Assembly: GCA_038078835.1 (NCBI GenBank)
Contig: JBBTQI010000009.1
Coordinates: 3,714-67,713, forward strand
Length of the DNA: 64,000 nt
Reading direction: 5' to 3'
Source: Patescibacteria group bacterium
GTDB lineage: Bacteria > Patescibacteriota > UBA1384 > XYA2-FULL-43-10 > 1-14-0-10-43-13
A program made the translations under genes and the position numbers. Below, one piece after another: positions 1 through 64,000 of the stretch; positions within the stretch are counted from its first letter, which is position 1, and the number at the start of each line of letters is the position of its first letter. The notes beneath the pieces were generated by a model. That model made no database searches. It worked only from the letters and a program-made list of their open reading frames with translations, and was not told the DNA's origin.

Positions 1-46
1 CTGACGTCGCCCTTTCGGGCATCATCGTATCTTGTTATAATGATAG

Positions 47-1882
47 TTGAATATTGTGGCAAAAAAACAAGAGAAAAGAAAAATACCGTCCAGCCTGAAG
101 AAGACGGGCAAGATTTTGTTACTTGTCTTTGTTTTGTTTGTATCACTCCCCTTAATTGCCCTGGGAACTTACTCGGCACTTAACGCCAATCACATCTATG
201 CCAATCAGTACGTCGGCGAGATCAATTTAGCCAAGCGAACCCGGGCCGACGCAACGGCAATTCTGACCAAGATGGCCGGCGACTACAATGCGCTGGAGAT
301 TCCGCTCCAATATCGTTTCGAAAATGAGGAGAGGAGTTATAGCATCAAGCCGGCGGAGATCGGGGTGCACTTTGATATCGAGGCGACGGTGAATGAACTC
401 TGGCAGGTCGGCCGGGACGACAACTTCGATCAAGCGATGAAGCAACAGGCGCGCTCCATCTTCCGCCCCACGGTTCATCAAATGGTCTATCGCTATAATG
501 AAGAGGCGCTGGCAAGCAAAATCCGCACTCTTGCCAAGGAGTTGGAGATACCCGAGAAGGACTTCTCTCTCTATTACAAGAATGGTCGTTTCGGGTTGAC
601 AGTTGATCGCGAACCGGGTCGCCGCATTCCTCGAGAGGAGATCATCTCCAGGATTAAAACCAATATCGGCGGTTTGAAAACCGAGACGATTAGTTTTTCA
701 TCCCAAGCCAGTCAACCGGCTGTCTTGCCGGAAAAGGCCGAGGCGCGTCTGGCCGAGGCCAATCGCATTATTGAATCGGGTGATCTTGTTCTGGAGCACG
801 AGAGCCAGTCTTTCACACTGGACAACGAGACGATCGGCGGTCTGATTAAGTCAAAAACCAATGGTGACAACCTGGAGATTTACTTTGATGACGGACGCTT
901 AAACACCTTCGTCAATTCGATCGCCGCCGCCCTCAACGTTGATCCGGTCAACGCGCGGCTCAAGATTGAGGGCGGGCGGGCGACCGTCTTTCAGACGGCT
1001 CAGGCCGGAAAAACGCTTGATGTCGACAAAACCAAGTCGGCTGTTATTAGCGCTCTCCTAACCCGGATTGATGACAGTGCCGAGATTGCCCGGCCACAGA
1101 AGATTGCCTTGGTTGTGCAAACAAGGGAGCCGGAGATTAAGGAGGCCGATATCGGCAATCTGGGTATAGTCGAGTTGGTCGGCAATGGCGTAACGGACTT
1201 TAAGGGCTCACCCTCAAATCGGGTTCACAACATTCAAACGGGTGCGGCCGCTCTCAACGGCATTCTGCTGGCGCCGGACGAGACCTTCTCGACGCTGGCC
1301 AAACTGGGCGAGATAAGTGACAAATCGGGCTATCTGCCCGAGCTGGTTATTAAGGAGAATAAGACTATCCCCGAATTTGGCGGCGGTCTCTGTCAAGTCT
1401 CTACCACCCTTTTTCGGGCGGCACTGAACGTCGGCATGGAGATTGTGGGCCGTCAAAATCATAAGTATCGCGTCAGCTACTACGAGCCGCCCGTTGGTAT
1501 GGATGCAACGATCTATGATCCGGCGCCCGACTTTAAATTTAAAAACAACTATGTCAGCCACATTCTAATTCAGTCCAAAGTTGAGGGGACCAAGATCACC
1601 TTTGAATTCTACGGGACCAAAGACACGCGCCAGGTTGAGATTGGCGAGCCGGAGACCTGGGGCGAGGTCTCGCCGGGCAACCCGGTAGTGACTGAGACGG
1701 ATACCTTGCCGCCGGGCGAGCGAAAACAGATCGAGAAGGCCCACGCCGGCATCTCGGCCAAGTTTCATTACAAAGTCAGTCGCGAGGGCGAGATACTGCA
1801 GGAGACTGATTTCCGCTCCAAATACGTTCCCTGGCCGGAGAAGTGGCTGGCGGGGAAACAATCAACACCGCCACAGCAATAA
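47..1882 (+). CDS. VanW-family protein (N-terminal TM anchor, peptidoglycan-binding-like region, C-terminal VanW domain)
   Basis: 611 aa ORF. The C-terminal 'GGGLCQVSTTLFRAALNVGMEIVGRQNHKYRVSYYEPPVGMDATIYDPAPDFKFKNN' matches the VanW domain signature from memory. The N-terminus has a hydrophobic segment. Confidence 0.55.
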   Translation: MNIVAKKQEKRKIPSSLKKTGKILLLVFVLFVSLPLIALGTYSALNANHIYANQYVGEINLAKRTRADATAILTKMAGDYNALEIPLQYRFENEERSYSIKPAEIGVHFDIEATVNELWQVGRDDNFDQAMKQQARSIFRPTVHQMVYRYNEEALASKIRTLAKELEIPEKDFSLYYKNGRFGLTVDREPGRRIPREEIISRIKTNIGGLKTETISFSSQASQPAVLPEKAEARLAEANRIIESGDLVLEHESQSFTLDNETIGGLIKSKTNGDNLEIYFDDGRLNTFVNSIAAALNVDPVNARLKIEGGRATVFQTAQAGKTLDVDKTKSAVISALLTRIDDSAEIARPQKIALVVQTREPEIKEADIGNLGIVELVGNGVTDFKGSPSNRVHNIQTGAAALNGILLAPDETFSTLAKLGEISDKSGYLPELVIKENKTIPEFGGGLCQVSTTLFRAALNVGMEIVGRQNHKYRVSYYEPPVGMDATIYDPAPDFKFKNNYVSHILIQSKVEGTKITFEFYGTKDTRQVEIGEPETWGEVSPGNPVVTETDTLPPGERKQIEKAHAGISAKFHYKVSREGEILQETDFRSKYVPWPEKWLAGKQSTPPQQ

Positions 1883-2050
1883 ATCCCAAATAAAAATCCG
1901 ACAGCCGGCGGACCAAATCACAAATAAACAACAAATTCGAAATAATGAAATTTCAAGCACTGGATCGTTGGTATTTGGAAATTGGAATTTATTTGTGGTT
2001 TGGTATTTGAGATTTGAATTTTTCCCGCCGAAGGCGGGGTGGAGGGGTAA

Positions 2051-4690
2051 GTGAGGGAGAGTTGGCATAGTTGGTCGGTTTCTGAGATTGAGCGCCATTT
2101 TGAGGTGGAGGCAAGTTTAGGCTTGTCTGAGATTCGCGCCAAGCATGGTTTGACCAAGTACGGACCCAACTCTTTTGTTCAGCTGAGAGAGGCTGGTTTC
2201 TGGGGCATACTTCTTAGTCAGTTTAACAACTTCTTTATCTTCCTCTTGGCGGTTGCGGCGGCTATCTCTTATTACGTTGACGGTCTGATTCAGGCGTTAA
2301 TTCTGATTGCGATTATTACCATTAATATCGCACTTGGTTTTTTTCAGGAATATAAAGCCGAAAGGGCTCTGGCCGAGCTAAAGCGGTCTTTCTTGGCCAA
2401 GAGCAAGGTTTTACGAGCCGGACATATTAAGGAGATATCCAATGAATTCCTGACCTTGGGTGATGTTGTTCTGGTTGAGGCTGGCAACAAGGTTCCGGCT
2501 GATTTGCGTTTATTTGAGGAGGAGTCGCTTCGGGTGGATGAGTCGGCGCTAACCGGAGAGTCGGTGCCGTCAAGTAAGAGTGTTGCGCCTCTGTTGAAAG
2601 AGACACCGCTGGCCGATCGTCACAATATTCTCCACGCCGGATCTCTGGTGGCCGCCGGCCGTGGCCATGGTATTGTGGTTGCAATTGGCCGGGGGACTGA
2701 ATTTGGCCGGATCGCCGATCTGGTTCAACAGGGCGAAGAGAAAACTCCTCTTGAACGCCAGATTGCTTATTTAGGCAAAATCATCACTCTTTTTTCGATC
2801 CTTTTCTCTCTGGCGGTCTTTGCCCTTGGGTTTTGGCGGGACTTTGAGGTCTTGCCGCTTTTGACCTTTACTATTGCCCTTCTTATCGCGGCCGTCCCGG
2901 AAAGCTTGCCAACAGCAATTACGCTGGCTTTGGCTGTCGGCGTGATGCGGATGGCCCGCCAGAAGGCGATCGTGCGCAAGATGGCGGCAATTGAAACGTT
3001 GGGCACGGTTAATATTATTGCAACTGACAAGACCGGCACCCTAACTGATAACCATCTGACGGTCGGCCTTATCTCTCTCTGGGAGCGGGGCAGTTGGGAG
3101 AGAGTTGATTTTCACGCTAAGGCGAGGATCGATCGCGAGATCCGCGATCTTCTGGTGCGGGCTATTGCTTGCTCTAACATTAATACTAAAGAAAGCGGCG
3201 GTTTTATTGGCGATCCGGTCGAGGTGGCGCTGGCGGAACGGGCAAAGATGAGCGCCGGGGGAGTTCTGGCCGACGCCAAACGCTGCCATCGTCTCTTTGA
3301 GATTCCCTTTGATTCCGACAGGAAATATATGGCGGTGCTTTGCCGCCGCCGCGGCGTTAGCGAGTTGATTGTCAAGGGGATGCCGGAGCGCGTGATCTCC
3401 TTTTGCAACTTAAGTCTTCGGGGCAGGGAGAAGGCTCTTTTGGAGGCGGCAGATTTGAGCCGGGCCGGTTACAAGGTAATCGCGCTGGCACGGCGGCAAG
3501 GCGGTGTCCGTCCTAAAGCGCTGGCCAGTATGGAGCTTTTGGGTCTCTTTGCTCTGGTGGATGAACCTGCTTCGGGTATCCGCGAAGTCATTCAGCGGGC
3601 AATGCGCGCGGGAATTCGCCCCGTAATGGTCACCGGCGATCATCCCGAAACCGCTCGTTTCGTGGCCAACTCAATCGGCCTTGCTGTGGCTGATGACGAG
3701 ATAATTATCGGCACAAAGATGGATCGGATGACTAAGGCTGGTTTGCGGCGGGCGCTCCAGCGGGTTAAGATCTTTGCCCGGGTGACGCCGGAGGATAAGA
3801 CCAGAATAGTCAGGTCATTCCAAGAGTCGGGCTACACCATCGCGATGGCCGGCGATGGCATTAATGATGCTCCGGCGATTAAAGAGGCGGAGGTGGGAAT
3901 CGCGATGGGGATTAAGGGAACAGACGTCGCCAGAAGTGCTTCTGATATTGTTTTGGCCGATGATCGCTACAAAACAATCGTTGCGGCCGTAGAGTACGGC
4001 CGGACAATTTTTGACAACATCAAAAATGTCATTGTTCACCTGCTTGCCGGTAATTTTAACGAGATGCTGTTGGTGGGATTTGCCTTTCTGGCTAACTTGC
4101 CTTTGCCGATTACGACGATTCAGCTCCTCTGGGTTAATCTGATTACAGACTCCTTCCCGGCCCTGGCGCTGAGTTTTGAGAAGCCCTCCCGTCAGGTTCT
4201 CTTGGAGCCGCCGCGTTCCAGTTCGGTTAAGTCGCTTCGCCGCTCCCTTGCCTACACCGTCGCTCTCTCTCTGGTCTCCTTCATTATCTGTTTGGGGCTC
4301 TATTTATCAAATCTGGACAAATCTCCCGAGCGGGCCCGAACCATCACCTTTACCTTCTTTGTTTTAGTGCAACTAGTACTTTGTTTTTCAATTCGCTCCA
4401 AGAAAAGGATTTGGCAGGAGCCAAAAGGTTTTCTTGAGAACAAGCCCCTGTCTTGGGCCGTTCTGCTCTCGCTTGTCCTTCAGGCGGCACTTTTCCTCCC
4501 GCCGTTTCGAAGCGCCTTTGGCCTGGTCTTACTTACTCCCAGCGAGATAATACTGATGATTGTGCTGGCACTGTTTGCTTTTGCTCTGGCGGAGGTGATT
4601 CGTTACTGCTTTGATCGTTATTATGACTACAATATGATAAAAAGGGAGACGATTATAGCAAAAGTGCTCGCGCTGCCGGCCAAACATTAA
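2051..4690 (+). CDS. Cation-transporting P-type ATPase (E1-E2, type IIA-like Ca/Mg)
   Basis: 879 aa. It has the phosphorylation motif 'DKTGTLT', the hinge 'GDGINDAPA', and a 'VPESLP'-type TM4. Ten predicted TM segments. Confidence 0.88.
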   Translation: MRESWHSWSVSEIERHFEVEASLGLSEIRAKHGLTKYGPNSFVQLREAGFWGILLSQFNNFFIFLLAVAAAISYYVDGLIQALILIAIITINIALGFFQEYKAERALAELKRSFLAKSKVLRAGHIKEISNEFLTLGDVVLVEAGNKVPADLRLFEEESLRVDESALTGESVPSSKSVAPLLKETPLADRHNILHAGSLVAAGRGHGIVVAIGRGTEFGRIADLVQQGEEKTPLERQIAYLGKIITLFSILFSLAVFALGFWRDFEVLPLLTFTIALLIAAVPESLPTAITLALAVGVMRMARQKAIVRKMAAIETLGTVNIIATDKTGTLTDNHLTVGLISLWERGSWERVDFHAKARIDREIRDLLVRAIACSNINTKESGGFIGDPVEVALAERAKMSAGGVLADAKRCHRLFEIPFDSDRKYMAVLCRRRGVSELIVKGMPERVISFCNLSLRGREKALLEAADLSRAGYKVIALARRQGGVRPKALASMELLGLFALVDEPASGIREVIQRAMRAGIRPVMVTGDHPETARFVANSIGLAVADDEIIIGTKMDRMTKAGLRRALQRVKIFARVTPEDKTRIVRSFQESGYTIAMAGDGINDAPAIKEAEVGIAMGIKGTDVARSASDIVLADDRYKTIVAAVEYGRTIFDNIKNVIVHLLAGNFNEMLLVGFAFLANLPLPITTIQLLWVNLITDSFPALALSFEKPSRQVLLEPPRSSSVKSLRRSLAYTVALSLVSFIICLGLYLSNLDKSPERARTITFTFFVLVQLVLCFSIRSKKRIWQEPKGFLENKPLSWAVLLSLVLQAALFLPPFRSAFGLVLLTPSEIILMIVLALFAFALAEVIRYCFDRYYDYNMIKRETIIAKVLALPAKH

Positions 4691-4875
4691 ACCCGGCGGT
4701 TTCCTCTTTCTTGTTTCTGGCCTATCTGCTTGCGGCCGCCTACCGCCCCGCCCCCTTGAACCGCAAGTGGGGTGTCGTTCTCATCACCCTCTATATTATC
4801 TTCGTTTTTGTGGAGATTGCCTGATCTGGACAAAAAATGCCGCTTGTAATATATTAAAACCGGATAATTTTCGGT

Positions 4876-5382
4876 TTGTCGATGAAACAGCTCTCTTTTT
4901 ATAAAACCAAGCGGACTCACGTCGCCATTATGCGGCAGTCTTTGGGTGTGCTGGAAAAGATCATTTTCGGCGAGAAAACGATAGAGACGCGCTGGTATAA
5001 GAATCGATCTCAGCCCTGGGACGCGATCGAGCCGGGTGATGTTGTCTATTTTAAAAATGCCGGCGAGCCGGTGACCGCTCAAGCGACAATTGGAGTGGTC
5101 CGGCAGTTTGAGGATTTGACGCCGGCAAAGATCAGGGCCATTCTTGAGGAGTATGCCGATCGGATCGGTATTGACCCGGGAAACATTGATGATTTTTGCC
5201 AGCGCCATCGGGATAAAAAATATTGCTTACTAATCTTTCTGCAGAATCCCCTGGCAGTTAAACCTTTCGAGATCAACAAAACCGGTTTTGGCAATCAGAC
5301 TGCCTGGCTCGTCATCGATAATATCGATAAAATCAAAAAAACTACCGTAACTCAACCCAAGCTCCTTGGCCGCAAACAGTGA
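4876..5382 (+). CDS. ASCH-domain protein (PUA-like fold)
   Basis: 168 aa. 'GEKTIETR' fits the ASCH GxKxxExR motif. Confidence 0.4.
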   Translation: MSMKQLSFYKTKRTHVAIMRQSLGVLEKIIFGEKTIETRWYKNRSQPWDAIEPGDVVYFKNAGEPVTAQATIGVVRQFEDLTPAKIRAILEEYADRIGIDPGNIDDFCQRHRDKKYCLLIFLQNPLAVKPFEINKTGFGNQTAWLVIDNIDKIKKTTVTQPKLLGRKQ

Positions 5383-5500
5383 TTTCGTACAGCTATTTTT
5401 GCTGCTGGGTTTTTGTTTAGCCAACTCTTGACAATTTAGGGAACTGGAGTACAATATTGTCATCCGCAAGGGAGGCGGTTGTGGTTTAGGGGGTGTTGTA

Positions 5501-5840
5501 ATGGTTACGGCAATTGTCGTCGGTAACGCCGGTGTGATTACGACCGGCGATGAGTTCGTAGAAACAATCCTGCCGCGGCTGCGGCAGGCCGTTTGCCACC
5601 TCGCAGATCTTGGTGTCCGGCGCATCATCATAGATATGGCGGAGGTCCAAGATTTTCGACGAGGAGGGAGGCGGTGCGTTGATCTGGGCCTACCAGGCGG
5701 CTCAGAAGCACGGTGTCGAGCTGTGCCTCAACCCGCCCGCAGCGCCCGCGCCGCGGCTTGGCTGGATGTACCTCTCCGCCTTTATTCCCTTTGTGGATTT
5801 GGCGGAGTTTCTTGGAACCGCGCACTAGGCGCGGCGCAGC
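5501..5840 (+). pseudogene. STAS-domain (anti-sigma-factor antagonist-like) gene split by a +1 frameshift at a T4 run
   Basis: Frame A gives '...LADLGVRRIIIDMAEVQDF'. Frame B continues 'DEEGGGALIWAYQAAQKHGVELCLNPP...FVDLAEFLGTAH*'. Together these form a SpoIIAA-like STAS domain. The shift maps to 'tttt' at 5654-5657. The segment is GC-rich. Confidence 0.4.
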
Positions 5841-6321
5841 ACTCCCGGGATACACCGGGCGCCCCGATATAGGGCGCCTTTTTGTGAGTATTTAGTTCTT
5901 TGCTGCTGTTGCCTGAGATTCCGGTGCCGGTTATTAACGCCGGTGAGACCTTGGCAGCCCGCTTTGATATTCCCCGTTCATAATGACGGATAACTAAGGC
6001 ATCGGCATAGTTGCTGATAACTCGAGCCGTGTCCTCGATTGTTTCGCCTTTAGCAGCCGAACTAAACTCCTTGGCATTCTCAGAGGAGATAACTGAGCCA
6101 CCAAGTTTCAGTGCGGCCGTTTCAAAAGAAAGACGTGTTCGTGTGCTCGGTTCATAAAAAAGACAAGCGACAGCTTTGTTTTTAAGCGATTGAGGAAGTT
6201 TGTCCTTCTGGTCCAACCGCTCAAGTTCCTTTGCTAATATAAAAAAATTCTCAATCTCCGCCGCATTCGAGAATTGTTGGGTGCTAATCAAGTGTTTTAT
6301 CACATAACCTCCTTTCTGCAA
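5782..6321 (-). pseudogene. pyrB: Truncated aspartate carbamoyltransferase (N-terminal carbamoyl-phosphate domain only)
   Basis: The ~150 N-terminal residues include 'FYEPSTRTRLSFETAALKLGG' (STRTR motif) and 'DALVIRH'. There is no HPxQ or Asp-binding half. The reading frame runs into a GC-rich unrelated segment at ~5500-5900. It is adjacent to pyrG. Confidence 0.5.
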
Positions 6322-6408
6322 CCATTATATTGATTGGTTCAAAAAGATCAAGGCACTGGACCAATCCACTGGGTTGTTCTCGGGTATCTTTGTGTGTAGA
6401 ATCGAATC

Positions 6409-6759
6409 ATGAGAGTGATAAAAGCTCGTCAAAAAATAACCCTGACTGAGATCGAGGAGATGGCCGGGAAAATGTTCGGCGATTTGGTTAAGGGTGTTAT
6501 TGATATTGAAAAAGAGATAATCGCGCTCGATACGGAGATGCATGTTGATGAAGAAGTCTTGCTTCTTGAACAGGGATCGGGACAGGGCGACTTATGGGGC
6601 ATCAATCTCTATCCGGAACTTTATGGCAGTGATGATTTCATTGAATTTGACTCGATGATAAACCTGCGACCGTCACAGAATAATCGCTCTCGTGGTGTAG
6701 AGAGTAAAGAGATTCAAACGAGGATTAGAAAAATTATCGAGAAGGTCATTAAAAAATGA
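6409..6759 (+). CDS. Hypothetical protein
   Basis: 116 aa ORF. Its stop overlaps the next ORF start (ATGA), which suggests translational coupling. Confidence 0.4.
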   Translation: MRVIKARQKITLTEIEEMAGKMFGDLVKGVIDIEKEIIALDTEMHVDEEVLLLEQGSGQGDLWGINLYPELYGSDDFIEFDSMINLRPSQNNRSRGVESKEIQTRIRKIIEKVIKK

Positions 6760-7091
6760 ATCTGATCCATCACAAAAACCTTGGTCCCAACCGCTGGTTT
6801 GCTGAGTCTCTTTCCTGGCAGATGGCCAACATTGGCAGTGAAGTTCATCGAACAATTTCTTGGCGCGAGAAGGGCAATAATGAATATGCCAATCTGGCGT
6901 TTGAGCGGGCACTGGAACTGATTGATCTTACTATTGAAGATCCTAAAAACCGCCGCCGCTCGCGGGAGATACTTAAGTTTAGAGAGCTCTTTACCGACTG
7001 GTATCTTGGAGAGGGGAACTATATCGTTTCGGGGGAATCATTAGATAAATATTTTTTACCCTTTACTTTCGCCGCCCGCTTGGGGAGATAA
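6756..7091 (+). CDS. Hypothetical protein
   Basis: 111 aa ORF coupled to the upstream ORF. Confidence 0.4.
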   Translation: MNLIHHKNLGPNRWFAESLSWQMANIGSEVHRTISWREKGNNEYANLAFERALELIDLTIEDPKNRRRSREILKFRELFTDWYLGEGNYIVSGESLDKYFLPFTFAARLGR

Positions 7092-7115
7092 GTTCATTTT
7101 TGGTTTCGGATGAGG

Positions 7116-8852
7116 TTATCGCGCCGGAGTTGGGGTGGCGAGAAGTTTGCCCTTGGCTTTTTCAACATCCTTGCTCCGGCTGGCAGCAGAGATGAAGGCC
7201 ATGAAGAGAGGATGAGGGCGGAGTGGACGGGATTGGAGCTCTGGGTGGAACTGAGTGCCGACAAAGAAGGGGTGACCCTTGATTTCAATGATCTCAACCA
7301 AATTACGCTCAGGGTTGATGCCGGCGATAACCAGTCCCGCCTTTTCCAGCTGGTCACGATATTTATTATTGAGCTCATAGCGGTGGCGGTGACGCTCGAT
7401 AATCGTTAAAGGCTCGAGGCTTAAGGCCGAAGGCAAATCATTGTCTAGCCTTCGACCTTCGGCCTTTGGCGTCTGTCTGTAGGATTTATATGAAATAGTT
7501 CCTTCCTTGAGCTTACAGGCATATCCCCCTAAACGCATTGAGCCGCCGTAATCTCGCATCTCCAGCTTCTTTTTCTGATCCGGCATAATATGTATGACAG
7601 GGTATGAAGTTTTAGGATTAATCTCCTCGGTGTGAGCACCCTTCCAACCGCAGACATTGCGGGCGAATTCGATCGTGGCAATTTGCATACCGTAGCAGAG
7701 ACCAAAATAAGGAATCTTATGTTCTCGACAATAGCCGGCGACGGCAATCTTGCCCTCAATCCCGCGGGCACCAAATCCGCCCGGCACAATCACGCCATCG
7801 TAGTTCTTAAGATTACCTAACCGAGCCTGATTCTTTTCGTATTCTTCGGAGTTAAGCCAGGTTAACTTGGGTTTTAAATTCTGACTCCAGGCGGCGTGCT
7901 TGACCGCCTCAATGACGGAGATGTAGGAATCGGCCAGGAGATAATCGCCGGTACCAAAGTATTTACCAACGATGCCGATTTTCACCTCCCGACCGCCGTT
8001 ATGAGCGTGATGGGCCAGTTCTTTCCAAGCCGAGAGGTTAGAAGGCTTTTCCGGCAAGCCAAGGTGGTGGAGGATCTTGTTACCAAAGTTTTCACTTTCA
8101 AAATTTAGGGGGATGTCATAAATCGAATCGACATCCGGCGCCGAGATGGCGTTCTCCGGTGCGATACTGCAAAAGATCGCCAGTTTTTCGCGGCGCTTGC
8201 TATCGATCGGTTTTTCGGAGCGGCAGAGAATAAAATCAGCCTGAATGCCGCAGGAGTTCAGTTCTCGTGAGGCGTGCTGAGTCGGCTTGGTCTTCATCTC
8301 GCCAACTTTGGAGGGGATGGGCAGATAGGAAACAAGAACAAAGATAACATCCTTGGGGTTTTTCAGTTTCATCATCCGGGCTGCTTCCAAAAAGAGGAGG
8401 TTTTCGTATTCGCCCACCGTGCCGCCGATCTCAATAATGGTGATGTCCGCTTTGGCCTCCTTTGTGGCGGTTTTGATCCGGCGGATAATCTCCTCAGGAA
8501 TGTGCGGCACAACCTGGACGCACTTGCCGTCATACTCCAGATTGCGTTCACGATTGATAACCGTCTGGTAGACCCGTCCCGTTGTCATATAGTTGATTTT
8601 AGTGATATTTTCATCCAAAAAGCGTTCATAGTTGCCGCAATCCTGGTCGGTCTCATCACCATCGACGGTGACAAAGACCTCGCCGTGCTCCGTTGGATTC
8701 ATGGTGCCGGCGTCAACATTAATATAAGGGTCAGCTTTCATGGCCGTGACACGGTAACCCTTGCTCTTTAGGATAGTGCCGATTGAGGCGGCAGCGATTC
8801 CCTTGCCGACCGAGGACATCACACCGCCCACCACGAAAATGTATTTGGACAT
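7116..8852 (-). CDS. pyrG: CTP synthase
   Basis: 578 aa. The N-terminus 'MSKYIFVVGGVMSSVGKGIAAASIG...' is the synthetase domain. The C-terminal glutamine amidotransferase domain contains 'GLCYGMQ'. Confidence 0.95.
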   Translation of the reverse strand: MSKYIFVVGGVMSSVGKGIAAASIGTILKSKGYRVTAMKADPYINVDAGTMNPTEHGEVFVTVDGDETDQDCGNYERFLDENITKINYMTTGRVYQTVINRERNLEYDGKCVQVVPHIPEEIIRRIKTATKEAKADITIIEIGGTVGEYENLLFLEAARMMKLKNPKDVIFVLVSYLPIPSKVGEMKTKPTQHASRELNSCGIQADFILCRSEKPIDSKRREKLAIFCSIAPENAISAPDVDSIYDIPLNFESENFGNKILHHLGLPEKPSNLSAWKELAHHAHNGGREVKIGIVGKYFGTGDYLLADSYISVIEAVKHAAWSQNLKPKLTWLNSEEYEKNQARLGNLKNYDGVIVPGGFGARGIEGKIAVAGYCREHKIPYFGLCYGMQIATIEFARNVCGWKGAHTEEINPKTSYPVIHIMPDQKKKLEMRDYGGSMRLGGYACKLKEGTISYKSYRQTPKAEGRRLDNDLPSALSLEPLTIIERHRHRYELNNKYRDQLEKAGLVIAGINPERNLVEIIEIKGHPFFVGTQFHPELQSRPLRPHPLFMAFISAASRSKDVEKAKGKLLATPTPAR

Positions 8853-8916
8853 TCACCTCCTTTAAAAAAATAGTTCTTTTTAGTGTTTTTCTTTATTGTA
8901 ATGATTCCCAAAATGG

Positions 8917-9765
8917 TTGGCAAGTAGAGTCAGTGTTGATTTAATGATATCAGTGGATAAAATCAACAGGCATTATTTTGGAAGAACTCGAAGAATTTGC
9001 GCCATTTTGCAAATGGTTCCCTTTTTGCGTTGCCTGATTTTAAACGGCTCGCTGGCCCAGGGGAAAGCCAGGCCGGATTCCGATATCGATATTTTAGTGA
9101 TCGGCCGGGACGGCCGGATCTTTACGGCCCGGTTTTTTATTCTTTTACTCTCGACCTTGCTGGGTGTCAAGCGCTCAAGCGATGATGCCAAAAGTCATGC
9201 CGGCAAGTTTTGTTTTAACTATTTTATGACGACATCATACTTAAAGATCCCCGCCGGCCGCGGGACGGCGATGGATCGATATTGCGCCGAGAATTATTCG
9301 AAAAGCGTTTTGGTCTGGGGCGATAAAAAAACTTTCCGGCGATTTTTTGAGGAAAACGAACGCTTGTTTGCCTTAGCTCAAAAGTCAAAAGACAAAGACC
9401 AAAACCACGGGTTAAAAATTGGTATGAATGAGATTTGCGCAAATATTCTTCGAACAAACTTAAAGCGAGTGAGAAGCTCTCGGCTGATAGGTTTTACTTC
9501 AAACAATACCAGCCGGTACAAACCCCATCAAGATTTTCCGATCTATACCACAATGGTGCGATTGATCGGAATATTTGGCGAGATGATGCTAGGGGGGCGA
9601 TTTGGTGATTGGGTGGAGAGAATCCTAAAAAAGATTCAAATTCGGCGGATCGAGCGCGATCCGCGAACGGCACGACATCCGAATTTAATTGTCTACAACG
9701 ACCAAGAACTGCTCTTCCACCCGCCCGGGAGGAGCCCCGGGAGGAGCATTGACAGTCAAAGGTAA
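8917..9765 (+). CDS. Nucleotidyltransferase-domain protein
   Basis: 'LILNGSLAQGKARPDSDIDILVIG' fits the minimal NTase motif GS-x9-13-DxD. The start codon is uncertain. Confidence 0.5.
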   Translation: MASRVSVDLMISVDKINRHYFGRTRRICAILQMVPFLRCLILNGSLAQGKARPDSDIDILVIGRDGRIFTARFFILLLSTLLGVKRSSDDAKSHAGKFCFNYFMTTSYLKIPAGRGTAMDRYCAENYSKSVLVWGDKKTFRRFFEENERLFALAQKSKDKDQNHGLKIGMNEICANILRTNLKRVRSSRLIGFTSNNTSRYKPHQDFPIYTTMVRLIGIFGEMMLGGRFGDWVERILKKIQIRRIERDPRTARHPNLIVYNDQELLFHPPGRSPGRSIDSQR

Positions 9766-9849
9766 TTTTGGTACGCTTAAAATGCTAAAACGCCCTGTGA
9801 GGTCGAAAGACATTTGCAGGGCCTTTTTGTTTGTGCTATTATATTTTTA

Positions 9850-10398
9850 ATGAAACAGGAGAGGGTGCTATTATTAATTGACGGCAGTAATTTCTATTTC
9901 AAGTTGAAGAGCTTGGATTTGCAAGATCTGCTCTATTTTGATTTCCATCGTTTTGCACGTTATTTGGCAAGGTCAAGTAAGCTTATCAGATCCTGTTATT
10001 ATGTTGGGAGGATTAGGCAAGATGGAACCAAGAAAACAAGGATATTGTTCGATGGACAACAAAAATTAATCGGGCTTCTAAAGAAATGCAACTTTCATTA
10101 TAGCCTTGGTTATTTGCTTAAGAATGATGGTGTTTACCATGAGAAAGGTGTAGATGTTCAAATTGCTACCGATATTTTGGTTGCAGCATATGAAGATATT
10201 TGCGATCGAATAATTCTTGTCTCTTCTGACACGGATTTGTCTCCAGCGATCAAAAAGGCTCAAGAAAAAGAGAAAGCGGTCGAGTATATTGGCTTTTCTC
10301 ATCAGCCAAGCGTGGCTATGGTTTCGGTTTGTAAAGAGTCTAGACTTCTGTCCAGGGAGGATGCAGAGCAATTCATAAAAACAGATAGAAAAGGCTGA
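9850..10398 (+). CDS. NYN/LabA-like (PIN-like) domain protein
   Basis: 'LLLIDGSNFYF...GVDVQIATDIL...IILVSSDTDL' is the LabA/NYN pattern. Start chosen at 'MKQERV', downstream of the terminator that overlaps the longer ORF. Confidence 0.6.
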   Translation: MKQERVLLLIDGSNFYFKLKSLDLQDLLYFDFHRFARYLARSSKLIRSCYYVGRIRQDGTKKTRILFDGQQKLIGLLKKCNFHYSLGYLLKNDGVYHEKGVDVQIATDILVAAYEDICDRIILVSSDTDLSPAIKKAQEKEKAVEYIGFSHQPSVAMVSVCKESRLLSREDAEQFIKTDRKG

Positions 10399-10460
10399 AT
10401 GGCGATAATTAAGATGATTGGCACTGGCATATTGATACTTAATTTAATAAAAGGCGGCAG

Positions 10461-10863
10461 ATGGAGGAGCGGGTACAAAAAATTACAACAAAAGGATTGA
10501 TCTCAAAGGAAGGTAAAATATTAATGGTTCGCGACAAGATCGGAAATTGGGAATTACCTGGTGGTTGTATTAAATTTTGGCGAAGAACCTAAAAGCGCTC
10601 TTATTAGGGAATTAAAAGAAGAATTAAATGCCACCAAAATTACTGTTGATAAATTGGTTGACGTACTAAATATTTGCCAAGTCCAGCACGACAAGAGCTC
10701 CTATCAATATATTGTTTTAGTGTTTAATTGCGATCTCGATTTGTCCGAATTAAAACTGAGTGATGAGCACACGGAGTATGACTGGATAAATCCCGCTCAA
10801 TTTGCTGAATTACCTATGAAAAAACCGTACCGTGAATTTTTCGCACAGAATGCGCAGGGTTGA
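10461..10863 (+). pseudogene. NUDIX hydrolase with a +1 frameshift at a T4 run
   Basis: Frame 1 reads 'GNWELPGGCIKFWRRT*'. Frame 2 reads 'FGEEPKSALIRELKEELN...', which is the Nudix box GX5EX7REUXEEXGU split across frames. The shift is at 'tttt' at 10565-10568. Confidence 0.6.
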
Positions 10864-11105
10864 CATTAAGTGTGACTTAAGCTAGGATAAGGGTGAGTGG
10901 TGGATGCGTTTCCCCCCCTTGCGCGCCACCGCTCAAAAAAGATCCGAAATCCGATATTCTGCCGGAGCGGGCGATCGGACTTCGGATTTTTTTGTCCCCC
11001 AAAGACTTGACCCCGTTAGACATATTGTTAAATAACATCATGACCAATTATCAAGCACAGTGCTACATTAATAATTATCCAACTGTGGCGGTAATGTCTA
11101 ACGGG

Positions 11106-11140
11106 GTTGACAAAATGTAAAGGATGCTTTACATTTCTCT
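11106..11140 (+). promoter_or_regulatory. groES promoter with an overlapping 10-bp perfect inverted repeat (operator-like; not a CIRCE consensus)
   Basis: TTGACA, a 17-bp spacer, then 'tacatt'. The palindrome 'aaatgtaaag-gatg-ctttacattt' overlaps the spacer and -10. Confidence 0.45.
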
Positions 11141-11172
11141 TTAGATTAGTAGTAATTAGAGTGGAGGTTGCT

Positions 11173-11454
11173 ATGTTCCAACCACTGGGAGATCGAGTTC
11201 TGGTTAAGCCGCTGCCCGCCGAAACAAAATCTAAGGGCGGCATTTATATTCCCGACACGGCCAAAGAAGCGCCGGCCGAGGGTGAAGTTGTTGCTTTGGG
11301 CAACGGTAAACTAAGGGAGGGTAAAACGCATACCTTTTCCGTTAAGAAGGGGGACAAGGTGCTCTATGCCAAATACGCCGGTGACGAGATCAAAATCAAC
11401 GGCGAAGAGTACAAGGTTGTAAAGGAAGAAGAAATTTTAGGAATACTAGGTTAA
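11173..11454 (+). CDS. groES: Co-chaperonin GroES
   Basis: 'MFQPLGDRVLVKPLPAETKSKGGIYIPDTAKE...' with RBS GGAGG upstream. Confidence 0.92.
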   Translation: MFQPLGDRVLVKPLPAETKSKGGIYIPDTAKEAPAEGEVVALGNGKLREGKTHTFSVKKGDKVLYAKYAGDEIKINGEEYKVVKEEEILGILG

Positions 11455-11491
11455 TAGTGTGAGAGTGTGAAAGTTCTAAGTACTAAGTTGA

Positions 11492-13231
<1,740 letters not shown>

Positions 13232-13234
13232 TTT

Positions 13235-13258
13235 AAAAAGGCCCTTTCGGGCCTTTTT
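13235..13258 (+). terminator. Rho-independent terminator after groEL
   Basis: 'aaaaaggccctttcgggccttttt' forms a hairpin followed by a T-run. Confidence 0.8.
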
Positions 13259-13381
13259 AAATTACCTTGAACGGATATGTGCATCGTTAATCGGTTACGA
13301 AACCCGTATCGTTTAACGGTTACGTTAGACGTTTGACGCAACCGAAACGGGCATCGTTACCGAAAAACGTTACCGTTTAAA

Positions 13382-13918
13382 TCAAGCGGCCTCTGCTTCC
13401 AGGGCGATATCGGCGGCGAGAGAGGCGAACTCGAAATCATCCGAAATAATAATTTTGCGTCCCTCAAATTTGGTAATGACCGAAACAGGAATAATGCGCT
13501 CGTAAAAAAGAGTTTGAATATATAATTTAGTAATAGTGAGATCGGTTGAAGAGATGAGATAATCAAAAACCCAACCAATCCTCTTACCCGACCGGGTGAT
13601 GACCTTCTGATGCAGGCCGTGATAACCCTGATGAATCGCCTCGCTCAGGCGAACAACATCACCAAGCGACACAAGCGAACCGGCGTTGTTTATCACCACA
13701 CCCTCCGGGTTCACCTCCAGAATGTCGGAGGCGACGACGACCCTTGGTCTGTCGATTAATTTATTTGTTTTAACCAAGAGACCGGAGACCGAGAGATCGC
13801 TTTTCTTGATCACTACGTCAAAAACGGTTCCGAGTTTGGCCTGATTTCGGATTTCCAAAAGAGGTGTCCCCATTATTTTAGAATAAGGAATGAGCATATC
13901 TTTTATACAGTATAGCAC
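13382..13918 (-). CDS. PRC-barrel domain protein (two PRC-like repeats)
   Basis: 178 aa. Two ~80-aa segments share a glycine-rich PRC-barrel-like pattern. Confidence 0.45.
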   Translation of the reverse strand: MLYCIKDMLIPYSKIMGTPLLEIRNQAKLGTVFDVVIKKSDLSVSGLLVKTNKLIDRPRVVVASDILEVNPEGVVINNAGSLVSLGDVVRLSEAIHQGYHGLHQKVITRSGKRIGWVFDYLISSTDLTITKLYIQTLFYERIIPVSVITKFEGRKIIISDDFEFASLAADIALEAEAA

Positions 13919-14042
13919 ACTCCCCGTGCTTGCCCGTCAATGCAATCAAACCGGGTTTCCTCATTTGACAAAAAGCGGCCTCGGCTTTTAAAATAAAAGA
14001 AGGATTAGTTAATAGGCTCTATGAGCATGGAAGGAGAGGATC

Positions 14043-14342
14043 ATGGGTGAGACAATGGCGCCCGAAGTTCCCGCCGAAAAGCTGGATAAGACTGGCGAGA
14101 TGGTTGACGCGGCTATGACTGCACCGGGAGCACCAGACTTGACGGTACCAAAAACACCGGCCGAATCCAAAAACGCACTCAATGAGGAGGCGGTTCTGGC
14201 GGCGGCTCAAAAAAAGGTAGAAGAAGCCGTGGCGCCAGATGTTGAGGCTACTCCGGCTCCGGCCACATCGACTGAGGAGGAGAAGCCGACAGAACCGGCA
14301 AAGAAGCCGTCTTGGTTGGGGCGATTGTTTGGCGCCAAGTAG
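14043..14342 (+). CDS. Small low-complexity (Ala/Pro/Glu-rich) hypothetical protein
   Basis: RBS 'ggaaggagagg'. A bidirectional terminator follows at 14363-14396. Confidence 0.3.
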   Translation: MGETMAPEVPAEKLDKTGEMVDAAMTAPGAPDLTVPKTPAESKNALNEEAVLAAAQKKVEEAVAPDVEATPAPATSTEEEKPTEPAKKPSWLGRLFGAK

Positions 14343-14362
14343 AGCTCAACTGAACAGTGAAA

Positions 14363-14396
14363 CAAAAAATTGCCTTCCTGGCAATTTTTTGTTTTA
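14363..14396. terminator. Bidirectional rho-independent terminator between convergent genes
   Basis: 'aaaaaattgccttcctggcaattttttg' forms a hairpin flanked by A and T runs. Confidence 0.7.
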
Positions 14397-14960
14397 GTTG
14401 GCACGTTCAAGGTAGGAGCCGTCGCGGGTGTCAATCAGGATTCGGTCGCCCTCTTTGATGAAAAGGGGCGTGTTCAAGTCGGCACCGGTCTCGATTGTCA
14501 CTTTCTTGGTGACGGTGCCGGCGGAGTTGCCTTTGACGCCCGGCGGAGCGGAGATAACAGTGAAAGCCATCTTAATCGGCAATTCCAGATTGATCGGCTC
14601 GTTATTAAAGTAGAGAGCATCAACGGGAGCGCTCTCGACAAGATATTTCTTGCTTTCGCCGACCTTAGTTAACGCGATCTCAAATTGCTCGTAACTTTCT
14701 TCATCCATAAAGTAGGCGTTTTGTTCGTCGGCATAAAGAAAAGTCGCTCGTTTTTTAGTTAACACGGCCTCCGGTACTCGATCGGCACCCTGAAAGGTTT
14801 TGTCGATCACGGTGCCGGTGCGGAGATTCTTGAGCCGGGTTTTAACTACGGCGCCGCCTCGCCCCATCTTGGAGTGAGTGTACGACAAAACAACCCAGGG
14901 ATTATTTTCAAGGGTAATTTTAGTACCGGTTTTGAGATCGGTGATGGAAAGCACGACCAC
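14394..14960 (-). CDS. efp: Elongation factor P
   Basis: '...KTGTKITLENNPWVVLSYTHSKMGRGGAVVKTRLKNLRTGT...' matches the EF-P KOW/OB domains. Confidence 0.92.
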   Translation of the reverse strand: MVVLSITDLKTGTKITLENNPWVVLSYTHSKMGRGGAVVKTRLKNLRTGTVIDKTFQGADRVPEAVLTKKRATFLYADEQNAYFMDEESYEQFEIALTKVGESKKYLVESAPVDALYFNNEPINLELPIKMAFTVISAPPGVKGNSAGTVTKKVTIETGADLNTPLFIKEGDRILIDTRDGSYLERAN

Positions 14961-15060
14961 TGTCTCCTACAAAATTACAAATTCAACGAAACTACAAATC
15001 CTACAAATGATTTGTAATATTCGTAATTTCGATAGATTTGTAAATTTGCAGGAGATTGAA

Positions 15061-15303
15061 TTACTCTGTAACAAATGGTAGTAGTGCCAAGTGGCGGGCA
15101 TGTTTGATCGCCAAAGTAGTCTGGCGTTGGTGCCGGGCACAGTTGCCGGTACGAGCGGCGGACTCGATCTGATTCCAGCGGTTAAGATAGCGTTGAAGCA
15201 GGGCGACATTCTTGTAATCCACCTCTTGTACCTTCGCTTTGCAGATCATACACTTTTTTGGTCCCCGAACAATTTCCCGTGGTTCTTTTTTGTAATAAGG
15301 CAT
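15061..15303 (-). CDS. rpsR: 30S ribosomal protein S18
   Basis: 'MPYYKKEPREIVRGPKKCMICKAK...RYLNRW...TGNCARHQRQ...' with RBS AAGGAG upstream of the internal Met. Confidence 0.85.
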   Translation of the reverse strand: MPYYKKEPREIVRGPKKCMICKAKVQEVDYKNVALLQRYLNRWNQIESAARTGNCARHQRQTTLAIKHARHLALLPFVTE

Positions 15304-15452
15304 TTGACTCCTTTTGGTCGCAATAATCAAGAAACAAGAAATAATAACCAAACCACCATTTTGGGCGGGACTCCATTCAGGGTAGTAATCATTTCCCTAT
15401 CTTTTATACCTTGTCTCTTGTATCTTGATTATTCTTTTTAATCACGTGGTGA

Positions 15453-15923
15453 TTAAAAAGGAATTTCATCTATATCAATCTCATCCTCACTCTTTTTGTT
15501 GCCGTCGTGGGTTTTCTCGTCAGCTTTGACTTCGCCATGATCGGCGATCTCTTCGATAACGCCCGGTCCGGCCGGCGCATAGTTGCCGCCGCGGCTCGAG
15601 AGGACGATGATAGTGTCGGCAACAATCTCTGTCTTATAACGCTTAACACCGTCTTGACCCTCCCAGTTTCGGGTTTGGAGCCGTCCCTCGACGTAGACGG
15701 GTCCGCCCTTTTTGAGCATAGGGGTGAGGGTCTCGGCTTGTTTGCCCCAGACAACCACGTCGTGGTATTGGGTATCCTCGCCGTCGGGTGCGCCATCGCG
15801 CCCCTTCCATTTGCGGTTAGTGGCAACGGCGAATGAGGCTACGGCCTGGCCGTTGGGGGTAAAGCGCATCTCGGCATCGCGGGTTAAGTTGCCCAGTATC
15901 TGGGCTCGATTTAGATTCAACAT
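15453..15923 (-). CDS. ssb: Single-stranded DNA-binding protein
   Basis: 'MLNLNRAQILGNLTRDAEMRF...' is an OB fold. The acidic C-terminal tail ends 'DIDEIPF'. RBS AAGGAG. Confidence 0.88.
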   Translation of the reverse strand: MLNLNRAQILGNLTRDAEMRFTPNGQAVASFAVATNRKWKGRDGAPDGEDTQYHDVVVWGKQAETLTPMLKKGGPVYVEGRLQTRNWEGQDGVKRYKTEIVADTIIVLSSRGGNYAPAGPGVIEEIADHGEVKADEKTHDGNKKSEDEIDIDEIPF

Positions 15924-16061
15924 CAGACTCCTTTGGAGCAAGCTCCAAGTTACAAGATACAGGAACCAAACAATATCTAAATCTCAACTCTCAAGTATCC
16001 CAATTTGAGTTTTGGTTATTGTGATTTGTTTGGGATTTGTATCTTGGTGTTTGGTTATTAC

Positions 16062-16748
16062 TTAAAGATCCTCTTTAAGCAGATTATCCAACTCTTCATC
16101 CAACTTGGCAAGACGGTCGGATTCACTCATCGCAACTTTCTTGCGGCGGACTTTGGGTTTAGTCTCGGTTGAACTCTCCGTTTTCTTGAGACCAGCCGAT
16201 TTTGACTCAACTTTTTCTGCCGCGGGTTCTGCCTCTGTCGGGGCTTCTGTCTCCAGTGCCGGCCTAGCTTTCTTTACTTCGGTCTCGGGTTTGGCCAATT
16301 CAGGAGCTTTCTCCTCCTCTTCCTTCTCGCGGATCGCTTGAAAATCTCGGCTTTCCTCTGTCTCGCCCTCGACTACTTCGAAGCTTCTCTTGCCGCCAAT
16401 AGCCTTCTCGATTTCTGCTGTATCGGCGATCTCTGCGGCGGTTAAGGTGATTTTCTCGTTGCCCGTCTCCCGAACGATCAAAAGGTGGCGGATAATCTCC
16501 GGGGCAAGTTTGATCTGATTTTCAAGCTCCCGGATATTTTCACCCGGCAATTCAAAGTTTAGAGTAATATAGGTGGCGTACTCCTGCTTTTTGATCGGAT
16601 AAGCCAATTTGCGGCGCTTCCAAATCTCCTCTTTGGCGATCTTGCCCTCAAGTTCGGCAATAAAGCCGCCGATCTTGCCGGTGACTTTGTTAATATCAGC
16701 ATCAGGGACCTTATCGGAGATAAGGTACGTCATTTCGTACTGTCGCAT
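16062..16748 (-). CDS. rpsF: 30S ribosomal protein S6 with a long acidic/low-complexity C-terminal extension
   Basis: The N-terminal ~95 aa are S6-like. It sits in the classic rpsF-ssb-rpsR order. The C-terminal ~130 aa are E/K/A/T-rich. Confidence 0.8.
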   Translation of the reverse strand: MRQYEMTYLISDKVPDADINKVTGKIGGFIAELEGKIAKEEIWKRRKLAYPIKKQEYATYITLNFELPGENIRELENQIKLAPEIIRHLLIVRETGNEKITLTAAEIADTAEIEKAIGGKRSFEVVEGETEESRDFQAIREKEEEEKAPELAKPETEVKKARPALETEAPTEAEPAAEKVESKSAGLKKTESSTETKPKVRRKKVAMSESDRLAKLDEELDNLLKEDL

Positions 16749-16900
16749 CTCAAATATCCTTTCCGGTGCCGGTTGGTCTCAAGAGTGAGCCGGCCCCCCG
16801 TTCGCCAACTGGCGGATCAGGGGAAAGTTCTAATTTTACCTCGTTATCTTAACACAAGAGCAAGGAGATTGCAATAATAGTGACGATACTGAGGACACCC

Positions 16901-18064
16901 TTAGTGCTTAATGTTAAAACGGAACATTGCCACGTCGCCGTCCTGCATCACATACTCTTTGCCCTCGGTTCGGACTAAGCCGTGAGTTTTGGCCCCGCCC
17001 CATCCCTCTTGAGCATAGAGATCTTGCCAGGGAATGATTTCGGCGGCGATAAAACCCTTCTCGAAATCGGTGTGGATCACCCCGGCCGCCGCCGCCGCTT
17101 TGGCGCCTTTCTTAACTGTCCACGCTCGCGTCTCTTTCTCGCCGGAGGTAAAGAACGTCTGAAGTCCTAATAGTTCATACGCTTTCTTAATTAGTATGTT
17201 AAGCCCGGTTTCCTTCATATCTAGAGCCTCAAGGTACTCTTTCTTCTCTACCTCTCCTAGATCATTTAATTCAGACTCAATCCTGGCAGAAATCTTAATA
17301 AACTCCTCACCCCCACCCTCTCCTCTTGGAGGAGAGGAGGTATTAGAATTCCCTTGTCCTTGTAAAGAGAGAGCCCCTCCGCCTTTCCCTCGCCCCTGTG
17401 GGGAGAGGGTTAGGGTGAGGGGTAGTTGTTTTTCTGAAACATTAGCAATATAGAGAACTGGCTTCATAGTGAGAAGCGAGAGCCCCCCAACAACATCCTT
17501 TTCCTGATTATCTAGTTTGGCCTCCCGGGCGTTGCGGCCGCTATTTAGGATATCCTTAATCTTTTGGAGGGCGGAGTGGGCGACCTCCGACTCTTTGCTG
17601 TGGGCTTTTAGCTCTTTTTCGGCCGCATAAAGACGTTTTTCGACTGTCGAAAGGTCGGCTAACTGCAGTTCGGTTTCAATGGTTTTGATATCATCAAGCG
17701 GATCAATTTTATTTTCAGTGTGGACGATGTTAGGATCATCAAAAAACCTCACCACCATAGCAATGGCATCACACTCTCTGATGTGCGCCAAAAACTGGTT
17801 GCCCAACCCCTCGCCTTTGGAGGCACCGCGAACCAGGCCGGCAATATCGACAAATTCAATAGTGGTCGGCACAATCTTGGCCGACTTGGAGACCTCGGCC
17901 AAGGGTTTTAGCCGCTCGTCCGGTACAAGGACCACGCCAACATTAGGATCAATAGTGCAAAAGGGATAATTAGCCGCCTCCGCCTTGGCACCCTTAATTA
18001 GAGCATTAAATAAAGTGCTCTTTCCGACATTTGGCATGCCGACAATTCCGATTTGAAGTGACAT
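16901..18064 (-). CDS. ychF: Ribosome-binding ATPase YchF, with a ~50-aa in-frame insertion encoded by a GC-rich palindromic element
   Basis: G1 'GIVGMPNVGKSTLFNAL', a TGS domain, and 'HTDFEKGFI'. The inserted segment is 'LTLTLSPQGRGKGGGALSLQGQGNSNTSSPPRGEGGG', which corresponds to the long inverted repeat at ~17305-17425. Confidence 0.9.
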   Translation of the reverse strand: MSLQIGIVGMPNVGKSTLFNALIKGAKAEAANYPFCTIDPNVGVVLVPDERLKPLAEVSKSAKIVPTTIEFVDIAGLVRGASKGEGLGNQFLAHIRECDAIAMVVRFFDDPNIVHTENKIDPLDDIKTIETELQLADLSTVEKRLYAAEKELKAHSKESEVAHSALQKIKDILNSGRNAREAKLDNQEKDVVGGLSLLTMKPVLYIANVSEKQLPLTLTLSPQGRGKGGGALSLQGQGNSNTSSPPRGEGGGEEFIKISARIESELNDLGEVEKKEYLEALDMKETGLNILIKKAYELLGLQTFFTSGEKETRAWTVKKGAKAAAAAGVIHTDFEKGFIAAEIIPWQDLYAQEGWGGAKTHGLVRTEGKEYVMQDGDVAMFRFNIKH

Positions 18065-18255
18065 AAAATTCCTGAATTATGAATTAAGAATCATGAATTA
18101 TGCGCCAAACCATAATACCTAGTTCCTACTTCCTAATTCCAATGAATTTTACCAGATTCACCCTCATTTGTCGAACGGGATGGAATTTCAGATTTAATAG
18201 TTATGGTGATGGCAAATTGATTCTTTCTTATTTTGCCCGTATTATTAATCTAATA

Positions 18256-19716
18256 ATGGATGAAGAGCAGTTAATAAAATTACTTATTGAGTTATCGGAA
18301 TTGCCCGCTGAAACAGAATGGGTTGAATTTAAGGTTAATCGTTTTAATCCTGAAGAAGTTGGAAGATTGATATCAGCTCTTTCTAATAGTGCCAATCTAT
18401 GTGGTAAGCAATTTGGTTACCTGATTTTTGGTGTTAAAGACGACAACCATGAGATTGTTGGAACAAGTATTAAACCTAAGATAATAAAGGAGGGAAATGA
18501 GGAAATTGAAAATTGGATAATGAGGGGACTTCGTCCTCATCTTGATTTCAAGATTTATGAATTCAATTGTGATAAAAACACAAGGGTCGTTTTATTTGAA
18601 GTGCCTTCGGCTACAGACTTGCCTGTTTCTTTTATGGATAAGGCATACATAAGAATTGGGAGCTATACGAAGGAATTGTCGGATTATCCGGATAAGGAGA
18701 GACAGATATAGAACAATCCCTCTCATAAAAGCTTTGAAACAGAACCAGCTCAAATTAACGTATCAGACGATAAAGTTTTAGAGCTACTTGATTATCCTGG
18801 TTATTTTGATTTAGTTGCTCAACCTCTTCCGTCGGATAAAGCTCAAATAATTCAAAAAATGGGAGAGGACGGCCTTATCACTAGAAGAAGAGGAAGTTTC
18901 GATATAACGAATCTGGGCGCTATCCTTTTTGCAAAGGATATCGGACTTTTTGAAACAATCAGAAGAAATGCCCCACGAGTAATAATTTATGATGGAAGTA
19001 GCCGGATAAAAACAAAATTTGAGAAGGAAGGGACAAAGGGTTATGCAACAGGATACAGAGGTCTAGTCAGTTATATTAATAGTCAATTGCCAATGAATGA
19101 GGAAATAAAGCAGGCATTAAGAACTGACAATAGGATGTATCCCGAAATTGCAATAAGGGAATTGATAGCTAACGCCCTTATACATCAAGATTTCTCCATT
19201 AGGGGTTCGGGTCCAATGGTCGAGATATTTAATGATAGGATTGAAATAAGTAATCCGGGCAAACCTCTAATTAGTGTTGATAGGTTTATCGACCACTCGC
19301 CCCAATCGAGGAATGAATGTATTGCTGCTCTGATGCGCCGGATCAAAATATGTGAAGAGAGAGGGAGTGGAATTGATAAGGTTATTTTTTGGATAGAAGT
19401 TTTTCAATTACCAGCCCCGATGTTTGAGGTTTCAGAAAATTCGACTAGAGTGACGCTCTTTGCTTATAAGAGTTTAAGGGAGATGGAAAAAACAGACAAA
19501 ATTAGAGCATGTTATCAGCACTGTTGCTTGAAATATGTTTCGAAGGAGAAAACGACGAACACTTCCCTTCGGAACAGATTCAAGATTAAAAATGAAAACT
19601 ACTCGATCGCATCAAGAATTATTGGCGACACGATCGACGCTAAATTAATTAAACTATATGACCCCGAAAAAAGTGGATCGAGAAAGCACTCCAAATACGT
19701 TCCCATTTGGGCTTGA
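18256..19716 (+). pseudogene. AlbA_2 (Schlafen-like) + HATPase_c_4 putative transcriptional regulator, split by an in-frame TAG
   Basis: The N-terminal part has 'EWVEFK...ALSNSANLCGKQFGYLIFGV' (AlbA_2/PF04326-like). The C-terminal part has 'IRELIANALIHQDFS...IEISNPG...RNECIAALMRRIKICEERGSGIDKV' (HATPase_c_4-like). The two ORFs are in the same frame, separated only by TAG at 18709-18711. Confidence 0.55.
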
Positions 19717-20062
19717 TAATTTTATGTGACTCGAATAGTTTTAATGTTATGAAATTTATCAATTATTAAGTTCAGAGAATAACAAATTTATGTGATAACT
19801 AAGATTTTAGGAGGTTTATGCACCTTGTCGTTTTTAAAATGGAAACATTATTGGATTTTTTGTTTACGTTAGTCAAACGAAAGTAAACATAAGATTAAAA
19901 GTTATTTTGGGAAATTACTTTAGCAAAGTACTTTGCTAATCGAGTTCACATCATTAGATTTACCCCCATTTGTCGAACGATTGGTATTGCATTTAAAGAA
20001 AATTAAAATCCCCGCCGGTGAGGACGGGGGTGGGTGGGACTGTTGCTCTACAGCCTCTGCCG

Positions 20063-20473
20063 TCAGGAAATGATGACCTGGATCTGCTTGAGCCAGGTCG
20101 AGCATTGCTCGGCCGCCTCGGTCGGAGCGGTGGTGTCGAGCTTCTTCTTGCGAAACAGGCTTCGACGCTTCTGGGCATCATTTCGCAGGGCGCAGATGGC
20201 CCTGACGAGTGCTTCTCTTGCCAGGCCAAAAGCTTGCCGTCTTGTCTGATCGGAGACATCACTCTGGGAAATGGCTACTGCCAGATCGCGGCAGACCTGG
20301 CAACCCACAACCAGGCGTCTGATCCAGTCAGGCGTCATCACCGATGCGTCGCCATCCTCATCGTGTCCCGAATTAAGGGTGGCGTTTTCAGCTTCGCGAT
20401 TCACCCCATCACTCAGCAGGACTAAGAGCGCTTGCGCGTTCTCCCGTTTGTACACCAGATTTAACCTGACCAT
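20063..20473 (-). CDS. Hypothetical protein (GC-rich island)
   Basis: 136 aa with no recognisable motif. GC content differs from the flanks. Confidence 0.35.
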   Translation of the reverse strand: MVRLNLVYKRENAQALLVLLSDGVNREAENATLNSGHDEDGDASVMTPDWIRRLVVGCQVCRDLAVAISQSDVSDQTRRQAFGLAREALVRAICALRNDAQKRRSLFRKKKLDTTAPTEAAEQCSTWLKQIQVIIS

Positions 20474-20611
20474 CGGCCTCTCTCCTTTCGCCGGTCGTAT
20501 CTAGATATACGCTTTAATGATAACTCAGTCAATGTTATTTGTTTTGGTTGACAAAAGAGCGCAAGGAGTTTAAAAATAAGTTGGTCCTACCGGGTGAAGA
20601 TTGGAGGAGAA

Positions 20612-21145
20612 ATGAGATACTATTTGAGCGCGCTTCTGCCGGAGCCGCTGGCGCAAAAGCTGGCCGTGATCAAACGCCGCTGGCTTGGGGAGATCGCCTC
20701 GCCGCCACACCTGACGCTCCTGCCGCCGCGATCGTTGGCGCCAGAGCGAAGTGAGAGCGAGCTGGTCGGGATCTTAAGTAAGGATCTCTCGGCGGTAGCG
20801 GCGTTTCCGGTTGTTATGACCCGACTCGGAAGTTTCCGCCGGATGTCTAACATCCACATCCGAGTCGAACGCACACCGGCGTTGGTGTCTTGCCATCAAA
20901 CGATCGCTCTGGCGGTTCAGGGAATACTGTTGCCGGCTGAGGGCGACTTTGGCCACCTGCCCAGTCCCCACATCTCGTTGGCCCGGGGCAAGGACGCCTG
21001 GCGGGCGCTCCGAGGCGAGGACTTTGCCGACCGCTTCCTCTGCCAAACCGTTCATCTCTGGGGCAAGGAGAACACCGGCGAACGCTGGCGGCAGATCGGC
21101 GTCTTCCATCTGCACCGGAACAAGGATGGTCAATCTCCAGCTTAA
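20612..21145 (+). CDS. 2H phosphoesterase superfamily protein (LigT/2'-5' RNA ligase-like)
   Basis: Two HxT/SxL motifs, 'PPHLTLLPP' and 'SPHISLARG'. RBS GGAGGA. Confidence 0.55.
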   Translation: MRYYLSALLPEPLAQKLAVIKRRWLGEIASPPHLTLLPPRSLAPERSESELVGILSKDLSAVAAFPVVMTRLGSFRRMSNIHIRVERTPALVSCHQTIALAVQGILLPAEGDFGHLPSPHISLARGKDAWRALRGEDFADRFLCQTVHLWGKENTGERWRQIGVFHLHRNKDGQSPA

Positions 21146-21271
21146 CCCCACCAAGATTTTCCTATTCCGCCTCTTGGGTGGAATAAGGAGAGTGGGTGTT
21201 GATTGTTTGCAATTGACATCTCTGGTGTGAATATGTTAAGTTCGAGCGGTCAGCGGAAAGGAGATAGGGAC

Positions 21272-21634
21272 ATGCAACAGGGTGAAACGAAAGATCTTGT
21301 TCGCGGAAACAGCGAGCGGGTTGTCACTATCCACTGGGATCCAGAGGACTTGGTGCTTCTGCCTTGCCATACCAGTTACGATCCGGCGCTGGAGAAACAA
21401 GTTCGCGTTCCGCGACGGGTTGAGTGGCTCGATGGCGAGGAGTGGAAGCCCTATCCGGTTGTTGCTTGGCACGATGGCGTCTTCTCTGATCTTCAGCTTC
21501 AGACAGTCGCCATCATCGTGAAGACCAACGAGTCGGGTGTCCATATTATGGCCTCGGCGGACGGGGTTCCGGATGGCGTCTTGATGTTGGTAGCCGAGCA
21601 GGCTGGCATCTACGTCGAGACATACGACGGCTGA
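21272..21634 (+). CDS. Hypothetical protein
   Basis: RBS 'ggaaaggag'. Followed by terminator hairpins at 21695-21722 and 21742-21780. Confidence 0.35.
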   Translation: MQQGETKDLVRGNSERVVTIHWDPEDLVLLPCHTSYDPALEKQVRVPRRVEWLDGEEWKPYPVVAWHDGVFSDLQLQTVAIIVKTNESGVHIMASADGVPDGVLMLVAEQAGIYVETYDG

Positions 21635-21792
21635 AACTCATCAGGAGCGGCGGGAGTGTCGCCGTCCCTGGCTGGAGCAGGTTCCCAAGCCGTAGCAATG
21701 CTGCGGCTTTTTATGTTTTTGAATGCTTACTAAAAAATACTCACTTGCTTCCGATCGAACATAAGCAAGTATTTTTTTAAGAGCAAAGAAAA

Positions 21793-21822
21793 AGCGGGAC
21801 GTCCCACAGGGGTCGTCCCGCT
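21793..21822 (-). terminator. Rho-independent terminator for the minus-strand gene 21856..22556
   Basis: 9-bp stem 'agcgggacg...cgtcccgct', followed on the minus strand by a T-run. Confidence 0.6.
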
Positions 21823-21855
21823 CACTGCTCGCTCCAAGTAATCGTGGCCGCCGCA

Positions 21856-22556
21856 CTAGGAGCGAGCGGCAACACTCGAGTAGGTCTGCCGCGTCCTCTC
21901 CATAGCCGCGGCGATTCTCGCCCTCTCGCGAGCGGCGGCGTCTTGCTGCGCAACGGGTCGCTCCGTCGCCTTCTTCTGCTCCCCGATGATCCCGCGGGTC
22001 TCTGCGAGGATCTCGGAGCAGCCTTGGCCGGCGCGGTCCCAGTGACCGCCGGCCAAGGCGACGCGAGCCTCGTGGAACCGCCGCCGTAGCTCTTGGTAGC
22101 GGGCGTGATTCCGGACGCCCTTCAGGGCATCCTTAGTCTTATCAAGCATCCGGAGGGCGGGCGGAATCTGCTTCTCCGCCATGCAACAGGTGCCGCGGAC
22201 AACCGAGGTGTGGCTCTCGACCTCCGTCCACTCGCTATCCTCGGCGGCGGTTCTGGCTTGCGCCAAGCTTTCGTCAAGGCGAGGCAGGAGGTCAGGGCAA
22301 ACGTGTCCCCAAGCCCTTGCCAGCCGATTTCGTGCATCCAAGGCGGCCAGAATCCGCTGATTGGCCAGCTCAATGTTGACAACGCCGAGCAAGTGCTTGA
22401 TCTCCCTGAAGCCCTCCTCTAAATCTTCCTCGACAGTCTCAATGATCTTGAGGAGGACGCTATCCTCCAGTCGAGTGCTCGGGTGGAGCCTGCCATTCAG
22501 GCGCTCGAGGAGCGCCAAGAGACCGTTGAAACCGGTGTTTGCCGCCATCATCTTCC
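21856..22556 (-). CDS. Hypothetical protein
   Basis: RBS GGAGGG before 'MMAANTG'. Charged, helical composition. Confidence 0.4.
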
Positions 22557-22698
22557 CTCCTTCAAGTCGAACAACTCGGCCCACGATCAGAGTAACATCG
22601 TTAACTCTTCGCGGCGCCAAGGATTCGACTCGGGAGAGCAATAGGTTAAAAGTCATAGCCAAAATAACTCAATATAATAGCACTATAATCTTATATTG

Positions 22699-23001
22699 TC
22701 AAGAGAAAAATTCGACAATGGCGCCGGTGACAAAGCGGATAATAAAGTAAGAAAGAACGATAATAACTATACCGATAATAACGTTAATAAAAGCCCGCTG
22801 AGCTCGCTGGGCTTGCTCATTGTTGCCACCGGCCGTGATGTAAAGAACGCCGGCATAAATGAGATAAATAAAGGCGATCAGGCCGGCTACGATCAAAAAC
22901 AGATTGGCAATTTGCGCCGCCAGCTCCTCCAGGGTCGGGGCTTCTTCCGGCCGGACGATGGTGATTAAATCCCGCAAATCTTCCGCATCAATCATAAGCA
23001 T
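22699..23001 (-). CDS. Small two-TM membrane protein (pilin/VirB2-like topology; speculative)
   Basis: 100 aa with two long hydrophobic segments separated by 'TAGGNNEQAQRAQRA'. Confidence 0.35.
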   Translation of the reverse strand: MLMIDAEDLRDLITIVRPEEAPTLEELAAQIANLFLIVAGLIAFIYLIYAGVLYITAGGNNEQAQRAQRAFINVIIGIVIIVLSYFIIRFVTGAIVEFFS

Positions 23002-23134
23002 CCTTTCAGCTCCTCCATCTTAAGTTTAGCAGGTCTTGCCAAATTTCCCGATTATGATAAGCTGGGGTGCCTCCTAGCCGGGTTTCGGCTTGGTTGGGAG
23101 CACAATCGCGTCTATCGAAAGGGAGGGAAAGAGG

Positions 23135-23842
23135 ATGCGCGCCAGCTTGCTGGTCACGGCATTTGTGTGCTTGTTGGCTGTGTGCACCGATTCGGTTTTG
23201 GCAGACCAAAGCGGCAACTTGAGTTCGCGCGGCGGTCCGTCTCCGGGCCGGCCCATTACGGTTTATGACGAGGAGAGGCGGCCAATACTCATCCTTGAGC
23301 CGGAACTGCGTGTTCGAGAAGCTGTTCCGCCGCGACGGCACCGGGCGAAGCCGCGGCCGACCGGTCAGATCAGGCGGGCCGGGGTGCCGGCGCAAAAACC
23401 AAGAGCGGCTCCGCCGCCTCGAGTGGATGTCGGCCGGATCACCGCCGAGGTGAGAGAGAGACTGCGGCAGGACGAGAGTTTCCAGCAGAACCTGGCGAAA
23501 GTGGTCAAAGACGAGCTCCTGGCCGACAACAATTTCCGGGAAACTTTGGCGGAGGCGGCAGTCGACCGGATTGTCAATCAGCTCAAATCGCCCCAAAGCG
23601 AGATCGGCCAAGCAGTGGAGAGGGCGGCGGCCCGGGCGCTTAGATCCGCTCTGCCGCAAATCAGGCCGGGGCGGGCAATTGTCCCAGTCTGGCTCTTTGC
23701 CCTCCTCGTGCTTGCTCTGCTGGCGATAGCGGTTCTCCTGGCGATGTCGGCCATCATTCCTGTCGCCTTGCGGGTGGCGATTATCGCCATCTTCGTTGTC
23801 CTGGCCGTTCTGCTTGTCTGGCAGACAGTGTTTCTGGGGTGA
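23135..23842 (+). CDS. Secreted or membrane-anchored hypothetical protein (signal peptide + C-terminal TM)
   Basis: 'MRASLLVTAFVCLLAVCTDSVLA', a Pro/Arg-rich linker, and a C-terminal hydrophobic anchor. RBS GGAGGG. Confidence 0.4.
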   Translation: MRASLLVTAFVCLLAVCTDSVLADQSGNLSSRGGPSPGRPITVYDEERRPILILEPELRVREAVPPRRHRAKPRPTGQIRRAGVPAQKPRAAPPPRVDVGRITAEVRERLRQDESFQQNLAKVVKDELLADNNFRETLAEAAVDRIVNQLKSPQSEIGQAVERAAARALRSALPQIRPGRAIVPVWLFALLVLALLAIAVLLAMSAIIPVALRVAIIAIFVVLAVLLVWQTVFLG

Positions 23843-23992
23843 CGAAGTGCATCTCCGGTTGTCCCGGCAAGTGTCGGGACAACTTTTTCTCTTGCATCAT
23901 CCGGGTGACTTGATACAATGATCTGCCGTCCCGATTCGGTTGGGACGACGTACCTTTGAAAATTCACGCAGGTAGGATGCGAGGAGGAGAGG

Positions 23993-24940
23993 ATGACCAT
24001 ACGGTCATGGCGGTTCGTTGTCACCGGTCTGGTACTTCTGAGTGGTTTTGCTGTGCGGGCGGGGGCCGAGGAGGCAGATATTCTCGCGACAACGCCTTTG
24101 CCCCCAGACAGTGCTGTCGAGGTTGTTTCTGATCAACCGCCGGTTTTGCCAACGGTTGAAGAGCGTCTGGCGCTCCTGGAGCAACAGGGAGTGGTAATCC
24201 GTCAGTTGCTTGCCGCCTCAGAGAAGCGCGAGACGGACCGAGAGCTGGCTCTGGAGGCCTCGACCCGCTGGCAGATCAGTGAGCAGATGAAAGTCGAGCG
24301 CGAGAAGCTCGAACGATTGCTTGCCGACTACATCAGCCGGGTTGATGATGCCGAGAGCCGGTTCTTAGCGGCGGCCGCTCACGATCAAGCGCAGGACAAG
24401 ATTCTGACTTACTTGAGGGTAGAGAAGGCCGCAGTCAGATATCGGCTGAGCCGCTATGAGGCCCAACAGGCCAATGCCGGTAGCCAACTTCCCCGGCAGG
24501 TTAGCTTCAGGGAGTGGGTCGGAGGTATGACGAGCGAATCCTTCGGCCAGCTTGTCCAAGCACTCGGCAAGGTCTTTGTTACTGAGGAGCGGGCCCGCGA
24601 GGTGGCGCGCGAGGAGCTTCGCCACAACGGTGAAGCAAATCAACTTCAGGCAAAGGCCGCAAGCCGGAAGCCCTTCTTGCCGCTAGGTGAAAGTGGGGAG
24701 AAGAAGGCGGTGGCAGGAGAGCCATTTTCCCGTGAGATGGTGCTGCTCTTGCTCCTGCTCTCGGGGTTATCCTGGGGCGTTTCCTATTACGCCCTCGATC
24801 CGGGGCAGGACAGGTCCGAAAAGATGCCGCCCTGGCGGCGGCAGGTACAGCAGTGGTTGGGGGAAAAGCGCAACCGGGCGGCGGCCGCCTGTGTCTCGAG
24901 CTTTCTTCTAACCATCCTCGTTCATGCCATCGCCACATAG
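23993..24940 (+). CDS. Secreted coiled-coil hypothetical protein
   Basis: Signal peptide 'MTIRSWRFVVTGLVLLSGFAVRAGA', heptad-rich middle, C-terminal TM. Confidence 0.4.
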   Translation: MTIRSWRFVVTGLVLLSGFAVRAGAEEADILATTPLPPDSAVEVVSDQPPVLPTVEERLALLEQQGVVIRQLLAASEKRETDRELALEASTRWQISEQMKVEREKLERLLADYISRVDDAESRFLAAAAHDQAQDKILTYLRVEKAAVRYRLSRYEAQQANAGSQLPRQVSFREWVGGMTSESFGQLVQALGKVFVTEERAREVAREELRHNGEANQLQAKAASRKPFLPLGESGEKKAVAGEPFSREMVLLLLLLSGLSWGVSYYALDPGQDRSEKMPPWRRQVQQWLGEKRNRAAAACVSSFLLTILVHAIAT

Positions 24941-24949
24941 GCGAACTCC

Positions 24950-24988
24950 GCCCCGTGCCGGGCCCAGTCCGGCACGGGGATTTTTTTA
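24950..24988 (+). terminator. Strong rho-independent terminator
   Basis: 'ccccgtgccgggcccagtccggcacgggg' followed by 'atttttttatt'. Confidence 0.8.
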
Positions 24989-25048
24989 TTATTACTTGGT
25001 GCTGACTTGAAAATTAATATAAGGCCATAACTTTATTTAACCAAACCC

Positions 25049-25540
25049 TTGACAATTTATGGCCAAATGCATTAAAATAGTTTAATTATCCTAAATCAGA
25101 GCTCTACTCGGTTTAGGACAGAGCCTTAAAAAGATAATTGCTTGTTCTCGGAGGGGCAAGAGTGAGATGGGAGGAACCCCGATCAGCCCGTCGGGGTGAC
25201 GGAAGATGTGATATCAATCGATAAAATAAACGGTTGCCCACATCTTCCGCCCAGCTCATTCTTGCTGCAAACATTCGGAAATAAAAAAAGCAAGAAGAAA
25301 TCAGCCCTAAACCACAAAGGGTTCAGGGCAAGGAGGGAGCAAAAAGACGTCTTTTGCTAGATAAAAATCTAGTAAGGGATGTTACAACCTCCGTCGAAAG
25401 ACGGATCTTGCAACTCCGCTTATGGGCGTAAGTTGATGTGACCGGGCAATAATTAAAATAATTTGTTCCCGACCAGTTCACAAATCACTTGCGTCCTACA
25501 AAAACCCTGCTTAAGAAATTAAACAGGGTTTTTGTTTTTG
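25049..25540 (+). ncRNA. Candidate ~450-nt structured ncRNA or long leader (sigma70-like promoter to intrinsic terminator, no ORF)
   Basis: TTGACA at 25049, then 17 bp, then 'ttaaaat'. Several hairpins follow: 'ggaagatgtg...cacatcttcc', 'ccccga...tcgggg', and 'agcaaaaagacgtcttttgct'. It ends in the terminator 'aaccctgcttaagaaattaaacagggtttttgttttt' (25499-25538). Confidence 0.35.
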
Positions 25541-25629
25541 GATAAGTCACCCCTCGAGACATTGGCGCTGGTTCCCGGTTGGGATAGAGTGGAGAGCATA
25601 GCGCAACGCGCTCAGAAAGAGGGGGGACA

Positions 25630-25966
25630 ATGTCATGTATTCTGATGCTCGACGACGACCCCAACCAGATCGATATCCTTGGCCTTATCTTTGAGGGTCA
25701 AGGCCACAAAGCTTTTCTTGCCTTTAGTCCGGAAAGGGCGATCGAGATCATCGGGGCGGGGGGGGGTTGAGGGCGCCATCCTCGATTATTGCTGTCCTTA
25801 CGTCGGGGATGGCCTTAAGGTCGCCCGCCGGCTGGTCGAATGCGGTGTGCCGGCGGAGCGCATCCGCATTGTCACCGGCAGTGACGACACCGGATTACAA
25901 ACCTGCGGCTTCATCGTTATGCGAAAGCCGGTTGACATCAGCCAACTTCTGGCGGTCTTCAAATGA
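25630..25966 (+). pseudogene. Single-domain response regulator (CheY-like receiver) split by a frameshift in a 9-G homopolymer
   Basis: Frame 1 reads 'MSCILMLDDDPNQIDILGLIFEGQGHKAFLAFSPERAIEIIGAGGG*'. Frame 2 continues 'VEGAILDYCCPYVGDGLKVARRL...RIVTGSDD...IVMRKPVDISQL'. Deleting one G in the tract at 25729-25737 restores a ~110-aa receiver. Confidence 0.55.
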
Positions 25967-26041
25967 CCGCCCCTGACAGGGTGTCCCGGGGTCCTTTCGC
26001 CTCGGGACACCGTTCATTTAGTGGAAGGATTACAGACGGAG

Positions 26042-26428
26042 ATGAGACAAACTATCGGTCTTTTGGCCGTGGACAGAAGTGATTGTGTCCTGTTCGTTAA
26101 GAAACAGAAATGGTGGATTCTTCCCGGTGGTAAGCCAGAGGGTGGAGAATCGGAGGAGGAATGTCTCCGGCGGGAGATCGGCGAGGAATTGCCCGGCGTG
26201 ACAGTCTCGGACGCAACGAGACTTGGCAGCGTTTGCGGTGTTTCTCCCATCACCCGGAGTGATATTGAACTTGTTGTTTATGGCGGCAAGATCATCGGGC
26301 CGGTTCGCCCGGCCGCCGAGATACAGGAGGCGCGGTGGGTTCCGTTAGATCGTGTTGATGAGTACCATCTTTCCGACCTGACAAGGGCGGCAATTGGTCG
26401 GTTTCTGCTCAGCCGACAAGATAGCTGA
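26042..26428 (+). CDS. NUDIX hydrolase
   Basis: 'LPGGKPEGGESEEECLRREIGEELPG' is the Nudix box. Confidence 0.65.
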   Translation: MRQTIGLLAVDRSDCVLFVKKQKWWILPGGKPEGGESEEECLRREIGEELPGVTVSDATRLGSVCGVSPITRSDIELVVYGGKIIGPVRPAAEIQEARWVPLDRVDEYHLSDLTRAAIGRFLLSRQDS

Positions 26429-26522
26429 TGAACATAGGCCCCGCGGCGTGTTCGCCCGGGGCTTTTCGTATTTTGGCAGGGTTGATAGAATGAGCAAGTG
26501 TATAGAGCATAGGACATAGAGC

Positions 26523-28643
26523 ATGGGTGATGATTTGTTGGAAGATCTAAATGATCAGCAAAAAGAGGCGGTTCTGGCAACCGAGGGGCCTGTTTTGGTG
26601 CTCGCAGGCGCTGGAAGCGGGAAAACAAAAGCGTTAACTCACCGGCTGGCTTATCTGGTCAAGGAGAAGGGTGTCTCGCCCTTCAATATTTTGGCAGTGA
26701 CTTTTACTAATAAAGCAGCTGGGGAGATGGCGTCAAGAGTGAGTACGCTCTTGGCCCAAGGCCAAAGGCCCAAGGTCCAAGGCCAGGATGACAGTTTTGT
26801 CTCCGACCCTCGGCCTCAATCCTTCGGCCTCCGATTGCCCTGGCTGGGCACTTTTCACTCCGTCTGCGTCCGGATTTTACGGCGGGAAGCACAACACATT
26901 GGCTACGAGCGCAATTTCACCATTTACGACGATGGCGATCAGCTCTCGATTATCAAGCGGATAATGAAAGATTACGACATCAACCCCAAGCAATTCGCGC
27001 CCCAGGCGGTCAGATCCTTTATCTCCGGCGCCAAGAATGAACTCCTTGATGCCGAGGGTTATAAGAAGTATGCTAATTCGCCGATGGAGGCGGTGGCCGG
27101 CCGGGTTTTTGACCGCTACGAACAGTATCTTAAAGACGCCAACGCGATGGATTTTGACGACCTCATTGTTCAATGCGTCCGCCTCTTCGAGGAGAATCCG
27201 GCGGTGCTTAAGGAGTATCAGGATCGTTTTAGGTACATTTTAATCGACGAGTATCAGGACACCAATCAGGCGCAATACATCTGGGTCAAGATGCTGGCCA
27301 AAAAACACCAAAACATTATGGTCGTGGGGGATGATTTTCAGTCGATTTATTCTTGGCGCGGCGCAAATTTTCGCAACATCTTAAACTTCAACCGCGATTA
27401 TCCCCGGGCTAAGGTAATTAAGTTGGAGCAGAACTATCGCTCGACCCGGACAATTCTCTCGGCGGCGAATGAGGTGATCAAATATAACCGTCAGCGGACC
27501 GATAAAAATCTCTGGACGGAGAATGCGGAGGGCTTGCCAATCACGGTCTATGAAGCCTTGAACGAGAAGGATGAGGCGGAGTTCGTGGCGATGGAAATAA
27601 TGTCGCTGATGAGGCGGAATCAAAAAATAAGTGTCATTTCTCGTCCCGATAGTCATCGGGACGAGAAATCCCGTCAATCCCAAGAGAGATGGGATCTCTC
27701 GTCGCAGGCTCCTCGAGATGACTATAGCCAAGGTCTTGGCTATAGTCATTTTACCGTTCTCTATCGCACCAATGCTCAATCGCGGGCGATCGAGGAGGCT
27801 CTGCTGCGTTTTAATATTCCCTACCGCGTTGTTGGCGGCATTCGTTTTTATGAGCGCAAAGAGATAAAGGATATCGTGTCGTACCTTCGCTTTATTCTAA
27901 ATCCAAATGATAGCGAGGCGTTTGAACGGATTGTAAATATGCCGCTAAGAGGAATTGGCGAAGCAACGATAGCGAAGATGCGCCAATTTCCAATTTCCGA
28001 TTTTCAATTTCCAAATAATGTCCAAATTTCAAATCCCAAAATCCAAAAATTTTTCGTCATGATGCAGGAGATGAGGGAGTATGCGCAAGATATTGATCTG
28101 CCGACCTTGATTGAACATGTGGCGGTAAAATCGGGCTACAAGAACTATTTACTCGACGGTACCCCGGAGGGCGAGGGAAGGTGGGAAAATATTCTTGAGT
28201 TAACGAGCGTAGCTCGGTCACTAACTCAAGAAGTCGAAGGTCAAAGGCTTAAGGCCGAAAGCGATTATAATGATAGCCTTTGGCCTTTGGCCTTTGGCCT
28301 TGAGCTCTTCTTGGAGCGGGTGGCGTTGGTGCAGGATGCGGATAATATCGACAGAAGTGCGGACGCGGTGACACTTATGACTCTCCACTCGGCCAAGGGC
28401 CTGGAGTTTCCGGTAGTCTTTATTGTCGGGGCCGAGGAGGGTCTCTTTCCCCACTCCCGGGCACTTATGGATGAGAGTGAGATGGAGGAGGAGCGGCGGC
28501 TTTGCTACGTTGGCATCACCCGGGCGATGCGGCGGCTCTACCTTATCCATGCCTCCGAGCGCACCTACTTTGGCCGCTTGCAGTGGAACCCCAAATCCCG
28601 CTTTATCGAATCCATCCCCGAGTGTTTGATTGATAAAATATGA
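26523..28643 (+). CDS. uvrD: ATP-dependent DNA helicase UvrD/PcrA, with several low-complexity in-frame insertions
   Basis: Walker A 'AGAGSGKTKALTHR', and 'VLYRTNAQSRAIEEAL'. Inserted tandem repeats 'ggccaaagg'xN lie at 26754-26788, with the inverse 'cctttggcc'xN at 28275-28305. A 'ccaaat/ccaaaa' repeat lies at 27983-28050. Confidence 0.9.
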   Translation: MGDDLLEDLNDQQKEAVLATEGPVLVLAGAGSGKTKALTHRLAYLVKEKGVSPFNILAVTFTNKAAGEMASRVSTLLAQGQRPKVQGQDDSFVSDPRPQSFGLRLPWLGTFHSVCVRILRREAQHIGYERNFTIYDDGDQLSIIKRIMKDYDINPKQFAPQAVRSFISGAKNELLDAEGYKKYANSPMEAVAGRVFDRYEQYLKDANAMDFDDLIVQCVRLFEENPAVLKEYQDRFRYILIDEYQDTNQAQYIWVKMLAKKHQNIMVVGDDFQSIYSWRGANFRNILNFNRDYPRAKVIKLEQNYRSTRTILSAANEVIKYNRQRTDKNLWTENAEGLPITVYEALNEKDEAEFVAMEIMSLMRRNQKISVISRPDSHRDEKSRQSQERWDLSSQAPRDDYSQGLGYSHFTVLYRTNAQSRAIEEALLRFNIPYRVVGGIRFYERKEIKDIVSYLRFILNPNDSEAFERIVNMPLRGIGEATIAKMRQFPISDFQFPNNVQISNPKIQKFFVMMQEMREYAQDIDLPTLIEHVAVKSGYKNYLLDGTPEGEGRWENILELTSVARSLTQEVEGQRLKAESDYNDSLWPLAFGLELFLERVALVQDADNIDRSADAVTLMTLHSAKGLEFPVVFIVGAEEGLFPHSRALMDESEMEEERRLCYVGITRAMRRLYLIHASERTYFGRLQWNPKSRFIESIPECLIDKI

Positions 28644-28770
28644 GATGGCACCGAATCGTGTTTGTTGTATACACATATTCAGTTTGACTAACTGCCCCCA
28701 CTCCCTATTGCAAGATGCAATGAAGGACTTGCTCTGCGACATAATGCTCTCTATAATGGTTGTTAATGCT

Positions 28771-29772
28771 ATGCGCAAGATCAACAAGTATATTTTAGCG
28801 GGAGTAGCCCTGCCGGCGGTATTCCTCGGCACTCTCTACTCTCAGGCGAACACAAGCGAGCGAAACCAAAGTGTGGTCGGGAGGGACGAATCCCGGCCCT
28901 ATTTGATTGAAGTGTTTGCACCGAACGGGGAAAAGGCGTCAACAGCGAGGGGAAACAGTTTGGCCAAAACCCCGTTTTTTGTTGCCGTTGACTTGGGGAT
29001 AAAACCCCATGAGAAGGACCGTTTTGAGATGTTTCCGCCGATTGAAATGAGTCTGGGCGGCAAGATTACTCTGTATGAGACGCCAGCGTATGAGATTACC
29101 GATGGCCGGAAAAAGTTAACCGCCCGAAGTTGGGCAAAAACCGTGGGTGAGTTGTTGGCCGAGAACAAGCTGGAGATCGGTGTCGACGATAAGATCAACT
29201 TTTCGCCGGACACCGTCCTGGTACCGGGTATGAAAATTATTATCATCCGCGTGGCCAAGACAACAGTCTTTGAGACGGAACCGATTAATTTCAAAACCAT
29301 CAAAACCGATGATCCGACCCTGGATCAGGGTAAGACAAGGGTGACGGAGCGGGGGCAGAAAGGCGAGAGGAGGTATGCCTACGAGGTGACACGGGAGGAT
29401 GGCGTCGAGGTTTTAAGGGTGCTCAAAAAAACCGAGGTGACTCGCGAGCCGGTGACGGAGCGGGTCCTGGTCGGGACGAAGCCGGCCATACACACCGCCT
29501 GCCGCTTTAACGACACGGTCATTGCCGCCGCCATTAAACATAATCTCGATCCCAACTCGCTTTGCATTCGAATGATGAAGGAGAGCCGGGGCAATCCCAA
29601 CTCCGATGGCGGGCAGTGGAAGGGTTTATTCCAATACGAAGAGGGGCTGTGGCAGTCGGTCTCCGCCAAAGCCGGCTATGCCGGCGCCAGTATTTGGGAC
29701 CCGGAGGCCCAAATCCACGTCACTGCCTGGGCCTGGACGCATGGCTACCGCGGCAGATGGCCGGGGAGTTAG
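28771..29772 (+). CDS. RpfB-like cell-wall protein (DUF348 + G5 + C-terminal transglycosylase-like domain)
   Basis: N-terminal TM/signal 'MRKINKYILAGVALPAVFLG'. A G5-like segment 'KTRVTERGQKGERRYAYEVTREDG...'. The architecture resembles resuscitation-promoting factor B. Confidence 0.45.
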   Translation: MRKINKYILAGVALPAVFLGTLYSQANTSERNQSVVGRDESRPYLIEVFAPNGEKASTARGNSLAKTPFFVAVDLGIKPHEKDRFEMFPPIEMSLGGKITLYETPAYEITDGRKKLTARSWAKTVGELLAENKLEIGVDDKINFSPDTVLVPGMKIIIIRVAKTTVFETEPINFKTIKTDDPTLDQGKTRVTERGQKGERRYAYEVTREDGVEVLRVLKKTEVTREPVTERVLVGTKPAIHTACRFNDTVIAAAIKHNLDPNSLCIRMMKESRGNPNSDGGQWKGLFQYEEGLWQSVSAKAGYAGASIWDPEAQIHVTAWAWTHGYRGRWPGS

Positions 29773-29906
29773 AACGGGATTGTTTAAATGATCAATGATC
29801 AAGTATCAATGATTAATTAATTATCAAATATCAATTGTTTAATAATTGAAACCTTGAACCTTAATTGACTATTGACCATTGATACTTGAAACTTGGAGCC
29901 TGAAAC

Positions 29907-30140
29907 ATGAGACAATCGAATACAAAAATTCAACCAGGCATCTACCGCCACTACAAGGGCGGCACTTATCGTGTTTTGGGCGTAGCCAAACACTCCGAAA
30001 CACTTGAGGAGATGGTTATTTATGAAGCGCTCTACGATAATCCGATCTCTAAGCTTTGGGCCAGACCGTTATCGATGTTCCTTGATGAGGTTGAATGGCA
30101 GGGGAAGAAGGCAAAGAGATTCACTTTTGTGGTAAAATAA
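29907..30140 (+). CDS. DUF1653-domain protein
   Basis: 'GIYRHYKGGTYRVLGVAKHSETLEEMVIYEALY' is the DUF1653 signature. Confidence 0.6.
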   Translation: MRQSNTKIQPGIYRHYKGGTYRVLGVAKHSETLEEMVIYEALYDNPISKLWARPLSMFLDEVEWQGKKAKRFTFVVK

Positions 30141-30154
30141 GATAAAATGAGAGC

Positions 30155-30568
30155 ATGGAGATAAAAATTCCCCAAAATTCAATCCGGAAATTAAAATCCC
30201 TTGGCGTCGGAGTCGTTTATTTATTCGGTTCGGAGGCACAAGGAACGACTCACTTTGACAGCGATATTAATATCGGTGTCGTTTTTCTCGATCCCGCAAA
30301 ACTTGAGGATACCGGGCGAAGACTCAAACTTTACAATGAGCTGGATGATATTTTTACTGAGGCTATTCCGTACCGGCATATTGATACTGTCCTTTTGCAG
30401 ACTACATCTTTATCGCTTCAGTATGAGGCTATTCGGCCAGGTAAGGTTATTTATGAAACTTCCCCGGAATTCAGGGGTAACTACGAGGAAGCCTTGACAA
30501 AATTTTATCTTGATTTTAAGCCTCTTCTCGACATTCAACATCGAGCTGTGCTGGAAAGGATAAAATGA
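30155..30568 (+). CDS. Minimal nucleotidyltransferase (MntA-like antitoxin)
   Basis: 'VYLFGSEAQGTTHFDSDINIGV' (GS...DxD). Confidence 0.65.
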   Translation: MEIKIPQNSIRKLKSLGVGVVYLFGSEAQGTTHFDSDINIGVVFLDPAKLEDTGRRLKLYNELDDIFTEAIPYRHIDTVLLQTTSLSLQYEAIRPGKVIYETSPEFRGNYEEALTKFYLDFKPLLDIQHRAVLERIK

Positions 30569-30843
30569 TAAAAATACCGTTAAACCAAGAAATGTTAACA
30601 GAACGGCTGATTGATATAGAAAAGAGTATTGATGAATTAGAGAGAATGGGGACACTTACTAAGACTGAATTTTTAAGTTGGACACGGATCGCGAAGCTGC
30701 ATTGCGAGAGATTACCACTTTTAATTTAGAAGCAAGATACGACGATTACAAGGAACGTTTCTATGTTAAAGCAAATGAAAACTATACAAGTGAATGGAAT
30801 GAGAAAGCCAAGGAGTTGTACGAATGGCTCAGAGAGCTAATAT
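30565..30843 (+). pseudogene. Degraded HEPN-domain toxin remnant between two nucleotidyltransferase genes
   Basis: 30565-30717 'MIKIPLNQEMLTERLIDIEKSIDELERMGTLTKTEFLS...' resembles a HepT/HEPN N-terminus. A second frame ending at 30843, '...EARYDDYKERFYVKANENYTSEWNEKAKELYEWLREL', resembles a HEPN C-terminus. No intact ORF remains. Confidence 0.4.
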
Positions 30844-31153
30844 AAGTCCTAAAATTTACCAGCAAGCCAAGAAATACGAGGAGATCCTGAAAAAGAACGG
30901 TATACAAATAACCTCCATGTATGTTTTTGGTTCGTGGGTTAAGGGTACGGCGCATGCCTGGAGCGATATCGATATCGCTGTTGTGTCGCCTAATTTTAGC
31001 GAAGACAGGCAGGCCGAGAGAGTAAGATTAATGTACTTAAGCGAAAAAGTTGATAATGCCATTGAGCCTCACCCTTTCCGGCCGGAAGATTTTGACGATT
31101 TCTATTATCCACTGGCTAATGAAGTTAAGAAAACAGGTGTTAGGTTAGATTAA
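30824..31153 (+). CDS. Minimal nucleotidyltransferase (second MNT-family antitoxin-like gene)
   Basis: 'MYVFGSWVKGTAHAWSDIDIAVV'. Confidence 0.65.
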   Translation: MAQRANISPKIYQQAKKYEEILKKNGIQITSMYVFGSWVKGTAHAWSDIDIAVVSPNFSEDRQAERVRLMYLSEKVDNAIEPHPFRPEDFDDFYYPLANEVKKTGVRLD

Positions 31154-31285
31154 ATATATCCTAAACCGAAAGCATGCAATCCGCACCAGGCGGATTTTTT
31201 ATGGTAAAATCTATTCATGGATCTAGCTAACCGCCAACAATTAATTAAAGCCAATAAGCCGGTCAGCAAGTAAGCGGGTAAGCCG

Positions 31286-32287
31286 ATGGCAGACTTAACC
31301 GACAAAAAGCAACTAATTCGTTTTTTGCAACAGCACGGGCTTTATACCAAGAAGAAGCTGGGGCAGAATTTTTTAGTTGATAGGGCTGCGCTCGATAAGA
31401 TTGTCGATGCCGCCGGATTATTAAAAGACGATTGTGTTATCGAGATTGGGCCGGGGTTGGGGGTTTTGACAGAGGAGTTAGTGAAGAGAGCTGGAAAAGT
31501 AGTGGCGGTGGAGCTGGACGCGGCTCTGGCCGAGATTTTAGAAGTTAGATTTTCGAAGTTAGAAGAAAATCAAAAACCTCTAAAATCTAAAATCGATATT
31601 CTAAAATCTGATATTCTTCGTATCAACCTTAGTGAAACCACCAAGGATTGTTCGAGTTATAAAGTCGTTGCCAATATTCCTTACTACATCACATCGAAAA
31701 TCCTACGCTTTTTCTTGGAGGCGGAGAAGAAACCGGAATTGATAGTATTGCTAACGCAAAAAGAGGTAGCCGAAAGAATAGTAGCTAAGCCGGGCGAGAT
31801 GTCGATTCTGTCAGTCTCGGTTCAATACTACGGCCGGCCGGAGATTATAGATATTGTGCCTGAAACATCGTTCTTTCCCATGCCGGAAGTTGATAGTGCA
31901 ATATTAAAAATATCGAATATCCATACCCCCTCTAACTCCCCCTTACTAAGGGGGAGAAATCTAAATAATAGTTCCTTCCTTAAAATAGGGAATATTCCCT
32001 CTGATTCCTCCCCTAAGATAGGGGAGGTTAGGTGGGGTATGGAAAATACCGATGTAAAGGAATTTTTCCGCTGTATTCATATCGGTTTTTCGTCAAGGCG
32101 AAAAACATTACTAAATAACTTATCTGCCGGTTACCATCTGGATAAAAAAACAACGCTTGATATACTGGAAAAAGTGGGCTTGACGGAGAGGACAAGAGCG
32201 CAGGAACTATCAATCGGGAAATGGCAGGAGTTATGCCGCCAGTTGCCGGATTGGGACAGGAAAGACAATGAACGAAGCGGGAGCTAG
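31286..32287 (+). CDS. rsmA: 16S rRNA (adenine1518/1519-N6)-dimethyltransferase RsmA/KsgA, with in-frame repeat and palindrome insertions
   Basis: 'KKKLGQNFLVD...IEIGPGLGVLTEEL'. Insert 1 (31586-31625) is a 'tctaaaatc' repeat. Insert 2 (~31925-32045) carries three palindromes and encodes '...SPLLRGRN...SDSSPKIGEVRWGM'. Confidence 0.9.
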   Translation: MADLTDKKQLIRFLQQHGLYTKKKLGQNFLVDRAALDKIVDAAGLLKDDCVIEIGPGLGVLTEELVKRAGKVVAVELDAALAEILEVRFSKLEENQKPLKSKIDILKSDILRINLSETTKDCSSYKVVANIPYYITSKILRFFLEAEKKPELIVLLTQKEVAERIVAKPGEMSILSVSVQYYGRPEIIDIVPETSFFPMPEVDSAILKISNIHTPSNSPLLRGRNLNNSSFLKIGNIPSDSSPKIGEVRWGMENTDVKEFFRCIHIGFSSRRKTLLNNLSAGYHLDKKTTLDILEKVGLTERTRAQELSIGKWQELCRQLPDWDRKDNERSGS

Positions 32288-35057
32288 ACAAGTTGAAGTT
32301 GAATCAAGAACCGAAAGGCAACAATTTGCCGAGGTTTTAGGTTGGCAGCTTTTTGAGGATAAGGGGCAAAGCAAGAAGATATCACTCAATCGACAGAGCC
32401 GAGAAGTTGTCATTAATCCCGAATTATATCCCGATTCGATTCGAGCTCAAGTTGCCGCCGCTATGGCGGTGATGAAAGAATCTGAAGCTGAAAACATATT
32501 GCGCTTGGAGAGTAAAGATGAAATCAGGGCAATAGTTGAAGGCGACACTGTGGCGGTTGCTGATGTTATGTTGTGGAGTTCGGCCGGTAGACTTAAGGAG
32601 ACCGAAAAGCAGACTCTTGACGCACTCTTAAAAAGCCTATCCCAGACTGAAAGCTATACTCAAGAAGTGAAAAACGCTTGTTTTTCTTATATCGCCACCG
32701 GTTCGTATCCTAATTTGTCTCCAGAGTTAAAACCGTTTTTTGATAATTTACCGATCAGTCGTCAAACCGGTCAGAATCCGATCAGCGCCATTGCCGATAG
32801 TGCAGTCGCTACCGAACGCCGGCTTGAGTATTATGAAAGATTTATTCAGCCAATTATCCAACAAGCCAAAGAGTTGGATCGCCAATTAGAAGATACAATG
32901 GGTGAGTCTTTTAAGCCCTCCACCGACGACAGTGAAGGCGAACCGCTTGAGGAAAACGAGATATTACAAAGAGTTTCGCCTTTTTATGGCGGTTACTACC
33001 GTGAAAGAGTTCTTGATGCCGTTGATTGGGAAAATATGGAGATGGTTGCGACACCGCAACCGGCCGAGATAGACAATGGTGTTGAGATTGAAGAAGCAAC
33101 AGAAGTTAAACAGTATCTTTTCTTTGGTCTGGACGGAAAAAATCTGGCACAAGGGCCAGTATCAATTCCGTTATTGGCACGAGCCAGGATTATTAAAGAC
33201 AGTTTGAGCCCTATCGGTCTAGTTGTTAAAAGAGACACCAAGGGAATCCACTTTCTTTCTCTTGATCAAAAAACCGGCACTAATGCTCCGATTGGAGAGT
33301 ATCAATTAAAATTTATTCTTGAGCCTGGCATTTCTGACTTTATGGCCGCTTTGCCGACGGAGGAAGAAAGTTCGCGCGTTGCGCCGGACGTTCTATTCTC
33401 ACCTGAAACTGTCGAAAAACTTCTTGAGCTTGAACAATTAGAAATTTCCGACACAGCTAAAGCAAAAAGGATTGCTGGTCAAATCCGCCGGGAATTAACC
33501 TATGTCAACGACAGTCAAGTTGGCGAAGCTCTCAAAGTTGCCGGCCGGAATTACTTTAAAGAACTCGAAAGCACCGAGAAAGCGGATTGCGATGTTTCAA
33601 ACTTCTACTTGATCGCTCAACTGCGCTCGATCGGCATCCCCGCTCGCATGGTTAGAGGTTATTATCCGACCGATCAAAGATTCGGTTTTACTCCGCTGAA
33701 GGGGACGACCATGCATGCCTGGACGGAGTACTGGGATGCCGGCGCCAAGTGTTGGAAGATGATTGATGCAACTCCCCCTAAGAAAGAGGAGGAACAGGAA
33801 GAGGGAGAAAAACAGGAGGGAAGCGGTGGCAATCAAGCAATGATTGCACAGCAGGAAGAGGGCAAAATCAGTTTTGAGGGCGAAACAGACGACGAAGGTT
33901 TAGAACTTAATGATGAACAGCTTGAAAAATTCAAAGAGTTATTTAAGCAGAAGTATAACGAAATTACTGGCAGGAAAGATCAAACCGAACAGATTCGTCG
34001 AGATGATTTCCTTAAAGAGTACGGTATCACTCCCGAAGAGTGGGAGAAAATTGAACGATTTGTGAATTCAGTAGATCAGACCGTCATTCCTAAAGAGTAT
34101 ACGATTGGCCGGGCAGATGACTCAACTTTGGGCGAGGAGTGGGATAAGTTTTTCGAGATGTTTTTGGTTGCCTATCGTTTGCCGGCTAAAACCGAGAGAA
34201 CGCTAACCCGCCAGAGTTTAGGAGATGATTTAGTTGATCCCAGCTCAACCGTCACTGACCTTTTGGCCGGAAGCGATGATCCTTTCGGCTTTGAGCGGGT
34301 TAAGCGAGGCGAGCAGGAAATTAAACTGCCAATCGATTTTTCTAATGATTTCCTGCTTGATCTGACTTCCTCAATGGAAGCGGCCGATCGTTATGGCAAT
34401 ACGCTCAGAGAGCATCAAAAAAGATTTGTCATGGAGGCATTATATCATGGCTGGAAGATAAACCAGGGAATTAAAAATCATGAAGGTGAACTGCAGGGCG
34501 AACTCCCATTTATAAGCAACCATCTACTCTCGATTCATGGCAATAATCAATATCGGGAGCTGACATCGGGGCAGAAGGAAATTGCCATGACCCAGCTCTC
34601 AGAGGTAATGAAATTGCTTGATGAGACAGAGCAAGGCGCCGGCAATATGATTGGAGCGCTGGAGCAATATCGAAATGCTTTATTAGCCCAACCCGAAGTC
34701 ATACAAAAAATCCGATCCGGACAAATGGTCAAAACCCTAACCATATTGAGTGACGGCAATATGTGGTGCAGTGCTTGCGGCAAAGAATCCTGTTCGTATA
34801 GTTTAAGCACCGAGGAAGCGGCGAAATCAAAAAGATTGGTTGAAGAGTTGCGAAGAATAGGAGTGATCGTCAACGCCATCGGTTTTACCGGTAATTCACG
34901 TCATGTTATAGATATTTTTGACGACAAAACGGATCCGGGCAGAGCCATTGTGGCCGATAATGTCGAACAAGCAGTTGTAATGCACCACAAGCAACTGGTA
35001 AAATCTTGGCAGGTAATTGAAAAAGCGGCCGAATATCGACAGTTCAGCTTAGCGTAA
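32268..35057 (+). CDS. Large transglutaminase-like (Cys-His-Asp core) + von Willebrand factor A domain protein
   Basis: 929 aa. Its start overlaps the ksgA stop. 'CDVSNFYLIAQLRSIGIPARMVRGYY...TTMHAWTEYWDAGAKCWKMIDAT' is the transglutaminase-like core. The C-terminal 'LLDLTSSM...TILSDG' is vWA MIDAS-like. Confidence 0.6.
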   Translation: MNEAGARQVEVESRTERQQFAEVLGWQLFEDKGQSKKISLNRQSREVVINPELYPDSIRAQVAAAMAVMKESEAENILRLESKDEIRAIVEGDTVAVADVMLWSSAGRLKETEKQTLDALLKSLSQTESYTQEVKNACFSYIATGSYPNLSPELKPFFDNLPISRQTGQNPISAIADSAVATERRLEYYERFIQPIIQQAKELDRQLEDTMGESFKPSTDDSEGEPLEENEILQRVSPFYGGYYRERVLDAVDWENMEMVATPQPAEIDNGVEIEEATEVKQYLFFGLDGKNLAQGPVSIPLLARARIIKDSLSPIGLVVKRDTKGIHFLSLDQKTGTNAPIGEYQLKFILEPGISDFMAALPTEEESSRVAPDVLFSPETVEKLLELEQLEISDTAKAKRIAGQIRRELTYVNDSQVGEALKVAGRNYFKELESTEKADCDVSNFYLIAQLRSIGIPARMVRGYYPTDQRFGFTPLKGTTMHAWTEYWDAGAKCWKMIDATPPKKEEEQEEGEKQEGSGGNQAMIAQQEEGKISFEGETDDEGLELNDEQLEKFKELFKQKYNEITGRKDQTEQIRRDDFLKEYGITPEEWEKIERFVNSVDQTVIPKEYTIGRADDSTLGEEWDKFFEMFLVAYRLPAKTERTLTRQSLGDDLVDPSSTVTDLLAGSDDPFGFERVKRGEQEIKLPIDFSNDFLLDLTSSMEAADRYGNTLREHQKRFVMEALYHGWKINQGIKNHEGELQGELPFISNHLLSIHGNNQYRELTSGQKEIAMTQLSEVMKLLDETEQGAGNMIGALEQYRNALLAQPEVIQKIRSGQMVKTLTILSDGNMWCSACGKESCSYSLSTEEAAKSKRLVEELRRIGVIVNAIGFTGNSRHVIDIFDDKTDPGRAIVADNVEQAVVMHHKQLVKSWQVIEKAAEYRQFSLA

Positions 35058-35070
35058 CTTTGGATATAAC

Positions 35071-37914
35071 ATGAGTGAGACAGAAACACCAACAAATCTA
35101 GCCGGAACGCAGACTCAAGCAGAAACATTTGAGGCCAGTTCTGGTAACGCTGAAAAACCGGTTTATGAGCGCAGGCCGCACCATCCTCTTTCTGCAGCTC
35201 CCCGTTTAATCTTGCGGACTCTTCATCGTTATCGGACCGATATCGAAGCATCTAATAACCAGGCGGATTTAACTCAAGATCAAATTAGCGTCATGATTCT
35301 GGAGGCGATGGCCTTAGCCGATGAATTTCTGGTCCGTCCTACAACTGTTTCTGCCGAGGAGCAGCAAAGGAAAAGGATAGAGGAAAACGAACTCTTTCAT
35401 GGAAAAAGCGGAACAAAATTGGCGGATGCTTTTTTGCAACAGTTGGTGCAGGGAGAAGAGACAGCGTTGTCGGAAGGAGAAAAGGTTGGAACCGAGGAAA
35501 AGATAGAAAGAAACATCGCTGAAATCCTCTCTCACAAACAGGTTAGGAATGAAATTCTGGAAATATTCAAACGGGAATATTCCGTGCGAAAAAATACACA
35601 CGCCAAAATTTCGGAATTAGTTGGTATCGAAAATGCCATTGACACTGCTCGTGCCAGATACAGGCAACTTCAGAACGAACCGAGAGGTATTGATTCTGAG
35701 AGCACAGCTTTGCCAACCGGTATATTACAATCAAATCTCCATAAATACCTTGAGATCATCAGTCAACTTGAGCGAAGAATCAGATTAAAGGAGGCAAGGC
35801 TTAAACCTGAAGAATCAGGGTTGCTTGAAGCATCGCGCCTTCTCAAAATGAAGCGCCAGATGAGAGAGTACGGCTTTGCTATGACCGAATCGCGCCAAGC
35901 GCTTTTTGACCGGATCAGCGAACTGGCCAGCCAAGGATACAAAATATTCTTGGGCGGTCCGACCGGCACGGGCAAAACATCATTGGCTGTTTTTGCCATG
36001 CGCCAGATTATCGGTGACGAAAACAGGTTTGAAGTCGTCTCTTGGTCGCCCGAGACAACCACTCGGGATTTATTCGGCAAACCGATCATTAAAGCAACCG
36101 AGGAAGGCAATATCGAGAGTTCAATGCAAAAGGGGCCTTATGCCAGAATCTTAACCGGCGAAACAAGGGGTATTATCAACGATGAATTCACCGCCGGAAC
36201 GACAGCTTCCCAACTTTCATTGAAGAGAATTTATCAAGCGCACGCCGGCGAAGAGATTAATCTGCCTGGTTTTAACGGCACAGTCTTCACTAAGGAAAAT
36301 TACCTTGAGATTTCGACGGGCAATTTACGCTCCAAGCAACACAAAGAAAGAAGCGAGATGGACCCGGCCGTTGCCAGAGAATTCGTTTCTCTAAGCGTCC
36401 CCTTTATGAATAGCGAGGAGGCGGAGAAGGTAATGTTGTCCAGCCTTATTCATGAAACCGGCTTCTTGCCAATATCTAGAACCGAAGCAGAGATGGTAAA
36501 TCAACTTTGCCGAGCGGCCGAGTTTAGCCAAAAAGCGTTTGAAGACGAATTTACTCCCGAAGAAAAACAGAGCGATCTGTATAAGCAGATCGACCCAAGC
36601 GGTGCCGGGGTTCACTTAACTAAAACATTTTTCGATCCGGCCACGCTTTTTAGACTGGTCGACGGAATTTCCGGAAGACCATTCAAGGAAAATCTGCGGG
36701 TAAATTTAGAAAGGGAAATCAACGAGAGTCCTCATCTTAAAACTTTGCCGCACGAGAAAGAAGCTTTTCTTAAAATTCTTAAAGCTTTCGGTTTTAATCT
36801 TAAGGCAGGGAAGCCGGAAGATTTCTATAGACCAAAATCAACACCTTCGGGGAGTCAAAAACCGTATATACTTCCTTCAGAGCAAGGATTCTTATCAACT
36901 GTCGAAAAAATAACCGAGGATCAATTTGAGGGAGCCGGCCAAGCGGGAAGCTCTGGCGCGGAAAGAGTCGGAGACGGAGAGTGGCCATTTAAGGAAGAGG
37001 AGATGAGCCAGGAAAAAATCGCTGAAATTTACGATCGCTATGCCCGAGTTTATGAACAAGAGGGCATTGTCGAGAACGGCCGGATTGCTCCAAGCCTCAT
37101 TTCGACCGAGGTCAGACAACTCGGTTTGGATTTTGCTATGCCGACCAGAGAAGAGTTTCTGCAATTTATTGCCGAACATTCAGAGAAGGAGAAAAGGTTA
37201 ATTGGTCTTGGTTTGATTGAACCGGTCATTGTACCGGTAGCCGCCGACTTAGGCGAAGCTATTCCTGTAACGGCCAGTGAAGAGTACCGCTATAGCGGTT
37301 TGCTTGATATTGTCGCCGCCAAAATCAAAGAACTGGGAGAGGCCGGCCAGCTTCTTGGCAGTGACGGCACGCAAATTACTTGTAATCCCAAATGGCCGAT
37401 CTATGTTAATGATTTATACAAAAAGCTGCGTTTTATGCTCCAAAAAAAAGACGGCACTTTGCAAGGCGGGTTAACGCAAAAGACTTATATCGAAGAGCAG
37501 CAAAAAGACGGCCACCCCTTCCCGGGCTGGGCAATTTACTTTAAGGAAAGGGGCAATATATTGCCTCGAAACAGAGACAGCCAGCCGGATTTAACTGATA
37601 TGACGGCCGATAAAGAGTTATCAAAATATATCGAGGCACTCCATGATCCCAATAAATTAAATATGACCGGCTCCTCGGTTCATCTTGAACTCATGCTTCT
37701 CCTCGAGTCGCTTATCAGAGACAAGAAAGTAACGCGCGACTGGAACAATAATCAAGATGCCGGAGCGGTTCTTGGTGCCAACACCTTTGAAGGTTCCGGC
37801 CGCGTGCCGTTCTACGCCTGGCGTCGCGGCGCTGGCCAGTTAGACCTGAACGCCTACTATCCCGACAATCACTTCTCTGATGTTGTCGGTGTGCCTGCCG
37901 GTGAGATCAGCTGA
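35071..37914 (+). CDS. Large AAA+ ATPase (MoxR/AAA_5-like) with a hypervariable C-terminal region (DGR variable repeat)
   Basis: 947 aa. Walker A 'LGGPTGTGKTSLA' and Walker B 'GIINDEF'. The last ~38 codons are the variable-repeat partner of a template repeat 310 nt downstream. Confidence 0.6.
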   Translation: MSETETPTNLAGTQTQAETFEASSGNAEKPVYERRPHHPLSAAPRLILRTLHRYRTDIEASNNQADLTQDQISVMILEAMALADEFLVRPTTVSAEEQQRKRIEENELFHGKSGTKLADAFLQQLVQGEETALSEGEKVGTEEKIERNIAEILSHKQVRNEILEIFKREYSVRKNTHAKISELVGIENAIDTARARYRQLQNEPRGIDSESTALPTGILQSNLHKYLEIISQLERRIRLKEARLKPEESGLLEASRLLKMKRQMREYGFAMTESRQALFDRISELASQGYKIFLGGPTGTGKTSLAVFAMRQIIGDENRFEVVSWSPETTTRDLFGKPIIKATEEGNIESSMQKGPYARILTGETRGIINDEFTAGTTASQLSLKRIYQAHAGEEINLPGFNGTVFTKENYLEISTGNLRSKQHKERSEMDPAVAREFVSLSVPFMNSEEAEKVMLSSLIHETGFLPISRTEAEMVNQLCRAAEFSQKAFEDEFTPEEKQSDLYKQIDPSGAGVHLTKTFFDPATLFRLVDGISGRPFKENLRVNLEREINESPHLKTLPHEKEAFLKILKAFGFNLKAGKPEDFYRPKSTPSGSQKPYILPSEQGFLSTVEKITEDQFEGAGQAGSSGAERVGDGEWPFKEEEMSQEKIAEIYDRYARVYEQEGIVENGRIAPSLISTEVRQLGLDFAMPTREEFLQFIAEHSEKEKRLIGLGLIEPVIVPVAADLGEAIPVTASEEYRYSGLLDIVAAKIKELGEAGQLLGSDGTQITCNPKWPIYVNDLYKKLRFMLQKKDGTLQGGLTQKTYIEEQQKDGHPFPGWAIYFKERGNILPRNRDSQPDLTDMTADKELSKYIEALHDPNKLNMTGSSVHLELMLLLESLIRDKKVTRDWNNNQDAGAVLGANTFEGSGRVPFYAWRRGAGQLDLNAYYPDNHFSDVVGVPAGEIS
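37792..37905 (+). repeat. DGR variable repeat (VR1) at the 3' end of the AAA+ gene
   Basis: ~114 nt. It is ~88% identical to 38225-38328. 13 of 15 mismatches fall where the downstream copy has adenine (the downstream copy has AAC/AAT codons; here they read CGC/TTC/TAC/TAT/GCC). Confidence 0.65.
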
Positions 37915-38224
37915 CCTTGAGCTTTGATCTTTAAATTTTCTTTTGACTTTGTTTTTGAACTTTGGGATAATGTTATTGGCCAGCGAAACGATCCTGCCGC
38001 AAGACAAGGGCCGCTGGCATTTGTGCCGGCAAATGATCTGTTGCAAAGAGCCTTGTGCTTAGTTTGGACAGAGTGCCGCCACCGTCTAAAAAGTGTTTTC
38101 TCACGTTTGAGTCCTGCCTACCTGGCCTTACTGAAAGAGCCAGGTGTAACAAGCAAGCCAATGCATTGTTAGGAGTTTGCGAACTTTTAACACATCACGG
38201 ACGGACGGGATCAACTTGGGTTCC

Positions 38225-38328
38225 GGCAACGTGCCGAACTGCGAATGGCATCGCGGCGCTGGCCAGTTCAACCTGAACGCCAACAATCCCGACAATCACT
38301 ACTCTGATGTTGTCGGTGTGCCTGCCGG
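38225..38328 (+). repeat. DGR template repeat (TR1), the adenine-rich cognate of VR1
   Basis: It encodes 'GSGNVPNCEWHRGAGQFNLNANNPDNHYSDVVGVPAGE'. The VR encodes 'GSGRVPFYAWRRGAGQLDLNAYYPDNHFSDVVGVPAGE'. Confidence 0.65.
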
Positions 38329-38589
38329 TGAGGAGGCACTTTTTAATTGAGCGACTTGAGCCAGCCGCCAAGCTGTTGTCCTGTTTCACTTATGACTGCT
38401 TGGGCTTGGAATATTTTAGTTGTGTTAGCCAGGTTGAGTTCGAGTAGCAGTCTTAACTTAAGGGCGACAATCTCCAAATGACTTTGGGCGACGACAAGAT
38501 AGCCGGATTTTAGCGGCTTGAGATTTTTCCAACGGGGCGCCGATTGAAAAGACGAAACTGGTATCGCGCGATAAATCGTTTGTCAGAGA

Positions 38590-38773
38590 AGAATTATTCA
38601 AGCTACCACGGATTGGTTAAACAGCATTGCAATTACAAAAAAAGACGGTATTTCAACTGGCTCCTTGGATAAAAAACTAGTGCTTGGTATACTGGTATCG
38701 GTTGGATTGAATGACAAAACTCGGGCGCAGGAATTGCCGGTTAACAAGTGGGAGCAACTTTGCGAAAGATTTT
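38590..38773 (+). pseudogene. Diverged duplicate of the ksgA 3' end (remnant/displaced copy)
   Basis: It translates to '...SLDKKLVLGILVSVGLNDKTRAQELPVNKWEQLCERF*'. The ksgA C-terminus is 'HLDKKTTLDILEKVGLTERTRAQELSIGKWQELCRQL'. Nucleotide identity is roughly 60-65%. Confidence 0.5.
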
Positions 38774-38774
38774 A

Positions 38775-38892
38775 GAATCTAGATTTTGGATTTTAGAATT
38801 AATATTGAGAGCAGAATTAAATGATTAATTCCTCACTCTAGCTTCACTCTAAAATCTATATTCTAACATCTAAAATCTAACAGGTGAGGGGA
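38775..38892. repeat. MITE-like inverted-repeat element built from 'gattttagaat'/'ctaaaatct' units
   Basis: The left arm 'gattttagaatctagattttggattttagaatt' and right arm 'ctctaaaatctatattctaacatctaaaatctaac' are near reverse complements. The same unit occurs in-frame in ksgA (31586-31625). Confidence 0.45.
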
Positions 38893-38893
38893 A

Positions 38894-40366
38894 ATGGACT
38901 CAAATTTTTATAACTGGCAAGGAACCGGCGAAGAGAAAGAAACGAAACTCCTAACGCTCTCCGAATTTCGACGCGAGCTCGGTATTCCGCTGGTTCTGGC
39001 AAAAAAAATGATCGTCTGGGGAATTGTCGGGGCCTATACGACTGTTGACGGAACAATCAGAATTACCGAGGGGGAGCTGCTCAAGACAAGGGAACTGTTA
39101 AAGGATCCCCGGAAGAAGATTAAACTTTTTGCCCGCTCGCTCGGTCCCGGTTTTATTACCGGAGCCTCAGATGACGATCCCTCCGGCATTGCCACATATT
39201 CAGCCGTCGGAGCTAAATTTGGTTTCTCCCTGCTCTGGATGTGCCTTTGGACGACGCCGATGATGCTGGCAATTCAGGAGACATGCGCCCGGATCGGAGT
39301 GGTGGCCAACAAGGGCTTGGCCGGAGTCCTGCAGAAACACTACAGCCGCAAGATTGTAATATCGGTTGTAGCCTTACTAATTATCGCTAATACGGTCAAC
39401 ATCGGGGCTGACATCGGGGCGATGGCGGCATCTTTGCGATTGCTGGTTGATATTAACTTTTTTCTTGCCGCTATTATTTTTACCGCTCTAATAGTTGTTA
39501 TAGAGGTATTTGTGCCCTATTGCGCTTATGTCAAGGTCTTAAAATGGCTGACGGTCTTTATCTTTGCTTATATTGCCACGGGAATTATCGTCCGGCCCGA
39601 TTGGTTGGTGGTTGTCCGGGAAACCTTCACGCCCGAATTGCGTTTTGATGATGATTACATCTTTGCCGTTGTCGCTTTTTTGGGGACGACCATTACGCCC
39701 TACCTCTTTTTCTGGCAAACCTCGGAGGAGGTCGAGGAGAATATTCTGGCAAACGGCAATAAAGTGCTCACGCCCTACAAACGGACACAGCGTATCGCCC
39801 GGATGCGTACCGATGTTAAGGCCGGCATGATTCTCTCCAATCTGGTGGCCTTCTTTATTGTTTTAACAACCGCCTCGGTTCTTTTTAAGCACGGCGTTAC
39901 CAATATTGAATCGGCCGAGCAGGCGGCCGAAGCACTTAGGCCGTTGGCCGGAGAGTACGCCTATCTTCTCTTCGCCTTGGGAATTATCGGCACGGGTTTG
40001 TTGGCCGTACCGATACTGGCCGGCGCGGGCGCTTATGCTTTGAGTGAAGTAATGAATTGGCGCGAGGGCTTGGGCCAGAAGTTTTCTAAGGCCAGGGGCT
40101 TCTACATTATTATCATTCTTTCGATTATTGCCGGTATGGCACTCAACTTTATTGGCATAAACCCGATTGTCGCTCTCTACTACACCGCCTTCTTGAACGG
40201 GGTAATTGCCGTTCCTCTCCTGATCGTAATTATGATAGTCGGGAACGATCCAAAAATAATGGGTCAGGAAACTCATCCGAAGTGGGTTAAGTTTTTTGGC
40301 TGGTTGGCTGTGGTCTCAATGGCGCTGGCCGTGTTTTTGTCCCTTGGCCTTAATTTTGTGGTATAG
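38894..40366 (+). CDS. mntH: NRAMP-family divalent metal transporter with an N-terminal ~70-aa extension
   Basis: 'GPGFITGASDDDPSGIATYSAVGAKFGFSLLW' is an Nramp-like signature. There are ~11 TM segments. The N-terminal extension 'LSEFRRELGIPLVLAKKMIVWG' looks HTH-like. Confidence 0.7.
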   Translation: MDSNFYNWQGTGEEKETKLLTLSEFRRELGIPLVLAKKMIVWGIVGAYTTVDGTIRITEGELLKTRELLKDPRKKIKLFARSLGPGFITGASDDDPSGIATYSAVGAKFGFSLLWMCLWTTPMMLAIQETCARIGVVANKGLAGVLQKHYSRKIVISVVALLIIANTVNIGADIGAMAASLRLLVDINFFLAAIIFTALIVVIEVFVPYCAYVKVLKWLTVFIFAYIATGIIVRPDWLVVVRETFTPELRFDDDYIFAVVAFLGTTITPYLFFWQTSEEVEENILANGNKVLTPYKRTQRIARMRTDVKAGMILSNLVAFFIVLTTASVLFKHGVTNIESAEQAAEALRPLAGEYAYLLFALGIIGTGLLAVPILAGAGAYALSEVMNWREGLGQKFSKARGFYIIIILSIIAGMALNFIGINPIVALYYTAFLNGVIAVPLLIVIMIVGNDPKIMGQETHPKWVKFFGWLAVVSMALAVFLSLGLNFVV

Positions 40367-40391
40367 TACTCTTGTTAATGGAGAGTTATCA

Positions 40392-41189
40392 ATGAATGAG
40401 AGATCAGGCACACTTTTTATCGTTGCCACGCCGATCGGCAACTTGGAGGACATTACGCTTCGGGCGATTCGGGTCTTGCAGGATGTTGACCTGATTGCTT
40501 GCGAGGATACGCGAGTGACGCGGCATCTCTTAGATCACTTTGAGATCAAAACACCAACAGTGTCATATTTTCAGCACTCTAAATTATCGAAGATCGACTA
40601 CCTGATATCGGAGCTGCGGTCGGGCAAAGATATCGCCTTAATTTCCGATGCCGGCACACCGGCAATCAGCGATCCGGGACAGGAGTTAATTGCTAACATT
40701 CGTCAGGCTTGTCATTCTGAACCCTTCGGCCTTACTCAGGGTAAACTCCGTGAAGAATCTAGGTCGCCAAAGGCGACCGTAAATAAGAGTGCGGCTTCGC
40801 CTAGATCCTTCGCTAACGCTCAGGATGACATCAGGGTGGTGCCCATCCCCGGCCCGTCGGCTTTGACGGCGGCGGCGAGTGTCTCCGGTATGATCGAGAA
40901 AGAGTTTTACTTTGCCGGGTTTTTGCCCAAGAAAAAGGGCCGGCAGACAGAATTAAAGAAACTATCGAAGCTCGATGTGCCGATTATAATGTACGAATCA
41001 ACTTTAAGGTTAGAGCGAACGCTTGCCGATATTAAAACGTATTTTGATGACAAGACCGAAGTCTTTGTTGCTCGAGAAATGACCAAAATGTTTGAAGAGT
41101 ATTGGGGCGGGAAGATAGATGAAGTCTTAAACGATCTCAAGAGTCACAAGTTAAAAGGTGAGATTGTGTTGGTGGTCAAGAAATTATAA
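40392..41189 (+). CDS. rsmI: 16S rRNA (cytidine1402-2'-O)-methyltransferase RsmI, with a ~40-aa in-frame insertion
   Basis: 'GTLFIVATPIGNLEDITLRAIRVLQDVDLIACEDTR...' and 'VVPIPGPSALTAA'. The insertion 'CHSEPFGLTQGKLREESRSPKATVNKSAASPRSFANAQDDIR' at ~40710-40835 contains the hairpin 'ctaggtcgccaaaggcgacc'. Confidence 0.8.
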   Translation: MNERSGTLFIVATPIGNLEDITLRAIRVLQDVDLIACEDTRVTRHLLDHFEIKTPTVSYFQHSKLSKIDYLISELRSGKDIALISDAGTPAISDPGQELIANIRQACHSEPFGLTQGKLREESRSPKATVNKSAASPRSFANAQDDIRVVPIPGPSALTAAASVSGMIEKEFYFAGFLPKKKGRQTELKKLSKLDVPIIMYESTLRLERTLADIKTYFDDKTEVFVAREMTKMFEEYWGGKIDEVLNDLKSHKLKGEIVLVVKKL

Positions 41190-41223
41190 GTCGTATAGGA
41201 CATATAAGACGTATAGGGTGTAT

Positions 41224-41742
41224 ATGTACAAAGATTTGAAAACTTACCAGAATACAGTAATCATCCATGACTTTACCGTTGAGTTTTGCCGGCGATATGT
41301 TGATTACAAATCCCGAACGAAAGATCAGATGGAGCAGGCGGCCAGATCCGGCAAACAGAACATTACGGAGGGGTGTGAAGCTTCCCGAACTTCCAAAAAA
41401 ACCGAGTTAAAGCTGCTTGGTGTTGCTTATGCCTCGCTGAAAGAGTTGCTGGAAGATTATGAGGATTATCTTCGCCAGCATAATTTAGCTCTTTGGGTCA
41501 AAGATTCAGAGCCAGCCAAGGCTGTCCGAGCCTTGGCATATACGACTCATAAGTCTTATATGACCTATAAGTCGTATATGGAGAAACCGGAAGAAGCTTG
41601 CAACGCGATGATATGTCTCATAAGCCAGACCACTTACATGCTGAGTAACCAAATTAAATCTCTAAAGGAGGCGTTTTTACAGGAAGGTGGTTTTACAGAA
41701 AACCTCTACAAAGAGCGTTCGGAAAGGCGAGGGCGAAAATAA
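41224..41742 (+). CDS. Four-helix-bundle protein (23S rRNA intervening-sequence protein family), flanked and interrupted by 'tataagNcgtata' repeats
   Basis: '...TYQNTVIIHDFTVEFCRRY...ARSGKQNITEGCEASRTSK...' resembles PF05635. The repeats lie at 41176-41220, 41536-41581 and 41741-41780. Confidence 0.55.
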   Translation: MYKDLKTYQNTVIIHDFTVEFCRRYVDYKSRTKDQMEQAARSGKQNITEGCEASRTSKKTELKLLGVAYASLKELLEDYEDYLRQHNLALWVKDSEPAKAVRALAYTTHKSYMTYKSYMEKPEEACNAMICLISQTTYMLSNQIKSLKEAFLQEGGFTENLYKERSERRGRK

Positions 41743-41781
41743 GACCTATAAGACATATACGTCCTATAAGTCGTATAATTA

Positions 41782-42444
41782 GTGGAAAAAAGTATGGTTA
41801 CAAATTTAATCGACATCTTAGCCAACTTTGTGGTTAACACCATCGACATGATTGGCTACTTTGGCATTTTTATTCTGATGCTGGTGGATTCGGCCGGGAT
41901 TCCTATGCCCTCGGAAGTTATAATGCCCTTTTCGGGCTTTCTGGTGGCCGACGGCCGGATGAATTTTTGGGCAGTTGTCCTGATTGGGACACTTGGCAAT
42001 CTTGTTGGCTCCCTCTTGGCGTATTGGGTTGGCTGCAAGGGCGGGCGACCGTTGATTGAAAGGTACGGCAAGTATATTTTGATCTCCAAACACGACCTTG
42101 ACTTGGCTGACCGCTGGTTTAAGAACTACGGTAACGCGACAACTTTTTTCGGCCGCGTCTTGCCGATTGTCCGGACATACATCTCCTTTCCGGCTGGCAT
42201 CGCCCGGATGAATATTTGGAAATTCTCGCTCTACACCTTTTTGGGCGCCCTGCCCTGGTGTGCCGCCCTGACATATGCCGGAGTCAAGATGGGTAGTAAT
42301 TGGGAGTTAATCCGCGAGAAACTCCATAACTTTGATCTCTTAATCGCTGTCCTCATCATCGCCTTTGTCGCACTCTGCGTCTGGCGACACATCAACACGA
42401 AAAATCGTGCAAAAAACCTTGACAGAAGCGATAAAACAGTGTAA
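41782..42444 (+). CDS. DedA/SNARE-associated family membrane protein
   Basis: 'FGIFILMLVDSAGIPMPSEVIMPFSGFLV...FFGRVLPIVRTYISFPAG' is the DedA signature. Confidence 0.8.
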   Translation: MEKSMVTNLIDILANFVVNTIDMIGYFGIFILMLVDSAGIPMPSEVIMPFSGFLVADGRMNFWAVVLIGTLGNLVGSLLAYWVGCKGGRPLIERYGKYILISKHDLDLADRWFKNYGNATTFFGRVLPIVRTYISFPAGIARMNIWKFSLYTFLGALPWCAALTYAGVKMGSNWELIREKLHNFDLLIAVLIIAFVALCVWRHINTKNRAKNLDRSDKTV

Positions 42445-42561
42445 TATATTGACCAGTTGGCTCATGTGAGCCTGATTGCCTCGCCTTGCACCGTGCTTAG
42501 CGCTGGTGTAAGGCGAGCATCGTTCGTACGAGGAGGCGTACCTCTCAAACGCAGAAATGGG

Positions 42562-43246
42562 ATGACGACGATGGCAAAGACCATTGATCGCGTTCTCGAC
42601 GAAGTCAAGCCGAAGGCCAGCCAGATCGGAGATCTGGCGATGCACGGCGCTCTTAAGAGTGGCTTGTCCGCAGAAGACCTCCAGCGCGTCATCGAACGCG
42701 GCGGGGAGTTCCAGGACGCCATCCAGCCGATCCTTTGGCGCCTCGGTGCCGCTGTAACCCTGGTGGACTCCGATCTGCTTCAGCCGGTCACGTTCGTGCC
42801 GGTCGAGGGCACCGAGTCCTTCAAGGCTGGCGAGCACTTCAAGCGGGGCACCACCGACAGTGTAGTCATAGGCTACGTCGGATCGAACTTCGAGGCCGCG
42901 TTCGGGGGCAAGGTGGAGACCAACATCCCGAAGGCAAACTTGCGCATCCACCGGCTTCGCCAGAGCAGCATCGACGCCCCGATCATTGCTGGGCTCGGCG
43001 GCGAGGCGCAGGTCGAAAACCAGCCTGGCCCACCTCTGGGAGCTGCTGAAGCTCCAGGGCCACGGGCAGGAAGGTGTCCTGCTCACCAACGGGTGGGCGA
43101 ACATCTTCTACATCCGCGACTCGAACGGGATCCTCTGGGCGGTCTACTGCTGCTGGTACTCCGGCGCCGGCTTCTGGTGCGTCGAAGCCAATCCGGTCAC
43201 GTATCCGTTCAGGTGGGGCGATGGCTGCCGGGTCGTCTCCCGCTGA
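42562..43246 (+). CDS. GC-rich hypothetical protein carrying a DGR variable repeat at its C-terminus (probable frameshift at an A4 run, 43016-43019)
   Basis: Frame 1 is protein-like up to '...GGEAQVEN'. Frame 2 is protein-like from 'SLAHLWELLKLQGHGQEGVLLTNGWANIFYIRDSNGILWAVYCCWYSGAGFWCVEANPVTYPFRWGDGCRVVSR*'. Deleting one A merges them. The start codon is uncertain. Confidence 0.5.
43135..43243 (+). repeat. DGR variable repeat (VR2)
   Basis: 109 nt, collinear with 43610-43718. All 17 nucleotide differences fall where the downstream copy has adenine: TAC/TGC/TTC/GGC/TAT/CGG here versus AAC/GAC/AAT/CAG downstream. Confidence 0.75.
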
Positions 43247-43298
43247 TTCTTAGCGCTTTGAGCCTAGTGCTCTGGCGCTCTGAATCTTTAACTCTCTC

Positions 43299-43315
43299 CG
43301 CCGCGAAGCGGCGGT
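43299..43315 (+). promoter_or_regulatory. GC-rich hairpin downstream of VR2 (candidate DGR homing-enhancing stem-loop)
   Basis: 'ccgccgc-gaa-gcggcgg' is a 7-bp GC stem with a GAA loop, ~55 nt after the VR. It is analogous in form to the hairpin that follows Bordetella phage DGR VRs. Confidence 0.4.
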
Positions 43316-43609
43316 CGACACAGGTGGCTCTTCCCAGCTCTCTTTGGAGGGTAGCGGAAGGGCCACCTTTTCTGTTAATGTGAGTGCAGGAATCGTAAAG
43401 CGCAACGGCTACGGCTTTTGCCTACGTTCTTAAGTCTTTATTCTCCCAGAATTGCTTCGGGCACGCCTTAAGCAAGAGCGGTTACTAAGGATTTTCAAAA
43501 AATGAAATGAATCGGTGCTAACTATTGGCAGACTTTTAGGTCTCAAATAAAATACAGCAAAGCGAAGCAATTTGTTTGCGGTGATTACAGAGGATAGTTA
43601 GTACATTAT

Positions 43610-43718
43610 CTGGGCGGTCAACTGCAACTGGAACTCCGACGCCGGCAACTGGAACGTCGAAGCCAATCCGGTCACGAATCCGAACAGGTGGAACGATGGC
43701 AACCAGGTCGTCTCCCGC
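43610..43718 (+). repeat. DGR template repeat (TR2), adenine/AAC-rich
   Basis: It encodes 'WAVNCNWNSDAGNWNVEANPVTNPNRWNDGNQVVSR'. The VR encodes 'WAVYCCWYSGAGFWCVEANPVTYPFRWGDGCRVVSR'. Confidence 0.75.
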
Positions 43719-43980
43719 AACTCATTTCTTTTCTTCCACTCCGGTGGAAGTTTTTGATATCAAACCTTTTCGCCAACCCCCAACCATTCTGCCAATCTCG
43801 TTAAACTGTTCAGAGACGGCAATGTATTTTTTGTTATCCAGCGCTTTGATTTCCCAAGCAACCAGTCAATCATATTCGGGTTTGCTGGGGCATGGCAATG
43901 GCTATAAGATTGGGTAAAAAATTGATTTGAGGGTAAAGCGCTTATTGTAGATTAAGCCTGATTTTGATAGGATTTCATTA

Positions 43981-45549
43981 ATGAGCAAGAAATATTATAT
44001 TACAACCCCAATTTATTACGTTAATGATGTCCCGCACGTCGGTCATGCTTACACCACTATTGCGGCGGATGTTTTGGCGCGGTATCACCGGGAAAAAGGC
44101 GAGGAGGTCTTTTTTTTGACCGGCACGGACGAGCATGGGGCCAAGATTGCCGAGGCGGCGGAGAAGGCCGGCAAAGAGCCTAAGGCTTTTGTCGATGAAC
44201 TGGCGCCGAAGTTCCAAGAGGTTTGGAAGAAATTAAATATTAATTATTCCGAATTTTTTAGAACGACCAATCCCGAGCACGAGAGGCTGGTGCAGGAGTT
44301 TATCGGGCGGGTTAATAAGGCCGGTTACATCGAGAAACGGCAATACACCGGACTCTATTGCATTGCCTGCGAGCGGTATTATCGCGAGGATGAGTTAATC
44401 GACGGCAAGTGTCCAGATCACAAGCGCGAGCTCGTCAGGCAATCAGAGGAAAATTATTTCTTTCTTTTATCCAAATTTGGAGATCAATTACTGGAAAAGA
44501 TCGAATCTGGTGAGATGGAGATCGGGCCGGAGACGCGCAAGAATGAGATCGTCAGCAAGATAAAACTGGGTCTGGAGGATATCAGTATTTCCAGAGCTAA
44601 TGTTAAGTGGGGCATTCCTTTTCCCGGAGACGAATCTCAAACTATTTATGTCTGGTTCGATGCACTGCTAAATTATTGGACGGCGACGAAGATCTACGGC
44701 CAAGATAAGGGGGACAGTCCCCAGGCTGCAAAGGGGACAGTCCCCGGACCGGAATGGCCGGCGGATTTGCACTTGATGGCCAAGGACATTTTGTGGTTTC
44801 ATGCCGTGATTTGGCCGGCGATGCTCCTTGCGGCCGGTGAGGCTGTGCCTAAAAAGGTCTTTGCTCACGGCTTCTTCACTATCAACGGTCAAAAGATGAG
44901 CAAGACACTGGGTAATGTCATTAACCCCAACGAAGTCGTCGACAAATTCGGCGCCGATGCCGTTCGCTACGCCCTTCTGCGCGAATTCCCCTTTGGCGAA
45001 GACGGCGATATCTCGGTGGAGAAGATCGGCGAGCGCCATAAAGAGCTGGCGGATACCTTGGGGAATTTACTTCAACGTACTGTCGTGATGATTAATAAAT
45101 ATCAAGTCCATACCACCTCTAGCCCCTCCTACCCTAGGAGGGGAAATGGGGAGATTGACCCAACCCATTCTTCCCTCCCTAAGATAGGTAGTCTATCTTC
45201 CGATTCCTCCCCTAAGATAGGGGAGGCTAGGTGGGGTATGAGTATTAACTTAGATATTGAATCATCGCAATTTTCTCGCGCTTTGGAGAAGATCATGACT
45301 TTTGCGGCGAAGCAGAACCAATTTATTAATGAGAAAGCGCCGTGGGTTTTAGCCAAAGAAGGCAAAACGAATGAAATTAAAGAGGTTTTAAGTGCAGTTT
45401 ATGGTAACCTTATGATAATATCGGAACTTTTCATACCCTTCATGCCCGAGACGGCTAAAAAGATGAAACAGCAGTTGGAATCATTGAAACCCGAGCCGTT
45501 ATTCCCCAGAATCGACTTAGATAAAACACAGATGATGAAAGCAGATTAA
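43981..45549 (+). CDS. metG: Methionyl-tRNA synthetase (short form), with a ~45-aa in-frame palindromic insertion
   Basis: 'PIYYVNDVPHVGHAYTT' (HIGH) and 'KMSKTLGNV' (KMSKS). The insertion at ~45115-45245 encodes 'SSPSYPRRGNGEIDPTHSSLPKIGSLSSDSSPKIGEARWGM'. Its 41 nt at 45201-45241 are nearly identical to ksgA 32000-32040. Confidence 0.9.
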   Translation: MSKKYYITTPIYYVNDVPHVGHAYTTIAADVLARYHREKGEEVFFLTGTDEHGAKIAEAAEKAGKEPKAFVDELAPKFQEVWKKLNINYSEFFRTTNPEHERLVQEFIGRVNKAGYIEKRQYTGLYCIACERYYREDELIDGKCPDHKRELVRQSEENYFFLLSKFGDQLLEKIESGEMEIGPETRKNEIVSKIKLGLEDISISRANVKWGIPFPGDESQTIYVWFDALLNYWTATKIYGQDKGDSPQAAKGTVPGPEWPADLHLMAKDILWFHAVIWPAMLLAAGEAVPKKVFAHGFFTINGQKMSKTLGNVINPNEVVDKFGADAVRYALLREFPFGEDGDISVEKIGERHKELADTLGNLLQRTVVMINKYQVHTTSSPSYPRRGNGEIDPTHSSLPKIGSLSSDSSPKIGEARWGMSINLDIESSQFSRALEKIMTFAAKQNQFINEKAPWVLAKEGKTNEIKEVLSAVYGNLMIISELFIPFMPETAKKMKQQLESLKPEPLFPRIDLDKTQMMKAD

Positions 45550-45590
45550 CACAGATAATTATCCGCGTGTATTTGCGTTTGTGATTTGCG

Positions 45591-46469
45591 ATGTTATCTA
45601 CGTTAATTAGTGTTACCCCGGAGGGATTAATGTTAACAGTTCTCTTTGCTTCGATCGGTTATGCTGGAGCGGTTGTCACCGATAAGGTCATCTTAAGCAA
45701 AAATAGGGTGCCGGTAATGCGTTTTATCCCGCTCCTCTTTATCTTGTTGGCAGTTATCACCGCCCTGCTTCTGCCTCTTTTTGGCTCAATCGACTGGGCC
45801 GGTTTTCTTTCAATTAAATATTTAGCGTTCTTTACCTTAATGATCGTTGCGGCGGTAACGTGGAATGTTTTTTATTATCAGGGAATCCAAAAAGAGAATT
45901 TGACCGAATTTGAACTCATTATGCTCTTCTCGCCGCTGGCGACCGTGATGCTGGCCAGTATTTTTTTGCCGGCAGAGCGGGATTGGTCAACGCTTGGTGC
46001 CGGAGTTTTGGCTTCAGTTGCTTTGATTGGTTCGCGTTTCCGCCGTCACCACTGGGAAGTTTCACGCGCCGCTAAACGAACCATTTTGGCGATGATACTC
46101 ATGTCCTTTGAGTCAATTTTAATTAAAGAGGTACTGGCCGTGATGTCGCCGGTGATGCTGTATTTTATCCGAACAACCGTCATTGCCATCGTCTTTCTTG
46201 TGCTGTACCGGCCAAAGCTTAGTGCGCTCTCGCCAACGGCATACGGTCTCATAATTATCACGGCGATCTTTAGCACGGCAATGATGGTCCTTAAATTTTA
46301 CGGCTTTAGAGACCTGGGTGTTGTGGAAACAACCACCGTTCTTCTGTTGGGACCTTTATTTGTGTATCTTTTCTGCTATCTTTACTTTAAGGAGAGGTTG
46401 TACAAGCGCGATCTGCTGGCCGTGGCCGTTATAGTTTTATCGATATTGTACGTTCAATTCTGGCAATAA
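45591..46469 (+). CDS. Polytopic membrane protein (DMT/EamA-like permease; tentative)
   Basis: 292 aa with ~10 TM segments. No strong motif. Confidence 0.4.
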   Translation: MLSTLISVTPEGLMLTVLFASIGYAGAVVTDKVILSKNRVPVMRFIPLLFILLAVITALLLPLFGSIDWAGFLSIKYLAFFTLMIVAAVTWNVFYYQGIQKENLTEFELIMLFSPLATVMLASIFLPAERDWSTLGAGVLASVALIGSRFRRHHWEVSRAAKRTILAMILMSFESILIKEVLAVMSPVMLYFIRTTVIAIVFLVLYRPKLSALSPTAYGLIIITAIFSTAMMVLKFYGFRDLGVVETTTVLLLGPLFVYLFCYLYFKERLYKRDLLAVAVIVLSILYVQFWQ

Positions 46470-46478
46470 CCAAAGCAC

Positions 46479-46605
46479 AAATGGATAACGAATTATCCAA
46501 TTTTATCAAGCACGTTAGCGCATTAGCAGGTTAGCAAGATAGCTAGCTTGCTAGGATGCTAATTTGCTAGCAAGCTAGTGCAATTAGAGCAATTAGTCAT
46601 CCATT
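46479..46605. repeat. Compound palindromic element upstream of tatD
   Basis: The outer arms are 'cacaaatggataac' and 'gtcatccatttatg'. Inside are 'ctagcttgctag' and 'ctagcaagctag' with repeated 'ttagca'. Confidence 0.4.
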
Positions 46606-46611
46606 TATGTT

Positions 46612-47397
46612 ATGTTTATCGATACCCATTGTCATCTTAACTTTCCCGATTTTAAGAATGAGGTCTCGGCGGTGCTGGGTCGGGCGATTGAAGCTCACGT
46701 CGAGCGGATTATTAATGTTGGCGCCGATCTTGACTCCTCCAAGCGGGCTCTGGAGATTGCCAGGCGACACCCGGAGCTCTATGCCACGGTTGGCCTCCAT
46801 CCTCACTGCTCGCTTGATCTTAATATTGAGACCAGGGGGGAGCTTGTGACGCTGGCTAATCACAACAAGGTGGTGGCGATCGGCGAGATCGGTCTGGATT
46901 ACTACTATTTAAAACGCTCATCCCAGTTTGCGCGCTATCCCGGCCGCGAGGAGCAGATGTTTTGTTTTGAGCAGATGCTCGATCTGGCTCTCGAGACCAG
47001 GTTGCCGGTGATTATTCACAACCGCGAAGCCGACGCCGATGTTTTAGCCATTCTCAAAAGCTACAGCACCGGCACATTGACGGGAGTTGTGCACTGCTTT
47101 TCCGGCGATTATGATTTAGCCGAAAAGATTCTTGATCTTGGTTTTGCGATCTCCTTTACCGGCAATATCACCTATAAAAATCCGCCCATCGAGGTGATCC
47201 GGCGAATCCCCTTAGGTTCAATGATGATTGAGACAGACGCGCCCTATTTGACGCCGGAGCCGTATCGGGGCAAGCGCAACGAGCCGGCTTACGTCGTCGA
47301 AGTGGCTAAAAAAATCGCTCTTATTAAGAAGCGGAGTCTGGCTGAAGTGGAACAGGATACGACCCGCAAAGCCCAAAAACTTTTTGGTCTAAGGTAG
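46612..47397 (+). CDS. tatD: TatD-family metal-dependent hydrolase/DNase
   Basis: 'MFIDTHCHLNFPDF...' is the TatD signature. Confidence 0.9.
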   Translation: MFIDTHCHLNFPDFKNEVSAVLGRAIEAHVERIINVGADLDSSKRALEIARRHPELYATVGLHPHCSLDLNIETRGELVTLANHNKVVAIGEIGLDYYYLKRSSQFARYPGREEQMFCFEQMLDLALETRLPVIIHNREADADVLAILKSYSTGTLTGVVHCFSGDYDLAEKILDLGFAISFTGNITYKNPPIEVIRRIPLGSMMIETDAPYLTPEPYRGKRNEPAYVVEVAKKIALIKKRSLAEVEQDTTRKAQKLFGLR

Positions 47398-47493
47398 ATT
47401 ATTGCATTGACAGGAAAATTGAGACAAGATATTCTTATCTATATTACACCCGATTACACCTACACCAGAGGTTAGGGTAATAAAGGAAAAGCT

Positions 47494-47766
47494 ATGGATC
47501 ACAAACATGAAAAGACACTGATTAATTTCAAGAAAGCCAAAAGCCACATCGACAAGATTGTTAAAATGTTGGAGGAGGGCGAGTATTGTATCGATATTAT
47601 GCAGCAGAACCTGGCGGTGATGGGATTGCTCAAATCGGCCCACCAGCAGTTAATGGAGGGCCACCTTGATACCTGTTTTAAGGATGCTATGAAAACCAAC
47701 AACGATGAACGCAAGCAAAAGATGATTCAGGAGATCCTGCGTGTTTCTAAGATGGCCAACAAGTAG
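47494..47766 (+). CDS. csoR: CsoR/RcnR-family metal-sensing transcriptional repressor
   Basis: 90 aa. 'EGEYCIDIMQQNLAVMGLLKSAHQQLMEGHLDTCF' has the conserved Cys-His-Cys. It sits upstream of the copper ATPase cluster. Confidence 0.7.
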   Translation: MDHKHEKTLINFKKAKSHIDKIVKMLEEGEYCIDIMQQNLAVMGLLKSAHQQLMEGHLDTCFKDAMKTNNDERKQKMIQEILRVSKMANK

Positions 47767-47776
47767 TTCTACTTAG

Positions 47777-49240
47777 ATGTCGAAAAAAAAGAAAAAATTC
47801 CAACCTCCAAAAACCGAGGAAAATCACGGCGGCAGGGCCAGCCAAGCAGGCAAAATTACCGTTCCGATTAAGGGGATGCACTGCCGTTCCTGTGAAATCT
47901 TGATTAGTGAAAAGCTGGCCGAGGTTGCCTCGGTTAAAAATGTCCACATCAGTTATAAAAAAGGCCAAGCCGAAATTTATTCCAACGGCCCGCTTGATAT
48001 GGAGGCGGTCGCGGCGGCGGTTGCCTCAGCCGGATACGAAGTCGGAATTGATGACTCGAGGGCCTGGATTACCTCTGATCCCAAGAAGTATAAAGACTTA
48101 GCCGCAGCCCTTGCCATTCTTCTGGCGCTCTACTTTATTGCGAAAAATCTTGGACTCACCAGCATTAATGTCGGCGGCTCCGGCGGCAATCCATCAAACT
48201 TAATGGTCGTTCTTGTTATCGGGCTGACTGCCGGCATTTCAACCTGCATGGCACTGGTTGGCGGTCTGGTTCTCGGTGTCTCGGCTCGTTTTACAGAAAA
48301 GCATCCCGAAGCAACACCGGTTCAGAAGTTCCGTCCCCATCTCTTTTTTGTGGTCGGCCGCACTGTTTCTTACTTTATTCTCGGCGGTGTCATCGGTTTG
48401 GCGGGCAAAGCATTTCAGCTTTCCGGTCCGAGTTTGGGCGTTTTAACTATTCTGGTCGGTGTGGTTATGTTGGTTCTTGGCGCTCAGCTTACGGAGGTCT
48501 TCCCAAGATTGTCGAGCGGCGGCTTAACATTGCCCTCTGGTATCAGTCGGTTTTTGGGCTTAAGAAAACGCCACCACAAAGAGTACAGCCACACCAATGC
48601 GCTCATCACGGGGGCGTTGACCTTTTTCCTGCCCTGCGGCTTTACTCAGGCGATGCAGTTATACGCTATGAGTACCGGAAGCTATTGGTCCGGGGCAATG
48701 ATTATGGGAGTCTTTGCGCTGGGAACCGCGCCCGGACTTCTTGGTATCGGCGGCCTAACCTCGGTTATACAGGGTGCTTTTGCTAAAAATTTTTTCAAGT
48801 TCGCCGGACTTCTGGTTATTGCTTTGGCATTTTTTAATCTGTCGAACGGCTGGAGCCTGACAGGATGGAGGTTTCCCAACCCACTACGAAATTACACATC
48901 GAACAAAAGTACAAATATTACAAATTCTACAATCCAAGAGAAAAATGGTGTGCAGGTTGTTAATATGACCCAGGATTTATACGGCTATGCACCAGACAGC
49001 TTTACTGTCCGGCGGGGCGTGCCGGTCAAGTGGATCATTAACTCAACCGACAATCGGTCATGCGCCGCCAGTATTATATTTTCTAAATTTGGCATCAGAA
49101 AAATACTCAAGACCGGGGAGAATGTTATCGAGTTCACGCCAAACGAAACCGGTGATTTCCGCTTCTCCTGTTCAATGGGAATGTACCGCGGCGTCTTTCG
49201 GGTCATTGAAGACTCTGGTAAAGCGCTCTCGCAACGATAG
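47777..49240 (+). CDS. HMA-domain + DsbD_2-like polytopic membrane protein with a C-terminal Met-rich cupredoxin-like domain
   Basis: 'GMHCRSCE' is the heavy-metal-associated motif. Membrane-embedded 'ISTCMALVGG' and 'FFLPCGF'. C-terminal 'FSCSMGMYRGVF'. Confidence 0.5.
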   Translation: MSKKKKKFQPPKTEENHGGRASQAGKITVPIKGMHCRSCEILISEKLAEVASVKNVHISYKKGQAEIYSNGPLDMEAVAAAVASAGYEVGIDDSRAWITSDPKKYKDLAAALAILLALYFIAKNLGLTSINVGGSGGNPSNLMVVLVIGLTAGISTCMALVGGLVLGVSARFTEKHPEATPVQKFRPHLFFVVGRTVSYFILGGVIGLAGKAFQLSGPSLGVLTILVGVVMLVLGAQLTEVFPRLSSGGLTLPSGISRFLGLRKRHHKEYSHTNALITGALTFFLPCGFTQAMQLYAMSTGSYWSGAMIMGVFALGTAPGLLGIGGLTSVIQGAFAKNFFKFAGLLVIALAFFNLSNGWSLTGWRFPNPLRNYTSNKSTNITNSTIQEKNGVQVVNMTQDLYGYAPDSFTVRRGVPVKWIINSTDNRSCAASIIFSKFGIRKILKTGENVIEFTPNETGDFRFSCSMGMYRGVFRVIEDSGKALSQR

Positions 49241-49286
49241 TCGTCCGCCCTCATTTGCGAACAAGAGTGGAATCTTGACAACTCCT

Positions 49287-49320
49287 AATAATACCTATAC
49301 CATAGGTGTAGGTATTATTA
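49287..49320 (+). promoter_or_regulatory. Candidate CsoR operator (ATACC-N-GGTAT pseudo-palindrome) upstream of copZ-copA
   Basis: 'taatacctataccataggtgtaggtattatta'. It is followed by two related hairpins at 49335-49357 and 49402-49441 with 'ggtttct' loops. Confidence 0.4.
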
Positions 49321-49456
49321 CAAGAGAGCGAATACCCTGCGGTTTCTACCGCCAGGGATGAAGCGATATAAATAGTGTCGCCGCAGGCGACCACAGAGCG
49401 CAACAAAACACCCTGTGGTTTCTGCTGCAGGGTGTTTTGTTAGCGAGAGGAACTTT

Positions 49457-49666
49457 ATGGTTATCATCAATTTTTCTTTGACCGGCGCTTTTGAGTGTCA
49501 GGCTTGCACCAAACTGGTAAGTATGGAGCTGGAGGAGATTCCCGGAGTTAGGAGTGTCGAGGTTAATCTGGACGGGGCTGTCCGGATTGAATCCGACCGG
49601 GAGATCGATCTCGCGGAGATTGCCGATGCGCTTAAAGGCACGGATCATTCTTTGGCGAAGGAGTAA
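49457..49666 (+). CDS. copZ: Copper chaperone (HMA domain, CopZ-like)
   Basis: 'MVIINFSLTGAFECQAC' is a variant MxCxxC motif. RBS 'gagagg'. Confidence 0.6.
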   Translation: MVIINFSLTGAFECQACTKLVSMELEEIPGVRSVEVNLDGAVRIESDREIDLAEIADALKGTDHSLAKE

Positions 49667-49681
49667 TTCTGAAGGGCGACG

Positions 49682-52156
49682 ATGAAGAACAATGAATCTA
49701 AAAACATCTCTCTCTCGATCTCCGGAATGCACTGCTCTTCCTGCGCGGGCATCATTGAGAGAGCGCTTAAAAAGACGCCGGGAGTAAAATCGGCCAATGT
49801 TAACTTTGCGGCCGAAAAAGCCCTTATCCACCTCAACGAAAAAGGCGCTTCTCCCCTAGATCTTATTGGCGCTGTGAAAAAAGCCGGCTACAAGGCCCAG
49901 CTTATTGACAGAAATGATACCGAGCATGAATCAGCTAAGCGTCAAAGAGAGACTGTTGCTCTCTGGAAAAAGTTCCGCTTCAGTTTCACGCTAAGCCTCC
50001 CTATGCTCTACTTTATGCTGCTTGATTTTTTTAAGTGGCTGCCGGGCGCCGAGCTGTTGCCGCCCTATTTTGGCGTTATTTCCTTTCTTCTGGCTACACC
50101 GGTCCAATTCATCGTCGGCGCCGGTTTCTATAAAGGGATGTGGTCAAGTCTTCGTATGAAGACATTTAATATGGATTCCCTGATTGCTATTGGTACTTCG
50201 ACGGCTTATCTCTACAGTTTGGTTAATTTCTTTATATTTATGGCGCAGAACGGAACATTGCTCGGTTTGGCCGGAGAAAAGATTCCCGAACTTTACTTTG
50301 AAACTGCCGCTTTTCTCATAACCTTTGTTGGGCTTGGCAAATGGTTGGAGGCGCGGGCAAAGGGCCGAACATCGGAAGCGATCAAGAAATTAATGGGGTT
50401 GCAGGCTAAGACGGCTCGTGTTATTCGGAATGGTGTGACCTCGGATATTCCAATCGACGAAGTTGTAACCGGCGATATTATTCTGGTTCGCCCCGGTGAG
50501 AAAATCCCGGTTGACGGTAAGATCGTCAAGGGCTCATCTGCCATTGATGAGTCAATGATTACTGGCGAATCCTTGCCGGTTGAGAAAAATGTTGGTGATG
50601 GTGTTGTCGGTGCTACAATTAACAAAACCGGCTCATTCGAATTTGAAGCCACTCGTGTCGGTTCGGAAACGACTTTGGCTCAGATCATTCGCCTGATTGA
50701 AGAAGCCCAGGGTTCCAAGGCGCCAATTCAAGCGTTTGCCGACCGCATCTCGGCTTACTTTGTGCCAATTGTGATCGCATTAGCCATCTTGACATTTATC
50801 GTTTGGTTTTTGATACTTGGTGAAAGTTTGTCTTTCGCCCTTATGGCTTTCACTGCCGTCATTGTTATAGCCTGTCCCTGCGCTTTGGGCCTGGCAACAC
50901 CGACAGCAATTATGGTTGGCACCGGCAAGGGCGCCGAGCATGGCATTCTTGTTAAGGGCGGCGAACCGCTTGAAAAAGCCTGCAAGATAAACACAGTAGT
51001 TTTTGATAAAACCGGAACATTGACCAATGGTAAACCGGTTGTGACTGATATTTTGACTCTGAGCGATGTGGATGAAGATGAAGTTTTAGCAATTGCGGCC
51101 AGTCTGGAAAAATCCTCAGAACATCCTTTGGCTGAGGCAATTTACACTTATGCCAATAAAGAGTCCATCGCCCTGGAAGATGTCGTCAATTTCAAAGCAA
51201 TCCCCGGCCATGGAGTCGAGGGCAATATTGGCAAGACTAAATATTATTTTGGTAACCGGCGGCTTATTGAAACGATTGGGCTGGATACTCAGCTTCAAGT
51301 TTCAAGTTTCAAGCTTCAAGAACTAGAGGAGCAGGGTAAGACTGCCATGATTCTGGCGACGAAAGAAAAAATTGTCGGCATCATCGCCGTCGCCGATACA
51401 GTTAAAGAAACTTCCAAGGAAGCTGTGGCTAAATTACAAGCAAGGGGCATTACTGTCTATATGATCACCGGCGACAATGAACGCACTGCTAAAGCCATTG
51501 CCAAGGAGGTTGGCATTACTAACGTCCTGGCAGAAGTTCTACCCAAAGATAAAGCCGCTGAAGTCAAAAGGCTTCAGAATGACCAGCCGCCGGGAGACAA
51601 TAACCAAACAAAGACATCTGGCAATTTGAGAATTGGAACTCGGAATTTATTTGGTTTTTGGAGTTTGGTATTTGGTGTTTCCACAACTCGTCAAAAACGA
51701 GTTGTGGCCATGGTTGGCGACGGTATTAATGATGCTCCCGCTCTGGCTCAGGCCGATCTGGGCATTGCCATGGGTAGCGGCACGGATGTAGCTATGGAAA
51801 CGGGCGGCATTGTTATCATTAAAAATGACCTAAATGATGTCGTAAATGCTATTCAGTTGTCCATGGAAACAATGAGTAAAATCAAGCAAAATATGTTCTT
51901 TGCTCTCTTCTATAATGTTGCCGGCATTCCGATTGCCGCCCGGGTTTTTGCCGGCGCCGGCCTGATTTTAAAACCGGAGTTGGCCGGCTTGGCTATGGCT
52001 CTCTCCTCTGTCTCGGTTGTAACCAACTCTCTTTTGCTTCGCCGCTATCAGCCAAACCGCAGAAACTGGCTTTCCCTCATTGCTCCCCCTGTAATGATCG
52101 TGTTCTTCTTCCTTCTTTTTCTTGAATTTGCCCGCTTGAGCACGGAGATGAAGTAA
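49682..52156 (+). CDS. copA: Copper-translocating P1B-type ATPase CopA, with a ~40-aa in-frame insertion
   Basis: 'GMHCSSCAG' (HMA), 'CPC', 'DKTGTLT' and '[10 protein letters not shown]'. The insertion '[41 protein letters not shown]' at ~51585-51700 contains the perfect palindrome 'ccacaactcgtcaaaaacgagttgtgg' and a 'tttgg' repeat. There is also a 'caagtttcaagtttcaagcttcaag' tandem at 51294-51320. Confidence 0.92.
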
Positions 52157-52180
52157 GGGCAACTGGCAGAAAGGAGAACA

Positions 52181-52708
52181 ATGAATAAGACCGGACGCGA
52201 CCCCACAATGTTAATTGCTTTTATTGTCGGCGCTATTCTCTTTGCCGCTCTCGTTATCTTTGTTTTAATTGCTTCCAGATCGGAAGATGGAAAGAGAGCG
52301 GCGGTTCAGACATATTCGGGCGCCGCCGAAGATGCTCCCCGGGTGGTTTTGAGTCAGGACTATTTTAATTATGGTCCCCTGAAAAACAAGTTTGATATTA
52401 TCACTCACAGTTTTACTATTACCAATGAAGGAAAGTCCGACCTGTTTGTGTATAAACTGACCACCTCCTGCCACTGTACCACGGCGCAGTTAATTTATAA
52501 TAATGAATCAAGCCCGAAGTGGGGTATGACCTCAAGCCAACTCTGGTACGTGCCGATCAAGCCGGGTGAGTCTGCGACAGTCGTCATAGAATATGATCCG
52601 AAGCAGATGATTAATGACGGCCTTATTCAGAGGGCGATTTATATCGGCACAAATGATCCCGAGAGTCCGGAGTTAACCTATAAGTTTGATGCGGAGAACA
52701 ACCTTTAA
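52181..52708 (+). CDS. DUF1573-domain protein with an N-terminal TM anchor
   Basis: 'TSCHCTTA' matches the DUF1573 SCxCT motif. Confidence 0.55.
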   Translation: MNKTGRDPTMLIAFIVGAILFAALVIFVLIASRSEDGKRAAVQTYSGAAEDAPRVVLSQDYFNYGPLKNKFDIITHSFTITNEGKSDLFVYKLTTSCHCTTAQLIYNNESSPKWGMTSSQLWYVPIKPGESATVVIEYDPKQMINDGLIQRAIYIGTNDPESPELTYKFDAENNL

Positions 52709-53949
52709 TGGAGTGGTCTCGTTTCTTTAACCTGAAATTGCCGCACGGATTCCGGAGCAATGTCGGAGCGCTAGCTCTCGGGTTGGCGACCCTGCTTTTA
52801 GTAAACGTAAAAATTACTTTGGCCGAGGAAGCGGCAACGCTTTATTACAACAAGGCGTGTGGTGACTGTCAGATTTATGTCGAACAGGAGCTTGTTCCGG
52901 CACTGGCTGAATCCGGCATTGTTTTAGAGATTAAGGATTATCTTAATGAGCCGAAGTACCGGACCGAATTATATGCCAAAAACCAGGAACTGGAGGTGCC
53001 AACCGACCTTCAGGATAATCTAACCGTCTTCTTCCCCAACGGCTTAATCACCGAGGGTCACGTCCCATTAGAGTTAATAAAAGAGGCGCTGCAACCAGAG
53101 AATAGGTCAAAGTATGACAAACTCATACTTTACCAGCCGGAGATGCATAAGGATATTAAATCTTACAAGATCCAGAAGAATGACTATGCGGTCAGAGATA
53201 TGCGAATGTCTGATTCGCTCTCAAGTGTGCTGTCAGAAAAGTTACTCTGGAATATTAAAGCTGATTCTAAAAAAAGCGTCTTATACCTGACAATAATCGG
53301 TGGTCTGGCCAATAGTATCCACCCTTGTTCGATCGCTGTGCTACTTCTACTGCTTGGATTTCTTTACTCAATTAAACAATCTCCAAAGCGTATCCTTTTA
53401 CTTGGTTTCACTTTTATTCTCGGTGTTTTCCTGGTCTATCTCGGTATCGGCTTTGGCATCTTAAAGGCAGTTAGGATTTCAAGTAATCCCTTCTTTGCCG
53501 CCGAGGTTGCAGCGATCGGCTTAGCTGTTCTTGGGCTAATCAACATCAAAGATGTTTTTTGGCCTCATTTGCCAATTCATATTAGGATGCCATCATTTAC
53601 CGATAAGGTTTACGATTTGGTAGCAACAAAAGCCACAGTGCCTCTAACTTTACTGCTGGGTGCTGCCGTTGGATTGTGCGCATTCCCCTGTACGGGCGGA
53701 ATCTACACTGCCATCATCACTACGCTTGCCACCACCAAGCAGCTTTCATTTGTTCTTTACCTATTCTTGTATAACTTCCTCTTCATATCACCTTTGATTT
53801 TAATTACGGCGCTTTCCGGCAACGAGAAAGTTTTCGAGAGATTCCTTGATTTCCAGGCCAAAAACTCCCGACGTGCCCGCTTTTTGATCGGGCTGGCGAT
53901 GGTTGCGATTGCTCTGTTGGTCTGGCTATGGTTGGGGAGTATGAGATGA
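52708..53949 (+). CDS. CcdA/DsbD-like thiol:disulfide interchange membrane protein with an N-terminal CxxC domain
   Basis: 'YYNKACGDCQ' (CxxC). Membrane-embedded 'SIHPCSIAVLLLLLG' and 'CAFPCTGG'. Confidence 0.5.
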   Translation: MEWSRFFNLKLPHGFRSNVGALALGLATLLLVNVKITLAEEAATLYYNKACGDCQIYVEQELVPALAESGIVLEIKDYLNEPKYRTELYAKNQELEVPTDLQDNLTVFFPNGLITEGHVPLELIKEALQPENRSKYDKLILYQPEMHKDIKSYKIQKNDYAVRDMRMSDSLSSVLSEKLLWNIKADSKKSVLYLTIIGGLANSIHPCSIAVLLLLLGFLYSIKQSPKRILLLGFTFILGVFLVYLGIGFGILKAVRISSNPFFAAEVAAIGLAVLGLINIKDVFWPHLPIHIRMPSFTDKVYDLVATKATVPLTLLLGAAVGLCAFPCTGGIYTAIITTLATTKQLSFVLYLFLYNFLFISPLILITALSGNEKVFERFLDFQAKNSRRARFLIGLAMVAIALLVWLWLGSMR

Positions 53950-54854
53950 GGAGAGTTGTCCTCGCGGCGGCAATATTTAGCTTTGTCGGATTGGCTGCTT
54001 TCGGCCAGATTAAATTCATCATCGAAATACTGGCTCCGGGCAAAAGACCAAACAACGTTATTAACCGGAATAAACAATCAGGCATTAATGATGAAAATAC
54101 TAATTTAATGAAAGTCGTTTTGCCGGCCGGCGGCGTTGAGGCGCCCATAAAGTGGGAAGATCTCGGCAAACAGTTGGTTGGTAATGGTGTTATCAATCAG
54201 GCTAAGCTTGAAAATCTCCACAGAGAACGAGGCGAGTTTGATGAGGAGGCGAAGCGGTTAATTGAGTCGACGGTTAATGATCCAATCACCGTGACCGAGA
54301 GTAGCGCCGGTGTTATCTTAAACCTCCTCTGGGCTTTTGGCCTGGCCAATAAAAATCCAATTTTAGAAAATGGTCAAATGGCTGATCCTCGCTATGGCGG
54401 CGTTGAAAAATTTGCTTCGACCGGCGGTTGGAATCTGGCCAGAGGCAATGCTATGGATCATTACTCTAAGTATGAGTTTGTGAAACTAACCACAGAACAA
54501 CAAGCATTGGTTGAAAAGATTTCTAGTAATATTTATCGCCCATGTTGTGATAATCCTACGGATTTCCCCGACTGTAATCATGGCATGGCTATGCTTGGAC
54601 TCCTGGAGTTGATGGCCGCTAATGGCGTTGGTGAGGATCAGATGTATAAGGTGGCGCTTCAAGTCAATTCTTACTGGTTTCCGGGATACTATCCGGTCAT
54701 CGCCGAGTACTTCAAAACACAGGGTACTGATTGGGATAAAGTTGATCCGAAAGAAGTATTAAGCAAAAAATATTCCAGCGCTTCGGGCTATAAGCGTATC
54801 GAGGCAAAGATTTCGCCATCCAACAATGGCCGAGGAAGCAGCTGTGGAACATAG
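53946..54854 (+). CDS. Secreted hypothetical protein with a Cys-rich 'CCDNPTDFPDCNHG' motif
   Basis: Signal-peptide-like 'MRRVVLAAAIFSFVGLAAFG'. Confidence 0.4.
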   Translation: MRRVVLAAAIFSFVGLAAFGQIKFIIEILAPGKRPNNVINRNKQSGINDENTNLMKVVLPAGGVEAPIKWEDLGKQLVGNGVINQAKLENLHRERGEFDEEAKRLIESTVNDPITVTESSAGVILNLLWAFGLANKNPILENGQMADPRYGGVEKFASTGGWNLARGNAMDHYSKYEFVKLTTEQQALVEKISSNIYRPCCDNPTDFPDCNHGMAMLGLLELMAANGVGEDQMYKVALQVNSYWFPGYYPVIAEYFKTQGTDWDKVDPKEVLSKKYSSASGYKRIEAKISPSNNGRGSSCGT

Positions 54855-55086
54855 TAAATTTTCCGGTTGCACCATTCACAAACATAGGTAAAAGTGTTAT
54901 ATTACACCAATTGGCTCGCAGTCTGAGCACATTTTTATTTTGCGCTTACACTGCGTGCCGATTCTGGCCGCAACATCACTCTGACAGCTCGTTTTCGGGA
55001 TGATTTGGTATATAAAATCAAATGGAAAGTTGATATGATGTGGTTATGGTTCGATAATTTGCCAAAAGTGATTTAGGAAAAAGACC

Positions 55087-55749
55087 ATGAATTACAAAAT
55101 TATTAAAGTAGCGCTGGTCATGTTATTTTTCATGTCTATAATATCTTTCCAGTTTGCAAATAACCAGACAGTGATCCTAGCATCGGATTCTTCAACTGCA
55201 GCCGATGAAGCGTCCGGCAAGGCTGTGTGGGAAAAGCTGCAAAATAAAACAGCCGAATGCAAAGATTTGTCCAATGATGATTTCGATGCGCTTGGCGACT
55301 ATTACATGGGCCAGATGGCCGGCAGTTCCCATCAAGCAATGGACAAAATGATGGCCTGGCGTCTCGGCGAAGATGGCGAACGGCAGATGTATATTGCCAT
55401 GGGCAAGCGGCTTTCCGGCTGCGACCCCAATGCGGCCTATCCGGATCAAGTTGCCGGTTTTTGGCCGATGATGGGAGGAGGTGGGCATCTGATGATGGGT
55501 TATAATTGGGACAATATGATGAATGGTTTTTGGGGCTATAATTGGTTTGGAGTTGTTATGATGATATTGTTTTGGATTTTAATAATTGCCGGCATAATTT
55601 GGCTGGTGAGATACCTAGGCGGATCCTCAAATGTTGTTGGAATAAATACCGGCAGAGAAAAATCGCCGATGGATATTCTCAAGGAACGTTATGCCAAGGG
55701 CGAGATTAATAAGGAAGAGTTTGAAGAAAAGAAAAAGGACTTGGTCTAA
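55087..55749 (+). CDS. Met-rich membrane protein with a C-terminal SHOCT domain
   Basis: 'ILKERYAKGEINKEEFEEKKKDL' is the SHOCT pattern. The central region 'WPMMGGGGHLMMGYNWDNMMNGFWGYNW' is Met/Gly/Trp-rich. Confidence 0.55.
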   Translation: MNYKIIKVALVMLFFMSIISFQFANNQTVILASDSSTAADEASGKAVWEKLQNKTAECKDLSNDDFDALGDYYMGQMAGSSHQAMDKMMAWRLGEDGERQMYIAMGKRLSGCDPNAAYPDQVAGFWPMMGGGGHLMMGYNWDNMMNGFWGYNWFGVVMMILFWILIIAGIIWLVRYLGGSSNVVGINTGREKSPMDILKERYAKGEINKEEFEEKKKDLV

Positions 55750-55987
55750 ATTTCGCGAACTAGTACCGTTACATCTTGATTTCAGTGCAGTTTCTCCAAA
55801 CTCTAACACACCGGTTTTAAAAGGGACTGTGCTGCGTCAAAACTATGATGTAACGGTACTAGTGGCGGCATATCTCATCGAACAAGGCAAAAGTCCAGCA
55901 AAAGCTGTTGAGTTCATTAAAACAAAACGTCCATCGGTTCACCTACGGGACGCTCAAAAAGAAGTCTTATATGAATTCTCACAATAA
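55691..55987 (+). pseudogene. Possible remnant of a dual-specificity phosphatase C-terminus (no catalytic CxxGxxR loop)
   Basis: 'VTVLVAAYLIEQGKSPAKAVEFIKTKRPSVHLRDAQKEVLYEF' resembles a DSP C-terminal helix. A 17-bp perfect inverted repeat (55761-55777 and 55848-55864) lies in the region. Confidence 0.25.
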
Positions 55988-55998
55988 TCGGGAGGGGT

Positions 55999-57111
55999 TT
56001 GTCTCTTATTGCACTCAAAAACCTACTTCAAGAAAGAACTAAGTTGGCTATCTGTATTGGTGGCGTAGCTTTTTCTGTTCTCCTTATCCTGATTATGAAC
56101 GGTCTTTATCAGGGCTGGAGCGTTAAAATGGGAGCCTATCCCGAAAGCATTCCGGCCGATCTTTGGGTGGAGCAAGCCGGAGTTGGCGACATGTATCATG
56201 CACTCTCGTTTTTGCCGGACAATCTCTCCGCTAAATTAGAGAGTATCGAAGGGGTAAGGAGCGCCAACAAATATCTTGGCCGGCAGGCGATGTTTGATTA
56301 CAACGGCAAAGACCGATCTCTTTTTTTGGTTGGACTTGATACAAAAACCGGCACAACAAAGCCGTACAAAATGAAGGAGGGCAGTTGGCAGAATTTGAAA
56401 GACGGAGAGATAATTATCGATCAAGTATTTGCCAAAGATACAAGTTTGAAAATTGGCGATACTTTAGACATTAACGGCGAAAAACTAAGAATCGCCGGCA
56501 TCTCTGACGGCGGCAACATAATCACTTTCTCTTTTGCTTTCGTCACCATGCAACAGGCGGCCAAAATGTTCAATTTGGGCGAAAAGGTTAATTTCTATCT
56601 CTTAAATATTGACTCTGCCGCAGATTTGTTAACTGTTAAGAATCGTGTCGAAAAAGAAATATCCGGATCAAAGGTTCTGACTAAGACCGAGTATGTTACA
56701 ACTTCGAAGAAGGTTATCACCGACACATTTCTCCCAATTATTGCAGTATTGGTTGTTATCGCACTGGCGGTTGGCATTGCCGTTATCGGACTGACTACCT
56801 ACTCGGCCACAATTGAGAAAGCCCGCGAGTATGGGGTATTAAAAGCTATTGGCCTCAATAACCTTCAACTTTTCAAGACTGTTATTATCCAGGCGCTAAT
56901 TTCCGGTTTAATCGGCTACGTGGTGGGTGTTGGATTAGCCTATCTTGTCGGATATATTGCCACGAATATAGTATCTGCTTTTGTGACCCTAATTCGTCCG
57001 GTTGATCTGCTTTGGGTTTTTGGGGCTACGGTTCTAATGTCTTTAATTGCCGCCTATATCCCGATGAAAAGAATTTTTTCTATTGATCCAGCAGAGGTGT
57101 TTAAGTCTTAA
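55999..57111 (+). CDS. ABC transporter permease (FtsX-like/MacB-type)
   Basis: N-terminal TM, a large extracytoplasmic domain, then three C-terminal TMs. Confidence 0.75.
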   Translation: MSLIALKNLLQERTKLAICIGGVAFSVLLILIMNGLYQGWSVKMGAYPESIPADLWVEQAGVGDMYHALSFLPDNLSAKLESIEGVRSANKYLGRQAMFDYNGKDRSLFLVGLDTKTGTTKPYKMKEGSWQNLKDGEIIIDQVFAKDTSLKIGDTLDINGEKLRIAGISDGGNIITFSFAFVTMQQAAKMFNLGEKVNFYLLNIDSAADLLTVKNRVEKEISGSKVLTKTEYVTTSKKVITDTFLPIIAVLVVIALAVGIAVIGLTTYSATIEKAREYGVLKAIGLNNLQLFKTVIIQALISGLIGYVVGVGLAYLVGYIATNIVSAFVTLIRPVDLLWVFGATVLMSLIAAYIPMKRIFSIDPAEVFKS

Positions 57112-57113
57112 CT

Positions 57114-57833
57114 ATGAGCATATTAGAAATCAATAATTTATCAAAGGTCTATGGCTCGGGCCACACGCAAGTTAAAGCAGTGGATGATATTTCGTTGCAG
57201 ATCAATGAAAGTGAGATTATTTTGGTTATGGGGCCAAGCGGCAGCGGCAAAACAACATTTTTGACGATGATCGGAACCTTACTCAAGCCGACTTCGGGAC
57301 AGATTTTGTTTGATGAAAAGAATCTGGCTAAGATGTCCGAGAGGGATTTACCAAAGTTCAGGCTGGATAATCTGGGCTTTGTTTTTCAGTCGTTTAATCT
57401 TTTGTCGTCTCTGACAGCACTGGAGAATGTCGCTATTCCATTAATTGCCGCCGGAGTTAAAAAGGGTGAAGCACTTAGGAGAGCCAAAGATGCCTTGGAA
57501 AAATTGGAGCTCGGCCAACGATTGAGCAATCTCCCCCGCGACCTCTCCGGTGGTGAGAAACAGCGCGTCTCTATCGCCAGAGCCTTAGTCAACAATCCCA
57601 AAATTATTCTGGCTGATGAGCCGACGGCTAATCTTGACTCTAAAATCGGCCACGAGGTCATGACCCTTTTTTGTTCCATTGGTTGTGAACAGCAAAAAAC
57701 TGTCATCATTGTTAGCCATGATGAACGGATCAAAGAGGTCGCGCACAGAGTACTCTACATTGAAGATGGCAAATTGATCCGGGCAGAAAAAGGCCGCCAC
57801 GCGGAAACGTGCCTGATGAAGGGTCGCCACTGA
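57114..57833 (+). CDS. ABC transporter ATP-binding protein (LolD/MacB-type)
   Basis: 'GPSGSGKTT', 'LSGGEKQRVSIARAL', 'ILADEPTANLD'. Confidence 0.9.
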   Translation: MSILEINNLSKVYGSGHTQVKAVDDISLQINESEIILVMGPSGSGKTTFLTMIGTLLKPTSGQILFDEKNLAKMSERDLPKFRLDNLGFVFQSFNLLSSLTALENVAIPLIAAGVKKGEALRRAKDALEKLELGQRLSNLPRDLSGGEKQRVSIARALVNNPKIILADEPTANLDSKIGHEVMTLFCSIGCEQQKTVIIVSHDERIKEVAHRVLYIEDGKLIRAEKGRHAETCLMKGRH

Positions 57834-57903
57834 CAAGCCAGAGGCGCTTAGGCATTGAAATATATCGTCATTAGCGATATATTTTTTAAGCACAAGGAAA
57901 AAA

Positions 57904-58713
57904 ATGGCAAAGATACTTGACGGTAAGAAAATCAGGGATGAGATACTGGCTGGTCTCAAAGAGAGTCTTGCAGCTCGGGGAACCAAACCGACTTTGGCGG
58001 TTATTCTGGCCGGCGACGATCCGGTTTCAGCGGCTTACGTCGGCTTGAAGCAGAAGATCGCCGAAAAGATCGGTGTCGGTTTTGAATTGTATCGGTATAG
58101 TCAGAATGCCTCGGAGAATGAGATTTTAACTAAGATCCGGTCATTAAATAATAACCTCGGTATTAATGGAATTATGGTTCAAATTCCCTTGCCATCCGGT
58201 TTTGACCGCGATAAATTGATCGAGGCAATTTCGCCGGACAAAGATATCGACGGCCTGCGCTACTGTGTAGGTCTCTCCTCTGATTTTTTCCCGCCCGTTG
58301 TCTTGGCCGTCGCCAGAGCACTGGAACTCTCCGGAACAAACCCGGCGCGATCAGATGTTGTCATTATCGGCCGAGGCTTTCTGGTGGGTGATCCGCTTTG
58401 TCGATATTTTGAGGGTAAGATCAAAAAGCTAGTAGTCGCCGATTCATCAACACCTGATTTAACCTCAATCATAAGACAGGCGAATGTGGTCATTTCTGCC
58501 GTCGGGCGGGCCGGCATCATCACCGCGGAGATGGTCAAGGAGAGTGTCGTGCTAATCGATGCCGGCACGAGCGAGGCGGGCGGCGAGATTAGGGGTGATA
58601 TTGACCCCAAGGCACATGCTAAAGCTTCATTTTATACTCCCGTCCCCGGCGGTATCGGCCCGGTGACAGTAGCAATGCTGATACAGAATTTAGTTAGTAC
58701 TGTATTGACATAG
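57904..58713 (+). CDS. folD: Bifunctional 5,10-methylene-THF dehydrogenase/cyclohydrolase
   Basis: 'MAKILDGKKIRDEI...GIMVQIPLP...DKDIDGL...VVIIGRGFLVGDPL' is the FolD pattern. Confidence 0.9.
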   Translation: MAKILDGKKIRDEILAGLKESLAARGTKPTLAVILAGDDPVSAAYVGLKQKIAEKIGVGFELYRYSQNASENEILTKIRSLNNNLGINGIMVQIPLPSGFDRDKLIEAISPDKDIDGLRYCVGLSSDFFPPVVLAVARALELSGTNPARSDVVIIGRGFLVGDPLCRYFEGKIKKLVVADSSTPDLTSIIRQANVVISAVGRAGIITAEMVKESVVLIDAGTSEAGGEIRGDIDPKAHAKASFYTPVPGGIGPVTVAMLIQNLVSTVLT

Positions 58714-59069
58714 TTTTAATAAAATATTAAGGTTTGCTCTTGGCGGGGACCAGTTTATTCTCTATAATAGAATAGAACTAATAATATTCGCGTTTCGGAG
58801 GGAGCCATTTGGCGTTTCTAAAGCGGTTTAGAGATGTTTTGAGGTTAAACAAGAGGGGGAACTCTTTTCGCGTGTCTGTTTCAGTATCCACCTCGAAAGT
58901 GAATGCGCCCAAACACCTTCGAGGTGAAATGGTCTCGGAAGTTGTCTGTCTTCATCCGCGCCACTCAAAACCTCGACTTAAAAGTTTAAGTAAGGCTCAT
59001 TCTTATCTTTGCGCCAAGTCGCCTCGCTATCACGCTTGGCATCATCATCCCCACCATCAGAAGATTCAC

Positions 59070-62000
59070 ATGGGTGTTTTAACAACGACCATTGTTCTCT
59101 TGGTGTCCGTGATAGTCCAGACTTTTCTAGGTGGAATGAATGCTCAGGCCGCCACCAATACCTGGAACTTTGGCAGTTCGGCCGATTATACCTATAGTGA
59201 TTCCTCTGTCGAAGTAACCTCCAACACGGCCAGGCTGAAGGCGGGTCAATATGCCGATGACGCTAACACCCAGGCTCTCTGGCACTTTGACGAGAGCTCC
59301 GGCACGGCGGCCGACTCAGCCGGCAACTCCAATACAGCCACACTGCAAAATAGCGCAACTTACGCCGCCGCCCGCGCCGGCAACGGCCTTTCTTTAAACG
59401 GCAGCAAACAGTACGCCTCGGCCGGCGATTCGGCGACGCTCTCATTGTCATCAAACTTAACTCTGGAGGCCTATACCAAATTCAGCAGCGCCTTTGACGC
59501 CACCGACGACATCAGTCAATACATTGTAGATAAGGGCAACTACAAGCTCTACTTTGACCAGTCCGACGGTAAGTTGAAATTTGAACTCGAGAACAATACC
59601 GCCAAAAGCTGGGACAAGGTCGGCGAGGATGTTAACAGCAGTTGGGTTGGCAGCGGCCTTGGTCGATCCCAGGTTTTTGCCGAATATGGCGGCAGTTTGT
59701 ATGTTGGTCTTTACGCTAATCCGAATGGGGCAAGGGTTTACAAGTACAGCGGCAGCGGTGCGGCTTGGACCAAAGTTGCCGGCGACGGTGTTAATGGTTC
59801 CTGGATGAGTGCAGGTTATGAGGGTGTCTTTGCTCTGGAGCCTTATAACAGTCAACTTTGCGCCGGTTTAGGTGACATTGCCGCCGGCGCCAGCGAGGTT
59901 TGGTGCTGGAATGATACCGCCTGGACAAAAATCGGCGGAGACGGTGTTAATGGCTTGCCGGCAGGACTAGAGGGTGTTCAGAGTCTGGAGAGTGATGGAA
60001 CATATCTTTATGCCGGAGTGGGACGCGATGCTGATGAAGGAGATGTTTGGCGTTGGAACGGCACGACTTGGACTCAGATTGGCGGCGACGGCTTAAATTC
60101 CAGTTGGGATACAAGCTATGAGTTTGCCTATTCGCTGGTTTACGCTGGCTCAACTCTCTATGCCGGTCTTGGTAGCTCCGCTGGCGATGCCGAGGTTTGG
60201 TCCTGGAACGGCACGACTTGGACTCAGATTGGCGGCGACACCCTGAAATTTTCCTGGGCCAACAGTACTTATGAGCAGGTTGCTTCGCTAGCCTCCGATG
60301 GTACTTACCTTTATGCCGGTCTTGGTAGCTCCGCTGGCGATGCCGAGGTCTGGCGCTACACTATTGCCACCGACACCTGGGGCGGGGCATTGATTGGCGG
60401 CGACGGCACCGGCTGGACCAACTCAACTTACGAACAGGTTCTCTCGCTCAATATTATCAGCGGGACGCTTTATGCTAGTTTGGGTACCAGCGCCGGCGAC
60501 GGCGAGGTCTGGTCCTGGAACGGCACGACTTGGACTCAGATTGGCGGCGACACCCTTAACTCCGGCTGGGACGCTAACTCAAGCAAGGAGAGTGCTTATT
60601 TGGGTACTTCCGGCAGCAGTTTGGTCGCCGGCACCGGCTCGGGTACCAATGACGCCGAAACCTGGCTTTGGAACGGCTCGGCTTGGAGCTGGATTGGCGG
60701 CAAAGATTGGACATCCTGGGGAGCAGCTATGCCGAGCATTGTCCAAGCTATGGCCATTAATGACGGTAAACTCTATGTTGGTTTAGGCGGAGCAAGTAAA
60801 GAGGCGACTGTTTGGGAGTATAACGGCTCAACCTGGGCGCACGTGGGGGGCAATTATAATTCAAGCTGGGACGACAGCATTGAATATGTCTACAGTTTAG
60901 CTTCATATAATAATAAGATTTATGCCGGCTTAGGCAACTCCGCTGGCGATGGCGATCTGTGGGAGTACAACGGCAGCAACGACTGGACGCAAATCGGCGG
61001 CGACGGTTTAAACTCCGGTTGGGCGGCCGCTATTTACGAAGCGGTCCTGACAATGACGGTTTACCAGAGTGAGCTTTATGCCGGTTTGGGCATAAGCGAC
61101 AGCGCTGATGCCGAAGTCTGGAAATATAACGGCAGTGCCTGGGCCAAGGTCGGCGGTGATAGTACAAATTCCAGCTGGGCTGGCGGCCAGAGAGTCAATT
61201 CGCTTGTCGCCGACGGTACCTACCTTTATGCCGGTCTAGGTACGGAAGCGGTGAACTATGCTTACTCGGCTCAAGTCTGGCGCTGGGACGGCGCAACCTG
61301 GACCATCATCGGTGGCAGCCACTACAACAACAGCTGGGCCAAAGCATACTTATGGGAAGCGTACACCGCGGCGGTTTTTAATAACAAGGCTTACTTTGGT
61401 TTTGGTTATTTTACTGGGACTAACAGCGCTGTTGTCTGGGAGTATGATGGCACGAATTGGCAGGCGATCGGCGGCAACGGTCTTAACTCCTCCTGGACGG
61501 TCAATACCTATGAAGTCGTTCTATCAATGGCCTCTAACTCAAACTATCTGTATGTTGGACTTGGCTCGAATGCCGGTGACGCCGAAGTCTGGCGCTACAA
61601 CGGCACAACCTGGAGTAAGATCGGCGGTGACGCTCTGAATTCCAGCTGGGCCGACAGCACCTATGAGAGTGTTTACAGCCTGGCGGCCAATGATACGACC
61701 CTCTATGCCGGTTTGGGCAATAGTGCTGATGACGGCGAGGTCTGGTCCTGGAACGGCTCAAGCTGGAGCCAGATTGGGGGGGATAGTTTGAATTCCGGCT
61801 GGACTGATGCCGACAACATCACTGGCGTTGGCTCGCTCCTTCTCTCCGGTTCAACGCTTTATATTGGTACCGGTTGGAGCACTGGCACGGCGGATGTCTG
61901 GTCATGGAACGGCTCAAGCTGGAGCCAGATCGGCGGTGACACCTTGAAATCTTCCTGGGCAAGCAGTACGTATGAAGGAGTTTATAATTTGGTTACCGAT

Positions 62001-64000
62001 GGTACTTACCTTTATGCCGGTCTTGGTAACAGCGGCGGCGACGCCGAGGTCTGGCGCTATAACATTGCCACTGATACCTGGGGCGGGGCGCTCATTGGTG
62101 GCGACGGCACCGGCTGGGCGGCGGCTACTTATGAGGCTGTCTGTGATTTGGCTGTTTCCGGTTCGACTCTCTATGCCAGCTTGTGCTTTAGCGCCAATGA
62201 CGCCGAGGTCTGGTCATGGAATGGGACAACATGGACGCAGATCGGCGGCGATAGCGTTAACTCCTCATGGGGTGCGGGCTATGAGTACGCCCGGTCGCTT
62301 TTGGTTTGGGGCTCTAATCTGTATGTCGGTCTTGGCAATAGTTTTACTGATGCTAGAATTTGGCGTTGGAACGGCACGACCTGGACTCAAATCGGCGGCA
62401 CTGGCGCTTACGCCGGCCCGGATGATCTTTCCAGTATTGATCAGGTAACCGCTCTGGCGATTAATCAGGGTCTGCTCTATGCCGGTCTTGGTAACAGCGG
62501 CGGCGACGCCGAGGTCTGGTCCTGGAACGGCACGACCTGGACTAAGGTCGGCGGCGATAGCCTGAACTCCAGTTGGACGGTTGATTATGAATATATTACT
62601 TCAATGACCAGTTATAGCGGCCTGCTTTACGTTGGTCTTGGCAACAATAGTGGCGACGCCGAGGTTTGGTCTTGGAATGGCACCATCTGGACTCAAATCG
62701 GCGGCGACAGTCTTAACTCCGGTTGGACTAGCGGCTATGAAACGGTTTATGCTATGGCTGTCTACAGTGGCAAACTCCACATTGGCACCGGCACCACCGC
62801 CGGCGACGCTGAGGTGTGGGCTTATGGCGCCAACTCTGTTTTGGCTTCGACCACCTCGAGCTGGACGACCGGCTGGTACCACGTAGCGGCAACTTACGAT
62901 GGCTCGACGATGAGGCTTTATGTCAACGGGACAGAAGAAGCGTCGCTGGTTGTTTCGATTTCGCTAGCCGATTTATCCACGCCGCTTTATGTCGGTTCGG
63001 CTTTGGGCAACGCCAATATGGCCGAGCCTCTGCCGCTCTTTACCGGTACCATAGACGAGGTGCGCATCTCCAATACCGCTCGGAGCAGCTTTACGATAGC
63101 GCCTTACGCCAGCACCCGTGTAACCATCCAACCCAACAATTCTCTGGATGATGCCGATGTTTTGGCTTGGAGCGGTTTTGCCGTCTCTGAGACCGTAAAC
63201 GGCGGGACGATCACTTATCGTTTATCGGACGATGCCGGCACGAGCTGGAAATATTATACCGCCGGCGCCTGGACCGCCTCGTCAAGCACAACTCAGGCGA
63301 ATACGGCGGCTGATGTCAATACTAACATCGGCTCTCTTACCGTTACTAACGACGGCGTCCTTTGGCAGGCCGTGCTTCTGGGCAGCGGCGACCAGGTTGT
63401 AACCCTAAACAGCGTGGCCATTACTTACACTGAAGATACCGATAATCCAACCAATCCAACCACAATATCAGCTTTAAATGCTTCCGGTGGTTCGACTACG
63501 CTCACCACAAGCAACTGGTATAGTTACGCTACCCCTTATTTCTCCTGGAGCGGGGCAAGTGATGGCGGTTCTGGTATTGAGGGCTACTGGGTTTACTTTG
63601 GGACATCATCAAGCGCCGATCCGCGGACGGCCGGAACTTGGCAAACTGGCGCTACTTACACCGCCTCGAGTTTGTCTGACGGCTCGACCTACTATCTGCG
63701 CGTTTTAGCCAAAGACAAGGCCGAGAACTATCCGGCTGCGGCTTGGGATGCCTTCACCTACAAATATGACGGTACGGCCCCAACCCCGCCGGCCTTTGTC
63801 TCTGTCTCGCCCTCGGGTTACTCCACCAGCCAAAACTTCACCTTCCTCTGGCCCGGTTCGGGTAGCTCCGCCGCCTCAGATACAGGTTCCCCGACGACCG
63901 GTTCGGGTGTGGCCAGCTATCAGTACAAAACGGGAGCGGCGTCGGGAAGTTATTCCTCTTGGTCAACCGCCACAACAGAGACACAGATTGCTTTAACTAG
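59070..64000 (+). CDS. Giant secreted or surface protein (partial, >1640 aa; continues past the window) with ~25+ tandem ~50-aa repeats plus LamG/ConA-like and FN3-like domains
   Basis: Frame 0 is open from 59070 to the window end, confirmed by spot translations at 60180, 61260, 62460, 62820 and 63900. Signal peptide 'MGVLTTTIVLLVSVIVQTFLGG'. Repeat unit '...LYAGLGNSAGDAEVWSWNGTTWTQIGGDxLNSSW...'. A LamG-like segment 'WYHVAATYDGSTMRLYVNG...IDEVRISNTARS'. All the ORF-track entries in 59-64 kb are shadows of this gene in other frames. Confidence 0.7.
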   Translation, partial: MGVLTTTIVLLVSVIVQTFLGGMNAQAATNTWNFGSSADYTYSDSSVEVTSNTARLKAGQYADDANTQALWHFDESSGTAADSAGNSNTATLQNSATYAAARAGNGLSLNGSKQYASAGDSATLSLSSNLTLEAYTKFSSAFDATDDISQYIVDKGNYKLYFDQSDGKLKFELENNTAKSWDKVGEDVNSSWVGSGLGRSQVFAEYGGSLYVGLYANPNGARVYKYSGSGAAWTKVAGDGVNGSWMSAGYEGVFALEPYNSQLCAGLGDIAAGASEVWCWNDTAWTKIGGDGVNGLPAGLEGVQSLESDGTYLYAGVGRDADEGDVWRWNGTTWTQIGGDGLNSSWDTSYEFAYSLVYAGSTLYAGLGSSAGDAEVWSWNGTTWTQIGGDTLKFSWANSTYEQVASLASDGTYLYAGLGSSAGDAEVWRYTIATDTWGGALIGGDGTGWTNSTYEQVLSLNIISGTLYASLGTSAGDGEVWSWNGTTWTQIGGDTLNSGWDANSSKESAYLGTSGSSLVAGTGSGTNDAETWLWNGSAWSWIGGKDWTSWGAAMPSIVQAMAINDGKLYVGLGGASKEATVWEYNGSTWAHVGGNYNSSWDDSIEYVYSLASYNNKIYAGLGNSAGDGDLWEYNGSNDWTQIGGDGLNSGWAAAIYEAVLTMTVYQSELYAGLGISDSADAEVWKYNGSAWAKVGGDSTNSSWAGGQRVNSLVADGTYLYAGLGTEAVNYAYSAQVWRWDGATWTIIGGSHYNNSWAKAYLWEAYTAAVFNNKAYFGFGYFTGTNSAVVWEYDGTNWQAIGGNGLNSSWTVNTYEVVLSMASNSNYLYVGLGSNAGDAEVWRYNGTTWSKIGGDALNSSWADSTYESVYSLAANDTTLYAGLGNSADDGEVWSWNGSSWSQIGGDSLNSGWTDADNITGVGSLLLSGSTLYIGTGWSTGTADVWSWNGSSWSQIGGDTLKSSWASSTYEGVYNLVTDGTYLYAGLGNSGGDAEVWRYNIATDTWGGALIGGDGTGWAAATYEAVCDLAVSGSTLYASLCFSANDAEVWSWNGTTWTQIGGDSVNSSWGAGYEYARSLLVWGSNLYVGLGNSFTDARIWRWNGTTWTQIGGTGAYAGPDDLSSIDQVTALAINQGLLYAGLGNSGGDAEVWSWNGTTWTKVGGDSLNSSWTVDYEYITSMTSYSGLLYVGLGNNSGDAEVWSWNGTIWTQIGGDSLNSGWTSGYETVYAMAVYSGKLHIGTGTTAGDAEVWAYGANSVLASTTSSWTTGWYHVAATYDGSTMRLYVNGTEEASLVVSISLADLSTPLYVGSALGNANMAEPLPLFTGTIDEVRISNTARSSFTIAPYASTRVTIQPNNSLDDADVLAWSGFAVSETVNGGTITYRLSDDAGTSWKYYTAGAWTASSSTTQANTAADVNTNIGSLTVTNDGVLWQAVLLGSGDQVVTLNSVAITYTEDTDNPTNPTTISALNASGGSTTLTTSNWYSYATPYFSWSGASDGGSGIEGYWVYFGTSSSADPRTAGTWQTGATYTASSLSDGSTYYLRVLAKDKAENYPAAAWDAFTYKYDGTAPTPPAFVSVSPSGYSTSQNFTFLWPGSGSSAASDTGSPTTGSGVASYQYKTGAASGSYSSWSTATTETQIALT

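Follow-up and report, generated by a model that had tools for sequence, protein, structure and literature searches.

Rickettsia palindromic elements (RPEs; Ogata et al. 2000, 2002, summarised in PMC10969869) are repeats of about 100-150 nt that are found in frame within unrelated housekeeping genes of a reduced genome, where they are translated at positions compatible with the fold of the protein and where no transposase is associated with them. REP sequences and their BIME and REPIN arrangements consist of a GC-rich hairpin and a short conserved tag and occur as singlets, inverted dimers or arrays; inverted dimers can fold into one long hairpin, and dimers of GTAG and CGTC REPs that lie within genes contribute 20-30 residues or more to the encoded protein (Di Nocera et al. 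2013, PMC3733652). In fact, in-frame REP insertions have been documented in Opitutus, Xanthomonas, Thioalkalivibrio and others, and no dedicated transposase has been reported for the CGTC superfamily (PMC3733652). Bacterial MITEs (Correia/NEMIS, ERIC, Nezha, RUP; PMC10969869) are 70-300 nt long, have terminal inverted repeats, form folded RNA and give occasional in-frame fusions. Likewise, the coding palindromes of nematomorph mitochondria (PMC6649704) are inverted-repeat hairpins tolerated in protein genes, although in an organelle.

Here, we compare with these systems a window (the whole stretch of DNA that was analysed, 64,000 nt) of a Patescibacteria (CPR) contig originating from Hainich groundwater. 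CPR/Patescibacteria are regarded as extremely streamlined and yet, in this window, about one gene in seven (at least seven of about 50) carries in frame what is most probably selfish hairpin DNA. A first-pass annotation of the sequence had drawn a parallel with RPEs, which holds at the level of behaviour: size, in-frame location in unrelated housekeeping genes, apparent translation at fold-compatible positions, a reduced host genome and, as far as the window shows, the lack of an associated transposase are common to both. By contrast, the window elements belong to another phylum, have other sequences, fall into several unrelated families per loop across lineages, appear to be denser in the window and include one family in common with E. 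coli BoxC. The same annotation had considered the phenomenon uncharacterised for this kind of genome; we found no description of it in CPR/Patescibacteria in the literature, most subscription journals being outside the coverage, but in-frame REP insertions are, as mentioned above, documented outside Rickettsia.

Inserts had originally been listed in ychF, ksgA, metG, rsmI and copA, and alignment to solved homologues bears out their positions in all five genes. Each is 110-150 nt long, is missing from the solved homologues and is in frame without stops. That list is real but incomplete, as the window has at least four further inserts, one in pyrG and three in a uvrD/pcrA-like gene, and ksgA has a second, AT-rich palindrome; altogether, seven genes host ten inserts. 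Solved homologues can be aligned with the host proteins over their whole length, and the genes are otherwise intact (E-values down to about 1e-189). An assembly artefact can be ruled out because an identical YchF protein recurs on eight contigs, the four listed places of which are four different, separately assembled samples; every contig found encodes this identical YchF, and no presence/absence polymorphism was seen among them.

There are two classes of inserts. Class A consists of GC-rich, REP-like units, each made of a hairpin and a 13-17-nt tag, that are arranged as inverted dimers in ychF, ksgA, metG, rsmI and uvrD. Class B consists of hairpins whose arms are 7-nt tandem repeats, is hosted by copA, pyrG, ksgA (site 1) and uvrD, and also fills intergenic spacers of the window. 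The class A inserts, their host genes and a related intergenic unit are the following:

16901-18064, minus strand: ychF, host gene, 387 aa (E = 2e-110 to YchF 1jal; Pfam MMR_HSR1 and YchF-GTPase_C)
17296-17430, minus strand: ychF insert, two BoxC-like REP units in inverted orientation, their tags pointing outward; it encodes PLTLTLSPQGRGKGGG...SSPPRGEGGGEE (aa ~213-253)
31286-32287, plus strand: ksgA/rsmA, host gene, 333 aa (E = 8e-48 to B. subtilis KsgA 6ifs)
31920-32043, plus strand: ksgA site-2 insert, a REP dimer with the layout CCATACCCCCTCTAAC-hairpin ... hairpin-GTTAGGTGGGGTATGG and a third hairpin inside it (inverted repeat I2)
43981-45549, plus strand: metG, host gene, 522 aa (E = 9e-128 to A. 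aeolicus MetRS 2csx)
45108-45241, plus strand: metG insert, a REP dimer of the ksgA family, CCATACCACCTCTAGCC ... GGCTAGGTGGGGTATG (aa 376-425, unaligned to 2csx)
40389-41189, plus strand: rsmI, host gene, 266 aa if counted from the ATG at 40389 (3kwp, E = 2e-48; E. coli RsmI 5hw4, E = 5e-47)
40710-40830, plus strand: rsmI insert, a long hairpin with ends TGTCATTCTGA...TCAGGATGACA (CGTC-like tag), encoding CHSEP...EES...SFANAQDD
26523-28643, plus strand: uvrD/pcrA-like helicase gene, 706 aa, with three inserts (E = 6e-182 to PcrA 1pjr)
27624-27746, plus strand: uvrD insert ii, a GTCATTTCTCG...CTCGAGATGAC element plus an extra hairpin (aa 368-406; inverted repeat I23; sliding-fold z = -4.7)
2022-2053, plus strand: intergenic REP-like singlet, CCCGCCGAAGGCGGGG plus tag TGGAGGGGTAAGTG, the tag running into the GTG start (2051) of a P-type ATPase gene

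In YchF, residues 213-253 have no alignment partner between residues 211 and 232 of the H. influenzae protein (1jal), and the long inverted repeat previously noticed in the gene is confirmed at 17302-17337 and 17388-17423 (36-nt arms, 75% complementary; inverted repeat I4). Similarly, residues 210-257 of KsgA are unaligned to 6ifs and correspond to an inverted repeat with 39-nt arms that are 77% complementary, while residues 103-146 of RsmI (counted from the ATG at 40389) face only five residues in 3kwp. The expectation that the inserts occupy fold-compatible positions agrees, for KsgA, with an AF2 model (pLDDT 85.6) in which residues 225-252 fall below 50 between a strand (204-210) and a helix (255-267); the site-2 insert is thus predicted to lie within the linker that joins the Rossmann domain to the C-terminal one. 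For the other host genes, a loop position is suggested by clean gaps in the alignments to solved structures, the structure prediction for YchF (pLDDT 52.7) being too poor for placing its insert.

The inserts of ksgA and metG had been reported to have a 41-nt core in common. This core is real (39 nt at 97% identity, E = 7e-15), although its first base also differs between both copies (t vs c), and for a 21-mer common to both inserts no matches would be expected by chance. In ychF, ksgA and metG, two inverted units with their tags outward form elements of roughly 125 nt, and their tags, which read TTAG or CTAG, follow the consensus YTAGG(G)TG(A)GGGG. Terminal inverted repeats, CCATACC...GGTATGG, bound elements of 124-134 nt. 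A second tag family, TGTC, comprises the rsmI insert and uvrD insert ii, and dimers with the rsmI tag are also present in three other CPR loci (L007, L025 and L029). Neither tag is the GTAG or CGTC of described REPs, but TGTC is close to the CGTC superfamily; its resemblance to the CGTC tag of RPE-4 and RPE-6 (PMC3733652) is to be read as a lead only. Each family is represented by two to three units at most within the window (the ksgA type, by three units in 64 kb), and the residues encoded by the inserts include IGEVRWGMENTDVK. The common reading frame of the ksgA and metG elements and of another one in locus L009 (SSPKIGEVRWGM) was considered as independent evidence and dropped, since stops interrupt both remaining forward frames.

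The class B features of the window are the following:

49682-52156, plus strand: copA, host gene, 824 aa (E = 4e-189 to A. fulgidus CopA 3j09)
51581-51707, plus strand: copA insert, 37 aa (634-670), with 7-nt-periodic TTTGGNA-type words and a perfect palindrome at 51681-51707
26757-26840, plus strand: uvrD insert i (aa 79-106), with arms made of AAGGCCN heptamers
28215-28316, plus strand: uvrD insert iv (aa ~565-598), an AAGGCCN/CCTTTGG heptamer hairpin (z = -5.3, the top fold peak in the window)
7404-7475, minus strand: pyrG insert (aa 460-483; CTP synthase gene at 7116-8852), an AAGGCCG heptamer hairpin (inverted repeat I22)
31533-31609, plus strand: ksgA site-1 palindrome, AT-rich, with 7-nt-periodic arms (AGATTTT/AGAAGTT; inverted repeat I5, 31-nt arms, 81% complementary)
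38767-38878, no strand assigned: intergenic hairpin with 54-nt arms and AGATTTT words as in ksgA site 1, similar hairpins being found at 1912-2004 and 15953-16046 (inverted repeats I1, I3 and I17)

These inserts have a word, and no long sequence, in common: AAGGCCN is found at 11 sites (1.4 expected) and AGATTTT at 10 (1.8 expected). The copA insert had been taken for a GC-rich analogue of the others, which is not the case, as it is AT-rich (GC 0.43), has 7-nt-periodic arms and belongs to this different, low-complexity class. It is a clean gap exactly between 'KKLQA' and 'KEVVAFVGDG' of A. fulgidus CopA, and it matches at 76% an intergenic repeat at 1968-2016 (family D15). The right arm of its perfect palindrome encodes the conserved residues RVVA, so that the left arm resembles native sequence copied in inverted orientation, and the insert may therefore be of local origin rather than an insertion. 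In pyrG, the insert is a gap relative to the T. thermophilus CTP synthase 1vco. The palindrome at ksgA site 1 runs over codons alignable to homologues, and CPR KsgA proteins have an insertion hot spot here.

Folding energies of the inserts are lower than those of dinucleotide shuffles (z = -3.6 for ychF, -4.7 for ksgA, -3.7 for metG, -3.5 for rsmI and -2.0 for copA), and the inserts are among the strongest peaks of a sliding fold along the window, where nearly every intergenic spacer also has a strong hairpin. The reading frame, which the first-pass annotation had described as preserved, is kept without stops in all ten inserts, although two thirds of their 60 possible frames contain stops and only 20 are open. 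The frames thus point to the inserts being translated as ordinary protein sequence.

Orthologous loops show a turnover of these segments. At the same loops, CPR orthologues with 60-78% identity either lack an element or carry another one, and the possibility that close relatives conserve the segments as protein sequence does not agree with the YchF and KsgA orthologues, which lack or swap them. For instance, YchF orthologues that are 70-78% identical have 9-16 residues at the loop (13 in P0125) or a different palindrome-encoded peptide, while the ksgA/metG family is found at this loop as well (orthologue P0123; ychF loop in locus L035). The YchF loop has at least 20 residues in 57 of 120 CPR orthologues (the baseline being 9-16), and KsgA is expanded at one or both of two loops in 73 of 120. 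As a negative control, the 80 loci among the matches listed for non-CPR YchF (about 50% identity) include 78 near-full-length ones, which measure 1041-1179 nt. In addition, the peptide families CHSE..AQDD and HTPPNLP.. recur at unrelated loops, the former, rsmI-type peptide being also found at the KsgA and YchF hot spots of other CPR.

The class A units are not confined to the window either. The ksgA/metG core might have been limited to these two genes and devoid of hairpin potential; instead, all elements have a strong hairpin potential, and its 21-nt tag, in units made of a hairpin and this tag, is found at 29 loci of other genomes, mostly CPR; a single Berkelbacteria genome accounts for eight of the matches. 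Some of these copies lie within genes and others between them, most units being intergenic in other CPR loci, and the density of units is 47 per 198 kb in tag loci vs three false matches per 674 kb in control loci. There is no sign of a phage vector, as viral contigs gave zero matches to the 21-nt tag.

Near-identical relatives of the ychF unit are found outside CPR. The 5' unit of the insert (in gene orientation) is identical at 35 of 36 bases to the BoxC copy of the ycjD-fabI spacer of E. coli, and over its first 23 nt it does not differ from the flank of a DUF559 gene of S. meliloti. BoxC is said to have been first noted by Bergler et al. in 1992 beside envM/fabI. In E. coli K-12, it is 56 bp long and has 33 annotated copies (PMC5172473), and a BoxC 56-mer is present in a median of 16 and up to 29 copies per genome among 5426 E. 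coli genomes. The match is restricted to a 36-nt core, the outer 20 bp of the 56 bp being unmatched. Both the ychF unit and BoxC consist of a hairpin and a TTAGGGTGAGGGG tag; by contrast, the E. coli copies, among the matches listed, have no annotated feature beneath them, whereas the ychF unit is dimerised and apparently translated within a gene.

The inserts are, most probably, selfish, non-coding, hairpin-forming repeats similar to REP and BoxC that landed in genes and survive only in permissive loops. Tolerated copies would have a multiple of three bases, one of one or two stop-free frames and a location in a loop or domain linker, and because only such copies would be tolerated they would be translated as extra surface loops, probably disordered. 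They would be gained, lost and replaced quickly, which would explain why orthologous CPR loops hold different elements or none. The 7-nt-periodic hairpins of copA, pyrG, ksgA site 1 and two of the uvrD inserts might be a separate population, generated or remodelled locally.

Such a local origin, by replication errors that make palindromes in place (template switching at quasi-palindromes and slippage of short tandem words), is plausible for class B only and an unlikely explanation of the inserts as a whole. The tandem words that make up class B arms are in agreement with it, the copA palindrome, with its conserved right arm, is better accounted for by a local inverted duplication than by an insertion, aligned residues fall within the palindrome at ksgA site 1, and no direct repeat that could be a target-site duplication flanks the ksgA, metG and L035 elements. 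However, it leaves unexplained the near-identity of the ksgA and metG cores in unrelated genes, the same tag at the outside loci, the match between the ychF unit and BoxC and the recurrence of peptide families at unrelated loops. The match of the inserts to non-coding repeats elsewhere argues against the extremely improbable reading of the inserts as functional, lineage-specific and vertically inherited protein loops with incidentally palindromic DNA; the same loops are indeed expanded in many CPR orthologues, but their content is unrelated in close orthologues, and the KsgA insert lacks structure in the AF2 model.

The hairpins could alternatively be kept by selection, as mRNA stabilisers, folding pause sites or internal ribosome-binding sites for a downstream domain, which we consider improbable. 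The tag gives GGAGG-N11-ATG and provides a start codon in DUF559 cassettes and before the P-type ATPase gene; ...GGAGGYTAGGTGGGGTATG is the in-frame end of both the ksgA and the metG element; the ksgA element lies at a domain boundary; and, as mentioned above, hairpins are found in nearly all spacers of the window. Nonetheless, at the same loop, orthologues that are 70-78% identical have an unrelated insert or lack it, one element family can stand in for another at a site, and neither covariation of a particular element with a particular gene nor its conservation there was seen. Finally, it is very improbable that the segments are left out of the protein, either spliced out as mini-introns or skipped by the ribosome. 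In yeast mitochondria, GC clusters and 'byp' hairpins sit within protein genes, and the ribosome skips the byp hairpin; the compact and stable hairpins of the window also have paired ends that could join splice or take-off/landing sites. In contrast to byp, the frames of the window inserts indicate ordinary translation, as keeping the frame free of stops in every insert would be needless if they were removed. Self-splicing introns and inteins differ from these inserts, which have 24-50 aa and a low complexity, and no Rfam family, intron and ribozyme families included, matched the window at gathering thresholds; a structured non-coding stretch at 24.9-26.1 kb gave only chance, miRNA-like matches.

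If the inserts are indeed selfish repeats, several consequences would follow. As about one seventh of the window genes carry repeats and the same loops are enlarged in over half of the CPR orthologues of KsgA, variation in protein length may have this origin, and 'CPR-specific insertions' and odd low-complexity metagenomic peptides could possibly be such repeats. These segments should be masked in alignment-based phylogenies and structure predictions. Additionally, the inserts would mark permissive loops of YchF, KsgA, MetRS, RsmI, CopA, PcrA and PyrG that could be used in protein engineering.

DUF559 is a very widespread domain that is annotated as a Vsr-like endonuclease and has YcjD as its E. 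coli member. By association, it is a candidate for the enzyme that would act on these repeats. Superfamily units are found on the flanks of DUF559 genes of CPR, Proteobacteria and Deinococcus and, as a partial case, of cyanobacteria. A DUF559 gene is present in six of the 29 loci found through the tag, its ATG or stop being within or beside the tag, and, when eight DUF559 genes were picked regardless of repeats, REP-like inverted repeats were found on both flanks in five and on one flank in three. For instance, the flanks of the S. meliloti gene are 107-nt inverted REP dimers with a ychF-type tag, and one Berkelbacteria genome has one DUF559 cassette and at least eight dispersed units with the same tag. 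This organisation resembles that of REPtrons, in which one small nuclease gene is bracketed by inverted units and accompanied by dispersed copies with the same tag; by contrast, the bracketed gene is here DUF559, and a RAYT (HUH-Y1) was not found in the window or in the CPR loci searched.

The fold family of the bracketed gene is that of the EDxHD/Vsr-fold homing endonuclease I-Bth0305I and of Vsr-like DUF559 proteins, which provide a precedent for a selfish, DNA-cutting role, and DUF559-dependent DNA damage has been described in Caulobacter (PMC9403480, PMC3424549, PMC12907096). In contrast to I-Bth0305I, the repeat-bracketed DUF559 genes have no intron or intein context. The orientation of the tag with respect to the gene varies, being proximal in CPR cassettes and distal in Deinococcus and Azospirillum; therefore, DUF559 is possibly a passenger or a preferred target and not the mobilising enzyme. 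Tag-inward dimers without a gene are found in loci L119 and L120.

In the 64-kb window, no gene for DUF559, RAYT or another transposase was found. Pfam searches of its 40 ORFs of at least 150 aa gave no transposase or RAYT, and tblastn with IS200 TnpA and E. coli RAYT (YafM) sequences, a weak test, gave nothing significant across the window and about 215 kb of CPR loci. A weak tblastn match lies beside a repeat unit in locus L013, where the gene is DUF559. These elements resemble MITEs in size, terminal inverted repeats, a folded RNA and in-frame fusion but show no target-site duplication. No parent IS with a DDE transposase and the same ends was found; DUF559 cassettes have the units, but in CPR their tags face the gene.

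It is conceivable, if somewhat short of probable, that DUF559 serves as the dedicated nuclease partner of tagged hairpins that form one superfamily across phyla; E. coli BoxC, the CPR elements and the Sinorhizobium-type CCCCTCACCCTAACC repeats would all be members. The system would be similar to a REPtron with a PD-(D/E)xK nuclease replacing RAYT, and its non-autonomous copies would survive in gene-dense CPR mainly as translated loops at hot spots. As a mode of spread, we propose that the Vsr-like PD-(D/E)xK nuclease would make a nick in the tag or hairpin, after which repair, template switching or gene conversion would produce the copies. If DUF559 is such a partner, a conserved enzyme that recognises the units, or else horizontal spread, would account for the near-identity over 36 nt of units from groundwater CPR and E. 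coli, and two old puzzles, the identity of BoxC and the role of DUF559/YcjD, would become one hypothesis testable in E. coli. We did not find a prior description of DUF559, ycjD or Vsr in connection with REP in the literature, most subscription journals lying outside its coverage. As a minor observation, the sequence that follows the ksgA element, ATGGAAAATACCGA, resembles ATGGAAAAATACCGA of locus L025, a candidate remnant of a DUF559 5' region, and its codons also align with native KsgA residues.

Alignment to solved homologues confirmed the inserts that the first-pass annotation had claimed in ychF, ksgA, metG, rsmI and copA, as each of the five proteins aligned over its full length except for one block. 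A sliding fold scan and more alignments to solved structures provided further inserts, and at least 7 of the ~50 genes in the window are affected.

Inserts in the window, with their class (A or B)
ychF, A: unaligned block, aa 213-253
ksgA site 2 (31920-32043), A: unaligned block, aa 210-257
metG, A: unaligned block, aa 376-425
rsmI, A: unaligned block, aa 103-146 (numbered from the ATG at 40389)
copA, B: 37-aa block, aa 634-670
CTP synthase gene pyrG, B: aa 460-483, alignment to solved structure
PcrA/UvrD-like helicase gene, alignment to solved structure: three inserts, aa 79-106 (uvrD i, B), 368-406 (uvrD ii, A) and ~565-598 (uvrD iv, B)
ksgA site 1, B: second palindrome, 31533-31609, inverted repeat

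The copA block falls precisely at the junction of two residues that are neighbours in A. fulgidus CopA, just ahead of the GDGxNDxP motif. The DNA of all five original blocks is an imperfect long palindrome, with fold z-scores against dinucleotide shuffles of -3.5 to -4.7 in four blocks and -2.0 in copA. Additionally, the ksgA and metG elements have terminal inverted repeats in common (CCATACCnCCTCTAnC ... GYTAGGTGGGGTATG(G)), as well as 39 nt at 97% identity (E = 7e-15), which bears out the near-identical core proposed earlier. Because of the unaligned blocks, the palindromes, the fold scores and the sharing between ksgA and metG, the inserts are real and not due to chance. All ten use a stop-free frame, while only 20 of the 60 possible frames are open; frame preservation, also claimed earlier, thus stands, and it argues that ribosomes would read through the inserts. 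These segments are additions relative to homologues, and they keep the frame. The suggested location in surface loops agrees, for KsgA, with a good AF2 model (pLDDT 85.6), which places the site-2 insert in the interdomain linker, where it is unstructured (pLDDT < 50), with the methyltransferase domain's last strand on one side and the C-terminal domain's first helix on the other. Some 6.5 kb from the intact ksgA, the noncoding segment 38560-38770 (+), between ORF 35071-37914 and an Nramp gene, yields on translation a fragment similar to the KsgA C-terminus (...NDKTRAQELPVNKWEQLCER) and looks like a pseudogene fragment or second partial copy.

Class A inserts consist of GC-rich REP-like units, each a hairpin with a conserved tag. 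The tag of the ychF, ksgA and metG units reads YTAGG(G)TG(A)GGGG.., and these inserts each have two inverted units, tags outward, spaced 45-60 nt apart. The rsmI and uvrD ii inserts end in TGTCATTCTGA / GTCATTTCTCG, near to the CGTC-tagged REP superfamily (PMC3733652). In class B inserts, the hairpin arms are made up of 7-nt words in tandem, for instance AAGGCCN (11 sites observed vs 1.4 expected) and AGATTTT (10 vs 1.8), and the same words build large intergenic hairpins at 1912-2004, 15953-16046 and 38767-38878. The description of the elements as GC-rich holds for ychF, ksgA site 2, metG and rsmI, but not for copA. For class B hairpins, generation in place by slippage and template switching has to be taken seriously as an alternative, as the right arm of the perfect copA palindrome encodes conserved residues.

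The core is not limited to ksgA and metG. A scan with its 21-nt tag, in which each species was represented by one genome, matched 29 loci. Most are in CPR, with eight hits in one Berkelbacteria genome and more in Saccharibacteria, Peribacteria and Doudnabacteria; an Elusimicrobia MAG, Devosia and a Rhodospirillales MAG have the tag as well, and viral contigs gave no match. Most copies are single intergenic units and some are intragenic, such as that in locus L009, which uses the same reading frame as in the window. A structural census counted 47 units in 198 kb of tag loci vs 3 unconvincing matches in 674 kb of control loci. These comparisons identify the inserts as hairpin repeats of families common to several genes and genomes.

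Close relatives do not keep the segments as conserved protein, since loop contents change between close YchF and KsgA orthologues. Among 120 CPR YchF homologues (64-100% identity), the loop following YIANVSEEQL has 9-16 residues in short forms and 20-55 in 57. For instance, the orthologue P0125 (78% identical) has 13 loop residues, and P0123 (74-75% identical) carries HTPPNLPLLKGG..SPPRLGGVRGGM, its DNA at this loop being a compact ksgA/metG-family dimer (CCATACCCCGCCTAACC-hairpin ... hairpin-GGTTAGGGGCGGTATGG). Other fillers include CHSERSEES..SFANAQDD and VIPAEAGIQ.., and they are unlike one another even between close relatives. KsgA has two loops with similar turnover, one or both expanded in 73 of 120 homologues. 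In a control of the 80 non-CPR YchF loci among the matches listed, the 78 near-full-query matches spanned 1041-1179 nt. Judged from these orthologues, the loops are recurrent hot spots with turnover.

In E. coli K-12, the spacer between ycjD and fabI contains, downstream of ycjD, a 56-nt sequence with dispersed copies in all E. coli genomes (median 16, maximum 29 places; 5426 genomes). BoxC was reportedly first described beside envM (fabI). The K-12 annotation has 33 copies of this 56-bp repeat (PMC5172473). The ycjD-fabI copy agrees at 35/36 positions with CCCCTCACCCTAACCCTCTCCCCACAGGGGCGAGGG, the 5′ unit in the ychF insert, and the flank of an S. meliloti DUF559 gene has the first 23 bases of this unit unchanged, which identifies the ychF insert as a putatively translated dimer of a BoxC-type unit. 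At the K-12 locus (NC_000913.3 1351050-1351420), a second copy of the final ~35 nt of ycjD (GGAGACGGTGCTGGAGAATATTC..) lies ~70 nt past the stop and is followed by GGGTTAGGGGCTGTATG, resembling the CPR tag GGTTAGGTGGGGTATG.

At 6 of the 29 tag loci, a small ORF directly adjoins the unit, its ATG or stop lying in or beside the tag. Four of these are DUF559 (PF04480; Pfam, E = 6e-28 to 1e-32), a Vsr-like PD-(D/E)xK nuclease domain, and the other two (L008 and L011) were assigned to it by tblastn similarity; in all six, the opposite end of the gene has another unit in inverted orientation. The L011 gene (3219-3545; contig labelled Peribacteria) has in-frame TGA where homologues have Gly, which implies genetic code 25. 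Many of 120 DUF559 homologues from varied bacteria have C-termini that continue into repeat peptides (e.g., PPLPTLSPEGERA, TTPSNSPL). Eight further genes, picked irrespective of repeats, had REP-like units or inverted repeats on both flanks (five), one flank (three) or neither (none), with units concentrating at the gene.

Repeats flanking the eight DUF559 genes
L120, Patescibacteria: both flanks, REP-like units; plus a unit array and a gene-less dimer
L121, JGI metagenome contig: both flanks, 40-nt inverted repeat
L126, S. meliloti pSymB: both flanks, 107-nt inverted repeats of tag-outward dimers (score 95 vs null maximum 11)
L125, Azospirillum: both flanks, 24-nt perfect inverted repeat
L127, Deinococcus: both flanks, 23-nt inverted repeat
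L122, Photobacterium: one flank, REP-like units
L124, Synechocystis: one flank, REP-like units
L123, E. coli ycjD: one flank, REP-like units

An alphaproteobacterial contig (L119) has a DUF559 cassette between trpB and trpA, as well as a gene-less dimer. There (3384-3800), the trpA 5′ end (ATGACC(A)CCCGCCTCTCCTC..CCCCGCCGACCG) is present twice, flanking a small ORF directly after the cassette, a duplication that looks like the product of an insertion event.

From the consistent bracketing of DUF559 by units we infer how these may spread, the layout being like that of a REPtron, although the nuclease fold differs. The bracketing also occurs next to same-tag copies dispersed in one genome, as in the Berkelbacteria genome, where one DUF559 cassette accompanies at least 8 such units, and next to the gene-less dimers of L119 and L120. 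The fold family includes the homing endonuclease I-Bth0305I and a DNA-damaging Caulobacter protein (PMC9403480, PMC3424549, PMC12907096). DUF559 could instead be a passenger or preferred target and not the mobilising enzyme, as the orientation of the tag relative to the gene varies by lineage. The 64-kb window has no DUF559 gene. DUF559 is a candidate partner nuclease of the units, through an associative link.

The proposed parallel with Rickettsia palindromic elements is supported by the additions, hairpin repeats, loop turnover, kept frames and KsgA linker; those elements and intragenic REPs of other bacteria behave in the same way (PMC10969869, PMC3733652). In-frame palindromic repeats are a known phenomenon, of which the CPR inserts are a new instance. 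In the literature searched, there was no report of such inserts for CPR, nor any paper that ties REP or BoxC repeats to DUF559, YcjD or Vsr-like proteins. Three features go further than the descriptions found there: the recurrent turnover of hot spots in an entire radiation of streamlined bacteria, a unit that is nearly identical with BoxC of E. coli, and, in DUF559, a candidate partner from a class of nuclease that had not been tied to such repeats before.

The source genome comes from Hainich groundwater metagenomes, and NCBI labels its KsgA and YchF proteins 'Patescibacteria group bacterium'. An identical YchF is encoded on 8 contigs; the four places listed belong to four different samples, and the longest of these is a 179-kb contig (ENA ERZ1292638). 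Gene content is ordinary housekeeping (ychF-S6-SSB-S18-EFP, GroEL, pyrG, the uvrD/pcrA-like helicase, ksgA, rsmI, metG, copA, tatD, folD, two further P-type ATPase / metal genes), with no transposase among ORFs of at least 150 aa.

Other features of the window
16062-16748 (-): ribosomal protein S6 gene, 228 aa, the S6 domain covering only residues 3-91; relatives also have the long C-terminal extension (proteins of 224-239 aa in L034 and L036)
20000-25000: GC-rich block (0.55-0.57 vs 0.36 immediately upstream), its ORFs without Pfam match; may be an acquired island
24940-26020: ~1 kb without convincing ORF, folding strongly in three segments (z = -3.3 to -4.5) and without Rfam family match even at E <= 1; possibly decayed DNA or a structured RNA not yet described
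41158-41786: ORF with a weak match to PF05635 (23S rRNA intervening-sequence protein; E = 2e-6; sub-threshold, 28.6 bits vs cut-off 33.8), embedded in 9-nt-periodic ATAAGTCGT / ATAAGACNT repeats and containing a palindrome with 22-nt arms (41537-41580)
43134-43243 and 43609-43718: direct repeat pair, ~110 nt, 85% identity
37792-37905 and 38219-38332: direct repeat pair, ~110 nt, 89% identity, the second copy being the 3′ end of a 947-aa AAA_5-like ORF duplicated into the downstream spacer
59800-63000 (+): long coding array, repeat of ~150 nt (50 aa), motif ..LYAG.G....GD.EVW.WNG..W..IGGD; its product resembles a surface protein of beta-propeller or Kelch-like type

Follow-up and report, generated by a model that had tools for sequence, protein, structure and literature searches.

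Prokaryotic Schlafens are phage-activated tRNases carrying the nuclease motif Ex4(E/D)xK, and 97.1% of them are fused to another domain, leaving approximately 3% unfused; the commonest architectures join the Schlafen domain to a HisKinase domain (34.0%) or to a HisKinase domain plus HTH (19.2%) (PMC13056530, Nat Microbiol 2026). The member of the family that has been tested and mechanistically resolved, RorSlfn5, has an Ig-like sensor rather than a GHKL domain, so for the GHKL class both trigger and activity are extrapolated. A Schlafen and GHKL module is also part of the SLFN-pAgo (RzAgo) Schlafen-GHKL-Argonaute fusions (bioRxiv 10.64898/2026.05.29.728809). In Photorhabdus laumondii, the temperature restriction protein TrlG, encoded in the three-gene operon trlG, trlF, trlR, was lost spontaneously under selection, including through three premature stops in the linker between its domains (bioRxiv 10.1101/2020.06.02.129163). 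Apart from these systems, direct repeats are known to bracket foreign DNA in att-flanked islets and integrative elements, which typically occupy tRNA 3' ends and rebuild the function of their conserved target on integration.

The locus described here lies in a groundwater Patescibacteria genome, in a 64-kb stretch of DNA that was analysed as a whole and is referred to below as the window. Its Schlafen gene resembles the pSlfn HisKinase/GHKL(-HTH) class (PMC13056530) in combining PF04326 and the Ex4(E/D)xK motif with a C-terminal GHKL-clan domain and a helical tail that is perhaps HTH-like. It also resembles that class in its patchy distribution, with homologues neighbouring integrase, toxin-antitoxin and MmeI-type restriction-modification genes, some of them on viral contigs. 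It differs from the class in being stopped after the nuclease domain and in having no defence genes flanking it at the present locus, where PADLOC found nothing among six neighbouring proteins. The Schlafen protein itself gives only weak, partial PADLOC matches, to Schlafen-type pAgo and Aga models (pAgo model: residues 26–416, E=6.8e-07), and, unlike SLFN-pAgo, the gene has no Argonaute core; NCBIfam profiles returned no match for this protein. With TrlG it shares two Pfam domains in the same order, although it stands alone rather than in an operon and the temperature restriction phenotype has no known counterpart in Patescibacteria. We consider it probable that a foreign, AT-rich Schlafen gene was inserted into the promoter of ychF with a 24-bp duplication and was later inactivated by a nonsense mutation.

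A single reading frame interrupted by one stop codon

The features of the gene are as follows.
18217–18245, plus strand: candidate promoter for the Schlafen gene itself (TTGATT, 17 nt, TATTAT; consensus match only, 9/12)
18256–18708, plus strand: N-terminal part of 151 codons, with the Schlafen/AlbA_2 nuclease domain in full (PF04326)
18709–18711, plus strand: in-frame amber codon TAG in the interdomain linker, aligned to a near-invariant Trp (alignment and AF2 model)
18712–19716, plus strand: C-terminal 334 codons and the TGA stop (PF13749 domain and conserved helical tail)

From the ATG at 18256 to the TGA at 19716, 487 codons run in a continuous frame in which TAG is the only internal stop. 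The preliminary description, which had taken two adjoining ORFs to be one gene broken by a nonsense change and not by a frameshift, is upheld on both points. The upstream part matches SLFN_AlbA_2 (PF04326; E=8.7e-20, 71.9 bits against a Pfam gathering cut-off of 25.3) over profile positions 1–117 of 118, and contains the catalytic motif as ETEWVEFK (E19-x4-E24-x-K26, at 18310–18333), with E19, E24 and K26 invariant across an alignment of 21 homologues. The downstream part matches HATPase_c_4 (PF13749, at 19204–19458; E=1.6e-23, 82.9 bits against a cut-off of 26) and retains E302/N306 and G370/G372 of the ATPase-like domain, which are likewise invariant in the alignment, while the conserved helical C-terminal tail may be HTH-like. 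Structure comparison of an AF2 model (pLDDT 83.8) points the same way: Foldseek matched the N-terminal domain to the nuclease domains of SLFN14, SLFN11 and SLFN13 (E 9e-05 to 6e-04, probability ~1.0), and the ATPase-like domain to the GHKL catalytic domains of histidine kinases and PDK (E ~1e-2). The best full-length Foldseek match to the model (E=3e-19) is DIP2311 of Corynebacterium diphtheriae (PDB 3lmm), an uncharacterised protein from a structural-genomics entry that was also found by sequence, albeit with only 14–16% identity.

A search for homologues returned 7,999 proteins; among the matches listed, every one spanning the whole query is a single chain of 476–497 aa with 54–63% identity, which bears out the single-polypeptide architecture that the preliminary description had expected from such a comparison. 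Read from its sequence, the gene is best described as a putative member of the commonest prokaryotic Schlafen architecture, with a predicted AlbA_2 nuclease, GHKL ATPase and HTH-like tail. The candidate promoter at 18217–18245 would yield a near-leaderless mRNA and is assigned only tentatively, because such matches occur in the region at the chance expectation.

It is unlikely, in our judgement, that the locus is instead a split system in which the 151-aa nuclease acts alone and translation of a C-terminal ATPase/HTH protein begins afresh, either at the ATG at 18859 (giving 285 aa) or through re-initiation, with both products functioning as separate proteins or in trans. The N-terminal fragment does comprise the whole PF04326 domain with its catalytic motif intact, but in the one Schlafen-GHKL protein that has been studied mechanistically, nuclease activity requires oligomerisation, and this is driven by the covalently attached GHKL domain. 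Similarly, the C-terminal part has no further stop or frameshift and keeps its conserved residues, and the TAG state is fixed in 9/9 assemblies, but a young pseudogene equally predicts this lack of decay. The small unfused fraction of prokaryotic Schlafens cited above would accommodate a split gene, whereas the full-query homologues listed are all single chains. Furthermore, the ATG at 18859 is the earliest in-frame ATG after the TAG and has no visible Shine-Dalgarno upstream, and a start there would drop 49 codons of linker and domain.

The flanking direct repeat and the ychF promoter

The surroundings of the gene hold the following features.
16901–18064, minus strand: ychF (redox-regulated ATPase YchF; Pfam MMR_HSR1 and YchF-GTPase_C), the native neighbour whose promoter is the proposed insertion target
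18146–18174, minus strand: sigma-70-type promoter of ychF, with a -35 box TCGACA (18174–18169), a 17-nt spacer and an extended -10 box TG-n-TAAAAT (18151–18146)
18154–18177: copy 1 of the direct repeat, AGATTCACCCTCATTTGTCGAACG, comprising -35 box and spacer of the promoter that works for ychF, with the -10 box just outside
19717–19955: non-coding tail of the insert, 239 nt, GC 25–28%
19956–19979: direct repeat copy 2, AGATTTACCCCCATTTGTCGAACG, the duplicated -35 box and spacer
20000–20029, minus strand: intrinsic terminator of the gene at 20063–20473 (7-bp stem, 6 of its pairs G-C, followed by a T-run)

The Schlafen gene lies in a compositional anomaly. In 500-nt windows, GC is 0.32–0.39 across 18001–20000, compared with 0.49–0.50 to the left and 0.56–0.62 to the right (flanks of ~0.50 and ~0.58), and GC3 is 0.32 and 0.38 for the two Schlafen ORFs versus 0.53 for ychF, in agreement with the AT-rich module first reported. 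DNA similarity to the homologue loci (65–68%) is confined to the coding region; the insert ends and the non-coding tail have no DNA homology to those loci, nor has the tail a homologue in any compared locus.

The two repeat copies coincide with the edges of this anomaly. They are identical at 22/24 positions with a spacing of 1,802 nt and form the best-scoring direct repeat in 17000–21500, with a score of 18, whereas shuffled sequences averaged 11.7 and peaked at 16 (0/500 shuffles reach 18). Local alignment of 60 nt of flank scored no better than shuffles on either side (p=0.36 right, p=0.76 left), which limits the repeat to 24 nt. The preliminary description was thus right that a direct repeat brackets the module, but its length is 24 nt and not 28–32, and the string given for the first copy lies at 18157–18188 rather than 18147–18178, 10 nt off. 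Similarly, the placing of copy 2 exactly at the GC-rich boundary holds approximately: copy 2 ends at 19979, and GC-rich sequence begins at ~20010, with the terminator hairpin (20029–20010, minus strand).

Read on the minus strand, the repeat is the -35 box and 17-nt spacer of the ychF promoter. This gene heads the conserved cluster ychF-rpsF-ssb-rpsR-efp, whose order is the same in relatives, and its promoter scored 10/12, with TG, in a consensus scan. The arrangement GTTCGACA, 17 nt, TAnAnT recurs upstream of ychF in four relatives (L025, L109, L111 and L023; YchF 70–75% identical), and a blastn match of the promoter to L109 has 81% identity over 47 nt. None of the four (0/4) has a Schlafen gene adjoining ychF. 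In copy 2, on the other hand, the -10 position reads TGATGT, in contrast to TAnAnT in each of the five native promoters, and is without the crucial A in second place; because TGATGT replaces the -10 box, copy 2 is probably an inactive promoter relic.

This comparison weighs against a rival interpretation of the repeat, to which we give about the same low standing as the split system: that the two 24-nt copies are independent regulatory sites, one for ychF and one for a second minus-strand transcript starting near 19950, such as an antisense RNA against the Schlafen gene. Copy 2 does have a perfect -35 box and spacer, but besides the mismatched -10 position, the minus strand downstream of it has no gene or Rfam RNA. 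The spacer is conserved between the two copies at 15/17 positions, although a shared sigma factor would not need the spacer sequence to be kept. The tail also contains weak minus-strand promoter-like sites and a perfect 20-bp palindrome, TTAGCAAAGTACTTTGCTAA, at 19920–19939, 16 nt from copy 2; yet the copies fall exactly at the edges of the anomaly and the motif is absent elsewhere in the 64 kb.

The 64-kb window contains no further instance of the 13-nt core, nor of the 24-mer when as many as 3 mismatches are allowed, and a search with the 13-mer at up to 2 mismatches gave 4 matches versus 1.9 expected, the two beyond the repeat copies being unrelated. A generic promoter motif present at many sites, raised earlier as what would undo the significance of the repeat, is therefore rejected for this window, in which the 24-mer occurs only twice, and the further core copies sought at other boundaries within it were not found. 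Beyond the window, the repeat-derived motif GTTCGACAAATGRGNNNRAATCT gave three chance matches in JGI metagenomes (two flagellin loci and one unrelated 1.2-kb contig) and none in an IMG/VR viral scan. A tRNA or tmRNA fragment as an att core was also considered and rejected, with no tRNA found by ARAGORN in the window and no Rfam match in 17800–20400.

Insertion sequences and transposons typically generate target-site duplications of 2–15 bp. The duplication here is 24 bp long, the insert ends share no inverted repeats, no transposase was found, and no recombinase was detected by Pfam among the genes from ~12.9 to 38 kb; the Schlafen gene is the sole gene in the 1.8-kb insert. Neither a recombinase or transposase nor terminal inverted repeats were thus found to account for the duplication, and a target-site duplication of the transposon or IS kind does not describe it. 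As the 64 kb contain just two copies of the repeat, and neither terminal inverted repeats nor, from ~12.9 to 38 kb, a recombinase turned up, the serial integration of elements suggested by the preliminary description is unsupported, and the GC-rich neighbour at 20–25 kb has no mobile-element hallmarks beyond a T4SS-pilin-family gene. Of its suggestion of att-like junctions, what survives is that the repeats bracket foreign DNA like an insertion scar; they are not an anonymous att core but a part of the ychF promoter, namely its -35 box and spacer. As in att-flanked elements, a conserved target appears to have had its function rebuilt on integration, here a -35 box and spacer and elsewhere a tRNA 3' end. 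Unlike those elements, the present insert has no integrase or tRNA, measures 1.8 kb with one cargo gene and has a promoter as its target, and neither an excised form nor an empty site was observed.

Insertion is inferred from composition, duplication and promoter logic, because no true empty site was found. An empty-site junction would read from the CTGGTAAAAT-side sequence through one repeat copy to 19980 onward. The four relatives each have a different gene upstream of ychF and provide no strict empty site; a YchF search of genome contigs gave, among the matches listed, only relatives of ~50–54% identity, and all contigs with an identical YchF or an identical right-hand neighbour carry the insert. 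Breaks in Logan contigs were examined as a possible empty-site allele and rejected, since they fall at 18074/18102, away from the repeat and within the 5'UTR of ychF.

A sequence of events consistent with these observations can be proposed. The ancestral minus-strand order would have been the gene at 20473–20063, its terminator, the ychF promoter and ychF, the -35 box of ychF lying ~30 nt downstream of the terminator in the reconstructed state. A single AT-rich foreign piece of 1,802 bp, carrying one gene, would then have entered between the -10 box and the spacer/-35 segment, and the 24 bp of -35 box and spacer would have been duplicated. The ychF-proximal copy, together with the native -10 box, would again form a complete promoter from which ychF is still expressible, and the distal copy would remain as a relic without a -10 box. 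The duplication may have arisen because an element site resembling the promoter recombined with it, or when a break with staggered ends was repaired.

If the duplication was exact, the 2/24 differences between the copies imply some age, which is slightly at odds with a gene that is unameliorated and otherwise undecayed. This difficulty would vanish if an element site and its chromosomal counterpart already differed before the insertion.

On present evidence the insertion into the ychF promoter is a single event. No duplication pattern was found around the AT-rich NYN gene at 9814–10398, nor at a 23S_rRNA_IVP insertion in relative L111; at the MNT/HEPN cassette at 30155–31153 only a 14-nt match (13/14) was seen, which includes a shared extended -10 box and was judged to be chance. 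Insertion between the -10 box and the -35/spacer segment of a conserved housekeeping promoter, kept whole by a 24-bp duplication, would suggest a targeting mechanism if it recurred elsewhere. A bolder version of the history, which we regard as distinctly improbable, makes the insert a recombinase-less single-gene defence cassette that is mobilised in trans and homes to the conserved ychF promoter, its -35/spacer mimic rebuilding the promoter of an essential operon and, optionally, its amber codon serving as a tolerated or leaky throttle on a toxic nuclease rather than as a dead end. If true, it would parallel integration at tRNA genes, with a promoter as the target.

Probable inactivation by an amber codon

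The column of the stop, W152, is Trp in at least 90% of the 21 aligned homologues, and the nearest homologues have a plain Trp there. As the column is near-invariant, TGG became TAG, and a single G-to-A transition at Trp152 in the nuclease-ATPase linker, later than the insertion, would account for the change. In the AF2 model, residue 152 falls in a low-confidence block (151–160, pLDDT 64) between a helix (145–150) and a strand (164–169). No further decay is visible in the frame or in the conserved columns, where the Schlafen protein departs from 90%-conserved positions at 6/164, compared with 3–15 in intact homologues.

Among the 44 long ORFs of the window, TAA ends 21, TGA 13 and TAG 10, one of these being the amber codon itself. 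To our knowledge, no code or TAG reassignment gives Trp. A pyrrolysine or TAG-reassigned code therefore seems not to apply, since TAG is predicted to be an ordinary terminator and the aligned residue is Trp. With TAG an ordinary terminator in this genome, translation would end after 151 residues. By analogy with described Schlafens, the intact protein would have been a tRNA nuclease triggered by phage and reliant on its C-terminal domains for activity, so the truncated product is most likely inactive and the locus a young pseudogene. The best reading is a recent nonsense pseudogene, an ordinary inactivated acquired gene and not a case of recoding, in line with the first of the two fates offered by the preliminary description; 'recent' here refers to the absence of further lesions, there being no close orthologue for dN/dS. 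Because the TAG separates the two domains, which do not lie on one uninterrupted polypeptide, we file the gene as a pseudogene of the family and not as a functional member.

The second of those fates, dependence on read-through, fares poorly. Read-through or suppression of the TAG, whether programmed, through a suppressor tRNA or by recoding, might yield a little full-length protein and perhaps act as a throttle on a toxic nuclease, and toxicity is common among defence nucleases (PMC13056530). We think this very improbable. The downstream frame is perfectly preserved and a stop in a linker could tolerate an odd residue, but TAG terminates 9 other long ORFs of the window, the nearest homologues keep the Trp that no reassignment known to us would restore, and neither a tRNA in the window nor an Rfam element nearby is present.

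A 61-nt region around the TAG is identical in nine assemblies from different samples and runs of Hainich well H43, five from ENA (ERZ1292626, ERZ1292629, ERZ1292632, ERZ1292635, ERZ1292638) and four independent Logan assemblies (ERR3858116, ERR3858118, ERR3858133, ERR3858135). As far as assemblies can show, this excludes the assembly error mooted earlier, and a sequencing or assembly artefact or minor allele, favoured only by the prior expectation of single-base errors in metagenome-assembled genomes, is the least credible explanation of all, given also that no full-length protein more than 63% identical was found among the matches listed from 5.8 billion clustered proteins.

The history of insertion followed by nonsense inactivation thus suggests that defence genes of the Schlafen type are gained, and quickly lost again, even by a very small groundwater Patescibacteria genome. 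Loss of a potentially self-toxic nuclease through a linker stop agrees with the experimental case of TrlG, where the linker stops fall in the region that is also hit in the present gene.

The value of the result is mostly one of annotation. NCBI and other pipelines split the locus into a 189/203-aa 'AlbA_2' ORF and a 285-aa 'ATP-binding protein', the latter separately annotated in NCBI (P0006); these gene calls ought to be joined in a single entry that is labelled a nonsense pseudogene of a defence gene of the Schlafen type.

A Schlafen gene interrupted by a single stop codon

The 1.8-kb AT-rich insert between two copies of a direct repeat, beside the minus-strand housekeeping gene ychF (16901-18064), carries an acquired prokaryotic Schlafen gene that was probably inactivated recently by a nonsense codon, and the insertion is flanked by a duplication and lies within the ychF promoter. 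The gene occupies one reading frame of 487 codons (18256-19716, plus strand), the only internal stop of which is TAG at 18709-18711, with two recognizable domains:

SLFN_AlbA_2 (PF04326), plus strand, first 151 codons; Pfam E = 8.7e-20, nearly the whole profile
HATPase_c_4 (PF13749), plus strand, within the last 334 codons; Pfam E = 1.6e-23

Aligned with 21 homologues, the protein keeps the catalytic motif of Schlafens, Ex4(E/D)xK (PMC13056530), in the form E19-TEWV-E24-F-K26, which does not vary across the family; the conserved residues E302/N306 and G370/G372 of its ATPase-like domain are present as well. The AlphaFold2 model from the same alignment (mean pLDDT 83.8) puts residue 152, the stop position, in an interdomain linker of low confidence, after helix 145-150 and before strand 164-169. 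Foldseek matched this model best to the full-length uncharacterised protein 3lmm (E = 3e-19); weaker matches were the SLFN14, SLFN11 and SLFN13 nuclease domains (about 1e-4) and, lower still, the GHKL domains of histidine kinases and PDK (about 1e-2).

Searching 5.8 billion clustered proteins yielded 7,999 homologues. Among the matches listed, all homologues covering the full query are single chains (476-497 aa, 54-63% identity) and come from many phyla; the sole 100% match is the C-terminal ORF of 285 aa in NCBI's own annotation. The single frame and these single-chain homologues bear out the earlier proposal of one gene broken by TAG.

Origin of the amber codon

The stop column is Trp in at least 90% of the aligned sequences, and one G-to-A transition, from TGG to TAG, accounts for the codon. 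At the 90%-conserved columns the protein deviates at 6 of 164 positions, stop counted, and intact homologues at 3-15; by this comparison no decay other than the nonsense codon is detectable. No tRNA was found in the window, and no Rfam match near the Schlafen locus.

A functional split system, in which a stand-alone nuclease works with a separately translated C-terminal part, is an unlikely reading of the same frame: none of the listed full-coverage homologues is a divided protein, and the internal ATG at 18859 has no preceding ribosome-binding site. The preliminary description had offered a recently inactivated or a read-through-dependent gene. Recent inactivation fits a conserved Trp turned to a stop with no further decay visible, whereas read-through or suppression of TAG is highly improbable, as the ancestral residue is Trp and TAG is an ordinary stop here. 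Of the window's long ORFs, 44 were tallied: 21 end in TAA, 13 in TGA and 10 in TAG, one of the last being the amber codon itself; TAG ends nine other ORFs and is therefore a normal terminator of a standard code. An assembly error is very unlikely. Exact-protein look-ups matched the window to Patescibacteria MAG contigs from Hainich groundwater well H43, and the 61 nt around TAG recur unchanged in nine assemblies, five from ENA and four built independently in Logan.

The flanking repeat is the ychF promoter

As had been described, the module is AT-rich, with GC of 0.32-0.39 in 500-nt windows (0.25-0.28 in its 3' non-coding tail) against 0.49-0.50 on the ychF side and 0.56-0.62 on the right. It is indeed bracketed by a direct repeat, although of 24 nt (22/24 identical; 18154-18177 and 19956-19979) rather than about 28, the added bases matching no better than shuffles, and the earlier coordinates of copy 1 were 10 nt too low. 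This is the top-scoring direct repeat in 17000-21500, a score reached by 0 of 500 composition-preserving shuffles. The earlier notion of serially integrated elements has no support: there is no third copy in the 64-kb window, and the GC-rich neighbour bears no element hallmark.

On the minus strand, copy 1 reads CGTTCGACAAATGAGGGTGAATCT and comprises a -35 box, TCGACA (18174-18169), and a 17-nt spacer. Directly after it comes the extended -10 box TG-n-TAAAAT (18151-18146), some 80 nt ahead of the ychF start codon; a promoter scan ranked this the best match on the minus strand (10/12 with TG). The same element precedes ychF in all four of the nearest database relatives (YchF 70-75% identical), the match in L109 also being found independently by blastn (81% over 47 nt).

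Promoter elements in the window and at the ychF loci of four relatives (-35 box plus spacer; hexamer at the -10 position)
Window copy 1: GTTCGACAAATGAGGGTGAATCTGG; TAAAAT
L025: GTTCGACAAATGAGCTCAAATCTGA; TAGTAT
L109: GTTCGACAAAGGGGCGCGAATCTGG; TAAAGT
L111: GTTCGACAAATGAGCTCAAAGATGT; TAGAAT
L023: GTTCGACATCAGGCGTGGTTTGTGG; TAGAGT
Window copy 2: GTTCGACAAATGGGGGTAAATCTAA; TGATGT

Copy 2 thus has the -35 box and spacer, but its TGATGT lacks the key A at -10 position 2. That the copies are independent regulatory sites is unlikely: there is nothing for copy 2, devoid of a -10 box, to transcribe, the two copies also agree in their spacer, and both lie exactly at compositional edges. None of the four relatives has a Schlafen gene beside ychF. 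Their rpsF-ssb-rpsR-efp order downstream of ychF is conserved and the upstream neighbour differs in every one; therefore, the ychF promoter marks a synteny break.

A GC-rich hairpin that ends in GGGAATGACA (GAGGATGACA in L025) is common to the ychF 5'UTRs of the four relatives. Possibly a leader element, possibly a dispersed repeat, this motif is absent from the window's AT-rich 5'UTR; in the relatives it lies at:

L023, 7945-7975
L111, 2667-2700
L109, 808-852
L025, about 1905-1950

Within the window's ychF 5'UTR, Logan contigs of at least three sequencing runs begin or end exactly at 18074-18102, with a 29-nt overlap, which suggests an assembly-graph branch; these breaks mark no empty-site allele, because the position is not at the repeat.

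Probable insertion history

Along the minus strand, a gene (20473-20063) is followed by its intrinsic terminator (20029-20010 plus T-run), about 30 nt, copy 2, the insert, copy 1, the -10 box and finally ychF; the Schlafen gene of the insert is encoded on the other strand. Once 1,802 bp are taken out, terminator, promoter and ychF again follow one another, across a compact intergenic stretch of about 197 nt. The simplest history would be that the DNA entered once, between spacer and -10 box, and that 24 bp were duplicated in the process, which would leave a complete promoter ahead of ychF. The duplication may have arisen by recombination of the chromosomal promoter with a similar-looking element site, or by staggered-break duplication followed by two substitutions. 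In line with the first route, the repeat consists of a 13-nt identical core beside 11 nt with two C/T differences, a make-up that looks like an attL/attR pair. No terminal inverted repeats of the insert were found, and no recombinase or transposase in it or across about 12.9-38 kb.

The AT-rich non-coding tail of the insert contains a perfect 20-bp palindrome (19920-19939, TTAGCAAAGT|ACTTTGCTAA) 16 nt before copy 2; it lacks a following T-run on both strands and could be a protein-binding or recombination site. A 22-codon ORF in the tail (19817-19885, plus strand, MHLVVFKMETLLDFLFTLVKRK) has AGGAGG just 3 nt ahead of its ATG and is probably fortuitous.

A phage-defence family

Prokaryotic Schlafens are phage-defence effectors, most commonly fused to a HisKinase-clan domain (34.0%) or to HisKinase plus HTH (19.2%), and the studied example is a phage-triggered tRNase with its C-terminal domain as sensor (PMC13056530). 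PADLOC gave weak matches to Schlafen-type pAgo models across residues 26-416, which fits kinship with that type. Photorhabdus TrlG likewise combines PF04326 and PF13749, and it was spontaneously inactivated under heat selection, three premature linker stops included (bioRxiv 10.1101/2020.06.02.129163). Homologues of the window gene adjoin an integrase, toxin-antitoxin genes and an MmeI-type restriction-modification gene, and some lie on IMG/VR viral contigs. By analogy, we infer that the intact protein was an accessory, horizontally moving defence nuclease; its regulated activity was most likely lost with the GHKL and C-terminal part that the stop removes. The biology is ordinary; the gene adds a defective member to a known family, and the promoter-preserving 24-bp duplication, seen once, is the only mildly unusual feature.

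Other accessory or inserted DNA

Inside ychF (17302-17423, minus strand) lies a 36-nt inverted repeat, imperfect at 75% complementarity, which adds about 35 in-frame residues rich in Gly and Pro (...LTLTLSPQGRGKGGGALSLQGQGNSNTSSPPRGEGGGEEF...) at a length-variable point where relatives have other inserts or none; it looks like a small palindromic element tolerated in an essential gene. A relative from Hainich well H51 carries an 83-aa 23S_rRNA_IVP-family gene between ychF and rpsF on the opposite strand (L111, 4223-4474, and L112, 1685-1936), another accessory insertion in the conserved ychF cluster, around which no direct repeat was found. A compositionally foreign single gene with an NYN domain (9814-10398, GC 0.38) adjoins a nucleotidyltransferase gene (8917-9765) and likewise has no flanking repeat that we could find. 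An AT-rich cassette at 30155-31153 holds two MNT-type nucleotidyltransferase genes and is bracketed by a 14-nt match, TTTTRTGGTAAAAT, at 30125 and 31197, which includes a shared extended -10 box and is probably due to chance. Between these genes lie two overlapping ORFs of 54 and 55 aa. The second aligns with the C-terminal third of HEPN (E = 0.0075), and the pair is probably a HEPN toxin gene disrupted by a frameshift, which would make it the second accessory gene in decay here.

Follow-up and report, generated by a model that had tools for sequence, protein, structure and literature searches.

The 64,000-nt stretch of DNA analysed here (the window), from a groundwater CPR bacterium related to Saccharibacteria, contains a region of about 450 nt, ahead of a receiver-domain gene, that is preceded by a promoter-like sequence and ends in a terminator-like hairpin, which raises the question of whether it specifies a stand-alone non-coding RNA (ncRNA) or a long structured leader for the genes that follow. 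The initial annotation left both possibilities open and proposed a scan against Rfam, and a comparison with relatives for conservation and for compensatory base changes, as ways of checking them. The signals that delimit the putative RNA gene are as follows.

25049 to 25054, + strand: −35 box, TTGACA, in the promoter of the RNA gene itself (promoter scan).
25073 to 25078, + strand: −10 box TAAAAT of the same promoter, after an 18-nt spacer (promoter scan).
25085 to 25540, + strand: predicted ncRNA transcript of ~456 nt, its 5′ end inferred from the −10 box and its 3′ end from the terminator.
25500 to 25539, + strand: intrinsic terminator AAAAACCCUG-C-UUAA-GAAA-UUAA-A-CAGGGUUUUU followed by a U-run (sequence and MFE fold).

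Most of what the initial annotation had said about these signals held. The promoter it placed at 25049-25078 has both of the boxes described, with a spacer that we count as 18 nt; it is a near-consensus sigma-70 promoter (11/12 consensus matches) and outranked the only two other promoter-like sites that the promoter scan found between 24000 and 27000. The terminator was also confirmed as claimed, although a C/A mismatch in its stem had hidden it from a simple terminator scan, and the receiver gene does begin about 90 nt downstream (ATG at 25630/25633). The claim that the ~450 nt contain no ORF held with the qualification that ORFs of 44-54 aa can be read mechanically on both strands, none of which is conserved. 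The MFE of the region was −180.7 kcal/mol, compared with −113.8 ± 6.7 kcal/mol for dinucleotide shuffles, giving z = −10.05 for the + strand and −7.9 for the − strand.

Conservation was assessed with sequences from metagenomes and MAGs, among which the element was kept in 23 further non-identical homologues (nhmmer E-values 1e-14 to 1e-102). Four assemblies of the same population carried an element 100% identical to that of the window and hence were uninformative. When loci were collected through relatives of PcrA, the element was found in 11 of the 12 that had at least ~700 nt of upstream flank, the sole exception (L139) having a different upstream gene order. The RNA was conserved at the nucleotide level even though the PcrA proteins were just 57-69% identical between genomes. 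Every homologue for which the upstream flank was present in the recovered sequence had its own promoter: TTGACA-17/18-TAnAAT was detected at the equivalent place in 21/22 by regular expression and in the 22nd by eye. At the other end, a U-run was present in all 20 core sequences (the window and 19 others), with a hairpin visible before it in most. The metagenome scan demanded an exact match to a 22-nt degenerate motif, and cultured Saccharibacteria genomes were outside the sample, so these counts do not define the taxonomic breadth of the element.

The conservation was not that of a protein-coding sequence. The longest ORFs in 20 homologues ranged from 18 to 96 aa and had no common frame, and the conserved AUGGG in helix H1 (below), considered as the start of a small ORF, opened reading frames of 2 to ~20 codons with unrelated lengths. 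The window's four ORFs, used as tblastn queries, matched short pieces spread over several frames and both strands, as would be expected of nucleotide rather than coding conservation.

The comparison of homologues resolved the RNA into two junction domains and a long hairpin, preceded by a variable leader. The leader, domain 1 and the linker comprise:

25089 to 25118, + strand: 5′ hairpin UCCUAAAUC..GGUUUAGGA (MFE fold), lineage-specific; it lies in the variable leader and is not conserved, the leaders of homologues being different.
25149 to 25158, + strand: G-rich motif CGGAGGGGCA, the GGAGGG leader motif of the family, found in the leaders of 17 homologues.
25160 to 25261, + strand: domain 1, with helix H1 formed by GAGUGAGAUGGG (25160-25171) and CCCAGCUCAUUC (25250-25261) closing a three-way junction (RNAalifold).
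25176 to 25197, + strand: H1a, ACCCCGAU / GUCGGGGU, capped by a C-rich loop, CAGCCC; compensatory changes at 7/7 pairs in 24 sequences.
25200 to 25249, + strand: H1b, with basal stem CGGAAGAUGUG / CACAUCUUCCG, distal stem CAAUCG / CGGUUG and a conserved AU-rich loop AUAAAAUAAA.
25261 to 25294, + strand: H2 hairpin CUUGCU / AGCAAG followed by an A-rich linker; the partner strand is present in 20/20 sequences.
25304 to 25329, + strand: linker hairpin GCCCU.AACC..GGUU.AGGGC, supported by the MFE fold only; the linker varies in length and sequence among homologues.

Domain 2 and the 3′ hairpin comprise:

25332 to 25417, + strand: domain 2 junction, in which H3 closes H4 and H5; the H3 duplex is present in 20/20 sequences.
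25332 to 25335 and 25339 to 25342, + strand: 5′ strands of H3, GGAG and GCAA.
25408 to 25411 and 25414 to 25417, + strand: 3′ strands of H3, UUGC and CUCC.
25346 to 25383, + strand: H4, GACGUCUUUUGCUAGAU / AUCUAGUAAGGGAUGUU, a stem of 17 bp capped by an AAAA loop; compensatory changes at 12/15 pairs.
25390 to 25405, + strand: H5, UCCGUC-GAAA-GACGGA (MFE fold); a variable hairpin occupies the same position in homologues.
25424 to 25496, + strand: H6, a long, irregular hairpin formed by GGGCGUAAGUUGAUGUGACCGGG .. CCCGACCAGUUCACAAAUCACUUGCGUCC; its tip is AU-rich (UUAAAAUAAU) and it carries a conserved bulge of 4 nt.

The individual hairpins named in the initial annotation could be placed on this fold. 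The pairing GGAAGAUGUG/CACAUCUUCC is present (25201-25210 with 25239-25248), as are CCCCGA/UCGGGG (25177-25182 with 25192-25197) and CUAGAU..AUCUAG. The palindrome AGCAAAAAGACGUCUUUUGCU is also there, but this claim had to be corrected, as the comparative data showed that the conserved pairing is that of GACGUCUUUUGCUAGAU with AUCUAGUAAGGGAUGUU in H4.

Strong compensatory variation was found in both domains, and the fold (H1 with H1a and H1b; H2 and the A-rich linker; H3 with H4 and H5; H6; the terminator) is maintained by compensatory substitutions. For domain 2 a plain MAFFT alignment was sufficient: 95.5% of cells were paired against 83.5% after shuffling, with double changes at 26/35 pairs against 12.4, a result reached by 0/500 shuffles, and controls in which the structure was slid along the alignment gave 36-52%. 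Within H6 compensatory changes occurred at 14/20 pairs with 96-100% of cells paired, and the compensatory variants of H3 were GUAAGAGG/CCUCUUAC, GUGAGAG/CUCUCAC, GUAGGAAG/CUUCCUAC and AAGAGAU/GUCUCUU (one G-U pair). On domain 1 the combination of MAFFT and RNAalifold mis-registered H1a and H1b by one column; a covariance model was therefore built and the sequences re-aligned. In this model-fitted alignment of 24 sequences 92.1% of cells were paired (82.0% shuffled; slid controls 45-56%), with double changes at 24/38 pairs against 12.9, again unmatched in 500 shuffles. The basal stem of H1b had compensatory changes at 8/9 pairs, and folds of the individual sequences agreed with it. H1 itself, which includes an invariant A/G mismatch, is nearly invariant and so gave no information on covariation. 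Compensatory variants of H2 were CCUACC/AGUAGG (5/6 positions pair), CCUGCU/AGCAGG and CUAGCU/AGCUAG; H2 is mutually exclusive with an extension of H1 (UURGC/GCYAA), both show R-Y covariation at the position they share, and the choice between them is unresolved.

Two objections to these figures can be raised. The counts for domain 1 rest on a model-fitted alignment, which is biased towards structure, and the sampled sequences share a phylogeny, so that the shuffle controls overstate significance; a fairer comparison is provided by the slid controls. Folds computed for single sequences, without any alignment, recovered H1 closing H1a and H1b in 19/20 (six of these with an extra H1b branch). The topology of domain 2, [[][]][], recurred in most of them: H3 closing H4 and H5, followed by H6, was obtained in 11/20, and the other nine differed solely around the weak H5. 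In a hold-out test, model R1, built from 19 homologues with the window excluded, matched the window at 25319-25502 with 137.3 bits (E = 1.8e-30), over the full length of the model and as the only match in 64 kb. Model R2 matched 25152-25272 (88.7 bits, E = 5.5e-23), in this case with the window's sequence included in the seed alignment.

The features by which we define the family are the following: for domain 1, a helix GAGYGAGAUGG .. CCAGCUCRUUC enclosing H1a and H1b; for domain 2, helices H4 and H6 together with the conserved sequence blocks that belong to them; and for the gene, its own promoter, a 3′ intrinsic terminator, and pcrA downstream and co-oriented. The window meets each of them, and that it encodes a discrete transcript is inferred from the sequence signals.

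Could the region nevertheless not be an RNA gene at all, acting instead as DNA (a repeat or MITE, a protein-binding region or an origin-like AT-rich region), or encode a small protein? A DNA element would fit the GC content, which is 0.41-0.46 compared with ~0.60 in the flanks, the presence of perfect palindromes, and the replication genes dnaX, dnaB and pcrA that flank the element in several genomes. However, a repeat search of the window found the element to be single-copy, which argues against a MITE or REP; the compensatory changes include G-U pairs; model scores are strand-asymmetric, the domain 1 model giving 44-123 bits on the + strand against 26-42 bits for the reverse complement; promoter and terminator are conserved around the element; and cumulative GC skew does not turn here. 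For a small protein there is no conserved ORF, and the indels are not multiples of three. We regard this alternative as all but excluded, and 25085-25540 on the + strand as very likely to be a genuine, conserved gene for a structured ncRNA of a new family.

The novelty of the family depends on its not being a divergent form of something already described. At gathering score, neither the window nor the 146 kb covered by 11 homologous loci matched any of the 4227 families of Rfam 15, and the models for the known orphan large ncRNAs (OLE, ROOL, GOLLD, HEARO, raiA and IMES) were among those that did not reach their gathering thresholds. When 24850-25750 was searched in E-value mode (E <= 10) only noise was returned, the best being miRNA models (E ~0.07-0.11) together with sRNA models driven by the terminator, and the RNA of L124 matched nothing at E <= 1. 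A search of the open literature on ncRNAs, structured RNAs or large RNAs of Saccharibacteria, Patescibacteria or CPR found no description of such an RNA. The novelty claimed is that of an RNA family without a detectable relative; no novelty of mechanism is claimed.

Another possibility is that the RNA is one of the universal housekeeping RNAs, namely RNase P RNA, tmRNA or SRP RNA, in a form so divergent that standard models miss it. RNase P RNA and tmRNA typically have a length of this order (~400-700 nt) and occur throughout a lineage, as this RNA does, and none of the housekeeping RNAs was found elsewhere in the 64-kb window. However, the searches were negative for each of them. For RNase P RNA, the models RNaseP_bact_a and RNaseP_bact_b found no match in the window, the 11 homologous loci or the L124 RNA. 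CR-I and CR-V are the universally conserved P4 blocks of RNase P; in a regular-expression search, CR-I (GNAANNUCNGNG) was absent from 20/20 homologues and CR-V (ACNNNANNNNGNNUA) from 19/20, with one isolated match in L086. ARAGORN, run on the window and on 21 homologous loci, detected neither tmRNA nor tRNA; the tmRNA models of Rfam likewise had no match, the 5′ and 3′ ends are unpaired in any fold, and there is no acceptor-like 5′/3′ stem, CCA-proximal T-arm or tag ORF. SRP RNA, whether small or Bacillus-type, is recognised by a domain IV helix that has conserved symmetric and asymmetric loops and a GNRA tetraloop, and the Rfam models for it had no match in the window, the homologous loci or the L124 RNA. 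Standard models are not blind in Saccharibacteria, as PGAP annotates two standard ncRNAs in the cultured Saccharibacterium strain KC1 (PMC8830319). This explanation therefore seems very improbable.

The RNA also resembles 6S and Ms1 RNA in being stand-alone, lineage-wide and expressed from a strong promoter, with high abundance to be expected; abundant transcription is itself inferred, as we have no expression data and the ends of the transcript come from sequence signals only. An analogue of these RNAs would bind RNA polymerase, its single-stranded UAAAAU-type loops mimicking an open −10 element. Two conserved loops do contain UUAAAAUA, which resembles the −10 box of the family (TAAAAT/TAYAAT), and Rfam found no 6S RNA in any locus scanned. 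Against this, 6S RNA is a rod of ~180-200 nt; its rod-like 5′-3′ closing stem and large central bubble have no counterpart in the consensus fold here, which consists of two junction domains and a hairpin; the RNA is two to three times longer and has no match to 6S models; and the resemblance of the loops is weak and untested, with no evidence for binding of RNA polymerase. A 6S/Ms1 analogue is thus a remote possibility.

The question of whether the RNA is a leader for the genes downstream was addressed by comparing its genomic context. In the window these genes are receiver-NUDIX-pcrA. The receiver gene is frameshifted as assembled, in a run of nine G residues (25758-25766); with one G removed, a 111-aa ORF results that matches Response_reg over the full length, with 27.4 bits (E = 3.9e-6), slightly below the Pfam cut-off of 30.2 bits. 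If the RNA were a long cis-acting leader or attenuator, it would sense a signal and set the level of read-through at 25500-25539 into this gene cluster. In favour of such a role, the RNA lies upstream of and co-oriented with pcrA in 15/15 loci where the recovered sequence covers both; pcrA begins ~30 nt past the RNA terminator in L005/L035, leaving no room for a promoter; the promoter scan found no promoter-like site in 25540-26523 of the window; and the attenuator-like leaders of many relatives (below) suggest that regulated termination is part of the biology of the family. However, several observations oppose it. The distance from the RNA to pcrA ranges from 0.03 to 6.5 kb, with genes on the opposite strand intervening in L123, L125, L137, L006 and L042, and the gene directly 3′ of the RNA is not conserved: it is pcrA itself in some cases and in others a receiver-domain gene, an HD-domain gene or a gene for an unknown protein of 118-136 aa. 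In L008, L055 and L089 the RNA is followed by separate consensus promoters; set beside the short gap in L005, they leave a mixed picture of terminator coupling. At 400-700 nt with two junction domains, the RNA far exceeds known riboswitches. The attenuator, where present, lies upstream of the conserved core and so would control the core and not a coding gene. A riboswitch or cis leader would be expected to have coherent genes directly downstream and no terminator-bounded transcript of its own, which does not describe these loci, most of which end the RNA with a terminator.

These results suggested that a primary role as a cis leader is unlikely. The reading in the initial annotation of an ncRNA or a leader is thus supported, and of its two options the stand-alone ncRNA is favoured because the RNA has its own promoters and mostly terminator ends, the downstream genes differ, and opposite-strand genes precede pcrA in several genomes. 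Overall, the explanation that best fits the data, and which we consider likely, is a stand-alone ncRNA gene of ~456 nt belonging to an undescribed family in a Saccharibacteria-related lineage of the CPR/Patescibacteria. A secondary leader role through terminator read-through, in the window or in L005, remains possible, and the conserved co-orientation with pcrA may point to at least some coupling in cis; read-through of the 3′ terminator would probably add to expression of receiver-NUDIX-pcrA.

A different form of regulation is predicted within the leaders of the relatives. In the 17 homologue leaders, the GGAGGG motif and the 5′ arm of a terminator internal to the leader are complementary; the window's copy has no such internal terminator. 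Complementary runs were 5-10 nt for leader terminators (duplex −9 to −17 kcal/mol) and 3-6 nt for 3′ terminators (−2 to −7 kcal/mol). Automatic extraction of the leader terminator was unsuccessful for L026 and L124-L126; for L124-L126 the fold itself picks a GGAGGG/CCUUCC antiterminator pairing. As in attenuator leaders, therefore, an upstream G-rich segment can pair with the 5′ arm of the leader terminator in most relatives, which is the classical mutually exclusive arrangement. In many relatives, and not in the window, we propose that such an attenuator would gate synthesis of the full-length RNA, the GGAGGG hairpin competing with the CCUCC-type terminator arm. Unlike classical attenuators, it is predicted to control an ncRNA core rather than a coding gene, and the signal that it would sense is unknown. 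There is also a conserved 5′-proximal AUCACUUUAAAAACUGAAUA, which bears an untested resemblance to the boxA of rRNA-leader-type antitermination.

If the RNA is not primarily a leader, it would act in trans, which we infer to be likely. One form of trans action would be antisense regulation of the RsaE/RoxS type, in which CYCCC, the C-rich loop that caps H1a, base-pairs with the Shine-Dalgarno regions of mRNAs and the remainder serves as a scaffold. Pairing of C-rich loops with such sequences is established for sRNAs of Firmicutes. Like those sRNAs, the RNA has its own promoter, an intrinsic terminator and an apical C-rich loop: a loop of 6-11 nt caps H1a in 19/20 homologues over a stem that covaries and differs in sequence among them, and the family's own leader contains the complementary GGAGGG motif. 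However, RsaE and RoxS are ~100-115 nt long with several C-rich motifs, compared with one such loop in an RNA of 400-700 nt that has no match to them in Rfam; other parts are more strongly conserved; L007 lacks H1a entirely; and the proposed mRNA targets have been neither predicted nor tested. We therefore consider it unlikely that antisense pairing is the main function, though the H1a loop may be a contact for G-rich, Shine-Dalgarno-like sequences.

The reading that we prefer is that of a trans-acting, protein-binding RNA, a scaffold for a ribonucleoprotein (RNP) in some housekeeping or regulatory role, in which protein would dock at the H6 module and at the two hairpin tips that are conserved and AU-rich. 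The scaffold mechanism specifically is inferred, and we would put it at slightly less than an even chance; no protein partner has been identified. A conserved partner was sought among the neighbouring genes: Pfam gave no matches for nine downstream ORFs, and when the neighbour proteins were clustered, the only groups to emerge were PcrA, an HD-domain protein, a TrmB-like protein and one family of unknown proteins of 118-136 aa, and no group was universal. No protein gene besides pcrA was consistently adjacent.

The closest parallels are with other large bacterial RNAs. OLE RNA (ornate, large, extremophilic; ~600 nt), whose role, so far as it has been established, is that of the RNA component in a ribonucleoprotein complex (PMC9723947, PMC12054373), is likewise a large, multi-domain, highly conserved ncRNA confined to one lineage, with near-invariant stretches between covarying helices. 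It differs in its host phylum (Bacillota rather than CPR), shares no sequence or structure match by Rfam, and shares an operon with oapA, the gene of its partner, whereas the new RNA has no adjacent partner gene and has its own promoter and terminator. ROOL, GOLLD and the raiA motif are also long, structured, covarying intergenic elements without an ORF, found by comparative genomics and of unknown biochemical function. ROOL and GOLLD often occur in prophages or near tRNAs, and raiA-motif RNA is also chromosomal (PMC10861870). The new RNA has no Rfam match to any of the three, folds as two three-way junctions and a long hairpin, and is chromosomal and syntenic with dnaB..pcrA; a motif scan of viral contigs returned ten matches, none of which was a real copy.

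Genomes of the CPR/Patescibacteria are drastically reduced and their ncRNAs almost uncharacterised, the literature that we searched on Patescibacterial genetics and biology mentioning none. An RNA of 400-700 nt that has a consensus promoter, is better conserved in sequence than the neighbouring proteins and occurs in almost all sampled members of the lineage carries the hallmarks of an important role in the cell. Only a handful of classes of large structured RNA are known in bacteria whose function is not understood, and each one solved so far has revealed unexpected biochemistry. A bolder reading, which we put at a little below an even chance, is that this is the founding member of an undescribed class of ~400-700-nt multi-domain RNAs in the core gene set of a Saccharibacteria-related CPR lineage with ~1-Mb genomes, acting as an RNP subunit or conceivably a ribozyme in a housekeeping process, its synthesis in many species being gated by the GGAGGG/CCUCC attenuator; if so, its standing would be comparable to that of OLE, ROOL or GOLLD. 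The family in any case offers a new Rfam entry, an aid to the annotation of CPR genomes, a target for the genetic tools of Saccharibacteria, and a clean example of a predicted attenuator controlling a non-coding RNA instead of a coding gene.

The proposed docking module also varies in number among the relatives. A second, weaker match to model R1 was found just upstream of domain 2 in L124, L125 and L138, and an equivalent H6-like sequence was visible in L126, indicating that the module has been duplicated in some lineages.

The element that lies 5' of the receiver-domain gene is non-coding, conserved and single-copy; it has bounds of its own, is strand-specific, is under structural constraint and falls outside every Rfam family. 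It sits in the interval 24941-25632, between a 315-aa ORF and the receiver-domain gene, where the following features were found:

23993-24940, ORF of 315 aa, function unknown, with its own terminator at 24951-24979
25049-25078, promoter TTGACA-18-TAAAAT, 11 of 12 consensus matches in a promoter scan
near 25085, putative transcription start of the RNA (~456 nt, to 25540)
25500-25539 (+), terminator of the RNA (A-tract, hairpin, U-tract)

From the consensus character of the promoter we infer that the RNA would be transcribed at a high level. The ~456 nt from 25085 had a minimum free energy (MFE) of -180.7 kcal/mol, against -113.8 ± 6.7 in dinucleotide shuffles (z = -10.05 for the + strand, -7.9 for the - strand), and the GC content of the region was 0.41-0.46 compared with ~0.60 in the flanks. 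A repeat search of the window revealed no second copy. The initial annotation had reported a promoter, several stable hairpins and an intrinsic terminator in a stretch with no ORF. The promoter (with a spacer of 18 nt to TAAAAT) and the terminator held, and every hairpin it named was found in the sequence; the absence of ORFs held only in part, as short mechanical ORFs of 44-54 aa overlap the region on both strands, with no frame shared among homologues.

That annotation could not assign the element to a known RNA by eye, and Rfam 15 (4227 models) likewise gave no match at the gathering score across the 64-kb window. In E-value mode, 24850-25750 gave only chance-level matches to miRNA and terminator-driven sRNA models (E >= 0.07). 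Rfam also gave no matches on 146 kb of homologous loci or on the RNA of L124 (L-numbers denote compared loci from metagenomes and MAGs). ARAGORN detected neither tRNA nor tmRNA in the window, and no tmRNA in 21 homologous loci. Membership of a known Rfam family, or identity as a tRNA or tmRNA, is thus ruled out. RNase P carries universally conserved CR-I and CR-V patterns; CR-I was matched in 0/20 sequences and CR-V by one isolated match. That the element is a divergent housekeeping RNA seems remote; an RNA polymerase binder resembling 6S or Ms1 is a shade less so, but still very unlikely.

A protein-coding gene was also rejected. The conserved AUGGG within helix H1 opens ORFs of 2 to ~20 codons with unrelated lengths, the longest ORF of each of 20 homologues (18-96 aa) has no common frame, tblastn with the window's four ORFs gave only short fragments on both strands, and the alignment indels of the family are not multiples of three. 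An element acting at the DNA level, or a small-protein gene, is all but excluded.

An nhmmer search with the window sequence found the element in five loci derived from genomes, each time 5' of pcrA (L005, L006, L007, L008 and L014; E-values 1e-14 to 1e-27). JGI metagenome contigs were then scanned with YYTYCNYCCAGCTCRTTCYTRC, the most conserved block of the five-locus alignment, and a profile search separated true homologues (L026, L027, L042/L044, L049, L055, L056, L057, L076, L086, L089, L093 and L101) from chance matches; L035 (equal to L005) and L054 (equal to L014) were recovered too. Ten motif matches on viral contigs were checked and are not copies of the RNA. Seven more contigs were chosen solely through PcrA relatives (56-65% identity), without any RNA motif, and in six the RNA was found 2.3-6.5 kb upstream of pcrA; the seventh, L139, has no copy within 9 kb and differs in upstream gene order. 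L009 was left out of this count, its upstream flank being only 744 nt. With the window's copy there are 24 non-identical sequences, with a core of 318-559 nt and a full length of roughly 400-700 nt. Cultured Saccharibacteria genomes were outside the scan, so the taxonomic range is at least that seen here.

The helices of the RNA, in window coordinates, are:

25160-25171 with 25250-25261, H1 (domain 1)
25176-25197, H1a (domain 1)
25200-25249, H1b (domain 1)
25261-25294, H2 (between the domains)
25332-25342 with 25408-25417, H3 (domain 2)
25346-25383, H4 (domain 2)
25390-25405, H5 (domain 2)
25424-25496, H6 (3' of the domain 2 junction)

Single-sequence folds gave H1 closing an H1a/H1b junction in 19/20 sequences, six of these with an extra H1b branch; L007 has a deletion in domain 1. 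H3 closing H4 and H5, followed by H6, was obtained in 11/20, and the remaining nine differ only around the weak H5. The compensatory changes that the initial annotation proposed to look for in relatives were present, as was conservation. For domain 2, 20 sequences were aligned with MAFFT alone, and RNAalifold predicts H4 and H6 from this alignment. Standard pairs occupied 95.5% of 695 cells, against 83.5 ± 0.8% with partners shuffled, and 26/35 pairs changed on both sides, against 12.4 in shuffles; none of 500 shuffles attained any observed measure, and sliding the partner by 1-3 columns left 36-52% of cells paired. MAFFT mis-registers the inner helices of domain 1, so a covariance model of that domain (R2) was built and 24 sequences re-aligned to it. 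Pairing was then 92.1% against 82.0% shuffled, with double changes in 24/38 pairs against 12.9 (0/500 shuffles) and 45-56% in slid controls; covariation was seen in 7/7 pairs of H1a and 8/9 of basal H1b. As this alignment was fitted to R2, these counts lean towards the modelled structure, and H1 is too nearly invariant to be informative. R2 scored 44-123 bits on the + strand and 26-42 bits on the reverse complement.

H2 and H3, whose partner strands lie at variable distances, were examined in each sequence separately. H2 was seen as CUUGCY/RGCAAG, CCUACC/AGUAGG (pairing at 5/6 positions), CCUGCU/AGCAGG and CUAGCU/AGCUAG, and H3 as GUAAGAGG/CCUCUUAC, GUGAGAG/CUCUCAC, GUAGGAAG/CUUCCUAC, AAGAGAU/GUCUCUU, AUGAGGG/CCCUCAU and GAAGC/GCUUC. 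A domain 2 model (R1; H4 and H6), seeded with 19 homologues and without the window sequence, matched the window only at 25319-25502 (+), over the full model length (137.3 bits, E = 1.8e-30); on 122 other loci its matches were restricted to already known homologues. A promoter-like site (TTGATG-18-AATAAT, 9/12 matches) at 25433-25462, inside H6, is probably incidental, because the RNA structure constrains these bases and a terminator comes next.

Upstream sequence was available for 22 homologues; a regular-expression search found TTGACA-17/18-TAnAAT in 21 of them, and inspection by eye showed TTGACA-17-TAAGAT in the last, L014. A U-run closes each of the 20 core sequences, with a hairpin before it in most; L014, L049 and L089 have a long low-complexity insertion in the terminator loop, and only the 5' arm was observed in L014. 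In the window and in L006 the next gene codes for a receiver-domain protein; L007, L014 and L123 have a gene for an HD-domain protein in that place, L055, L056 and L101 one for an unknown protein of 118-136 aa, and L005/L035 and L089 pcrA itself. Opposite-strand genes separate the RNA from pcrA in L123, L125, L137, L006 and L042. From its own promoter and ends and the varying downstream gene we infer an independent transcription unit, which would act mainly in trans.

The variable downstream gene and the intervening opposite-strand genes argue against the alternative that the RNA serves chiefly as a cis-acting leader of the pcrA operon, which we regard as unlikely. In its favour, pcrA begins ~30 nt past the terminator in L005 (688-718), and no sigma-70-like promoter was detected between the terminator and the receiver, NUDIX and pcrA genes of the window (25540-26523). 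On these grounds a cis effect as a side product is likely: read-through probably contributes to downstream expression in both genomes, and these three genes, like pcrA in L005, may even depend on the RNA promoter.

We favour a protein-binding scaffold RNA (RNP), in which H6-type modules and AU-rich tips would be the docking sites. Two AU-rich hairpin tips are conserved, UUUAAAAUAAA on H1b and UUAAAAUAAU on H6, and in the distal H6 module CCGRG is followed by an AU-rich loop, CYCG, an A-rich bulge of 4 nt and a G. Directly 5' of domain 2, L124, L125 and L138 give a second R1 match that is weaker, and a similar module is visible at the same place in L126. These second copies, which read CCGRG, AU-rich loop, CYCGAUAAG and lie between H2 and H3, are at:

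L124, 1060-1212
L125, 3728-3887
L138, 3619-3702
L126, ~5390-5440

They represent an internal domain duplication in a subgroup of homologues, and a repeated module is as expected of a protein-binding site. The C-rich apical loop (CYCCC) on H1a, present in 19/20 sequences, would suit an antisense regulator pairing through it; we consider this doubtful, slightly more so than the cis leader. The choice among all the readings given here (RNP, cis, antisense, 6S/Ms1-like, housekeeping RNA, and DNA-level element or small-protein gene) rests on sequence alone, without expression or interaction data.

In most relatives 90-260 nt of leader separate promoter and core; this leader opens with the conserved AUCACUUUAAAAACUGAAUA, goes on to a hairpin that displays GGAGGG, and closes with a terminator-like hairpin and U-run adjoining the core. 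The leader start resembles rRNA boxA, a resemblance that is untested. The 5' arm of the leader terminator is always CCUCC-like, a complement of GGAGGG. Where the hairpin was correctly extracted (13 leaders), complementary runs were 5-10 nt (duplex energies -9 to -17 kcal/mol); the 3' terminators of these RNAs gave 3-6 nt (-2 to -7 kcal/mol). In L101, L125 and L126 the leader MFE structure pairs GGAGGG with the CCUCC-type arm, an antiterminator alternative. This suggests a classical terminator/antiterminator arrangement gating a non-coding RNA. GGAGGGG (25149-25158) is retained in the window's copy, which lacks the internal terminator, so its core should be made constitutively. Several homologues carry long low-complexity hairpin insertions, made of GGTTAG/CTAACC-like units, in their leaders and terminator loops. 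The sites, which look as though targeted by a tiny repeat element or by an expansion segment specific to the lineage, are:

L008, ~90-185
L055, leader (reverse strand)
L093, leader
L089 and L049, terminator loops
L014, 3860-4040

No description of such an RNA in Saccharibacteria, Patescibacteria or CPR was found in the full-text literature searched (8 million papers), which excludes most subscription journals. A 50-genome ncRNA survey included no CPR genomes, neither the main paper on Patescibacteria genetics nor a recent perspective on the group mentions ncRNAs, and the annotation of a cultured oral Saccharibacterium has just 2 ncRNAs (PMC8830319). Within that literature, we therefore regard the family as new.

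The PcrA-like helicase (26523-28643), labelled 'Patescibacteria group bacterium' at NCBI, is identical to a protein on Hainich groundwater metagenome contigs, including 0.1-um filter fractions; its nearest relatives among GTDB species genomes (59-65% identity) come from MAGs with the label Candidatus Saccharibacteria or Patescibacteria. Four same-population assemblies are 100% identical over the element and so give no comparative information. Because a broader order, dnaX-dnaB-rlmN-like ... RNA ... pcrA ... G5-domain protein - ksgA - Nramp, recurs around both, the link of the RNA to pcrA is best read as conserved gene order. The block 5' of the RNA (21800-24940) holds genes for a T4SS-pilin-like protein, by precomputed Pfam hits on identical contigs, and for proteins that match no Pfam family; it breaks the dnaB/rlmN..RNA arrangement of relatives, consistent with the island that the initial annotation had placed there. 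The receiver-domain gene (25630-25966) is assembled in two frames split by a nine-G run (25758-25766) that is identical in four independent assemblies. Deleting one G gives a 111-aa ORF with an end-to-end match to Pfam Response_reg (E = 3.9e-6; 27.4 bits, slightly below the 30.2-bit cut-off); the split could reflect a pseudogene, a tract prone to slippage or phase variation, or a systematic homopolymer error.

Several other repeats were also noted. About 20 diverged tandem repeats of ~150 nt (50 aa) span 59700-62800, with conserved LYAG..G...GD.EVW.WNG..W..IGG motifs and the appearance of propeller-type protein repeats; the ORF list holds only short ORFs there, so the gene is perhaps broken up, or else very long and frameshifted. 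A 9-nt unit (ATAAGNCNT / TATAAGACG-like) forms arrays at 41177-41224, 41540-41578 and 41730-41786, which flank and overlap the ORF 41158-41742 and look like iterons or operator sites. A 70-nt repeat (84% identity) with inverted-repeat blocks TTCCCTCCCTAAGATAGG..CCTAAGATAGGGGAGG lies at 31972-32041 and 45171-45240, each copy within its own large ORF (31286-32287 and 43981-45549, respectively). Short intergenic repeats, T/G-rich (TTTGG-type) and TCTAAAATCT-type, occur across the window:

1968-2016, 16005-16053, 37916-37964 and 51626-51674
also 31578-31609, 38767-38797 and 38847-38878
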